Positions 1 through 39,710 of a DNA stretch of 39,710 bases are shown in pieces; position 1 is the stretch's first letter; each line of letters begins with the position of its first letter. A model generated the notes under the pieces. The model had not been told where the DNA came from. It ran no database searches and saw only the letters and a program-made list of their open reading frames with translations. Origin of the DNA: Bacteroidales bacterium (GTDB lineage Bacteria; Bacteroidota; Bacteroidia; Bacteroidales; UBA932); assembly GCA_017553255.1 (NCBI GenBank), contig JAFZML010000181.1, forward strand, positions 1 to 39,710, read 5' to 3'. The position numbers were made by a program, and so were the translations under genes.

Positions 1-666
1 GCTCATTATGGCTGCTACTATAAGGCAATGCCACATAGGGAAAGTGAACAGCCCTGTCCAGTAAAGGATAGCGCCTGCAAGGACGGACGAGAGAAGGCCG
101 CCGATGAAGCCCGCCCAGGATTTCTTGGGAGAAATGGAAGGACAAAGCTTTGCAGGCCATATTTTCTGGCCCAGAAGCATCCCAAAGCAGTATGCGCCGG
201 TATCAGAGGCCCAGATGATGACAAAGAACGCCACCATGAGAAGCCCGCTGTAAGTGCCGTTATTGTACACCACGGCATTTGAGAGCGCCAGGGGAAGACC
301 TATATAGAGGAGACCTGCATACAGGTACCCTGTTTTGAGGAAATCCTTGTGGTTTTTCTGGAAAATGGAGACAATCATCACGGCGCCGACCATTATGCAA
401 AGGCTGGGTAAAAGAGCCTCTGAAATGGGTTCTCCCCTGTAAACGCCGCTCCCGGTAATCCACAGAAGGGCTGCTCCCATACAACCTGCAAAATTCTGTA
501 ATACCCTGTAGGAGTTACCCATGGTGATATGGTAAAACTCCTGGAGCATTATATAGGATATGAGGGAGAACAGGATTGTGAAAGGAATCCTGTGAAAAAG
601 GAGGCCCCCCAGCATGATTGCCAGGAAAATGACTCCGAATATGGTGCGTTTTACTGTAGAGTTCAT
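1..666 (-). CDS. cdsA: Phosphatidate cytidylyltransferase (3' end runs off window)
   Basis: Not in the ORF track. Manual translation from the ATG at 666 (ATGA overlap with the ftsH stop) is open to base 1: MNSTVKRTIFGVIFLAIML...FFVIIWASDTGAYCFG...ISPKKSWAGFIGG. Carries the CdsA WxxDxxAY and SPKKSWxG motifs; rsfS-ftsH-cdsA order is typical of Bacteroidota. Confidence 0.93.
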   Translation of the reverse strand, partial: MNSTVKRTIFGVIFLAIMLGGLLFHRIPFTILFSLISYIMLQEFYHITMGNSYRVLQNFAGCMGAALLWITGSGVYRGEPISEALLPSLCIMVGAVMIVSIFQKNHKDFLKTGYLYAGLLYIGLPLALSNAVVYNNGTYSGLLMVAFFVIIWASDTGAYCFGMLLGQKIWPAKLCPSISPKKSWAGFIGGLLSSVLAGAILYWTGLFTFPMWHCLIVAAIMS

Positions 667-2621
667 TCAGCAGGTGAATTTTGAGGTTTCTCCTCTTCCT
701 GGGGGAAACGGTCATCGGCCTCAGGCTTTACTTTTGGACCCAGTATTTGCTCTATATCTTCTGCAAAGATAACTTCTTTTTCAAGAAGGATGGCACCAAG
801 CTTCATGAATTCATCCTTGTGGTCTTCAATAAGCTTACGGGTACGGTCATGGACGTCCTTCACTATGGACTTGACCTCCTTGTCCATAAGCTCTGCGGTT
901 TTCTCTGAGTAGGGCTTTACAAGGTTGTAGCCGCGTGCACCGCTGGAATCATAGAATGAGAGTGCGCCAACGCTTTCTGACATGCCGTAGTACTGGACCA
1001 TGGCGTATGCCATTCCGGTCATGCGCTCAAGGTCATTGAGAGCGCCCGTAGAAGGCTCTCCGTTAAGGATTTCCTCTGCTACGCGGCCGCCGATGAGAAC
1101 GCTCATCTGGTCCATCATGATGGAGCGGGACCAGTTCTTGCGCTCCTCCGGGAGGCTCCAGGTAAGGCCCAGGGCGTTGCCGCGCGGGATGATGCTTACC
1201 TTAAACACTGGATCTGCGTAAGGAAGGAGCCAGCCAACAAGGGCGTGACCGGCCTCATGGTATGCCGTGGTGCGTTTTTCTGCGGGAGTCATTATGGTGT
1301 TGGACTTGCGTTCAAGGCCGCCGATAATGCGGTCTACGGCATCCAGGACGTCCTGCTGAAGCACGGCGCTGTGGCCGCGGCGGGCGGCAGTGAGGGCGGC
1401 TTCGTTACATTCGTTGGCGATATCGGCCCCGGAGAAACCGGGAGTATGCTTGGCCATGAACTCCACGTTGAAGTCTTCTCCCAACTTGATGCCTTTCAGG
1501 TGCACCTGGAATATCTCTTCCCTCTCCTTGAGTTCAGGAAGCTCAACGTGGATCTGGCGGTCAAAGCGGCCGGCGCGCATAAGGGCCTGGTCCAGGATGT
1601 CTGAGCGGTTGGTGGCCGCAAGCACAATTACGCCGCTGTTGGTGCCGAAACCGTCCATTTCAGTAAGGAGCTGGTTGAGGGTGTTCTCACGTTCGTCGTT
1701 GGAAGAGAAGCCTCCGTTCTTGGCCCTTGCGCGGCCAACGGCGTCAATTTCATCTATGAAAACTATGCACGGGGCCTTTTCCTTTGCCTGGCGGAAGAGA
1801 TCCCTCACGCGGGACGCACCTACGCCCACGAACATCTCTACGAAGTCTGAGCCGGAGATTGAGAAGAACGGAACGTTGGCTTCACCGGCCACGGCCTTTG
1901 CAAGGAGGGTTTTACCTGTTCCGGGAGGGCCCACCAGAAGTGCTCCCTTGGGGATTTTGCCGCCAAGGGCTGTGTATTTTGAAGGATTCTTCAGGAAATC
2001 TACAATTTCCATCACTTCTTCCTTTGCGCCGTAAAGGCCCGCCACGTCCTTGAAAGTGACGTTTACCTGGCCTTTCTCCGCTTCCCTGGCGGTGGATTTA
2101 CCGGTATTGAACGGGTTGAAACCGCCGCCACCGGGGCCTCCGGGGCCGCCTGCGCCGCGGTTCATTCCGCGGAACATAAGCATCCAGAACACCACAAGTA
2201 TAAGGAGCGGCAGGAGCATCTGGAGTATATCCATCCATACGCGCTCCTGGTTTTTCATTATTACCTTGAATTGGTCTGCGGGTACCAGCTGGGCGTTGAG
2301 CTCCTGGAACTGGGCTTCGGGGTCAAACTTTGTGGATACCAGGAAATAGAAGTGCGGGGCGCGTCTTGGGGGCTGCCCGCCGCGGAAAAAGTCCGAGTAC
2401 TTTGCAAGGCGTTCCGGCCTAACCTTTACTTCACCTTTGAAGTCATTGCGGATAAAGGTGATTTCCGCAACGTCTCCGCTTTCAATCATATTCCGGACAT
2501 CCGCCCACTCAATCTTTTCCGGGGCTGCCGTGCGCTGGTTTGAGAACAGCATATAGCCTATTCCCAGAAGCAGCAAGACGTAGAACCAGGAAAAGTTGAT
2601 ATTTATAGTCTTTTTAGCCAT
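663..2621 (-). CDS. ftsH: ATP-dependent zinc metalloprotease FtsH
   Basis: Two N-terminal TM segments, Walker A GPPGTGKT, Walker B FIDEID, SRH AATNR...GRFDR, zinc motif HEAGH. Confidence 0.98.
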   Translation of the reverse strand: MAKKTININFSWFYVLLLLGIGYMLFSNQRTAAPEKIEWADVRNMIESGDVAEITFIRNDFKGEVKVRPERLAKYSDFFRGGQPPRRAPHFYFLVSTKFDPEAQFQELNAQLVPADQFKVIMKNQERVWMDILQMLLPLLILVVFWMLMFRGMNRGAGGPGGPGGGGFNPFNTGKSTAREAEKGQVNVTFKDVAGLYGAKEEVMEIVDFLKNPSKYTALGGKIPKGALLVGPPGTGKTLLAKAVAGEANVPFFSISGSDFVEMFVGVGASRVRDLFRQAKEKAPCIVFIDEIDAVGRARAKNGGFSSNDERENTLNQLLTEMDGFGTNSGVIVLAATNRSDILDQALMRAGRFDRQIHVELPELKEREEIFQVHLKGIKLGEDFNVEFMAKHTPGFSGADIANECNEAALTAARRGHSAVLQQDVLDAVDRIIGGLERKSNTIMTPAEKRTTAYHEAGHALVGWLLPYADPVFKVSIIPRGNALGLTWSLPEERKNWSRSIMMDQMSVLIGGRVAEEILNGEPSTGALNDLERMTGMAYAMVQYYGMSESVGALSFYDSSGARGYNLVKPYSEKTAELMDKEVKSIVKDVHDRTRKLIEDHKDEFMKLGAILLEKEVIFAEDIEQILGPKVKPEADDRFPQEEEKPQNSPAE

Positions 2622-2999
2622 TTAGTCCTCTTTTTTTGCCGGTTTTGTGCTTTTGCGAAGCTGGTACTCCTTGCGGGGGACATCGGCCCAGAGGTCCTCC
2701 AGGCGATAGAAATCCCTGTATTCCTTAAGGAAGATGTGGACAACTATGTTGCCGTAATCCTGGATGATCCAGAAGTTGTTGCCTTCTCCCTGGGAACGGA
2801 GGAGCCTGTGGCCCTCCTCCTTCATCTTTTCCTCTATGTTGTCTGAGATGGCGCCAACCTGGGTTGTGTTGGAGCCGCTGCACACCACAAAGAAATCTGT
2901 GATGGCACCGTCAATTGACCTCAGGTCCAGGGATACTACGTTCTCCCCCTTCTTGTCAAGTATTGCGTCTGCTATAAGCCGAAGATCGTGGGTAATCAT
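2622..2999 (-). CDS. rsfS: Ribosome silencing factor RsfS (Iojap)
   Basis: DKKGENVVSLDL, WIIQDYGNIVVHIF...RDFYRLEDLW signature. Confidence 0.95.
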   Translation of the reverse strand: MITHDLRLIADAILDKKGENVVSLDLRSIDGAITDFFVVCSGSNTTQVGAISDNIEEKMKEEGHRLLRSQGEGNNFWIIQDYGNIVVHIFLKEYRDFYRLEDLWADVPRKEYQLRKSTKPAKKED

Positions 3000-3022
3000 A
3001 TATGATTTTTTCTTTAATCATA

Positions 3023-3030
3023 CAAAGATA
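3023..3030 (-). promoter_or_regulatory. Bacteroidota -7 promoter element (TATCTTTG) for rsfS-ftsH-cdsA
   Basis: Matches TAnnTTTG on the minus strand 24 nt upstream of the rsfS ATG. Confidence 0.65.
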
Positions 3031-3095
3031 ATCAAAAAAAGCACCATATCAAACCCTCTGACAATTTGGCAGATTGGACATAGGCACATTTTGCT

Positions 3096-3103
3096 TATAT
3101 TTG
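3096..3103 (+). promoter_or_regulatory. Bacteroidota -7 promoter element (TATATTTG) upstream of priA-like gene
   Basis: TAnnTTTG match in an AT-rich divergent intergenic region. Confidence 0.55.
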
Positions 3104-3199
3104 TATCCAGTAAGCGTCAATTAGACAGTTTCAGGGCTTGTAACAAAAATGTTACCAAACATAACAGTTGTGTTATATTAATTGAAAATGAGCGTAAAA

Positions 3200-4837
3200 A
3201 TGTATATTCAGGTAATTGTTCCGCTAAAGCTGGACTGGGAACCTGTATACTCTGTCCCGGAGGGCCTGGAGCTGGTTAAAGGAGACCGGGTAAGCGTCAT
3301 TTTCTCTGGTAAAGAGTACATTTCCGTTGTCAGTAAACTGGATGTAACCCCCCGGGACGGAATCCGTGAGAGTGAAATCCTTCCGGTCCTTGACAAGGTG
3401 GATTATCTTCCCCGAATCACTGAACTTGAATTCAGGTATTGGGAAATGACGGCTTCATATTACCTTTGTACGCTTGGTGAGGTTTACAAGAGCGTCTATT
3501 TCCGGGACCAGCAACCGCCGCGTAAATGGACCTCCCGGGACAGGAGTGCAGTCGCAACCCTTACGGAGCTTTCTGCGGCGCAGGAAAAGGTATATAAAGG
3601 CATCCTTGATGCCCCCAAAACCGTACTCCTTCAAGGCGTGAACGGGAGCGGAAAGAGGGAGGTTTGCCTCAGACTTGCTGCATCGGCAATGAAAGAGGGT
3701 AAGTCCGTCCTTTATCTTGTCCCGGAAATTGCCTTCTCAAATACTCTGGAACAGCGCGTCTCCGGTCATTTTCCGGATTACATGCTGTATCACAGCGGCC
3801 AGACCCCGGCCAAAAAGCGGGATGTGGTCCTGGAGGCAAGAACCGGGAAACCGGTCTTTGTCCTTGGTGCCAGAAGTGCGCTCTGGATCCCTTTCAAAAA
3901 CCTTGGCCTTATTATTCTGGACCAGGAACATGAAGCCTCTTTCAAGCAGGATTCCCCCGCCCCCAGATACAACGCCCGGGAAAGCGCCATAATGCTTTCC
4001 ACCCTGTGCGGCGCAAAGGTGGTACTGATTAGTTCAACTCCATCGTTGGAGTCTTTGTATAATGCTGATAATGGTATCTTTACAAAGTTTGAACTAAACG
4101 AACGCTTTAATAGCGGAGAGGCACCTGAATCGGTGGTAATAGACCTTGGCGCAGAGAAGAGAAAACGGGCGGTGAGCGGCAGTTTTTCGCTCAAACTCCT
4201 TGCCCATATAAAGAATGCTCTGGAAGACGGCGGCAAGGTGCTTGTCGTTTGCCGTGCAAAGGCTGCCATAGATGAGTGCTGGGAAGAACTGGAAGCCATT
4301 TTCCCTGGGGCGGCTGGCATTGATTTTGTCTCCCCCATCGGCGCAAAAACCGTCCCTGAGGGGGAATACGCCCTCATTGCCGTTCTCATGGCCGATTCCA
4401 TATTGGGACGTGAGGACTTCAGAAGCGATGAACGCGCCCTTCAGCTATTTTCCCTCCTTGGCGGCAAAACCGGCCTTCTGGTAATACAGACAAGGGAATC
4501 TTCCCACCCCGTCTTTTCATCGGCCAGGGCGGCCAGTCTCCTTTCAGAGAGGAAGGTGGCGGGATATCCTCCCTATACCCGCCTGGTAACTGTTTCTATG
4601 TCAGACACTGACCAGCACAGGCTCTCCCTCCGGTCCAGGTTCCTCATGAACAGGCTCAGGGAAAAGCTCCAGGGCTTCTCTGAACCACAGATTCTGGGCT
4701 CAGGTGAGGGCGTAATAAGGATTTTTTTCAAGCGGGACAGGAATCTTCAGCCCGGTAAGCAGGCCCTATATCGTGAAATAACTTCTTTTGAGCAGCAATA
4801 CTCCTGCCATATAGTCATTGATGTAGATCCGGTGTAA
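3200..4837 (+). CDS. priA: PriA-like primosomal protein, shortened, with degenerate helicase motifs and no Cys-rich zinc region
   Basis: PriA 3'-binding N-terminus (VIVPLKL...YSVP...GDRVSV), LLQGVNGSGK, LVPEI, DQEHEASFKQDSPAPRYNARE, DFRSDERALQL, GYPPYTRL, C-terminal IDVDPV. The start could be 3188 or 3200. Confidence 0.85.
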   Translation: MYIQVIVPLKLDWEPVYSVPEGLELVKGDRVSVIFSGKEYISVVSKLDVTPRDGIRESEILPVLDKVDYLPRITELEFRYWEMTASYYLCTLGEVYKSVYFRDQQPPRKWTSRDRSAVATLTELSAAQEKVYKGILDAPKTVLLQGVNGSGKREVCLRLAASAMKEGKSVLYLVPEIAFSNTLEQRVSGHFPDYMLYHSGQTPAKKRDVVLEARTGKPVFVLGARSALWIPFKNLGLIILDQEHEASFKQDSPAPRYNARESAIMLSTLCGAKVVLISSTPSLESLYNADNGIFTKFELNERFNSGEAPESVVIDLGAEKRKRAVSGSFSLKLLAHIKNALEDGGKVLVVCRAKAAIDECWEELEAIFPGAAGIDFVSPIGAKTVPEGEYALIAVLMADSILGREDFRSDERALQLFSLLGGKTGLLVIQTRESSHPVFSSARAASLLSERKVAGYPPYTRLVTVSMSDTDQHRLSLRSRFLMNRLREKLQGFSEPQILGSGEGVIRIFFKRDRNLQPGKQALYREITSFEQQYSCHIVIDVDPV

Positions 4838-4887
4838 TTCCGTGGAACTTTGTGGAACAATTGCAAGGTTTTCCCAAAATTATTTAT

Positions 4888-4895
4888 TAATTTTG
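4888..4895 (+). promoter_or_regulatory. Bacteroidota -7 promoter element (TAATTTTG) for the parAB operon
   Basis: TAnnTTTG about 45 nt upstream of the parA ATG. Confidence 0.6.
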
Positions 4896-4902
4896 CCAAT
4901 TC

Positions 4903-4930
4903 AGATTCCCGGTCGGAGCCGGGAATGACA
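4903..4930 (-). repeat. TGTCAT...ATCT-tagged palindromic repeat (REP-like) in the parA leader
   Basis: Minus strand reads tgtcATTCCCGGctccgaCCGGGAATct, an 8-bp perfect stem. Confidence 0.85.
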
Positions 4931-4939
4931 AAATTGACT

Positions 4940-5710
4940 ATGGGAAAAATTATAGCAATAGCCAACCAGAAAGGCGGTGTGGGAAAAACCACCACCGCCA
5001 TTAACCTGGCCGCATCTCTTGCGGTCCTTGAGAAAAGAGTTCTCATCATTGACGCAGATCCTCAGGCAAACACCACTTCCGGCCTTAACTTTGATCCGGA
5101 AAACAGTGACCACCGCACTCTGTATGAGATACTTATCGGTAAATTATCGGCCAGTGACGCGCTCATTCAGACGGAACTCCCCAAGCTTCACATGATTCCC
5201 TCCCACATTAACCTTGTGGGTGCGGAAATAGAGCTCCTGAATATCCCTGAGCGTGAATCCGTGCTCAAGAAGGCGCTGCAGCCCATCCGTGACAACTATG
5301 ATTTCATTATCATAGACTGCTCCCCTTCCCTGGGCCTCATCACGGTTAACTGCCTCACTGCCGCAGATTCCGTCATGATACCCGTTCAGCCGGAATTCTT
5401 TGCCCTGGAAGGCCTTGCAAAACTTATCCAGACCATACGTCTGGTCCAGAACGGCATAAATCCCGCCCTTACCATTGAAGGTTTTGTGGTCACAATGTTC
5501 GACGGCCGTACCAAGGTTCACAACCAGGTGGTGGCCCAGCTCCGTGAGCATTTCCAGGATATGGTGTTTGGTACCGTCATCCAGAGGAGCATACGCCTCA
5601 GCGAGGCTCCGTCCTACGGTAAGCCCATCATCCTTTATGACGTGATGAACAACGGAACGTCAAACTATATGAATCTGGCAAAGGAAGTACTGGACAAGAA
5701 CAACAACTAA
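4940..5710 (+). CDS. parA: Chromosome partitioning ATPase ParA/Soj
   Basis: MGKIIAIANQKGGVGKTTT deviant Walker A, IDADPQAN, IIDCSPSLG. True start taken as ATG 4940, not 4850. Confidence 0.96.
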   Translation: MGKIIAIANQKGGVGKTTTAINLAASLAVLEKRVLIIDADPQANTTSGLNFDPENSDHRTLYEILIGKLSASDALIQTELPKLHMIPSHINLVGAEIELLNIPERESVLKKALQPIRDNYDFIIIDCSPSLGLITVNCLTAADSVMIPVQPEFFALEGLAKLIQTIRLVQNGINPALTIEGFVVTMFDGRTKVHNQVVAQLREHFQDMVFGTVIQRSIRLSEAPSYGKPIILYDVMNNGTSNYMNLAKEVLDKNNN

Positions 5711-5711
5711 T

Positions 5712-6635
5712 ATGGCAGCAAAGAATCAGTATGGCCTAGGAAAGGGCCTTGGCGCGCTCCTCGGAGGAGAAGACCTCTCGGAGCTCAGAAAACCGGTTGG
5801 CTACATCAACAAGGAAGTGGTTTCCCAGGAAGGCAAACCCCAGGATACCTCAGACGTCCTTCGCATTCCCGTAGACCTCATAGAACCCAACCCCTACCAG
5901 CCCCGTATGTCCTTTGCTACGGAAGCTATGCAGGAGCTGGCGGATTCCATCCGTACATTCGGCCTTATCCAGCCCATCACCGTCCGCCGCAAGGGAGACA
6001 AATACCAGATCATAAGCGGTGAACGCCGTTACCGCGCCTCCATCATGGCCGGCATGGACATGATACCCGCATATATCAGGGACGCCTCCGAGCAAGGTAT
6101 GCTTGAGATGGCCATAGTGGAGAATATCCAGAGGGAAAACCTGGACCCCATAGAGGTTGCAATGAGCTACCAGCGCCTGATGGACGAATGCAACCTCACC
6201 CAGGAACAGATGGCAGACCGCGTGGGTAAAAAGCGCGCTTCCGTTGCCAACCAGCTCCGGCTCCTCAAACTCCCCGCAAAGGTTCAGCATGACCTTAAAG
6301 TGGGCCTTGTAAGCGTGGGGCATGCAAAGGTGCTGCTGGGTGTGGAAGATCCCGCCACCCAGGAATTACTTTGTGACCTCATTGTGAAAAACGGCCTCTC
6401 AGTGCGTCAGCTTGAGGAAAAGATAAAGGCCATGGGCAAGAAGAAGGATACCGTCTCTGAGGACGGCGCCCAGGAACTTCCTGAAATGTATTACAGGCTT
6501 CTTGAGAACGTGGGCAAGTACTTTGGTGATAATATATCCCTCAAGCGCTCACGTGACGGCAAGGGCACAATGACCATCAAGTTTGACTCCGACGCCCAAA
6601 TGGAGCAATTCCTCAAAGCCCTGGATCTGAGATGA
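5712..6635 (+). CDS. parB: Chromosome partitioning protein ParB/Spo0J
   Basis: GLGKGLGALL, PNPYQPR, GERRYRA, ENIQRENL, HTH TQEQMADRVGKKRASVAN. Confidence 0.96.
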   Translation: MAAKNQYGLGKGLGALLGGEDLSELRKPVGYINKEVVSQEGKPQDTSDVLRIPVDLIEPNPYQPRMSFATEAMQELADSIRTFGLIQPITVRRKGDKYQIISGERRYRASIMAGMDMIPAYIRDASEQGMLEMAIVENIQRENLDPIEVAMSYQRLMDECNLTQEQMADRVGKKRASVANQLRLLKLPAKVQHDLKVGLVSVGHAKVLLGVEDPATQELLCDLIVKNGLSVRQLEEKIKAMGKKKDTVSEDGAQELPEMYYRLLENVGKYFGDNISLKRSRDGKGTMTIKFDSDAQMEQFLKALDLR

Positions 6636-7552
6636 GGGGTTTCCGCCTCATAGTTCTCCTTACAGCGCTCACGTTGTGTTTTCCGCTGGCCGCCCAATAT
6701 AGGGACGACCAGTTTAAACGCGACGCCTTTACCCAGACTTATGCCGATACAACGGAAAAGACCAAGACGGATACCACCCAGCTCTTCAGTTTCAAGGAGT
6801 TCTTCGGCGGTCTTGCCCACAAGAGGACGGCTTCCCTGAAAACCCTCACCATGGGTTCCACCATCTTTATCGGCGGCAACCAGATTTACCACAAACAGTA
6901 CTGGAAACTGCCCATAATCTACGGCGGAATAGGCGCCGGCATATACGGCGGAATCCATTTTGGGAACCTTTACAAGAATACCGGGGAAACACGTTTCCAG
7001 ACATACAGCACCCTCTCCTATGTTGGAGCGGGGCTTGTGTGGTGGGGGTCCCTTATGGACGGAGCCGTATGTTTCAAGAGTAATAAACATCCGGAGCCTG
7101 CCCGCTCTACGGTATATTCCCTGCTGCTTCCTGGCCTTGGACAGATTTATAACGGGGAGTTCTGGAAAGTGCCTCTCTATCTTGGCATTATGGCGGGCTC
7201 GCTCAATTTTGTTGTGGACAACAACCAGCAGTATAACCGTTGGAAAACGGTGTATGACATGGCCACATCGGAAGATCCTGAGGTTGAAAAGCCGCCTTAC
7301 AGCGCTGAAAACGCAAAATATTTCCGTGACATATACAGAAGGTACAGGGATTACTCTATCCTGGCGGTGGCGCTCACCTACCTTATTCAGGTGATAGACG
7401 CCAATGTGTTTGCGTATATGCAGGATTTTGAAGTGAACGACGACATTTCCATGCGCCTTGAGCCTTCCGTTCAGCCGGTTCAATATGCTGCACAGGGCGG
7501 AGTGCCTGCGGCGGGCATGTCGGTGGGATTGTCCGTAGGGTTAAGATTCTGA
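6632..7552 (+). CDS. DUF5683-family membrane protein with two repeated units
   Basis: Signal peptide, then two GxxQIY..xWKxPxxxG units ([17 protein letters not shown]; [18 protein letters not shown]) and IDANVFA. Usual position after parB in Bacteroidales. Confidence 0.75.
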
Positions 7553-7554
7553 TT

Positions 7555-8772
7555 ATGAGAAGATTGATTATTGCCATCCTGGGCCTTTTACTCTCTTCCG
7601 GATTTGTATTCGGCCAGGATACGGATACCCTTTTGCAAAGGTGGTACCTTCACCGCCAGGCCAGGACCCAGCAGCCGGACGCCGGGTACAACATGGACTC
7701 TGTGAAGTTCAATACCAATGTGCCTGATTCCGTGCTTATGGGCCGCCTGGAAAGGATGCACAGTTTCATCACCCTCCCCTATAATGAGACGGTGAAGAAT
7801 TATATGGTACTGTACAGCGAGAAGATGCCAAAGAGTATGGCCGAAATACTCTCGCTCAGTGAGTATTACTTCCCCATTTTTGAAGAAACGCTTGACCGTT
7901 ACGGACTGCCCCTGGAACTGAAGTATATGGCCGTCATAGAGAGCCATCTCAACCCCAGGGCGGAATCCGTTTACGGAGCAAAGGGCCTGTGGCAGTTTAT
8001 GTACCGCACCGGCCTCAGCTATGGCCTCAGGGTGAATTCCTACATTGATGAGAGGATGGATCCAATCCTTTCCACGGACGCCGCCTGCAGGTACCTGAGG
8101 GACGCATACGCTATCTTCGGCAGCTGGCCGCTTGCAATATCGGCCTACAACTGTGGCAGCGGTAACGTGAACAAAGCCATCAAAAGGGCTGGAGGAAGCA
8201 TGGATTACTGGAAGGTCTACGATTACCTCCCCCGTGAAACCAGAGGCTATGTCCCCGCTCTTGTGGGCGCAATGTACGCAATCAACTATGCCAAGGAGTA
8301 TGGAATAAGGCCAGATCCCGCCGCCGTGCCGGAATACGTGGACACTTTCCACGTGCATAAGAACCTGCACCTGAGGCAGATAAGTGAGGTGATGGGAATC
8401 CCCATGGAAGATGTCCGGGACCTTAATCCCCAGTACTTCAAGGATTATGTCCCCGCCGCCGGTACCACCGAAGTAATCCGCCTCCCCTTCGCATACAGCG
8501 CCTCATTTTTGGACCTCCAGGACTCCATTTACAGATATAAGGCCGATGCCCTCCTTGGCGGCAAAATCACCGATGGCCGTGAAGTTGTTAACGGCCGCCC
8601 CGTCCAGACAACCCAGGGCACATCCTGGGTATATTACAAGGTCAAATCCGGAGATACCCTCAGCCATATTGCCAGAAAGTATCACTGCACCGTTTCCCAG
8701 CTCAAATCCTGGAACAACCTCAAGAGTGACCGCATCTCAATAGGCCAGCGCCTGAAGGTGGGAAAACGCTAG
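7555..8772 (+). CDS. MltD-like lytic transglycosylase with C-terminal LysM domain
   Basis: SLT motifs [24 protein letters not shown]; Lys[17 protein letters not shown]...IGQRLKV. Confidence 0.92.
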
Positions 8773-8794
8773 GCATTCCTCTTTTACTGGTCTT

Positions 8795-8971
8795 GGGCAC
8801 CAGGATGGCGATTCCGTGCCCGTGAAGATGTTTTTGGCACTTGCGGGCACCAGGAGGCCGAATCTGTGCCCGTGTAGGTCTTTTGGGCACTTGTGGACAC
8901 CGGGAGGAGGAATCCGTGTCCAATGTGGCGTTTTTGGCGTTAGCGGGCACCAGGAGGCCGATTCCGTGTCT
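8795..8971. repeat. Left tandem array: 4 hairpin units at exact 50-bp period
   Basis: 27-bp units GGRCAC-N15-GTGYCY start at 8795, 8845, 8895 and 8945, separated by related 23-bp T-rich linkers. The array ends 3 bp from the transposase stop codon. Confidence 0.95.
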
Positions 8972-8974
8972 GAA

Positions 8975-9892
8975 TTATTTGGGTGCGGGGAACATGGAAT
9001 TCACCGTGGAGGCGGGAAGCTGCAGAACGATGGAAATTATCCTGTTGGATGAATTCAATCTGGTTTTCATCATTTTTGCTGCTTCAAGCCGTTCATACTG
9101 AGTCATTTGTCTTATCCCTTTTCCGGGGAACCAACTGGCCACTATCTGAAAAGTCTCCTCAATGGGAATCTGGATATTTTCACCAAGAATCCGGGCAATC
9201 TCTATATCTGCCTCTCCCCTTCTTGTGAGAAGGGAAAAATACTGGTTGGCATTATTGAAAAGGGATTCCGTAATTCTGTATTTGACAAAGCTGCTTCTTA
9301 AGATCATACCGTCAAGTACACGATAATGTTCTGGCAGGTCAACATTGTGAGAACGGCAGATAATCCTTTTTTCACGGCCTCCCACCTTGGGGTATTCAAT
9401 ACCTTTATCAAATAGCCAGAGGTTCCCGTTGAAAAACAGGTTCGCGGATCCCCATGGATAGCCGGTGGGCATTGCGTCGAACCTTGCCACATATGCATTT
9501 CTGTCCGTGTAACATATTCTGTTACGGAACTGTTTCAGATCTACGGTCTCTTCTATCTGAATGTTCCAGTCTTTCAGCGGAGGATTTCCCAGGGACCTTT
9601 GGAGTTTTCTTTGAGAGTCCCGCAGGAAATCCACGAATCCCTGCACGCGGCTGATGTCTCCCCTCCCCATGATGTGATGATGATTTGTCATCTCCACATC
9701 GTCCAGCACATCCATCCCTGACCGAGCCGATGCAATTGCAACCATATTGGTTCCCATCATAAACTCTTCCCGGCTTTTGTACAAGGCCCGGTCTAGGTTT
9801 TCAGTTGTGATATAATAGTAAGGACCATTGTCCAGAAATAACTGTTCACATTCTTTTTCCCTGTTCCAGTAATTGTTCTTGTCTACATCCAT
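8975..9892 (-). CDS. HUH/Y1 transposase-like protein (RAYT / IS200-fold) with C-terminal helical, possibly HTH, extension
   Basis: MTNHHHIM corresponds to the MxNHxH HUH motif, RICYTDRNAYVA to the catalytic-Tyr YxxxNP motif, and YPWGS to YxWSS. The start is probably ATG 9892 (MDVDKNNY..., 305 aa); the upstream 60 codons of the listed ORF run through the repeat array. Confidence 0.82.
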   Translation of the reverse strand: MDVDKNNYWNREKECEQLFLDNGPYYYITTENLDRALYKSREEFMMGTNMVAIASARSGMDVLDDVEMTNHHHIMGRGDISRVQGFVDFLRDSQRKLQRSLGNPPLKDWNIQIEETVDLKQFRNRICYTDRNAYVARFDAMPTGYPWGSANLFFNGNLWLFDKGIEYPKVGGREKRIICRSHNVDLPEHYRVLDGMILRSSFVKYRITESLFNNANQYFSLLTRRGEADIEIARILGENIQIPIEETFQIVASWFPGKGIRQMTQYERLEAAKMMKTRLNSSNRIISIVLQLPASTVNSMFPAPK

Positions 9893-9932
9893 TTGTCTTT
9901 TGTCATTAGTTGTTAATACTTTTCTTTTACAC

Positions 9933-10059
9933 GGACACCGGGAGCACGAATCAGTGTCCGTGTAGGTCTTTTGGGCACTTGCGGACACCGGGAGGAGGAA
10001 TCCGTGTCCAATGTGGCGTTTTTGGCGTTTGCGGGCACCTGGGGGGCCGATTCCGTGTC
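9933..10059. repeat. Right tandem array: 3 hairpin units at exact 50-bp period
   Basis: Units start at 9933, 9983 and 10033, in the same orientation as the left array. Linkers gtgtaggtcttttgggcacttgc and aatgtggcgtttttggcgtttgc each differ by one base from left linkers 2 and 3. Confidence 0.95.
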
Positions 10060-10075
10060 CGTTGGACGTCATCGG

Positions 10076-11689
10076 TCACAACCCGCACTGGAGTTGGAGA
10101 TTCAGCGTGGGAGCGAAGGGACGGCCTACCCGTAAGAGGCCGGAGGCGCGGAGATAGACGCGGAGGTCCAGGCGGCCGAGGCGCCACTTCACGGCGCCGG
10201 TGGCGGAGAGGGATGCGCCGCGGCCGTAATAGGCCGGGACGGAGAATGTTCCGGGAGCGTCTCTCTCATACACATAAATACGTGCCGCCCAATTGTCTAC
10301 CATAAACCCGGTTACGCGGAAATAGGCCGAAAATCCCGCACGGGGCGTTTCCCCCTTGTATCCGCCTTCCAGGTATCCGAGATATCCCCAGCGCTCACAG
10401 TGAACACCTTCCAGCCTAAGAACTGAAAGCCAGGAACCTGAGGTAAAACGAAGGTCACCTCTGAGGTCCGTGCGTGGTGCCTCGTAATTCCGATACCTTT
10501 CCGTGACGCGGCCTTCAAATGACCACAAATCGGTAATAATCCATTGGGTACGCCCGTATGCACGTAGCTGGAAGCGTCCCGGGTCCGTATAAGGTATTGG
10601 AAGAAGTGCTGCATCGGCCGTCACGGATGCAATGACCTTCCGGTTCCGGAATTCCAGCCCTGCCGCAGCGGCGTACTCACCGTTCTTCTTGCCGGAGTAT
10701 TTCATGGGCACAACCCTCCCCTGCAGCGCCAGGCGGAAATATTCCCCCAGAGATACCTTGAAGGCCGATATTCCTGCCAGAGACCCGTTCCTGAAAGAGA
10801 GCTCCCCACTAAGGAGTGCGCCCCTCAGGTTAAGCTTTGCATCGGCCGAAACCATCCATTTTGCCGATGGCGATGACGCTGCTGTGAAACCCGCCTGGAA
10901 GCGTTTTCCAAGGAACTCTCCCCTGGCCCCGAAGGTGCGGTCTAAGGACCCGAACGCCTGCGCCCTCCAGTGGAGGGAAGAATATTCGTAGGCAAGGCCC
11001 CTTTGGACCCCGGAACTGGTAAAAGACCACACCGGAGATATGCCCTGGGCACGCTTCAGGAAGGCATCAACGGTGGAGAGGCTCTCCATTGAGAACCCCG
11101 TCCAGAGGCCAATTCCTTCCGCAAAACGTATCTTGTAATCCCCCGCAACAATGCGGTGGTTCCCAAGGGTAGCCTCACCAAAGAAGGTCCCGTCCCAGTT
11201 CTTGAAGCCACCGGCACATCTCACGGCGCCGCCAGCTCTCCAGGAACGCCCGGTTACCTTCACTTTTCCTCCGGCCGAAGTAAGCGTCCCGCGTAGCAGC
11301 GTCTGCGTCTTTATCCGGACGGTGTCCGCAGCTCCGGGAAGGCGAGAGGATTCCAGCGAGAGGAATGGCCGGAGAACTTCTACATCGGCCTTTGTAAATC
11401 CCTCAAGGAGAGAGAGTTCCTCCCAGGAAAGGATATCCCCGGAGGTGGCCCTGTAATCCCTTATCACCGCCACCTGGTAATCAGAAAGGATGGCCGATGC
11501 GCGGAGGTGGTTCGAGTTCACCTTCACCGGCCTTCCCCGGCGGGATTCCAGGATGTCCACAATCCCCTCATCAACCTCTTCCTCAGACCCTGCTCCGCTA
11601 AGCAGCATGGCCGCCCGGAGTACCTCCTGATCCTGCGCCGCCGCGGGTAATGCAAGCGCCAGAAACAATATTCCCACGTACTTTCTCAT
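10076..11689 (-). CDS. Secreted Bacteroidota protein with degenerate helix-hairpin-helix (ComEA-like) N-terminus and probable beta-barrel C-terminus
   Basis: Signal peptide; LSDYQVAVIRDYRATSGDILSWEELSLLEGF (HhH-like), VAGDYKIRFAEGIGLW, RIYVYERD...FSVPAYYGRG. Confidence 0.65.
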   Translation of the reverse strand: MRKYVGILFLALALPAAAQDQEVLRAAMLLSGAGSEEEVDEGIVDILESRRGRPVKVNSNHLRASAILSDYQVAVIRDYRATSGDILSWEELSLLEGFTKADVEVLRPFLSLESSRLPGAADTVRIKTQTLLRGTLTSAGGKVKVTGRSWRAGGAVRCAGGFKNWDGTFFGEATLGNHRIVAGDYKIRFAEGIGLWTGFSMESLSTVDAFLKRAQGISPVWSFTSSGVQRGLAYEYSSLHWRAQAFGSLDRTFGARGEFLGKRFQAGFTAASSPSAKWMVSADAKLNLRGALLSGELSFRNGSLAGISAFKVSLGEYFRLALQGRVVPMKYSGKKNGEYAAAAGLEFRNRKVIASVTADAALLPIPYTDPGRFQLRAYGRTQWIITDLWSFEGRVTERYRNYEAPRTDLRGDLRFTSGSWLSVLRLEGVHCERWGYLGYLEGGYKGETPRAGFSAYFRVTGFMVDNWAARIYVYERDAPGTFSVPAYYGRGASLSATGAVKWRLGRLDLRVYLRASGLLRVGRPFAPTLNLQLQCGL

Positions 11690-11775
11690 GCCCCAATTTA
11701 CCTAAGAAAAACGCCATTTTGAAGGGGGTGTTGATAACTTGTGTTGTTTCACGTGTTTTTTTTGATGTTTTTTGT

Positions 11776-11783
11776 TAAATTTG
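11776..11783 (+). promoter_or_regulatory. Bacteroidota -7 promoter element (TAAATTTG) for the hpt-adk operon
   Basis: TAnnTTTG 20 nt upstream of the hpt ATG. Confidence 0.65.
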
Positions 11784-11803
11784 CAAAACCGCTGCTTTTT
11801 CCT

Positions 11804-12358
11804 ATGGAAAAAAAGATCACTTTACACGACAAAACGTTCAAGTTGTATATCCCAAATGAGGATATAGAAAAGGCAATTGATGAGATTGCCTCCAAAATGA
11901 ACCGGGATTTCTCTGACAGCACGGACTCTCATCACCCCATTATGCTTTGCACCCTCAACGGTGCCGTACTGTATGCCGCAGAGCTTCTGAAACGCCTCAC
12001 CTTCCCCGTGGAGTTCAAGGCAATGAAGCTTAGCTCCTATGAAGGCACACAGTCCACCGGCAAGGTTAAGGCGGAACTTCCAGCCGGTATTGGAGACCTC
12101 AATGGCAAAACCGTCATTGTGGTGGAAGACATCGTGGATACCGGCAACACAATTGTGGCAATGAAGCAGCTGCTGGAGGAAATGGGCGTTGAAAGGATTG
12201 TTGTGTGCACGCTTCTTCTGAAGCCGGAAGTCTACAAGAAGGACGTCAAGCTGGATTACGTTGCCATGAGCATCCCCAACCGCTTCATTGTGGGTTTCGG
12301 CCTTGATTACAATGAGCTTGGCCGCAACATCAAGGATATTTACGTACTGGATCAATAG
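11804..12358 (+). CDS. hpt: Hypoxanthine phosphoribosyltransferase
   Basis: PRPP motif VIVVEDIVDTGNT, LSSYEGT, FIVGFGLDY. Start at ATG 11804. Confidence 0.95.
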   Translation: MEKKITLHDKTFKLYIPNEDIEKAIDEIASKMNRDFSDSTDSHHPIMLCTLNGAVLYAAELLKRLTFPVEFKAMKLSSYEGTQSTGKVKAELPAGIGDLNGKTVIVVEDIVDTGNTIVAMKQLLEEMGVERIVVCTLLLKPEVYKKDVKLDYVAMSIPNRFIVGFGLDYNELGRNIKDIYVLDQ

Positions 12359-12365
12359 TGTCATT

Positions 12366-12938
12366 ATGAAATACTTTGTTCTCTTTGGCCCTCCCGGAGC
12401 TGGCAAGGGCACCCAGGCAGGCGCAATGGTAGAGCGCTACAATCTCTGTCATCTTTCTACCGGTGAACTTCTCCGCGCTGAAATTGCTGCCGCCACTCCT
12501 CTTGGCCTCCAGGCAAAAAGCCTCATAGAGGCCGGAAACCTTGTTCCGGACTCCGTGGTTGAAGGCATGATAGAGGCAAAATTCCGTGACACAAAGGGCG
12601 TAGACGGCTTCCTCCTGGACGGTTTCCCCCGCACAATTGCCCAGGCCCAGGCCCTGGACGGGATGCTTAAAAAGAGCGCCCAGGCAGTTACAGGCTGCGT
12701 CTCAATAATGATTCCGGACGCACTCATACATGAACGCATAGCTCACAGGGCAAACATTGAAGGCCGCGCAGATGACGCAAAGCCTGAGGTGGTGGAAAAC
12801 CGCATTGCCACGTATCACGCCAAAACTGAGCCCCTTATAGAATATTACCGCCAGGTCGGCAAATACTTTGAGATAGACGGTACCGGAACCATAGAAAAGG
12901 TCCGGGAAAGGATATTTGCCACTATGGATAAACTCTGA
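12366..12938 (+). CDS. adk: Adenylate kinase (short LID type)
   Basis: GPPGAGKGTQA, STGELLR, GFLLDGFPRT, GRADD. Start at ATG 12366. Confidence 0.96.
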   Translation: MKYFVLFGPPGAGKGTQAGAMVERYNLCHLSTGELLRAEIAAATPLGLQAKSLIEAGNLVPDSVVEGMIEAKFRDTKGVDGFLLDGFPRTIAQAQALDGMLKKSAQAVTGCVSIMIPDALIHERIAHRANIEGRADDAKPEVVENRIATYHAKTEPLIEYYRQVGKYFEIDGTGTIEKVRERIFATMDKL

Positions 12939-12942
12939 TTGA

Positions 12943-15432
12943 ATGCATAGGATTTTTCTCCCACTATACCATTTTTTCAAGGCTCACAAGGCCCTGATGT
13001 ATGTCATAATGATTGCATCGGCCCTTGTATTTGCCATCTTCGGATTCCAGCTCCGCTTTGAGGAAGACATAATTAAACTGCTCCCCCACAGCGCCACCTC
13101 CAATGAAATGGCCTTCAGTGACATGAGCCTCAAGGACAAGGTTTTCATCCAGCTCACGTCTGCCAACCCAGAGGACCCTGTAGAATCCTGGCGCCTTGGA
13201 GAATGCATGGAGGAGTATTGCAACCTTATTCAGGAAAGGGACAGCGCAACCCATTTCATCAGTAACCTCCTGTGTACCCTGGAGGCCGATATGGCACTCT
13301 CCGCCATGGATTACGCCCTCACCTATCTGCCAACCTTTGTGGATCCCGCATGGTATCCCTCCATCCAGGAATCCCTTTCAAGGGAAAGGATAGACTCCGT
13401 GATGGCCGTGAACTATGATATGGTGATGGAGGATGAAACCGGAGAGCTTTCCCAGCTTGTTGCAATGGACCCCCTGAGCCTCAGGGATATACTTCTTCCC
13501 GGCATCCTGGGAGAAGATTCCGCAATGGGCGGTTTCGCCTTTGAGGACGGCCATCTGTTTTGCCCGGACAAAACCGTTGCCCTGGCCTTCCTCTCCCCTT
13601 CCTTCGGCTATACAAATTCCGGCGTAGCCACCAAGTTCAATAACCTTCTCAGAAAGGCTGCAAAAGATTACTGCCAGGAAAACCCGGATGTCCGTATCCT
13701 TATCCACGGAAATCCCCAGGCCAGTTTCTCAAACGCCAATGCCATCAAGCATGACCTTGTTTGGACGGTTGGCCTGTCACTTCTGGTGATCCTTCTCATG
13801 ATGATCCTGAGCTTCCACTCGTTCAGGTTTGTGTGGCAGCAGGTTGTCCCTGTTATCTACGGAGCGCTGTTCTCCCTGGCCTGCATATACTGGATCAAGG
13901 GTTACGTATCCCTCATGGCCCTTGGCTTTGGCGTCATTATCCTTGGCGTTGCCATAAGCTACTGCTTGCATATTCTCATACATTTCTACTATGTGGGAAG
14001 AGTGGAAACCATGCTCAGGGAAGAAAGCACGCCCGTATTCCTTGGCATGCTCACCACCATTGGCGCGTTCATGGGCCTCCTGTTCACGGAAAGTGACCTC
14101 CTCAGGGACTTCGGCCTGTTTGCAACGTTCTCCCTCATTGGCAGCACGCTTTATGCGCTTATCTTCCTGCCTCACTTCATGAGCGAGGACCAAATCCATT
14201 TCAAGAAGGTGAAGGGCTTCCCGCTGGTGGATAAGGTGAATAACCTGCCCTGGGATACAAACAAATGGATTATCGGCACAATGATATTCCTCATTGTTGT
14301 GGGCGTTGCCCTTAGCCCCCGCGTCAAGTTTGACTCAGACCTTAGGAACCTGGATTTCAACGACGCAGCGCTTCTTGAAAGCGAAACCCTCTACAATGAG
14401 AAGAATGCCGATGGCTACTCCCACCAGTACTTCGCCGCATACGCGGATAATCTGGACGACGCCCTGGAGTACAACAAGGGCATGTTCCAGGCCCTGGACT
14501 CCCTGAAGGAAGCCGGCATAGCAAAATCCTGGTCAACGGTAACCGGGTTGCTGTTCCATTCCCAGAAGGAACAGGAGGAGAGAATTCAGGCTTGGAACGC
14601 ATTCTGGACAAGGTCCAAGGTGGCTCAGCTTAAGAGAAACCTCAGGGAATCTGCCGTCCAGCACGGCCTGCCCTCAGATATGTTTGACAGCTTTGTGGGC
14701 CTCCTGGATGCCAAATATGAACCCGGAAACCTGTATGAGTCCGGAATCATTCCTCCGGGCCTTCTTTCAAATTACATAGAGCAGCAGAAGAGCGGCCGTT
14801 TCCTGGTGTTCACGGATGTCTCCTATGAAGAACCAGTGCGTGACGTAGTTTGGGGCACCCTGGCAAAATGTCCTAATGTAATTGTACTGGAGCCTTTCTT
14901 CTATTGCCGTGACATGGTTGAGATTGTCCACGACGACTTCAACACCACAGTCTGGATTTCCTCACTGTTCGTGCTAATAGTGCTTCTTATCAGCTTCAAG
15001 AACCTCTGGATAGCGCTCATAGCGTTCTTCCCCATGTTCATAAGCTGGTTCGTGATGCAGGGCTTCATGTCAATCTTCGGCCTGGAATTCAACCTGATCA
15101 ATATTGTTATTGCCACCTTCATCTACGGCATTGGCGTAGACTACAGCATATTTGTTATGGAGGGCCTTCTGAAGGAAGCCCGCACCGGTCAAAGGGATAT
15201 GCTGGAATTCCATAAGGTGGCCATATTCTACAGTGCCGCCGTGCTTGTGATAGTGGTTTCATCACTCATTTTCGCAAAGCACCCGTCACTGCACTCAATT
15301 GGTATAATCACTCTTATCGGTATGGCTTCTACCATACTCATAACGTACTCCCTGCAGCCCTGGGCTTTCCGCCTCCTTTGCAAGGTGCCCGCCTTCAGGC
15401 GCAGGTTTAAAATCCCTGACAAGGAGAAATGA
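12943..15432 (+). CDS. MMPL/RND-family lipid transporter
   Basis: Two multi-TM blocks separated by large soluble loops; GVAISYCLH and GIGVDYSIF motifs. Paralogous to 25314..27995. Confidence 0.88.
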   Translation: MHRIFLPLYHFFKAHKALMYVIMIASALVFAIFGFQLRFEEDIIKLLPHSATSNEMAFSDMSLKDKVFIQLTSANPEDPVESWRLGECMEEYCNLIQERDSATHFISNLLCTLEADMALSAMDYALTYLPTFVDPAWYPSIQESLSRERIDSVMAVNYDMVMEDETGELSQLVAMDPLSLRDILLPGILGEDSAMGGFAFEDGHLFCPDKTVALAFLSPSFGYTNSGVATKFNNLLRKAAKDYCQENPDVRILIHGNPQASFSNANAIKHDLVWTVGLSLLVILLMMILSFHSFRFVWQQVVPVIYGALFSLACIYWIKGYVSLMALGFGVIILGVAISYCLHILIHFYYVGRVETMLREESTPVFLGMLTTIGAFMGLLFTESDLLRDFGLFATFSLIGSTLYALIFLPHFMSEDQIHFKKVKGFPLVDKVNNLPWDTNKWIIGTMIFLIVVGVALSPRVKFDSDLRNLDFNDAALLESETLYNEKNADGYSHQYFAAYADNLDDALEYNKGMFQALDSLKEAGIAKSWSTVTGLLFHSQKEQEERIQAWNAFWTRSKVAQLKRNLRESAVQHGLPSDMFDSFVGLLDAKYEPGNLYESGIIPPGLLSNYIEQQKSGRFLVFTDVSYEEPVRDVVWGTLAKCPNVIVLEPFFYCRDMVEIVHDDFNTTVWISSLFVLIVLLISFKNLWIALIAFFPMFISWFVMQGFMSIFGLEFNLINIVIATFIYGIGVDYSIFVMEGLLKEARTGQRDMLEFHKVAIFYSAAVLVIVVSSLIFAKHPSLHSIGIITLIGMASTILITYSLQPWAFRLLCKVPAFRRRFKIPDKEK

Positions 15433-17030
15433 TACAGCTGGACGCGGAAACTTACCTGAACCTTGTGCGCGGCGGCGCCGCTCGGCTTGCCGAAAACCGC
15501 CAAACCATCAATGATCTCAATGTCTTCCCTATCCCTGACGGAGATACGGGAGACAATATGTATATGACAATTGAAGCGGGCTCATCCGCTACCGGAAGCA
15601 CCCTTGAAGAAATGGCCGGCTCCGTTTCTTCCGGCATGCTCCTTGGCGCCCGCGGAAATTCCGGCGTTATCCTTTCACGCATATTCGCAGGCCTGGCAAA
15701 AGGCTTTAAGGGCCTCAAAAAGGCCGATATAAAGGAATTCGGCCAGGCTATGCGCTGCGCAGTGAAAGAAGCCTACACTGCAGTTTCCCAGCCCGTAGAG
15801 GGCACCATTCTCACAGTTATGAGGGAAGGCGTGGATGCCGCAGAGGGCTCTTCTTCCATAGAGGAATTCCTGGACCTTTGGATTGCCGGAATGGACCTTA
15901 GCCTCCAGCACACCCCGGAGCTTCTGGACGTCCTTAAGAAGGCCGGTGTTGTGGACAGCGGCGGCGCAGGCCTCCTTTGCATTGGAGAAGGCATGAGGGC
16001 GGCCCTGAAGGGTGAGATTACTTTTGAGAACCTCCCCTCTTCCCAGGGCGTTCCCGCCGCAAAGGTGGATTTCAATGCCTTTACAGAAGACAGCGTCCTT
16101 GAATTTGGCTACTGCACGGAATTCCTCCTGAGGCTCCAGCGCTCAAAAGTGGACCTTGTGAGCTTTGATGAATCCGTTATCCATGACTGGCTGGCATCTC
16201 AGGGAGATTCCCTGGTGTTTTTCCGTGACGGAAGCATAATAAAGGTGCATGTCCATACCAAGGACCCCGGCGCAATTCTTACAAAGTGCCGTGAGTGGGG
16301 TGAATTCCTCACCATAAAGGTGGAGAACATGACTCTCCAGCACCATGAGAACCACATGGATGAGCGTTTCAAGCGTACCCGCAAGGCTCTTGGCGTGGTG
16401 TCAGTTGCCGCCGGAAAGGGGCTCAGCTCCTCATTTAAGGAAATGGGCGCGGATTACGTGATAGAGGGCGGCCAAACCATGAACCCCTCTGTGGAGCGCT
16501 TCCTGGAGGCCTTTGATGCCGTGGACGCAGAAACCATCCTGGTTTTCCCAAACAACTCCAATATTATCCTCACGGCCAATCAGGCATCGGCCCTTTATGA
16601 TAAGGCAAAGATTGTTGTAATCCCAACCAAAACCATCTCCGAAGGCTATTACGCCCTTGCAAACCTTGACGCAGAGCAAAGCCTGGAAGACATGACAGCC
16701 ACTCTTAAGGAGGCTGCGGCGTCCGTTACCACCGGAATGATATCCCGTGCTATCCGTGACACGGAAATAGCTAAAACCGGAGATTTTGTGGGTTTCAGCG
16801 GCAAAGAGCTCCTTTGCGGTTCCCCGGACCGTCAGGAAGCCGTAAAATGCCTTGCCGGGAAACTGGATGCCGGTAATGCGGATATCTTTATCATCTTCAA
16901 GGGAGAGGACTCCCCCACTGATGAAGCGGAAGCTCTTCAGGCATACTTTGAAAAGACTTATTCCCGTACGGAAGTTATCCTTCTGGACGGCGGCCAACCT
17001 GTATATGATTATATTTTACTGATATGCTAA
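15429..17030 (+). CDS. fakA: DAK2-domain fatty acid kinase catalytic subunit (FakA/YloV family)
   Basis: LNVFPIPDGDTGDNM, GARGNSGVILS, GVVDSGG, FGYCTEF, KVHVHT, GGQTMNPS, GGQPVYDY. Confidence 0.9.
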   Translation: MIQLDAETYLNLVRGGAARLAENRQTINDLNVFPIPDGDTGDNMYMTIEAGSSATGSTLEEMAGSVSSGMLLGARGNSGVILSRIFAGLAKGFKGLKKADIKEFGQAMRCAVKEAYTAVSQPVEGTILTVMREGVDAAEGSSSIEEFLDLWIAGMDLSLQHTPELLDVLKKAGVVDSGGAGLLCIGEGMRAALKGEITFENLPSSQGVPAAKVDFNAFTEDSVLEFGYCTEFLLRLQRSKVDLVSFDESVIHDWLASQGDSLVFFRDGSIIKVHVHTKDPGAILTKCREWGEFLTIKVENMTLQHHENHMDERFKRTRKALGVVSVAAGKGLSSSFKEMGADYVIEGGQTMNPSVERFLEAFDAVDAETILVFPNNSNIILTANQASALYDKAKIVVIPTKTISEGYYALANLDAEQSLEDMTATLKEAAASVTTGMISRAIRDTEIAKTGDFVGFSGKELLCGSPDRQEAVKCLAGKLDAGNADIFIIFKGEDSPTDEAEALQAYFEKTYSRTEVILLDGGQPVYDYILLIC

Positions 17031-17890
17031 AACTCTACACTGACACAGACACCGATTTCTATCCGTCACTGGCGGCCGAATACGGTTACAAGCTTATCTC
17101 TATGCCCTACAGCATAGATGCCAAAACCACATACCCTTACGTGGATTTTGAGACCTTTGACGGTCACGCATTCTATGACACCCTCCGCGGCGGCGTGCTT
17201 CCTACCACAAGCGCCATCTCCAAGGAACAGTACATGAATTACTTCATCAAGGACTTCATTGAGGGCAACGAAATCCTTTACGTGCATTTCTCCAGGGCCA
17301 TGACCAACACCTTCGACGCCATGGACCAGGCAATAGCGGAGCTCAAGTCCAAGTATCCCAAGGCCCGCTTTGAGGAAATTGACACCAAGGGTATAACCAC
17401 CATAAGCTACGCCATCGTGCGTGAGGTAGGAGACCTTGTAAAAGCAGGAAAAACCCTTGATGAGATACTTGAGTGGGCAAAAACGGAGGTAGACAAGTTT
17501 GCAATGTACTTCTTTGCCGATGACCTCAAGTTCTTCCGTCGCAGCGGCCGTGTAAGCGGTCTTGCAGCCACCATGGGAACAATAATCGGCGTACGTCCCC
17601 TCATCCACATGAGCCAGGAAGGCAAGATGGTTTCTGTTGGCACCGCCAAGGGCAGGAACAAAGCCATGACTTATCTTGTGGACAAGGTTGGAGAAATTGG
17701 TGAAGACATTGCCGCCCACCGTATCTGCATCGGCCATACAGACGCCCCTGAAATTGCAGAGGAGCTTGGCCGCATGATAGAAGAGAAATACGGCAAGCAG
17801 AACATTGTTTACGTATACGTGAACCCCACCGCCGGCAGCCACTGCGGCCCCAACGGCGTTGGCGTATGCTTCCATGCGTTGCACCGTTAA
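17024..17890 (+). CDS. DegV-family fatty acid-binding protein (FakB-like)
   Basis: TDTDTD N-terminus, PTTSA, DDLKFFRRSGRVS, IGH, GSHCGPNGVGV. Confidence 0.92.
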   Translation: MLKLYTDTDTDFYPSLAAEYGYKLISMPYSIDAKTTYPYVDFETFDGHAFYDTLRGGVLPTTSAISKEQYMNYFIKDFIEGNEILYVHFSRAMTNTFDAMDQAIAELKSKYPKARFEEIDTKGITTISYAIVREVGDLVKAGKTLDEILEWAKTEVDKFAMYFFADDLKFFRRSGRVSGLAATMGTIIGVRPLIHMSQEGKMVSVGTAKGRNKAMTYLVDKVGEIGEDIAAHRICIGHTDAPEIAEELGRMIEEKYGKQNIVYVYVNPTAGSHCGPNGVGVCFHALHR

Positions 17891-17891
17891 T

Positions 17892-17918
17892 TGTCATTCT
17901 GAGCAAAGCGAAGAATCT
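17892..17918 (+). repeat. TGTCAT...ATCT-tagged palindromic repeat filling the degV-GNAT gap
   Basis: tgtcattctgagcaaagcgaagaatct, directly followed by ATG 17919. Confidence 0.9.
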
Positions 17919-19046
17919 ATGATTGAAATCAGAGAAGTCAAAACCTGCAAGGAGCGGAGGGAGTTCCTGAACTTCCCGCTGGACCTGTACAAGGGGAATC
18001 CGTATTACATTCCCCCCATGTACATGGATGAGCAGAAGATATTCCGCAAGGATTACGTGTACAATTCAAGCTGTGATTCCGTATTCTTCAACGCTTACAA
18101 GGACGGAGTCATTGTTGGCCGAATCCAGGGCATAATCCAGAGGGACGCAAATGCCAAGAACGGAGAGAAACGCGCACGTTTCACCCGTATTGAGGCGACG
18201 GATGACCATGAGGTATTCAAGGCCCTGATGGACGCTGCAGAATCCTGGGCAAGGGAAAAGGGCATGGATACAATCCAGGGCCCCATAGGCTATTCAGACC
18301 TTGAAAAGGAAGGCCTCCTAATTGAAGGTTTTGATGTGCCGGGCACCTTTGTCACCACCTATAACCATCCTTATTACCAGAAGCACATAGAAGCTCTTGG
18401 GTACAAGAAAGAGGTGGATTACACCGGTTCCTTCCTCTACGGCCCGGAATCAGATGAAACCCTTGAGGAAATGGAGAAGCTTGTGGAATTCATCTTCAAG
18501 CGCTATAAGCTCCATTTTGGAGAGTCAAAGAACGGCGCGGATTTCATGAAAAAATACGCCAACGGCATCTTCAACCTCATGGACATGTCCTACGAGGGCC
18601 TCTACGGCACCGTCCCCTTCACTGAGGGCATGCGTAAGCTCATGCTGGATAACTTCGGCCTGGTGATAGATCCCAAGTATTCCGCTATCATTCTTGATGA
18701 GAATGAAAAGCCCGTTTGCTTCGGCCTTGCTATTCCTTCCCTTAACAGGGCCTTCCAGGGCACCAGGGGCCATATTACGCCCGGGGTTGCAGTCCGTTTC
18801 CTCAAGTGCAAGATGCACCCGGATTGCCTTAACCTCTGCATCATTGGCGCAGACCCTGAATACCTGAACCGCGGTGTGTCGGCCGCCCTCTCCCTTGCCA
18901 TCATGAAAATGCTCAAGGAAGATCCCAACCTCAAGTATGCCGATACCTGCATTAACCTTGAAGACAATTACGCTATTCAGAACCAGTGGAAGCGTTTCAA
19001 AAGGGAAATCCCCAAGCGCTACCGTGCATACGTTAAAGCACTTTAA
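17919..19046 (+). CDS. GNAT-fold acyltransferase (YghO / bacterial ceramide synthase-like)
   Basis: EFLNFPLDLYKGNPYYIPP, VGRIQGII, GPIGYSDLEKEGLLIEGFD, YNHPYY, DPEYLNRGV, LEDN. The start is 17919; the listed extension is translated repeat. Confidence 0.7.
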   Translation: MIEIREVKTCKERREFLNFPLDLYKGNPYYIPPMYMDEQKIFRKDYVYNSSCDSVFFNAYKDGVIVGRIQGIIQRDANAKNGEKRARFTRIEATDDHEVFKALMDAAESWAREKGMDTIQGPIGYSDLEKEGLLIEGFDVPGTFVTTYNHPYYQKHIEALGYKKEVDYTGSFLYGPESDETLEEMEKLVEFIFKRYKLHFGESKNGADFMKKYANGIFNLMDMSYEGLYGTVPFTEGMRKLMLDNFGLVIDPKYSAIILDENEKPVCFGLAIPSLNRAFQGTRGHITPGVAVRFLKCKMHPDCLNLCIIGADPEYLNRGVSAALSLAIMKMLKEDPNLKYADTCINLEDNYAIQNQWKRFKREIPKRYRAYVKAL

Positions 19047-19054
19047 CTCCCATC

Positions 19055-19081
19055 TGTCATTCTGAGCAAAGCGAAGAATCT
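19055..19081 (+). repeat. TGTCAT...ATCT-tagged palindromic repeat upstream of plsX
   Basis: 27-mer identical to 17892-17918, 1 nt before the plsX ATG. Confidence 0.9.
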
Positions 19082-19082
19082 T

Positions 19083-20102
19083 ATGATTAAAATTCTAATA
19101 GACTGTTTTGGCGGAGACCACTGCCCGCAGGCACCAGTAGAAGGTGCCCTGGCAGCGCTTGCAAAGAATCCTGAGCTCTATGTTCTCCTTTGCGGAGACG
19201 AGGAAATCCTCCGGAAGGAACTTGAGGGAAAGTCATTTGACAAAAGTCGCGTAGAGATTGTCCACGCCCCGGAAGTAATTGGCTGCGACGAAAAACCCAC
19301 GGACGTAGTGCGCATAAAGCGTAACTCCTCCATGATGAAAGCCATTATCCTCCTGAGAGACAGGGACGACATCTCCGCAATGGTATCCACAGGTTCCACC
19401 GGAGCGCTTGTAACCGGCGCCCTTGTACGCCTGGGCCGCATTCCCGGCGTTATCCGCCCCGCTTTTTGCCCCATCCTTCCCACAATGGACGGCGGCATAG
19501 TGGGTGTCTGCGACAGCGGCGCCAACGTGGAGGTAACTCCCGCCCACCTAAGGCAGTTTGCAATAATGTCCTCCCTTTACATGGAGAATGTTTACGGCGT
19601 CCAAAAGCCCCGCGTAGCGCTTCTGAACGTAGGAAAAGAGGCCGAGAAAGGAGACGAAACCCGTCAGGAAGCCTACAAGCTCCTTCAGGAAACGGAAGGC
19701 CTTAACTTTGTGGGCAATATGGAAAGCAGGGATCTCCTGTCTGGAAACTACAATGTTGTTGTGGCCGATGGCTTCTCCGGAAACGTCCTTGTGAAAACCA
19801 CCGAAGGCACGGCCCTGGAGCTTCTGAAAAAGTTGAAGAAGGAGATTTTCAGCCGCACAATCTATAAGATTGGCGCCCTTCTCATGAAGAAGATGTTCTC
19901 AGATATGAAGGAGTTCATGAATTACCAGAATTACGGCGGAAGCGTCCTTCTGGGCACTTCCAAGGTGGTTGTGAAGGGCCACGGCTCCTCCAAGGCCATT
20001 GCCGTTGAAAAGTGCATAGAACAGGCCTACCGCATGGAAGTGAGCGGTCTCTCTTCCAAGATTGAGGCCGAGATTTCAAAATACGATCATTACGAAGAAT
20101 AG
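19083..20102 (+). CDS. plsX: Phosphate acyltransferase PlsX
   Basis: IDCFGGDHCP, STGSTGA, DSGAN, PRVALLNVGKEAEKG, VVVADGFSGNVLVKTTEG, KGHGSS. Confidence 0.96.
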   Translation: MIKILIDCFGGDHCPQAPVEGALAALAKNPELYVLLCGDEEILRKELEGKSFDKSRVEIVHAPEVIGCDEKPTDVVRIKRNSSMMKAIILLRDRDDISAMVSTGSTGALVTGALVRLGRIPGVIRPAFCPILPTMDGGIVGVCDSGANVEVTPAHLRQFAIMSSLYMENVYGVQKPRVALLNVGKEAEKGDETRQEAYKLLQETEGLNFVGNMESRDLLSGNYNVVVADGFSGNVLVKTTEGTALELLKKLKKEIFSRTIYKIGALLMKKMFSDMKEFMNYQNYGGSVLLGTSKVVVKGHGSSKAIAVEKCIEQAYRMEVSGLSSKIEAEISKYDHYEE

Positions 20103-20104
20103 AT

Positions 20105-20338
20105 ATGTTCGAGAAAGTACAAGCAATCCTGGCAAAGCAGCTTCGCCTGGACCCTTCCAAGATTACTCCCCAGTCACTTATAAAGAAAGACCTTGGCGCA
20201 GACTCCCTTGATATCCTCCAGCTCCTTATGAGGATTGAGGACCAGTACGGCATTGTGATCCCGGATCAGGCTCTTGCCAAATTCGAGACCGTGGCCGATG
20301 TTGTGGCTTATCTTGAGAAGCAGGAAATAAAGCTTTAA
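20105..20338 (+). CDS. Acyl carrier protein
   Basis: 77 aa, DLGADSLD phosphopantetheine site. Confidence 0.93.
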   Translation: MFEKVQAILAKQLRLDPSKITPQSLIKKDLGADSLDILQLLMRIEDQYGIVIPDQALAKFETVADVVAYLEKQEIKL

Positions 20339-21990
20339 CCCCCGATAAACTCTCTCAGGAGGGACGTAGCTGGAATCTCTTTATCCGGCACCGGCGTAAA
20401 GTAATGGATAAACTTCAGGAGCCGGTGTGATTCACTGTATTCCGGGCAGTTCTGGGGAACGCTGCGGAGAATGGGCTCTGCGTGGTTCTTGAGCACCGCA
20501 AACTCAATGAGATAGGCGCTGTTGAACATAACGTCTGCCATTTCCTGATATGGATAGATCCACTTTTCCTCTGCGTCAAGGACGTTTTGCCAGTTGGAGA
20601 TGGATTCCCGGGCAGTAAAGGCTCCCTTGTTGTAATCACGGACAATGCGCCTGAGGAGGCGGTTGTCACTTGTGGGAATGGCGTTGTGGTCGTCCAGATT
20701 GGTTCCGGTAAGGGTGTTGATGAAAATCCTGAACTTGGCTTCATCTGGAATATCTGAGGTGAGCGCAGGATTAAGGGCGTGGATACCTTCAATGAGGAGT
20801 ATACTCCCCTCTTCCAGCTTGAGGTGCTTGCCATTGTATTCCCTAAGACCTGTTACAAAGTTGTATTCCGGGACATTTACCTCTTCACCATTAATGAGCG
20901 CCATGATGTCTTTCTCCATCAGGGCATGGTCTACGGTGTCAAAATTGTCAAAATCGTATGAGCCGTCCGGGAACTTGGGGGTGTCTACGCGGTTAACAAA
21001 ATAGTCGTCCGTAGACATTGAGATGGGCTTGAGACCACAGGCTTTGAGCTGGATGGAGAGCCTTTTGCAGAAAGTGGTTTTACCGGAAGAAGACGGGCCT
21101 GTGATAAGAACCACCTTCAGAGGGGTTTCACAGCGGTTGCGGCGGTCTATTTCCTCTGCAATCTTAACAATTTTCTTTTCCTGCAGGGCTTCCGCTATCT
21201 GGATAAGCTCACTGGCGTGACCGTTTATGAATGCCAGATTAACGTCTCCTACGGTATTGAGGCCCATGATTATGTTCCAGCGAAGCGCTTCCTTGAACAT
21301 CTCATAGGTTTTGGGCTGGTCCACAAAATCTGCCACCTTTGAGGGATCCTTCCTGGAAGGGCCAAGGAGCACAAGACCGTCCTTATAGGGTTTTATATCC
21401 CAAACGGAGAGGTATCCGGTGCTGGGGACAAGCTTTCCGTAATAGTAATCTGAGGTTTCTCCAAGGGTGTAGTAATCCGTATAAGCTTCTCCGCTGGTTT
21501 CCAGGAGCTTAACCTTATCCATATAGCCGCTCTTGCGGAATTCCTTTATGGCTTTGTCTGTTTGGACATCGTAGCGGTGGAAGGGCATATCCAGTGCCAC
21601 AAGTTCCTTCATCCTTGCCTCAATTGCAATAATGTCCTCTGGCGTTATGTCGGAATTATCGGCCTTCCTTAAATGAATGAAAATTCCGTGGCCGATAGGA
21701 TGCTCCATATAGAGCTTGATTTCAGGGAAGACGTCTACTGCAGCCTTGTACAGTAAAAAAGCAAGCGAGCGGCAATACACTCTCATTCCGCTCGCTTCAC
21801 GGACGTCCATGAATTCTACGTCCTTATTTTGATATACCTTGAATTTCAGGCCCTGGGACACGTTGTTCACCTTTGCAGACACGGCAGGGTAAGGAAGGCT
21901 GGGGTTAAACTCAGAGAGCATCTGGGCAAGAGAAGTGCCCTCAGGAAAACGCTTTGACTCTTTGGTGTTCTTGCAATAGACCTGTACCAT
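20335..21990 (-). CDS. Nucleoside (uridine) kinase family protein with ThrRS-like N-terminal domain
   Basis: ITGPSSSGKTTF, DDYF, IEGIHALNP, DNRLLRRIVRD, SLLREFIGG. Confidence 0.9.
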   Translation of the reverse strand: MVQVYCKNTKESKRFPEGTSLAQMLSEFNPSLPYPAVSAKVNNVSQGLKFKVYQNKDVEFMDVREASGMRVYCRSLAFLLYKAAVDVFPEIKLYMEHPIGHGIFIHLRKADNSDITPEDIIAIEARMKELVALDMPFHRYDVQTDKAIKEFRKSGYMDKVKLLETSGEAYTDYYTLGETSDYYYGKLVPSTGYLSVWDIKPYKDGLVLLGPSRKDPSKVADFVDQPKTYEMFKEALRWNIIMGLNTVGDVNLAFINGHASELIQIAEALQEKKIVKIAEEIDRRNRCETPLKVVLITGPSSSGKTTFCKRLSIQLKACGLKPISMSTDDYFVNRVDTPKFPDGSYDFDNFDTVDHALMEKDIMALINGEEVNVPEYNFVTGLREYNGKHLKLEEGSILLIEGIHALNPALTSDIPDEAKFRIFINTLTGTNLDDHNAIPTSDNRLLRRIVRDYNKGAFTARESISNWQNVLDAEEKWIYPYQEMADVMFNSAYLIEFAVLKNHAEPILRSVPQNCPEYSESHRLLKFIHYFTPVPDKEIPATSLLREFIGG

Positions 21991-22013
21991 GGTTGCCTTG
22001 AAATTTAATGGGG

Positions 22014-22021
22014 CAAAGGTA
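22014..22021 (-). promoter_or_regulatory. Bacteroidota -7 promoter element (TACCTTTG) for the kinase gene
   Basis: TAnnTTTG on the minus strand 24 nt upstream of ATG 21990. Confidence 0.6.
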
Positions 22022-22038
22022 CTAAAACTGAGCCTAAA

Positions 22039-23139
22039 TTACAATAGCGGACCGGCGTAAATTTTAAGCAAAATCTCTTTGAGTTCCCTGGGATAATCCC
22101 TGGATATATCCTCTATGTACTTTTTGAAAGCCTTGAGCTCTGAGTCTGTGTAGGAATAGGAACGTTTGCCGCTAAGGATGTCCTTTGCCATGTAATTGGT
22201 GGGCCAGAGGCGGTACGCGGCCTTGATACGGCTGTCTATGAGGGCCGCCACTTCCCTGTTGAAGGCCGATGAACTAAGCCCCCTCAGGGCTTCAAGCTCT
22301 TCCCTGCGGAGGGGCTCCGTAACGGCAAGGTGTACCCTCCCCTTCTTCTGGGTGATGCCCGTTAGGATGGAATTGAGGTCCTCTCCCGGTTTTTTTACGT
22401 AGGGCTGCCCGGAGGACTTTGCATAAAGCTCCAGTGCCTTAAGGAGGTCACAGGGCTCCCATTCGTATGATATTGCAAGTGGGCAGATATTCAGGCTTGC
22501 AATGGCTTCCACCTTATCAGGACCGCCGCTAAGGCCGAACATCTTGATAATACCCTGATCCGTGGCGTCTATTCCGTCCTTTGTTCGGCCATTCCTCTGG
22601 GCTATCCATACGCTCTCATGCTTTTCACTTATTGCGTAATGGATGTACTCTGAGACATAGCGTGACTTGAGAAGGAAATCCCTTGGAGAAGTAACCGTGG
22701 TGGGCCTTTCTATACGGAACATCTTGTTGCTCTTGCCGGTGTCTATGACCAGCTGGCCCTGCATGAGATTTGCCCCGAAAGTTATTTCTGAGGTGCGCCT
22801 GCCTGCATCCAGCAGGAGAACCTGCAGGAAGGCGGCGTCAAGCATGATGTCACGGTGATTGGACACAAAGAGGTAATCCGTGCCTGGATCCAGCCTTTCC
22901 ATGCCCTCCACGGACAGGCCGTCCGTGGTTTTGGCTACAAGTGAATATATTGCCTTATACATGAAGCGGCGCTGGAATTCCTCCGTGGTGCGACAGCTCC
23001 CGATGATTCCCGCTATCTCATGAACGGGCTTTTCCGGGAACAGGAAATCACATACAAGGGGGAAATATTTATCCTGCACCATCCTCTGCATTGCTGCAGG
23101 GATTTCAGAATCATTATACGGCCTGATATCGTCAAACAT
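22039..23139 (-). CDS. Glycerolipid acyltransferase (PlsC/LPLAT superfamily)
   Basis: SNHRDIMLD (HX4D), WIAQRNGRTKDGID, ISYEWEPCD. Confidence 0.88.
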   Translation of the reverse strand: MFDDIRPYNDSEIPAAMQRMVQDKYFPLVCDFLFPEKPVHEIAGIIGSCRTTEEFQRRFMYKAIYSLVAKTTDGLSVEGMERLDPGTDYLFVSNHRDIMLDAAFLQVLLLDAGRRTSEITFGANLMQGQLVIDTGKSNKMFRIERPTTVTSPRDFLLKSRYVSEYIHYAISEKHESVWIAQRNGRTKDGIDATDQGIIKMFGLSGGPDKVEAIASLNICPLAISYEWEPCDLLKALELYAKSSGQPYVKKPGEDLNSILTGITQKKGRVHLAVTEPLRREELEALRGLSSSAFNREVAALIDSRIKAAYRLWPTNYMAKDILSGKRSYSYTDSELKAFKKYIEDISRDYPRELKEILLKIYAGPLL

Positions 23140-24433
23140 GCTTTTTTCTCAGATCAATAAATTTGACTGGTTTGCGGGACTTGGCCGGATAATTAATGGC
23201 CGATATCTCAGGCACGGGGAGAGTCTCTACGCGCGGGGCAACCCTTATCCTTGAGCGGAAACGGTCCTTGAGATCCTTCACATAATCAAAGTCCGGCGTA
23301 TATTTAAGGCCTATTTTTACAAGGACATCATCCGTACCTGCATCTGAATCCAGAACCTCTATGACGTAGTTTTCCACGTAAGGGGTGTTGTCCAGGACGT
23401 CGTTGAGTGCCGGCGGATAAAGGGTTGTGCCCTTGAGCTTGATCATGTTGTTCTTCCTGCCCACTATAGGAGTAAGGCGGTAGCTGTTTCTGCCGCATTT
23501 GCAGGGTTCTGTGATTTTGGCGGCCATGTCTCCGGTGCGGAACCTGAGAAGGGGCATCCCCTCCACGCCAAGAGTGGTAATTACAATCTCTCCCACTTCA
23601 CCGTCCTTCACTGGAAGATTGTCCTCCCCTATGATTTCAACGATTATAAGTTCCGGGTGGACGTGACCTCCGCAGCCGTAGGGGCACTCAGAGAATGTGG
23701 CGCTCATCTCTGTGGAAGAATATGTGGCGTACAATTCAACGTCCCATTTCTCCTTGATGCGGCGGCCAAGGAGGTTAAGTGAGAAATCCTGCTCCCTCAT
23801 ACCCTCACCTATGCCGATAATGCGCTTGATGGAGGAGTTCTTGTAATCTATACCGTGGTCTTCGGCCCATTGTATCAGGCGCAGGATGAAGGACGGAACG
23901 CACATGATGGTGTCCGGTTTCAGGCGCTGGATGCTGTCCCACTGAAGCTCCGGGATGCCGTTTCCTACGCGGATGACGCCGGCACCAAGCTCCCTCAGGC
24001 CAAGGAAATAAGCCATTCCGGCCATGAAACGCTTATCCAGGGTAACCATGAGCTGGACTATGCTTTCCGGGCCTAATCCGGCGCAGGCAAAGCTCTTCTT
24101 TTCATTGAGTGCAAGGCGCTGGAGGTCTTTGTCCGTGCAGCCGAAGGTCACGGGATCTCCCATTGTGCCGGAGGTGGTGATATAGTCAATTATCTTCTCC
24201 TTGGGCACGCAGAGGAATTCCTCATTGAACAGCTGGAGGTCCTTTTTTTCCGTGAATGGAATTGCCTTCAGGTCCTCTATGGTCTTAATACGGGAAATGT
24301 CTATATGGCACTTACGGAACAATCTCTGGTAATACTTGGAGTGGGCCTGCAGGTATTCCAGAGCATCTTTCAGACGTCCTTCCTGGAAGTTTTTTATCTC
24401 TTCCGGGCTTTTGAACTCTATATCTGTATTCAT
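23132..24433 (-). CDS. Phenylacetate-CoA ligase-family AMP-dependent ligase
   Basis: TTSGTMGDP, YSSTE, PLLRFRTGD, CKCGR, GRKNNMIKLKG. Confidence 0.9.
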   Translation of the reverse strand: MNTDIEFKSPEEIKNFQEGRLKDALEYLQAHSKYYQRLFRKCHIDISRIKTIEDLKAIPFTEKKDLQLFNEEFLCVPKEKIIDYITTSGTMGDPVTFGCTDKDLQRLALNEKKSFACAGLGPESIVQLMVTLDKRFMAGMAYFLGLRELGAGVIRVGNGIPELQWDSIQRLKPDTIMCVPSFILRLIQWAEDHGIDYKNSSIKRIIGIGEGMREQDFSLNLLGRRIKEKWDVELYATYSSTEMSATFSECPYGCGGHVHPELIIVEIIGEDNLPVKDGEVGEIVITTLGVEGMPLLRFRTGDMAAKITEPCKCGRNSYRLTPIVGRKNNMIKLKGTTLYPPALNDVLDNTPYVENYVIEVLDSDAGTDDVLVKIGLKYTPDFDYVKDLKDRFRSRIRVAPRVETLPVPEISAINYPAKSRKPVKFIDLRKKHV

Positions 24434-25300
24434 TTAGAAAGACATGTTGTGGAGCCAGGTGATGAACTCCTGGAACCAGCCTTCAGTTTCCTCACTGTAC
24501 TTTTCAGGGTTGGCGCCAAAGCCGTGGCCACCCTCATTGTACTGGATATAGTGATGAGGCACGTGGGATGCGCTCAGGGCCGAGTCCAGAAGAACGGAGT
24601 TGTGGTAATCCACAACGTCGTCGTCCTGGCAGTTAAGGATAAATACGGGGGGCATATCGGCCCTGGTGTGGAGCTCTACGGAAAGATAATCACGGAGATC
24701 CTTCTTGCCGGTGTTGCGTTCTCCCAGAAGGCCCAGGCGGGAACGCTTGTGGACGTAACGGTCATCGGTCATTGTAACAACCGGATATATTGCGGCGGCA
24801 AAGTCCGGGCGCAGGGACACGGCGGGTTTGAGCTTGTATTTCTCAAGGAAGTTGGTGTCATAATACTCTGCGCTCATCATGGCAAGGTGGCCGCCGGCGC
24901 TGAAGCCGATGACGCCCAGAGGGCAGCTGTAACGGGTACGGACTATCTGGATGGCCCTCTGGAGGTCACAGATCATATCAGGATGACGGTGGCCCCTGAG
25001 GACGCTGCGGTACTTGGATACAAACTCCAGTTTACCTGCAACGCGGTAACGGAGGAGATATGCCACATAGCCTTCTTCCGCGAGAGCCTTTGCCACCATC
25101 TCACCCTCTGACTTCTGGTCCAGCCAGTGATAGCTGCCGCCGGGGCAGATTATGATGGCTGCACGCGGCTCCCCTTCCGGAAGATATTCAGTGAGGGTAA
25201 CCTGTTTTGCATTGCAGGACGTTCCGTCCCAAATTTTGATCTGTGCCTGCGCCAAAAGCGGTAGAAGCACTGCCGTGAGAATCAGAATAAACCTTTTCAT
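24434..25300 (-). CDS. Secreted alpha/beta hydrolase (esterase)
   Basis: Signal peptide, ICPGGSY, GFSAGGH nucleophile motif, DDVV, GGHGFG. Confidence 0.88.
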   Translation of the reverse strand: MKRFILILTAVLLPLLAQAQIKIWDGTSCNAKQVTLTEYLPEGEPRAAIIICPGGSYHWLDQKSEGEMVAKALAEEGYVAYLLRYRVAGKLEFVSKYRSVLRGHRHPDMICDLQRAIQIVRTRYSCPLGVIGFSAGGHLAMMSAEYYDTNFLEKYKLKPAVSLRPDFAAAIYPVVTMTDDRYVHKRSRLGLLGERNTGKKDLRDYLSVELHTRADMPPVFILNCQDDDVVDYHNSVLLDSALSASHVPHHYIQYNEGGHGFGANPEKYSEETEGWFQEFITWLHNMSF

Positions 25301-25313
25301 ACACGAATATATA

Positions 25314-27995
25314 TCATTTTTTGTACCAATCCAAGTAAAAATGCCTCATTTGACGTGTAAACGCCCTTATTTCGGCGTCTTTCGGCACTTTGAGGCGCCC
25401 GCCTACCTCCAGGCTCAAACGGCCCTTCCTGAGGAAGAAATCGTGCTTTGGAAGGACATCGGAGAATCCCCTTATGCATAGCGGAAGCATTTCTACGTCA
25501 TTTTCCTGTGCTGTAAGGAATGCTCCACGGTGGAAGCGGAGAATCTCCCCGTCAAGGCTGCGCGTTCCTTCCGGGAATATCACAATGGAGTATCCTCTGC
25601 CAAGAAGGTTTTTCACGTGCTCCGCGTTCCCGAAATGTCCGTTGGCCGCCGGGTAAAACTCCGCCTTTCGGAGGATATACCTGTACAGCGGGAAGTTCCA
25701 TACCCATTCATTTGTGGTGAAAACAAGCTTGGGATTCAGGGCCATGATGGCAAGGACATCAAGGTGGCTCTGGTGATTGCATACGTAGATGGCGGGCCTG
25801 GAGAAATCCTCTCCGTGAGGGTTAAGGAGGGTATATTTAGCACCGGGAACGGTGTAGATTGCAAGTTTGGATATCTTTTGGATTACTTTGTGGAAGCGCA
25901 GCCTCTTTTCCTCAGTATTCTTGCCGATAAGGAAGAAAAGATTGGCCCACAGTATGAGGCCGCCCATGACAATCCCGTACAGGAGGCAGATCCAGCCGGT
26001 TTTGAGAATGGAGCCTATTGTAACGGGACTCCTGCGGGGCTGGCCCTTCTTTGTTGTGGACCAGTGGAACAGCACCGGAGGAATGTAGCAGGCCATCACC
26101 ACCACGGTAATCATGCCTATCACCGTCACAAGACCAAGGGAGCGCATTGCGGGATGCTTTGCGAAGGCCAGCACGCCTATGCCGATAAACATAATGAGGG
26201 CGCTCAGGACCACGGCGTTCTTGAATGAATGCAGAATCTTCTTCCCGGTTCTGTACTCATACAGGAGGCCTTCCGTAATGAAGATGGTGTAGTCGTCCCC
26301 CATTCCGAATATGAACGTGGCAAGAATAATGTTCACTATGTTGAAGCTGAGCCCCGTTAGGCCCATTATTCCTTCAATCCATATCCAGCTTACAGCCAGC
26401 GGCAGGAATGCCACCACGGCAATGGAGAAGCTCTTGAAGCTTAGGATAAGGAATAGGAAAACAATGACGGAGCACACAAGGCCGATAGTGTTGAAATCCT
26501 CATTGAGGGCCTCTACAAGGCTGGCCTGGGGCTCTTTGGCGTACTCCCTGTCAAGTGAGTCAAAGAAAGGCTGGAAAGCATGTGCCGTAAACCCGTGCCT
26601 TAATCCTGCGGCAACAAGGGTGTCCGCCAGTGCAGGGTACTTATCGGCTAGAAGTACCCATCCGTCATGCCCGACCTGATCGGGCATCTCCTGCAATGCC
26701 TCCAGCACTGCAAACCCCCTCTCCTCATCTGCCGTCATGTAGTTGATATTATGGAGGTTTGTGTCAAACCCCGTTTTCCTGCCCTGGAAGGCAAAGAATA
26801 CGGTGACAGCAATGAAGGCCCAGAATATGGCCGTGCGGGTTTTCTTCCCGGGATTCAGGAACCTGTCAATGTCCAGTTTGAGGGTATTCCTGGGGGCCTT
26901 TGCCTCCGGGACAAACACCGGGAGGAAAAAGAGCACAAAGACTATGGTACCAAGAAGCATCATTGCCCCAATGAAGCCAAAGTCCCTGAGTGCCGGTGCT
27001 TTCATGAGGAGAAGGCCCAGGAATGCGCCTACGGTGGTGATATTGCCTGTAAGAAGGGGCTCTACCTGCTGGGCAAGCGCTTCCCTTCTGTTTGGCTCAT
27101 ACTTAAGGTGATCCACGTAATGGAGCGGGTAATTAACCGCTATCCCTATTACCGTGCAGCCTATCCCAAGGATAATGATGGATATGCTGGGACGGAACAG
27201 AGCAATTATTCCAAGGGCGAAAACGGCGCCGAACGCTATGGAAATGAGTATCCACAGAACATCCTGGAAGCGTTTGTAGCTGAACCAAAGCACAATGCAT
27301 ATAAGAAGCGCTGCAATGGCCAGGGCCAGGAAAGAATCTTTCTTGATGCGGCTGGAGTTCTCTACGGCAACCTCAGGACCGCCCGTGGAATAGATATGGA
27401 CTGAAGGGTAAGAGGCCTGGATGGCAGCCTTGACGGTACTCAGGCTGTCTATGAGCTCAGCGTTTTTGGCGCTTTCACTGCCTCCGTAAGGAGAGTCAAA
27501 GAAGATTATGCCGGTTTCTCCATCCTGGGTGAAGATATATCCGTCTTCAATCCTTACCTGAGGGGCCGATGAATTAAGCCTCAGAGGGTCCTGTCTCACA
27601 TAATTGGAAAGGACGGGATTGGGAGACAAAAGGAGAGCTTTGTCCTCCTCAAGAACCTTGTCTATGTATCCGGGAATGGAAAGGAGGGAATCTATCCTTG
27701 CAGGGTCCGGATTAATGGAGAGAAGATCCATATCGGCCGATGGCATATCCCAGCTGAGGTCAAACTCATACATTGCATCAAGCTTTTCCTCCAGGGTGCC
27801 GCCTTCAAAAAGTACAGCCATCTTTTCCTGCCCCTTAACATCCTGATTCTGAGGAAGAAAATCCGTGATATCCTCATTGAAGGACAGCCTGGAGGCACTT
27901 AGGGCGCAAAGCCCGGCAATAAGCACAAGGATAACTGCGGCCAGGGGTTTTCTACCTGACAGGAAATCATAGATATGCAGGATAAAGCCTTTCAT
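25314..27995 (-). CDS. MMPL-family exporter fused to C-terminal PlsC-type acyltransferase
   Basis: GIAVNYPLH and GMGDDYTIF MMPL motifs; C-terminal NHQSHLD and IFPEGTRS. Confidence 0.9.
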   Translation of the reverse strand: MKGFILHIYDFLSGRKPLAAVILVLIAGLCALSASRLSFNEDITDFLPQNQDVKGQEKMAVLFEGGTLEEKLDAMYEFDLSWDMPSADMDLLSINPDPARIDSLLSIPGYIDKVLEEDKALLLSPNPVLSNYVRQDPLRLNSSAPQVRIEDGYIFTQDGETGIIFFDSPYGGSESAKNAELIDSLSTVKAAIQASYPSVHIYSTGGPEVAVENSSRIKKDSFLALAIAALLICIVLWFSYKRFQDVLWILISIAFGAVFALGIIALFRPSISIIILGIGCTVIGIAVNYPLHYVDHLKYEPNRREALAQQVEPLLTGNITTVGAFLGLLLMKAPALRDFGFIGAMMLLGTIVFVLFFLPVFVPEAKAPRNTLKLDIDRFLNPGKKTRTAIFWAFIAVTVFFAFQGRKTGFDTNLHNINYMTADEERGFAVLEALQEMPDQVGHDGWVLLADKYPALADTLVAAGLRHGFTAHAFQPFFDSLDREYAKEPQASLVEALNEDFNTIGLVCSVIVFLFLILSFKSFSIAVVAFLPLAVSWIWIEGIMGLTGLSFNIVNIILATFIFGMGDDYTIFITEGLLYEYRTGKKILHSFKNAVVLSALIMFIGIGVLAFAKHPAMRSLGLVTVIGMITVVVMACYIPPVLFHWSTTKKGQPRRSPVTIGSILKTGWICLLYGIVMGGLILWANLFFLIGKNTEEKRLRFHKVIQKISKLAIYTVPGAKYTLLNPHGEDFSRPAIYVCNHQSHLDVLAIMALNPKLVFTTNEWVWNFPLYRYILRKAEFYPAANGHFGNAEHVKNLLGRGYSIVIFPEGTRSLDGEILRFHRGAFLTAQENDVEMLPLCIRGFSDVLPKHDFFLRKGRLSLEVGGRLKVPKDAEIRAFTRQMRHFYLDWYKK

Positions 27996-28006
27996 TCCTT
28001 ATCCTA

Positions 28007-28014
28007 CAAAGATA
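28007..28014 (-). promoter_or_regulatory. Internal -7 promoter element (TATCTTTG) before the MMPL-PlsC gene
   Basis: TAnnTTTG in the only sizeable intergenic gap of the cluster, 11 nt from the ATG. Confidence 0.5.
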
Positions 28015-28029
28015 ATAAAAAATGGGGAT

Positions 28030-28755
28030 TTACCTAAACAGCTTTTGGAAAAGAATTCTGGGCCAGCCGTATAGGATTGCCATAAAAAGGCACAGTATGT
28101 TAAGAAGGGTGATACGCATGAAATCCCGGAACGGGCGGAAATGGGACACCCTGTCTTCCGGATAATTCACCCTTACCTGAACGGGAACAAGCCTGAGGCC
28201 ATTCCAGGCGCTGAAAAGAAGGAGAGAAAGCTCTGCCTCATAGCGGGCGCCCATTACGCGGAGAGATGGCAATGAAGCCAGAGGATACAGCCTGAAACCG
28301 GTCTGTGTGTCAGGAAGGTTTATGCCGGTGTATGCCTTGAACCAAAAGTTGGAGAAGCGGTTTGCAAAAGAGCCTCCGGCATTGGCTCCGCGTGTGGTTC
28401 TGGAACCAACCACAATGGTTCTCTCCCCTTTGTGCGCAAGAAGAAGCGGAATGTCTTCCGGGTAATGCTGGCCGTCGGAATCAAGGGTTACGGCATAGCT
28501 GTAGCCGTTTTCACGGGCCCACTTGAAGGCTGTTTTGAGGGCTGCGCCCTTACCCATGTTCTTGGGGTGGGTTAAAACCGTGAGAAGAGATTGCCGGTCG
28601 GGGCCGGCAATGACGGAAAGGATGGATTTGGTGTCATCGGTAGAGCCATCGTCAACCACAACAAGGGGAAGGCCGATAAGGAGGCATCGGCCCAGAACAT
28701 CCTTAAGTGTTCCGGCGTTGTTGTAAGTGGGGATGATGACTACTGTGTCCGTCAT
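28030..28755 (-). CDS. Family 2 glycosyltransferase
   Basis: VIIPTYNNA, VVDDGSTD, NMGKGAAL, LDSDGQH, DTQTGFRLY, SHFRPFRDF. Confidence 0.93.
   Translation of the reverse strand: MTDTVVIIPTYNNAGTLKDVLGRCLLIGLPLVVVDDGSTDDTKSILSVIAGPDRQSLLTVLTHPKNMGKGAALKTAFKWARENGYSYAVTLDSDGQHYPEDIPLLLAHKGERTIVVGSRTTRGANAGGSFANRFSNFWFKAYTGINLPDTQTGFRLYPLASLPSLRVMGARYEAELSLLLFSAWNGLRLVPVQVRVNYPEDRVSHFRPFRDFMRITLLNILCLFMAILYGWPRILFQKLFR
28588..28614 (-). repeat. In-frame GTCAT...ATCT palindromic repeat inside the GT2 gene
   Basis: gtcATTGCCGGccccgaCCGGCAATct, exactly 9 codons (VIAGPDRQS). Confidence 0.85.
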
Positions 28756-29072
28756 ACGGAAAGGGACATTCTGGCGTACTGGGTGCCGTCCTGGGCAAGG
28801 AGAATTACGCTTACTGAGCTTTCATCCTTGAATTCCCATTCATAGGAAATCTCTGTGCCGTCTCCGGGGAGAACCGGCGCCACAAACTTGATCTCTTTGG
28901 CACCTATGAGTTTTTTATCCATGAGCTCCAGAGCTATCTGGAGAAGGGTTACCCCCGGCGTTATGGGATAATCCGGGAAATGGGCCTTGTAGATGGGACT
29001 TTCCGGGATAAGGCGTACCGTGGCCTTGTTCTGGCCGCGTGAAACTACCGTATATAATACTCCTTCAAGCAT
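28752..29072 (-). CDS. FabA/FabZ-like hot-dog dehydratase
   Basis: IYKAHFPDYPITPGV, EIKFVAPV. Confidence 0.85.
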   Translation of the reverse strand: MLEGVLYTVVSRGQNKATVRLIPESPIYKAHFPDYPITPGVTLLQIALELMDKKLIGAKEIKFVAPVLPGDGTEISYEWEFKDESSVSVILLAQDGTQYARMSLSV

Positions 29073-29491
29073 TACTTAACATTACTGAAATCAATCCTGG
29101 TCCAGGCGTCATCCGTGCCTTCAAGAAACACGCTCTGGACTTTTCCTGCCGTGTCCAGGGTAACGGTTATGCGGCGGAACATTTGCCTGAGGTCACGCCT
29201 CAGGGGCGTTAGGATAACCGTACCCTCCCCTTCCTCAGTTACCTTGAAATCCTTCTCAGTGGGCATGCGGAAGCGTGACGGTGCATCATCGGCCCCAAAT
29301 TCAGAAATGGACTGCACCGGCTCCTTAACTTCCCACCTGAGATAAGAGGGCTCCCTAAGCACTATTGTTCCGCTTGAGTGGAGATCTTCCGTGAGGAGCG
29401 GACTGTGCCTCACCTGTGTCCAGCTGGCCTCAAAGGAAGCCGGCGGGACAAGGTCCAGAAGGAGACTCAGTATGATGGAAATGAGCATCAT
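29072..29491 (-). CDS. LolA-like periplasmic carrier protein (short)
   Basis: From ATG 29491 (ATGA overlap): hydrophobic N-terminus, FEASWTQVRHSPLL...SSGTIVLREPSYLRWE, C-terminal TRIDFSNVK. Confidence 0.75.
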   Translation of the reverse strand: MMLISIILSLLLDLVPPASFEASWTQVRHSPLLTEDLHSSGTIVLREPSYLRWEVKEPVQSISEFGADDAPSRFRMPTEKDFKVTEEGEGTVILTPLRRDLRQMFRRITVTLDTAGKVQSVFLEGTDDAWTRIDFSNVK

Positions 29492-29844
29492 TTGGCAATG
29501 AGGAAGCAGCCGCCAAGGATGAGGAAAACGCCCACCCACTGCTGCCACTGCACGGTTTCCTTGAAAAAGATCACGGAAACGAACATTGCAAAGAGGAAGC
29601 TGAGGGATGTGAGCGGATATACCTGATGGAAGGGATAATTGCGTACCATATAAACCCATTCCACCATCATTGCTATTGCGCAGATGCCGGAAAGGGCAAG
29701 GGGCAGGTTAAGGAAAATACCGTCACGGAAAAAGGCCCAGCTCCAGGAGAAGGAGGGCATTTTGTCACTTGCCACCTTGAACAGTGACTGGCAGGTGCAC
29801 ATTAGGATTGCCTGGGTGACGGCAAGAAAAATCAGTCTGAACAT
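29488..29844 (-). CDS. Small EamA/SMR (ArnE/ArnF-like) membrane protein
   Basis: 118 aa, four hydrophobic segments, VYPLTSLSF...FFKETV..QQWVGV. Confidence 0.8.
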   Translation of the reverse strand: MFRLIFLAVTQAILMCTCQSLFKVASDKMPSFSWSWAFFRDGIFLNLPLALSGICAIAMMVEWVYMVRNYPFHQVYPLTSLSFLFAMFVSVIFFKETVQWQQWVGVFLILGGCFLIAK

Positions 29845-30350
29845 AAAACAACTGCTATGGCCCTTTCATGGCCTGGTAATTCGGACGCATCCATCTTCTG
29901 AGTGCGTTCATCATACCAGCCCACAAGGGCGGTGTCAATATCTCCCATGCCTATTTGCATTACAGCGTCCTCAAGGGCGCTAAGGAAAGACCGGCCGGGA
30001 TGTGAATATGTTGCATTGTAGCCGTGGCAGGCAAGCTTTATGGCCACCACGGAGCCAATGGTATTGTGCGTGGAATTCATGAAGTGGACGGGCCTCATGG
30101 ATGCATCTTCAAGGCCCAGCATTCCGTTAAGGAAGGATTCAGAGTTCTCCATGCATCCGTAATCCGTGGCCGTGATAATGGCATCAGGGACGCCTACATT
30201 GGCCTTCTGGACGGCCTTTACGGAGCACCAGAGGGCCCTTTTCAGGAGCCTTCCCATGCGCCTTGCCTCCATAGGAGGGATAACCTCCTTGAAGTCAGGG
30301 TCTTCCTTTCCAAGGGACACTATTGAGAGAACTTTTACGTTACGCATCAT
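29832..30350 (-). CDS. Beta-ketoacyl synthase chain-length-factor-like protein
   Basis: IPPMEARRMGRLLK, FMNSTHNTIG, GYNATYSH; no catalytic triad. Confidence 0.8.
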   Translation of the reverse strand: MMRNVKVLSIVSLGKEDPDFKEVIPPMEARRMGRLLKRALWCSVKAVQKANVGVPDAIITATDYGCMENSESFLNGMLGLEDASMRPVHFMNSTHNTIGSVVAIKLACHGYNATYSHPGRSFLSALEDAVMQIGMGDIDTALVGWYDERTQKMDASELPGHERAIAVVLCSD

Positions 30351-31578
30351 AGGCCGATAGTATTAAGGAAGAGTCATTGCCGCCAAAGCCAAAGGCGTTG
30401 GTGAGGATATGCCGAAGCTCCCTCTGGACAGGCTCTGTCTCCGGGATGATGCAAGCAGGGTCCGGGGTGCTCCAGTTAAGCTGAGGAAGCAAAAAACCGT
30501 GCTGCAGGGCAAGCATGCAGAATACGGCCTTGATTGAGCCGGAAGCGCTTGTAGTGTGCCCTGTAAAGGATTTTGTAGAGGAAACGGGCGGCAGGCTTTC
30601 ACCAAAGATACGCCTTATTGCAGCGCTCTCGGAGGCGTCATTGTTGGGCGTTCCGGTGCCGTGGGCGTTAATATAGTCTATGGCACTTGGCTCCAGCCAC
30701 GCCATGGCAAGTGCCTTCTTCATTGCAAGGAAGGCGCCTTCTCCGTTCGGTGACGAAGCCGTTTGGTGGAAGGCATCACAGGCATTGCCCCAGCCGCTGA
30801 GGACTGCAATTGGCTTTGCACCACGCCTCAGTGCACTCTCTTCCGTTTCCATAACCAAGTAAGCGGCGCCCTCCCCCAGATTGAGGCCGGCCCTTGTGGC
30901 ATCAAACGGCCTGCAAGGCTCCTTGTCCAGTATCATGAGGGAATTGAAGCCGTGGAAATGATATGCCGACAGGCTTTCACTGCCGCCGCACACCACGCAC
31001 TGGTACTTCCCGCTGCGTATAAGGTTTGCGCCATAGATAATAGCATTGGTGGCCGATGAACATGCCGTAGAAAGCGTTGTTGCAAACTTGCTGCCTCCAA
31101 GGAACCCCACTGCAAGGTCTGTGGATGCTCCGCAGCTGTGGAGATGAGAAACGGTAGGATAAATCCTTTCAGTTACGTCCATTCCGCCAACGGTGGTGCC
31201 GCCAATCACGGGTATCTCCTGGAGGGAGACCCCTTCTGGAGCATTTGCCCGGACAGGGTCGCGAAGCGACGCGGAAGAAGGGGTCTCCCTCCAGGAAATA
31301 CCGGCTTCAAAAAGCGCCTCCTGCAGTGCCAGAATGGACATAAGGGTGGTCCTGGGCCATACTTCGGCCAGTTCCATGGGAACGCCTGCAAGGGCCGCCA
31401 TCTCCTTATTGGAAAGCGGAACCTCCCCTACCAGGAGACCCTCAGGGCCGCCTTTAAGGTGTTTCACGGGGCCAATCCCGCTGCGGCGGGCACAAAGAGC
31501 CTCCAGGCTGGCGGTTTTGCCGCAGCCTATGGCGCTTACAACGCCAGAACCCGTTATGACAATCCTTCCACCTTTCAC
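30340..31578 (-). CDS. Beta-ketoacyl-ACP synthase (FabF-like)
   Basis: STACSS, PCRPFD, GEGAA, NAHGTGT, KSFTGHT, FGFGG; Cys-His-His triad intact. Start uncertain; GTG 31578 chosen. Confidence 0.92.
   Translation of the reverse strand: MKGGRIVITGSGVVSAIGCGKTASLEALCARRSGIGPVKHLKGGPEGLLVGEVPLSNKEMAALAGVPMELAEVWPRTTLMSILALQEALFEAGISWRETPSSASLRDPVRANAPEGVSLQEIPVIGGTTVGGMDVTERIYPTVSHLHSCGASTDLAVGFLGGSKFATTLSTACSSATNAIIYGANLIRSGKYQCVVCGGSESLSAYHFHGFNSLMILDKEPCRPFDATRAGLNLGEGAAYLVMETEESALRRGAKPIAVLSGWGNACDAFHQTASSPNGEGAFLAMKKALAMAWLEPSAIDYINAHGTGTPNNDASESAAIRRIFGESLPPVSSTKSFTGHTTSASGSIKAVFCMLALQHGFLLPQLNWSTPDPACIIPETEPVQRELRHILTNAFGFGGNDSSLILSAYDA
31211..31302. repeat. 92-bp palindromic element inside the ketosynthase ORF
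   Basis: 27-bp inverted arms (31211-31237 and 31276-31302, one mismatch) enclose a GTCGC-GAA-GCGAC mini-hairpin. Confidence 0.9.
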
Positions 31579-31582
31579 CTCA

Positions 31583-31843
31583 CTATTTTGTGCGGTTTTC
31601 GGCCACATACTTGGCCATTACGGCCACGCTTTGGAACACTTCCTTGCCTTTGGACGGGGAATCCAGGCGGATTCCGTAGTTCCTTTCCAGGAGCACAATG
31701 AGTTCCAGGACGTCAATGGAGTCAAGGCCAAGGCCTTCGTCTCCAAAGAGAGGGGCATTGTTGTCAATGTCCTCAGGGGTCATGCCGTCAAGGTTAAGGG
31801 CGTCAATAATCTTGAGCTTGAGCTCATTAATCAGATTTTCCAT
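31583..31843 (-). CDS. Acyl carrier protein (aryl-polyene-cluster type)
   Basis: PLFGDEGLGLDSIDVLEL. Confidence 0.93.
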   Translation of the reverse strand: MENLINELKLKIIDALNLDGMTPEDIDNNAPLFGDEGLGLDSIDVLELIVLLERNYGIRLDSPSKGKEVFQSVAVMAKYVAENRTK

Positions 31844-31847
31844 ATAA

Positions 31848-32330
31848 TTATTTTGTTTCTATCCATGCCTGAGCGGTCCATTCCGAATCACTGCGGCAGT
31901 CTATCCAGGCAACTATGGCGTCACGGGTTATCCTGTCCTGAAATGCCTCACGCACAATTGATTCAATGAGCTGGCGGTCATAATTCTCCAAAACATATGC
32001 CGATGTTTCCCCCTCATACTTGTTCCTGATGGAGATTTCTCCGGCAACAATGTTTGGAAGCGTGTATACAAAGAGCGCCGGGGACGGGAAATCCTCCATT
32101 CTCTTTGCGTAGTTAATGTCATTGGCAAGGCTGCCGTTGCGGCTGAAAACCAGCACTGCGCGGTCCTCGCGGGGGGTGAATCGGCCTTCAGTACCCTGCA
32201 GGAGCATCTCAGTAAGAAGGAAACCCAGCTTTGAGAGGGTGTCCATCTTGAAGAACTTGGGGTAATCCCCCACCAGTTCCCTGTAGAGGGCGGTAAGGTT
32301 GGTGCCTGACGGGATGCTTACTGCTTTCAT
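31848..32330 (-). CDS. Ketosynthase N-terminal-like, non-catalytic partner protein
   Basis: YPKFFKMDTLSKLG, PSPALFVYTLPNIVAGEISIR. Confidence 0.8.
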   Translation of the reverse strand: MKAVSIPSGTNLTALYRELVGDYPKFFKMDTLSKLGFLLTEMLLQGTEGRFTPREDRAVLVFSRNGSLANDINYAKRMEDFPSPALFVYTLPNIVAGEISIRNKYEGETSAYVLENYDRQLIESIVREAFQDRITRDAIVAWIDCRSDSEWTAQAWIETK

Positions 32331-33412
32331 TGGGCACCTCCTTTTCTGAAAACCATGGCTCCGTTAACTCCGCCAAAGCCGGAGAGGAGCTTTATGATAA
32401 GCTTCCCGCTAGCCGGACGTTCCAGGGCCGACACATTTACCGGGTAGGTAACCCCCATCTCATGGAAGCCCTTTGTGGGGAGTACGATCCCCTTTTCAAG
32501 GGCCGCCATTGAAACTATTGCCTCAAGTATTCCTGCGGCGCCAAGAGTATGGCCAAAATTGCCCTTGAGGGCATTTATGGGCACATCTGAGAGCCCGGCG
32601 CGGTATAGCGCAACGGACTCCATTTCATCATTGTAGGGCGTTGCCGTACCGTGCACGCTAATAAAGGCTATATCCTCTTTTCGCACGTTTTCCATTACGT
32701 ATCTGAGGCACTTGTAACTGCCTTCTCCCGTGCGCGACGGGCCGGAAATGTGATTGGCGTCGTTGCGGATAACGCCGTCAGAAATTTCAAAAGATTCTTC
32801 GCTACGCTCAGAATGACAAGAGGAAGGCTCAGAATGACAAGAGGAAGGCTCAGAATGACAAGAGGAGAGGACAATTGCCGCGGCGGCTTCCCCAAGGTTA
32901 AGCCCCTCACGGTCTTTGTCAAAGGGGCGGCAGGGCTCCGGAGACAGAGCCTTGAGGCAGTCAAAGCCGCTGTGGATGAAATCCGAGTGGACTTCGGCAC
33001 CTGTAACTATAACCTTGTCATATTCCCCGCTTCGGATCATTCTGACGCCCTGTAGGAGGGCTGCAATACCGGAAATGCAGGCGTTTGAAACCACTATGGG
33101 CTTGGTTTTGATGCCAAGGGCCCCGGCTATCCTGGCGGCGCTGGCGGCAAGGGAGATGTCTTCCTTACCTATATGCTCTACGTTTCCCTTTGTGGTGGAA
33201 AGGACAAAGCCGGTGCCGGGAGTTATCTCAATCCCTTTCAAAGCATTACGGGAAGCCTCCAGGGCAATGTGCTCAAAGAAGGATGCACCGGAGTATCCGC
33301 TTCTGTCAAAAAGGCGGGCGCTCTTTCCTTCACGCACAGCTTCAAGCACCGTGTCTACGGTACTTCCAAGAGGCGTATAAAGGCCTTCTCCTATGCAATA
33401 AACCTTTGTCAC
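32327..33412 (-). CDS. Beta-ketoacyl-ACP synthase family protein
   Basis: LSTTKGN, SNACISG, PCRPFD, VHGTAT, KGNFGHTLGAAG, SGFGG. Confidence 0.9.
   Translation of the reverse strand: MTKVYCIGEGLYTPLGSTVDTVLEAVREGKSARLFDRSGYSGASFFEHIALEASRNALKGIEITPGTGFVLSTTKGNVEHIGKEDISLAASAARIAGALGIKTKPIVVSNACISGIAALLQGVRMIRSGEYDKVIVTGAEVHSDFIHSGFDCLKALSPEPCRPFDKDREGLNLGEAAAAIVLSSCHSEPSSCHSEPSSCHSERSEESFEISDGVIRNDANHISGPSRTGEGSYKCLRYVMENVRKEDIAFISVHGTATPYNDEMESVALYRAGLSDVPINALKGNFGHTLGAAGILEAIVSMAALEKGIVLPTKGFHEMGVTYPVNVSALERPASGKLIIKLLSGFGGVNGAMVFRKGGAQ
32792..32860 (-). repeat. In-frame stuttered TGTCAT...ATCT repeat inside the ketosynthase gene
   Basis: (tgtcattctgagccttcctct)x2 plus tgtcattctgagcgtagcgaagaatct, 69 bp, encoding [23 protein letters not shown]. 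Confidence 0.92.
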
Positions 33413-33837
33413 TTAGATGCTTGTGCCGTTTTTAAAGATGCCGATGCAATGAGCTCTTCCCCCACCCTCACCTGAACGTCTGTCATGGACACGTTGAAAA
33501 AATCCTGCACAAGGAGCACGGTGGTGGTGAGCTTTTCTCCGCGCCTTGGAAGCCTTGAGATGCTGTACTTTTTTACCTGGCCTATATATCCTATTCCCGG
33601 AGGCAGGTGCAGCACAAAGCGGGTGTAGTATCCGGTACGGACAGCGCATGCCTGTGCCATGTGCTCAAGAAGCCCTGCGGCACTTAACTCTTCCCCGTCC
33701 ATAAGCATGTGGCCAGTCCCTACGGTAAAGTGCACCACGGTGTTTTCCTGACTGTAGGAATCAAGAACATCCACAAAACGGAAAGGCGGCTGCTGGGGCA
33801 GCAGCAAATCCATATCTATGTCCTCAAAAGGCTTCAT
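33409..33837 (-). CDS. Hot-dog-fold 3-hydroxyacyl-ACP dehydratase-like protein
   Basis: LLPQQPPFRFVD, GLLEHMAQACA, GYIGQVK. Confidence 0.82.
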   Translation of the reverse strand: MKPFEDIDMDLLLPQQPPFRFVDVLDSYSQENTVVHFTVGTGHMLMDGEELSAAGLLEHMAQACAVRTGYYTRFVLHLPPGIGYIGQVKKYSISRLPRRGEKLTTTVLLVQDFFNVSMTDVQVRVGEELIASASLKTAQASK

Positions 33838-34701
33838 CTATGCCCAAAAATCATAAAAATTGTACCATTGGTCCGGCCACTGCCTTACCACGGTTTCCAG
33901 CTCCTTTGCAAATGCCTGGGACATTGCCTGGATGGAGTCTCCATATACGGCGTGCATCATGAGCTTGTAGCTCCTGAGTCCGGTTTTCACGCAAAACACC
34001 GCAATGGCTTTTGCGTCCCTTGCATGGGCAAGCTTGAATGGCCCTGCGGGGAAGGTTGCATCGGCCCCTAAAAAACTGCACCTGACGGCTTTGGAGGAGC
34101 CAAACAGCCTGTCCGAAGGGATGGACACTATCTCTCCCCCGGCAAGCGCAGAATTGAGCTTGTAAAGGTGGGACATGTCCTCCGACACCTCTATCATGGC
34201 AACGTTGCCGTTCCGGAACATCCTTTCCCTGTTGGCCATTACTGTGGCAGTTTCTCCGGCATACACAAGCACGTTAAGGCGCTTGGGGCTGAGGAGGCTG
34301 TAACCGGCCATTTCATAATTTCCCACATGGGAGCTCAGCAGTATAAATCCTTCACTGCCGCTGCAATATTGCCGGTGAATGGCGGTGTCTTCAGAATCTA
34401 TTGTGAACCTTTTGCCGGCGTATGCAGCAAAGCGGTCCAGAACCACCATGCCCATGTTGAACATGTTAAGGTACACATGCAGGGTGCTCCTCAGGGGGCC
34501 GAAGCCTATCCTTTCACGGAAGAAACGCCATGATGCACGGCGGGCCTTGCCGTCTGAAAGGATATAAAAGGGAATTACAAGGGACATTACGCCGTAAAGA
34601 AGCCATAACGGAAGGAAACGGAACAGCCGGATGAGTGCTTTCTGCATCCAGGGCGTACCGTCTGTCTTCCCGGTCCAGGCGCTATGCTCCGCTTTAGGCA
34701 A
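33838..34701 (-). CDS. LpxL/LpxP-like acyltransferase
   Basis: LLSSHVGNYE, SDR, FPAGPF, WPDQWYNFYDFW. Confidence 0.88.
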   Translation of the reverse strand: MPKAEHSAWTGKTDGTPWMQKALIRLFRFLPLWLLYGVMSLVIPFYILSDGKARRASWRFFRERIGFGPLRSTLHVYLNMFNMGMVVLDRFAAYAGKRFTIDSEDTAIHRQYCSGSEGFILLSSHVGNYEMAGYSLLSPKRLNVLVYAGETATVMANRERMFRNGNVAMIEVSEDMSHLYKLNSALAGGEIVSIPSDRLFGSSKAVRCSFLGADATFPAGPFKLAHARDAKAIAVFCVKTGLRSYKLMMHAVYGDSIQAMSQAFAKELETVVRQWPDQWYNFYDFWA

Positions 34702-34936
34702 TGTGATCCTGGATGAACTTGCAGAACTGGTCCAGGGTTTGGATTTCCTTGAAATCTTCAGGTTTCATCTTATATCCAAACTGGTCTTCCACCAGTACAA
34801 CTACGTCTACTACTTCCAAGGAGTCAATCCCAAGGTCCTCCTTGAGACGGGCGCCGCCTTCAATCTTTTCCTCTTCAATTTCAAGGTCTTCTACAAGGAA
34901 GTTTCTAACCTTCTCATTAATCTCTTCAATACTCAT
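34694..34936 (-). CDS. Acyl carrier protein
   Basis: 80 aa, acidic, DLGIDSLE. Confidence 0.93.
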   Translation of the reverse strand: MSIEEINEKVRNFLVEDLEIEEEKIEGGARLKEDLGIDSLEVVDVVVLVEDQFGYKMKPEDFKEIQTLDQFCKFIQDHIA

Positions 34937-34945
34937 ATCTACTTG

Positions 34946-36040
34946 TTATTTTAAGGTTTTACATACAAGAATGCTGTGCCCTGGGCCAAGGCCGTCATGG
35001 ATGGACTCAACCTCAAGGCCGGCCTCACTCACAAGACGTATCATGTCATCTGAGTGGTACATCTTGGAGTTGCCGTTTGCCATTGCCGTGAAATACAGGC
35101 TGGTCATGGTAAGGCACAAGGCAGCCGGTTCAAACTGCTGGCGGTCCCAGAAGGTTTCCATAATGAGGAGCCTGGTTCCGGGCCGCATAATTTTCTTTAC
35201 CCTGCCAAGGATTGAGGAAATCTCCTCCTCTGAGAAGCAGTCCAGGAACTGGCTCATCCAGATAATGTCCGGATTAACGTCCGTGGGGAATTCCTGGCTC
35301 CTGTCCAGAAGGTTCATGGGCCTGGCGTCTATCCTTTCCTCCCCCGGCATGCCTGCAACGGCTTTTCTCATGAGGCCTATCTGCTGCGGAAGATCCACTA
35401 TTGTGACGGTGACATACTCATTGGAGGCTACTGCACGCTGGGCGAACCTGCCTGTATTGCCTCCTACGTCCATAATCCTGAGTGGCTTGAAGGAGAATAT
35501 TATCTCCAGGGCCTCACGGAAGGAATGGTCTGAGTAGAAGTGGTCAAAACCAAACCAGCTTTTCTGAACCTCCGGAGGAAGGGATGAAAGGCCCTCATAG
35601 ATTGTGGGCCAGTTTCCAAAGTGCTCCAGCCCTGCCGGACGGCCTTCCTTCAGGGCCTCCTCCAGGTGGAAAAAGCCTTCATAGTTCACAAAGTGGTTGA
35701 AGTCCATGTTCACGCGGGCCATGGGATCCGTAAGGAGGAACCAGCCGGTTTTGGTGAGGTGGTACTTGTCACTTTCAGGGTCTATGATTACGGTGCCAAT
35801 TGAAAGAGATGCCTCCAGGAGAACCTTTGCGGCATAGATGCTTATGCCGGCCTTTTCCGAAATTTCCTGAATTGTAAGTGGATTGTCCCGGAGTGCATCC
35901 AGTATTCCAAACTTAAGCATGAGACGGCTTGTTTGGAATACCATGGGGCCGAATGTAATAAACTGCGCCAGCCTTTGTGCGTCACGGGCGGGGAGCTTAT
36001 CCTTGGTATAGGCTTTTTCTATGTTAGGGAACAAATTCAT
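34946..36040 (-). CDS. SAM-dependent methyltransferase (O-methyltransferase-type fold)
   Basis: N-terminal HTH dimerisation region, MDVGGNTG, VDLPQ, WMSQFLDCF, ANGNSKMY. Confidence 0.9.
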   Translation of the reverse strand: MNLFPNIEKAYTKDKLPARDAQRLAQFITFGPMVFQTSRLMLKFGILDALRDNPLTIQEISEKAGISIYAAKVLLEASLSIGTVIIDPESDKYHLTKTGWFLLTDPMARVNMDFNHFVNYEGFFHLEEALKEGRPAGLEHFGNWPTIYEGLSSLPPEVQKSWFGFDHFYSDHSFREALEIIFSFKPLRIMDVGGNTGRFAQRAVASNEYVTVTIVDLPQQIGLMRKAVAGMPGEERIDARPMNLLDRSQEFPTDVNPDIIWMSQFLDCFSEEEISSILGRVKKIMRPGTRLLIMETFWDRQQFEPAALCLTMTSLYFTAMANGNSKMYHSDDMIRLVSEAGLEVESIHDGLGPGHSILVCKTLK

Positions 36041-36056
36041 TCTATAAAAAAGTTTA

Positions 36057-36084
36057 CAAATTTACTGAAAAATACGTAAATTTG
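36057..36084. promoter_or_regulatory. Back-to-back divergent -7 promoter elements
   Basis: TAAATTTG on minus (36057-36064) and TAAATTTG on plus (36077-36084), 12 bp apart. Confidence 0.7.
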
Positions 36085-36124
36085 CATGAAAAGAAATTGA
36101 ATGAACTTAAAAAACACTAATAAA

Positions 36125-37093
36125 ATGGAAAAGGGTCCTATCTCTCAATTCATTACCCATCACTACCGTCACTTCAATTCCGCAGCTCTGGTAGACGCCG
36201 CAAAGGCTTATGAAGACCTCCTGAATAAGGGTGGCAAGATGTTCCTTGCAATGGCAGGCGCCATGAGTACCGCAGAACTCGGCCTCTCCCTGGCTGCCAT
36301 GATCCGTCAGGACAAAATCTCCTTTGTCTGCTGCAGCGCCAACAACCTTGAAGAGGACATCATGAACCTGGTTGCCCACAACCACTATTACAGGGTTCCC
36401 GGTTACCGTGACCTCACTCCCGCACAGGAGCAGGAACTCATCAACAACCACTACAACCGCGTTACAGACACCTGTATCCCGGAGGAAGAGGCTTTCCGTC
36501 GTCTGGAAAAGCACCTTGTAGAGGTTTGGGACAAAGCCAAGGCAGAGGGCAAGCGTTATCTCCCCTATGAGTTCATCTATCAGATGATACGCAGCGGTGT
36601 CCTTGAGCAGTATTATGAAATTGATCCCAAGGACAGCTGGGTAGTTGCAGCATGTGAGAAGAACATCCCCATCATCTGCCCCGCATGGGAAGACTGCACC
36701 ACCGGTAACATCTTCACCGCCCATGTAATCCGCGGAGAGTATGATCCCCACATGGTAATCCAGGGCGTGGAAGTTATGATGTTCCTGGTAGACTGGTACA
36801 AGAAGAACGCTCCCGGCGTTGGCTTCTTCCAGATTGGCGGCGGTACCGCCGGAGACTTCCCCATCTGCTGCGTTCCCATGATGGAGCAGGACCTTGGCTG
36901 GGAAGGCACTCCCCTCTGGGCATACTTCTGCCAAATCTCAGACTCCACCACCAGCTACGGTTCATATTCCGGCGCTGTCCCCAATGAGAAAATCACCTGG
37001 GGTAAGCTTGCTCCGGAAACTCCCAAGTTCATCGTGGAAAGCGATGCCACAATTGTAGCACCTCTTATCTTCGCATACGTCCTTGGCTGGTAA
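36125..37093 (+). CDS. Deoxyhypusine synthase-family protein (possible homospermidine synthase)
   Basis: HFNSAALVDAA, AGAMSTAELG, IGGGTAGDF, SYSGAVPNEKITWGKL, ESDATIVAPL. Start 36101 or 36125. Confidence 0.9.
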   Translation: MEKGPISQFITHHYRHFNSAALVDAAKAYEDLLNKGGKMFLAMAGAMSTAELGLSLAAMIRQDKISFVCCSANNLEEDIMNLVAHNHYYRVPGYRDLTPAQEQELINNHYNRVTDTCIPEEEAFRRLEKHLVEVWDKAKAEGKRYLPYEFIYQMIRSGVLEQYYEIDPKDSWVVAACEKNIPIICPAWEDCTTGNIFTAHVIRGEYDPHMVIQGVEVMMFLVDWYKKNAPGVGFFQIGGGTAGDFPICCVPMMEQDLGWEGTPLWAYFCQISDSTTSYGSYSGAVPNEKITWGKLAPETPKFIVESDATIVAPLIFAYVLGW

Positions 37094-37541
37094 AAAGAAT
37101 ATCATCGCAAAAATGAAGGGCCTGTTCCACAAAAGGGAGCAGGCTCCTTCTTCCGGTGAGGTTGAGAGGGTGTCTCCAATGGCCCGTCCCATTTCATCGT
37201 ATGATGCCCGTGAGGTGGGTGTGCTGGTGCAGCAATGGGTTAAAAACAGGGGCTACCGCCTTCCGCACCGCACTCTCCAGGAGGCCGCGGAAAATATCGG
37301 CACCACTTCCGTAAAGCTTCACCGCTACTGCCTCAATTCACTTGGTATGGATTTCCGTGCATGGAGAACTTCCCTGAGGATTGAAGATGCCAAGAAAATA
37401 ATGACTCAAGAGCCTTCTCTCCCGGTTTCCCAGGTGGGCAGGATAGTCGGCATCAATGACAGAAGCAATTTCTTCCGTCAGTTCTCTTTAGCAACTGGGG
37501 TTACGCCGGATAAATGGCGCCAGGAACACTCTAAACGCTGA
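37083..37541 (+). CDS. Small AraC-family HTH protein
   Basis: DFRAWRTSLRIEDAKK...VGINDRSNFFRQF...TGVTPDKWR. Start uncertain (TTG 37083 or ATG 37113). Confidence 0.82.
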   Translation: MAGKKNIIAKMKGLFHKREQAPSSGEVERVSPMARPISSYDAREVGVLVQQWVKNRGYRLPHRTLQEAAENIGTTSVKLHRYCLNSLGMDFRAWRTSLRIEDAKKIMTQEPSLPVSQVGRIVGINDRSNFFRQFSLATGVTPDKWRQEHSKR

Positions 37542-38469
37542 TTCCGCTGGTGCGGATGTTCTCCGCCATCTCATGGGCCAGCCTGGCCCTTGCTTCCAGT
37601 GAATACCAGGCAATATGAGGCGTAAAGTGCAGCTTTTCAGGCTGCTTAAGATTCATTAAGGGGCTGCTCAGAGGGAGCGGCTCCTTTACGTATACGTCAA
37701 GCCCTGCGCCGGCAATGAGGCCATCGTCAAGGGCCCTTGCAAGATCCTCTTCCACGGCAATGCCTCCCCGGCCTGTATTCACAAGAAAAGCCGTGCGCTT
37801 CATCTTCCGGAACTCTTCATAGCCAAGGAGCCCGGCTGTGCGCTCATTGTAGGGGGCGTGGATGGAGATTACATCGGCCCTGGAAAGCATCTCATCAAGG
37901 GATACGGACGGATAATCCTTGCAATGGGAAGTGCCGGAGGTGGAATAATAGATTACTTCCATTCCAAAGGCGCGGCCAATTGCTGCAACCTTTTGGCCGA
38001 TAGCCCCCATCCCAATGATTCCCAGCGTTTTTCCGGCAAGCTCCGTGAAGGGATGGGCAAAGTCTACGTGTACGGGATTACGGCTGTAGGCCCCACTGGT
38101 TACGAATTCCTGATAATGGAAAGCCCTCCCCGCAAGGTTCAGGATGTGCATCCAGGCCGTCTGGGCCACGGAATCCGTTGAATATGCGGCAACGTTACGC
38201 ACCAACACGCCGCGCTCCTCACACAGTTTCACGTCTATGTTGTTAATGCCGGTTCCGGCCTCGCAGATGAGCTTTAGGTTTGGCGCCGCATCAAGGAAAG
38301 CCTTATCCACAATCACCTTGTTAAGGCACGCTACGTGGGCATCCCGGACCCTTTCTCGGGCCTGCTCGGCTGTAGATGACTGGTAACATACAAACTCTCC
38401 CTGGGCCGCAATTTCCTCAAGGGAAACGTCTCCCATTGATATGGCATCCAAAAAAACTATCTTGATCAT
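37531..38469 (-). CDS. D-2-hydroxyacid dehydrogenase (glycerate dehydrogenase-like)
   Basis: GIIGMGAIG, SIHAP, VNTGRG, LDVYVKEP, TPHIAW. Confidence 0.93.
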   Translation of the reverse strand: MIKIVFLDAISMGDVSLEEIAAQGEFVCYQSSTAEQARERVRDAHVACLNKVIVDKAFLDAAPNLKLICEAGTGINNIDVKLCEERGVLVRNVAAYSTDSVAQTAWMHILNLAGRAFHYQEFVTSGAYSRNPVHVDFAHPFTELAGKTLGIIGMGAIGQKVAAIGRAFGMEVIYYSTSGTSHCKDYPSVSLDEMLSRADVISIHAPYNERTAGLLGYEEFRKMKRTAFLVNTGRGGIAVEEDLARALDDGLIAGAGLDVYVKEPLPLSSPLMNLKQPEKLHFTPHIAWYSLEARARLAHEMAENIRTSGISV

Positions 38470-38479
38470 AATCTGTTTG

Positions 38480-38591
38480 AGATTCTCTCCTTCGTTTCAC
38501 TCAGTCGGAATGACAATGATGTTTATTTGTCATACCAGCATTTAATGTCATACCTGCTTTTAATGTCATACCGAGCGAAGCGAGTGTATCT
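38480..38591. repeat. Divergent pair of TGTCAT...ATCT repeats with 18-bp stutter
   Basis: Minus copy at 38480-38515; plus partial copies at 38528 and 38546; full copy at 38564-38591 (tgtcataccgagcgaagcgagtgtatct). Confidence 0.85.
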
Positions 38592-38600
38592 CATTAGTTA

Positions 38601-38628
38601 CAAAATTAATAGAATTTTTGTATATTTG
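38601..38628. promoter_or_regulatory. Back-to-back divergent -7 promoter elements
   Basis: TAATTTTG on minus (38601-38608) and TATATTTG on plus (38621-38628), 12 bp apart. Confidence 0.65.
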
Positions 38629-38637
38629 ACCTCACTA

Positions 38638-39168
38638 ATGGCCAATGTTCGGGAAATATTAGCCGGGATTGATGAGAAAGCTCCCTATTCCATGGTGGTA
38701 GAAGCCTCCGTGCGGGATTACTGCGTGCTTGCCCTTCAGTTCCTCCGTGGCCAGGCAGATTTCGGCCAGTATTTTGAGACCCGTCTCCCCAGTCCAATGC
38801 CCGCCCTTGAAGCGGAGGTAGTGGCCCGGAAATATGCCTCTGAGCGCTATTCGGCCCAGTTTTACTCCCCTTCTTCTGAGGCGCTGCTGGCCGATGTTAT
38901 TGCCGACGTAGCCTTTGCCCAAAGCCAGCGTCTCACCCTCACTACGCCCTCCACTCCGCAGGCCGATGACCGTGAACGCGCATGCGTATATATTGTTGCC
39001 GTCTATACCCTCTTTGCCCTGGCCCTTCACGGCCGCAAGGACTTTGCCGTGCTTTTCCTTGAAGCCTGGGCAAATTTCAATATGTACGCAAGTGCCAGGA
39101 CCATTCGTAAGCACTACGACAAATCCTGGCACTCTAGGTACAATTCCCTGTTTTATCCTCTGGGATAG
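38638..39168 (+). CDS. Hypothetical protein (176 aa)
   Basis: ATG 38638 just after a -7 element, open to TAG 39168; no family recognised. Confidence 0.65.
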   Translation: MANVREILAGIDEKAPYSMVVEASVRDYCVLALQFLRGQADFGQYFETRLPSPMPALEAEVVARKYASERYSAQFYSPSSEALLADVIADVAFAQSQRLTLTTPSTPQADDRERACVYIVAVYTLFALALHGRKDFAVLFLEAWANFNMYASARTIRKHYDKSWHSRYNSLFYPLG

Positions 39169-39263
39169 ATCCTTCGTCACTTCGTTCCTCAGGATGACAA
39201 ATGTCATTCTTTTTTTGTCATTCTGAGCGATTATTTTGTCATTCTGAGCGAAGCGAAGAATCT
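39167..39263. repeat. Divergent pair of TGTCAT...ATCT repeats with stutter, between convergent genes
   Basis: Minus copy at 39167-39199; plus partial copies at 39202 and 39216; full copy at 39237-39263 (tgtcattctgagcgaagcgaagaatct). Confidence 0.88.
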
Positions 39264-39710
39264 ATGCGTTAAGTCTCACCTCTAGACGTTTACGGATTTC
39301 CTGGAGGAACTGGAGGGAGGTAAGACCCTTGGGGGTGATGCCTTCCGAAAGGTTCACAAGGTCCTTGGTCTCAAGGCCTTCGTTAAGGGTATCGAAGCAG
39401 GCCTGCTCCAGCTGGTTGGCATAGTTCACAAGCTCAGGAAGCTTATCCAGCTCTCCCCTCTTGCGGAATGCGCCGCTCCAGGCAAAGATTGTTGCCATGG
39501 GGTTGGTGGACGTCTCTTCGCCCTTCAGGTACTTGTAATAGTGACGGGTAACAGTACCGTGAGCGGCCTCGTACTCATACTTGCCGTCCGGGCTGACGAG
39601 CACGGAGGTCATCATTGCCAGCGAACCGAATGCGGTGGAGACCATGTCGGACATGACGTCGCCGTCGTAGTTCTTGCAAGCCCAGATGAACCCGCCTTCG
39701 CTGCGCATTA
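39262..39710 (-). CDS. icd: NADP-dependent isocitrate dehydrogenase (C-terminal part; 5' end outside window)
   Basis: [41 protein letters not shown]. Confidence 0.96.

What the first reader, a model, noticed from the sequence alone, without database searches (positions are those of the whole stretch)
8795..10059. HUH/Y1 transposase-like gene bracketed by two direct arrays of a 50-bp-period hairpin repeat
Seen: a 305-aa ORF with MTNHHHIM, CYTDRNA and YPWGS motifs has 4 repeat units immediately downstream and 3 just upstream. All units are in one orientation at an exact 50-bp pitch (27-bp hairpin plus 23-bp linker), and the unit was seen nowhere else in the window. Known: IS200/IS605 TnpA and RAYT proteins are HUH enzymes that recognise ssDNA hairpins. 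IS200/605 ends carry subterminal hairpins, and classical RAYTs are flanked by GTAG-tagged REPs usually arranged as inverted pairs. Inference: head-to-tail fixed-pitch arrays with no GTAG at the 5' foot of the hairpin fit neither pattern. This may be an undescribed Bacteroidales RAYT-like system in which the enzyme builds, maintains or is guided by its own arrays. Best candidate for a new system here.
Basis: partly seen in the sequence, partly recalled or inferred. Interest (0 to 1): 0.88.

Follow-up and report, generated by a model that had tools for sequence, protein, structure and literature searches.

The report
HUH nuclease reading helically spaced palindromes
A rumen gut bacterium carries a gene for a predicted DNA cut-and-join enzyme between two arrays of its own palindrome; in about 200 related genes the palindrome's sequence changes together with two amino acids of the enzyme while its spacing stays at 50-52 bases, so this is likely a new, protein-programmed version of a known bacterial repeat-and-enzyme partnership.

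Summary
Observation confirmed: a 305-aa gene (9892-8975, minus strand) lies between 4 and 3 units at 50-bp pitch. The predicted fold is a RAYT-like HUH/Y1 core (best match E. coli RAYT, Z 10.3) plus a C-terminal helix-turn-helix. The family is large but was found in only one Bacteroidales family. This genome has at least 7 divergent paralogues, most with their own palindrome. Across 201 loci the arms differ but the pitch is 50-52 bp, with unpaired A/T tracts phased at about 10.2 bp and no GTAG foot. Residues 173 and 182 track arm bases, and the rule held in held-out loci. A homodimer is predicted (0.71 against 0.00). Doublets are dispersed genome-wide, even in frame in polA. Strains in one study lack the gene and keep one hybrid unit. 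Verdict: a new variant of the REPtron (RAYT/REP) kind; not an IS, and no sign of guide RNA. Whether it binds double-stranded operators or single-stranded hairpins is open. This scan reported the same gene-plus-array design before in other genomes (e1-4048828, e1-4174929, e1-5277485). The listings I saw do not mention the recognition code, phasing or empty allele.

The parts
8975..9892 (-). Gene for a 305-aa class-2-like TnpA-Y1 (RAYT-like HUH) protein
   Evidence: purifying selection in relatives
9674..9682 (-). HUH motif H71-H72-H73 (H71 and H73 invariant in 201 of 201 non-redundant members)
9497..9511 (-). Y128-x-x-R-N132; predicted catalytic tyrosine (Y128 and N132 invariant in 201 of 201)
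   Evidence: class-2 motif Y---NP in PMC6006769
9335..9400 (-). Predicted arm-reading module, residues 165-186 (helix 172-179); R173 and H182 co-vary with arm bases
8981..9172 (-). C-terminal helical/HTH domain, residues 241-304, weakly like DnaA domain IV (Z 4.5-5.1, tied with unrelated helical domains); does not co-vary with the arms
8795..8971 (.). Downstream array: 4 dyad units GGRCAC-N15-GTGYCY at 8795, 8845, 8895, 8945; pitch 50
9933..10060 (.). Upstream array: 3 dyad units at 9933, 9983, 10033; 91% identical direct copy of units 2-4 of the downstream array
8809..10047 (.). 1239-nt segment (gene plus six units' worth of repeat) absent in strains of one study; the joint lies in a 10-nt identity shared by units 1 and 7 (8809-8818 = 10048-10057) and leaves one hybrid unit
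7555..8772 (+). Neighbour: SLT/LysM lytic transglycosylase gene, convergent; marks the left side of the site
10076..11689 (-). Neighbour: 537-aa unannotated gene; marks the right side of the site

Best explanation
This is a gene-plus-array cassette of a large family of RAYT-like HUH/tyrosine proteins, each flanked by its own palindrome at 50-52-bp pitch; the protein likely binds these palindromes as a predicted dimer, likely reading the arm base pairs in double-stranded DNA, and would nick and rejoin DNA to spread repeat doublets and occasionally move or lose its own gene. Shown: the anatomy, invariant catalytic residues, the fixed pitch with free arm sequence, covariation of residues 173 and 182 with two arm positions, dispersed doublets, whole-unit copy-number change, and an allele lacking the gene with one unit left. 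Predicted: the fold and the homodimer, whose two-fold axis (residues 160-163) lies just before the arm-tracking module. Inferred: each subunit reads one 6-8-bp arm (Arg173 on the guanine opposite the arm's inner C, Asp/Glu173 on the cytosine opposite an inner G). The two arms of a unit (about 21-22 bp apart) and the next unit (about five helical turns on) would face the same side of the helix, with phased A/T tracts bending the DNA between two dimers, which would make the doublet the smallest working unit. Tyr128 would cut a locally unwound strand and rejoin it elsewhere. Crossover between the two direct arrays would pop the gene out, and the reverse would insert it at a resident repeat. Nothing here was tested biochemically.
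For: Fold: best of 48,161 chains is E. coli RAYT 4er8, Z 10.3, rmsd 3.6, 147 aligned; next IS608 TnpA, Z 7.2. Foldseek's top 10 are ISDra2, IS608 and RAYT chains, E 0.006-0.013. 20 of 116 family members hit Pfam Y1_Tnp at E<=0.01. M68, H71, H73, Y128 and N132 are invariant in 140 of 140 and 61 of 61. dN/dS is 0.04-0.17 in 13 of 14 measurable pairs. Dyad doublets lie within 500 nt of 105 of 140 and 41 of 61 non-redundant loci, against 9 of 250 control ORFs. Flanks of 201 loci show pitch 50, 51 and 52 in 30, 158 and 38 cases, and every other pitch from 30 to 80 at most 3 times. GGRCAC doublets occur in 13 of 151 genomes at this pitch and 0 of 151 at 10 bp more. In 330 units of 70 loci, arms 9-13 bp from the dyad are 0.90-0.94 complementary; A/T tracts at about 5 bp pair at chance (0.45) and recur at about -46, -25, -5, +5, +26, +46, with the spectral peak at 10-10.5 bp. 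There are 122 one-sided against 9 two-sided arm changes, no excess over shuffles (p 0.21), and G-T against A-C mismatches are 40 to 53 on the gene strand. Covariation scan of 95 loci: residue 173 r 0.28, above all 300 permutation maxima (largest 0.22); residue 182 r 0.22. Training counts: R173 with C 41 of 46, D/E173 with G 14 of 17, H182 with G 33 of 34, R182 with G 7 of 47. Held-out loci: R173 with C 20 of 23 against 3 of 14 for other residues; H182 with G 13 of 14, R182 with G 1 of 18. Homodimer: ipSAE 0.71, best control 0.00, contacts agree at least 83%, pLDDT at least 85; the mark was reached by 20 of 30 solved dimers and 1 of 23 solved monomers. Flanking arrays are direct in 40 of 54 loci, inverted in 3, tied in 11. 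Joint 8808 to 10048 in runs X6 and X7, and a matching loose end in X5. The polA linker holds in-frame 51-bp units of three arm types in 3 genomes of the 27 linkers printed from 30 loci; in G083 the arm matches that of a resident gene.
Against: No activity, binding or expression data. The double-stranded mode is inferred from geometry only. Five of seven window units fold as ssDNA hairpins; some paralogues have long stems with 6-8-nt loops at the same pitch; and RAYTs tested so far act on folded ssDNA (PMC3479197, PMC8266576). Any 51-bp repeat has a harmonic at 10.2 bp, although this one is the strongest. The covariation test has few independent switches: 5 pairs per site on well-supported branches, 4-5 going the same way, p 0.06-0.125 for site 173 and up to 0.6 for site 182. 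The held-out set had only one D/E173 protein. 35 of 140 and 20 of 61 loci had no detectable doublet. The empty allele comes from one study and could be ordinary recombination or slippage at a 10-nt identity. The dimer may be recalled from solved TnpA dimers, and E. coli RAYT is a monomer. The two remote GGRCAC arrays of this genome have pitch 51-52, not 50, so they may belong to a lost or unassembled paralogue (genome 80% complete). C-terminal domain matches are at noise level.
Confidence: 0.5

Rival explanations
1. The same partnership, but with the classical RAYT/IS200 mechanism: the arms pair with each other in single-stranded DNA, the module at 165-186 reads the foot of the hairpin stem, and one dimer holds two neighbouring hairpins, which fixes the linker length.
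For: Closest structures are ssDNA-hairpin enzymes. Arms are 0.90-0.94 complementary and five window units fold at -5.7 to -10.4 kcal/mol. Short-loop paralogues (C135, C214, L021, L090) make good hairpins at the same pitch. [quoted passage not shown] The recognition code and the predicted dimer fit this model too.
Against: No conserved foot tetranucleotide at any position (best 4-mer is the A-tract, 23% of loci). No strand bias of wobble pairs and no compensatory changes. Unpaired inner tracts are A..A or T..T in 78 of 178 classifiable units. The phasing of A/T tracts has no obvious use in single strands.
Confidence: 0.33
2. The proteins are domesticated DNA-binding or DNA-architecture factors (for bending, replication or transcription control). 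The repeats are their binding sites and spread passively by slippage and recombination, with little enzyme-driven mobility.
For: Strong purifying selection. Near-identical genes keep the same neighbours in most pairs compared. The gene has sat beside the same neighbour in about 18 loci at 57-70% identity. Copy-number changes are whole units, as slippage would give.
Against: Catalytic residues are invariant in 201 of 201. Doublets of several families appear at unrelated sites, including independent in-frame insertions in polA. Presence is patchy, from 0 to 12 copies per genome. The same junction is bare in some species and holds unrelated paralogues in others.
Confidence: 0.1
3. It is an IS200/IS605-like insertion sequence whose ends are the arrays.
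For: Fold similarity to ISDra2 and IS608 TnpA; an allele lacking the gene exists; close relatives occupy several different loci.
Against: Paralogues within the genome are only 22-30% identical, with no near-identical copies. The protein is 305 aa with Y-x-x-R-N rather than about 150 aa with Y-x-x-x-Q. The empty allele keeps a unit instead of being clean. No TnpB-like neighbour is among the flanking ORFs.
Confidence: 0.04
4. The arrays are transcribed and processed into about 50-nt RNAs that guide the enzyme.
For: Regular pitch only. No RNA data were available.
Against: Units are near-identical copies without unique spacers. No strand preference for G-U pairs. No Rfam match in the window. Specificity tracks protein residues. 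Arrays also occur translated in frame inside polA.
Confidence: 0.03

Closest known systems
REPtrons: RAYT / TnpA-REP genes flanked by REP, BIME or REPIN repeats (E. coli TnpA-REP, PDB 4er8; PMC3479197, PMC8266576, PMC3116915)
   Same: HUH/Y1 fold (Z 10.3). Gene flanked by its own palindromes; several divergent paralogues per genome, each with its own repeat; repeats dispersed as doublets at a fixed distance and as tandem arrays; loss of the gene by deletion.
   Different: No GTAG foot. Wide 14-17-nt loop with unpaired A/T tracts. One pitch (50-52) shared by all arm families, whereas SBW25 doublets have family-specific 71 and 110 bp. About 300 aa instead of 150-165. Predicted dimer instead of monomer. 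An extra module whose residues track the arm sequence, whereas E. coli RAYT binds its stem mostly by shape.
TnpA-Y1 subclass 2.1 / RAYT group 1 / TIRYT, and subclass 2.3 (PMC6006769, PMC3733652)
   Same: NHxH and Y-x-x-x-N motifs, a W[GS] motif after the tyrosine helix, a long C-terminal tail ending in an HTH resembling DnaA domain IV, length near 300 aa.
   Different: Those subclasses were reported without REP-like sequences, or with terminal inverted repeats. Here both flanks carry mostly direct arrays of dyads. The range is one Bacteroidales family rather than mainly Proteobacteria.
TnpA-Y1 subclass 2.6 / RAYT group 5 (Bacteroidetes; PMC6006769)
   Same: Bacteroidetes host, no GTAG, atypical flanking structures with copies elsewhere in the genome.
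   Different: Subclass 2.6 proteins are about 179 aa, with WQ and YIH[QN]NP motifs. The two supplement rows I saw (of 68) are 8-bp stems with 3-nt loops and a 5-nt foot.
IS200/IS605 TnpA (IS608, ISDra2)
   Same: Core fold; dimeric in solved structures.
   Different: No multicopy identical elements, no Y-x-x-x-Q motif, no guide tetranucleotide. The predicted dimer interface (residues 134-163, 193-223, 243-246) lies after the tyrosine helix, whereas the solved TnpA dimers join through their beta-sheets.

Membership tests
TnpA-Y1 (HUH/Y1) superfamily | HUH motif and single catalytic Tyr on an RRM-like core | tested here: met
   H71, H73, Y128 invariant in 201 of 201; H-to-Y distance 57 aa; best fold match 4er8 Z 10.3; 20 of 116 members hit PF01797 although the window protein itself does not
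TnpA-Y1 (HUH/Y1) superfamily | Metal-dependent ssDNA cleavage and rejoining via phosphotyrosine | not testable with these tools
   needs biochemistry
REPtron (RAYT plus REP) | Gene flanked by its own palindromic repeats | tested here: met
   146 of 201 non-redundant loci against 9 of 250 controls
REPtron (RAYT plus REP) | Copies of the cognate repeat dispersed in the genome, mostly as doublets | tested here: met
   C13, C135, C214 and C220 families have remote doublets or clusters; the window's family has two remote arrays; C163 has none found
REPtron (RAYT plus REP) | Low copy number, divergent paralogues, purifying selection | tested here: met
Canonical RAYT (groups 2 and 3; subclasses 2.2, 2.5) | GT[AG]G tetranucleotide at the 5' foot of the hairpin | tested here: not met
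   0 of 7 window units; 29 of 318 units have it anywhere near either foot, and no 4-mer is conserved there
Canonical RAYT (groups 2 and 3; subclasses 2.2, 2.5) | Protein of about 150-165 aa with YxxxNP | tested here: not met
   305 aa, Y-x-x-R-N-A here; NP in some members
Subclass 2.1 / TIRYT | C-terminal HTH related to Bac_DnaA_C, HTH_23 or HTH_28 | tested here: inconclusive
   DnaA domain IV ranks first but at Z 5.1, tied with unrelated helical domains; no such Pfam hit in 116 members
Subclass 2.1 / TIRYT | Terminal inverted repeats, or no REP-like flanks | tested here: not met
   direct arrays in 40 of 54 loci, inverted in 3
Subclass 2.1 / TIRYT | Placement inside subclass 2.1 on the core-domain tree | not tested
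   no reference subclass sequences were fetched
IS200/IS605 | Near-identical copies, Y-x-x-x-Q motif, clean excision | tested here: not met
RNA-guided array systems (CRISPR-like, TIGR-like; definition recalled) | Unique spacers between repeats | tested here: not met
   loops and linkers are copies of one another within and between the two arrays
RNA-guided array systems (CRISPR-like, TIGR-like; definition recalled) | Array transcribed and processed into unit RNAs | not testable with these tools
   no RNA holder listed

The most novel reading that the evidence does not exclude
A HUH/tyrosine enzyme family that has left hairpin-plus-guide recognition behind: dimers read helically phased double-stranded operator pairs through a small protein module with a simple residue-to-base code, and act as a site-specific recombinase that excises and re-integrates its own gene at resident repeats. 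More than a thousand divergent natural versions would form a library of differently programmed nick-and-join enzymes.
Probability: 0.28. Interest if true: 0.87.

Novelty: new variant of a known kind. Interest (0 to 1): 0.66.

Why it matters
How RAYT enzymes recognise, copy and spread REP repeats is a long-standing open question. This family offers many enzyme-repeat pairs with one fixed geometry and a candidate two-residue recognition code, which gives direct tests: swap a residue, shift the spacing, compare duplex with hairpin. If double-stranded operator reading holds, it would be a new mode for HUH/Y1 enzymes and a source of reprogrammable nick-and-join tools. It also annotates a family of 1,283 protein clusters that Pfam and NCBIfam largely miss. 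And it explains a common class of intergenic repeats, and of 17-residue protein insertions, in one family of rumen and gut Bacteroidales.

Tried and rejected
Pfam and NCBIfam gave no hit for the window protein. A PDB sequence search gave only E about 1 hits to ISDra2 TnpA. Rfam gave no match in the window. The ESM Atlas gave unnamed Bacteroidota clusters, one with Y1_Tnp in 20% of members. No RNA holder was listed, so expression is untested. The promoter/terminator scan was at chance level, with no terminator-like site at the arrays. I expected the C-terminal HTH to read the arms, but it shows no covariation with them: rejected. Folding residues 150-305 alone matched only the last domain, at Z<=5.1; residues 1-88 of that model, which hold the arm-tracking module, were barely tested, so nothing follows about its fold. 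HUH and neighbour identities at the shared site correlate only weakly (Spearman 0.29, p 0.08): inconclusive on vertical descent. In run X8 the listed flank contigs differ from the window by 6-10% and the gene contigs by under 1% overall (7 of 1022). This hints at recent lateral exchange of the gene, but the contigs are shallow, unlinked and the list was cut, so I do not count it. The careful tree did not finish; the quick tree was used. Of 13 stretches around GGRCAC matches in other genomes, 1 held a family gene (K173/H182, as the code predicts) and 12 none within reach, several at contig ends. Runs X10 and X11 gave no joint across the element. The order-wide search scored only the top 5 candidates per genome, so 'not found in 396 genomes of other families' is limited. 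Rows dropped before counts: 4 of 96 loci (3 duplicates, 1 remnant); 7 mis-picked arrays; 10 of 105 loci (short-loop class or doubtful centring); genes with internal stops or odd length, and proteins over 90% identical to a kept one.
Full report
OBSERVATION. The window holds a 305-aa ORF at 9892-8975 (minus strand) between a convergent SLT/LysM gene and a 537-aa unannotated gene. Four units at 8795-8971 and three at 9933-10060 repeat at 50 bp in one orientation. Each unit is GGRCAC, 15 nt (16 in the last), GTGYCY, then a 23-nt linker. The upstream array is a 91% copy of downstream units 2-4.

THE PROTEIN. Pfam and NCBIfam miss it. The AlphaFold model (pLDDT 86) matches E. coli RAYT best among 48,161 chains (Z 10.3, rmsd 3.6, 147 residues), then IS608 TnpA (Z 7.2). 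Foldseek agrees at weak E-values. 20 of 116 relatives hit Y1_Tnp. M68, H71, H73, Y128 and N132 are invariant in all 201 non-redundant members examined, and dN/dS is 0.04-0.17 in 13 of 14 measurable pairs (one 0.67 at tiny dS; two saturated). The last 65 residues form an HTH-like bundle that ranks DnaA domain IV first, but only at Z 5.1. A homodimer is predicted: ipSAE 0.71 against a best control of 0.00, with at least 83% contact agreement and pLDDT at least 85. That mark was reached by 20 of 30 solved dimers and 1 of 23 monomers, and the pass may owe something to solved TnpA dimers. Residues 160-163 sit on the two-fold axis.

THE FAMILY. There are 1,283 clusters at 50% identity with E<=0.001. 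Members occur in 116 of 151 genomes of the genus, up to 12 per genome, and in 123 of 301 genomes and 13 of 37 genera of the family. None was found in the 396 sampled genomes of other families of the order (top 5 candidates scored). This genome has 7 clear full-length members and 5 more distant ones. The five found by tblastn are 22-30% identical to the window protein, and most have a palindrome of their own.

THE ARRAYS ARE A FAMILY TRAIT. Dyad doublets lie within 500 nt of 105 of 140 loci (both sides in 54 of 132 with both flanks readable) and 41 of 61 held-out loci, against 9 of 250 ordinary ORFs, none on both sides. Arm sequences differ widely, but pitch does not: 50, 51 and 52 bp in 30, 158 and 38 flanks, any other value from 30 to 80 at most 3 times. 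GGRCAC doublets occur in 13 of 151 genomes at this pitch and in none at 10 bp more. The two arrays are direct copies in 40 of 54 loci and inverted in 3. Near-identical genes often differ by whole units (51, 52, 102, 104, 150, 156 nt) and mostly keep their neighbours.

GEOMETRY. In 330 units from 70 loci, centred on the arms, positions 9-13 from the dyad are 0.90-0.94 complementary (partly by selection). Inside them lie A/T tracts that pair only at chance (0.45) around a GC core. A/T tracts recur at about -46, -25, -5, +5, +26 and +46, with weak ones near 15 and 35, and the strongest period is 10-10.5 bp. No 4-mer is conserved at the foot. Mismatches show no G-T preference on the gene strand (40 against 53 A-C) and no compensatory excess. 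This reads more like pairs of half-sites on one face of a duplex than like hairpins, but it does not exclude hairpins: five of the seven window units fold, and short-loop paralogues exist at the same pitch.

A RECOGNITION CODE. A scan of all columns against arm similarity in 95 loci (pairs under 40% identity, overall identity regressed out) picked residues 173, 182 and 167, not the C-terminal HTH. Residue 173 beat all 300 permutation maxima. R173 goes with C at the inner arm position in 41 of 46, D/E173 with G in 14 of 17; H182 goes with G at an outer position in 33 of 34, R182 in 7 of 47. Three R/G exceptions look like a one-base register shift. That arginine reads guanine and acidic residues read cytosine is general knowledge, recalled, and fits readout of the partner strand. 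On a tree built without the module there are only 5 independent pairs per site, mostly concordant, too few for significance. In held-out loci the rule held: R173 with C 20 of 23 against 3 of 14 for other residues; H182 with G 13 of 14, R182 with G 1 of 18. One gene found through its repeats had K173/H182, as expected.

MOBILITY. Several arm families have doublets or clusters scattered through this genome, mostly between genes. Three GGRCAC units lie in frame (17 codons each) in the polA linker, and two other genomes have independent 51-bp insertions of other arm types at that linker. In G083 the arm matches that of a resident gene; in G034 no exact match was among the two genes I fetched. The window's junction is bare in several species, holds close relatives of this gene in about 18 loci, and holds unrelated HUH-like paralogues in three. 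Contigs of runs X6 and X7 join 8808 to 10048 with 211 and 167 nt on the shorter side and a 10-nt identity at the joint; X5 shows the matching loose end. All three come from one study. The gene and six units' worth of repeat are gone and one hybrid unit remains. Since sister species carry the gene here, this is probably a loss. Whether the enzyme or host recombination made it is unknown.

MECHANISM. Shown: anatomy, conservation, fixed pitch, covariation, dispersal, the solo-unit allele. Predicted: fold and dimer. Inferred: a dimer reads the two arms of a unit in duplex DNA, two dimers on adjacent units five turns apart form the active complex, and Tyr128 nicks and rejoins a locally unwound strand, copying doublets and at times excising or inserting the gene through its direct arrays (0.5). 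The main rival keeps all of this but with single-stranded hairpins, two per dimer (0.33). A passive architectural role (0.1), an IS (0.04) and RNA guidance (0.03) fit less well.

COMPARISON WITH WHAT IS KNOWN. PMC6006769 (abstract, parts 2-5 of 9 of the main text, two supplement rows) describes REPtrons with one repeat family per paralogue, long HTH-tailed subclasses 2.1 and 2.3 without REPs, and Bacteroidetes subclass 2.6 with atypical structures. PMC3733652 (passages and one section) describes head-to-tail dimers, TIRYTs and loss of REPtrons by deletion. PMC3116915 (passages) describes doublets at family-specific distances and tandem arrays. PMC3479197 and PMC8266576 (passages) show monomeric E. 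coli RAYT binding folded ssDNA, mostly by shape, with GTAG required. bioRxiv 10.1101/119735 (passages) defines the RAYT groups. So the system works like a REPtron but fails the canonical RAYT tests (GTAG, size) and the subclass-2.1 test (no REPs). Eight searches of the held library found no description of it. Subscription papers are not covered, the rest of the PMC6006769 supplement table was not read, and bioRxiv supplements were not available.

EARLIER SCAN NOTES. Three notes report the same gene-plus-51/52-bp-array design in other genomes; I saw only their short listings and reproduced the design independently. A word search for a covarying recognition residue returned nothing.

VERDICT. 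Real, and a new variant of a known kind. Interest 0.66, mainly for the testable recognition code and the family-wide helical pitch.

Noticed in passing
window 17891-17930, 19054-19093, 32792-32868, 38528-38578, 39208-39275: A second, unrelated REP-like family (GTCATTCTGAGC-type) occurs five times in the window. One cluster of 21-bp units lies in frame inside the 361-aa ORF at 32327-33412, and others bracket a 213-aa ORF at 38527-39168 that has no Pfam or NCBIfam hit.
   Followed up: partly
G000 contig C1 17051-17180; L315, L316; L311, L313: The polA linker is an insertion hot spot: 51-bp units of three arm types in three genomes, and a VIPSEAEG-type peptide, apparently from the other repeat family, in two more.
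   Followed up: yes
L011, L013, L015, L027, L052, L115; G000 C13 near 6009 and C191 near 2825: A single TTATCCG...CGGATAA palindrome sits just upstream of the likely promoter in 8 of 98 family loci, whatever their own arm type. It may be a shared operator, and it resembles the arms of L062 and L077.
   Followed up: partly
G000 C163 near 1905, C220 near 1016, C60 near 10834, C1 near 12943; window 11747: TTTCACGTGAAACA-like sites (parS-like, consensus recalled) lie upstream of four family or distant-family genes and once in the window, which also has ParA- and ParB-like ORFs at 4850-6635 (names from motifs, not searched).
   Followed up: no
G000 C220 1090-1995 and 13 clusters genome-wide: A more distant paralogue is flanked by a different repeat (TTGCCGTGTT) with alternating 46/37-bp spacing, the most abundant dispersed family found in this genome.
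   Followed up: partly
G000 C111, C60, C223, C1 11971-12870: Four still more distant HUH-like proteins of about 300 aa (H-x-H and Y-x-x-N-N motifs), without 51-bp arrays; C60 has long perfect palindromes on both sides.
   Followed up: no
G000 C7, C43, C84, C91, C97, C114, C145, C182; C161, C173, C191: Two dispersed 52-bp doublet families have no flanked gene in the assembly; their enzymes may be lost or unassembled.
   Followed up: partly
G000 C214 6122-6430: A short ORF of about 75 codons lies on the opposite strand between the upstream doublet and the HUH gene (read by eye).
   Followed up: no
L058, L032: Arms of some families contain or resemble a DnaA box (TTATCCACA; consensus as quoted in PMC6006769).
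   Followed up: no
L020: A remnant at the same site keeps only residues about 140-305 and has lost both arrays.
   Followed up: partly
window 31211-31302: A 27-nt inverted repeat with a 38-nt spacer lies in frame inside the 422-aa ORF at 30340-31608, probably another repeat insertion.
   Followed up: no
window 22039-36040: A run of ORFs that look, from motifs alone and by recall, like a lipid or aryl-polyene-type biosynthesis cluster (acyltransferases, ligase, MMPL-type transporter, ketosynthases, ACP, methyltransferase).
   Followed up: no
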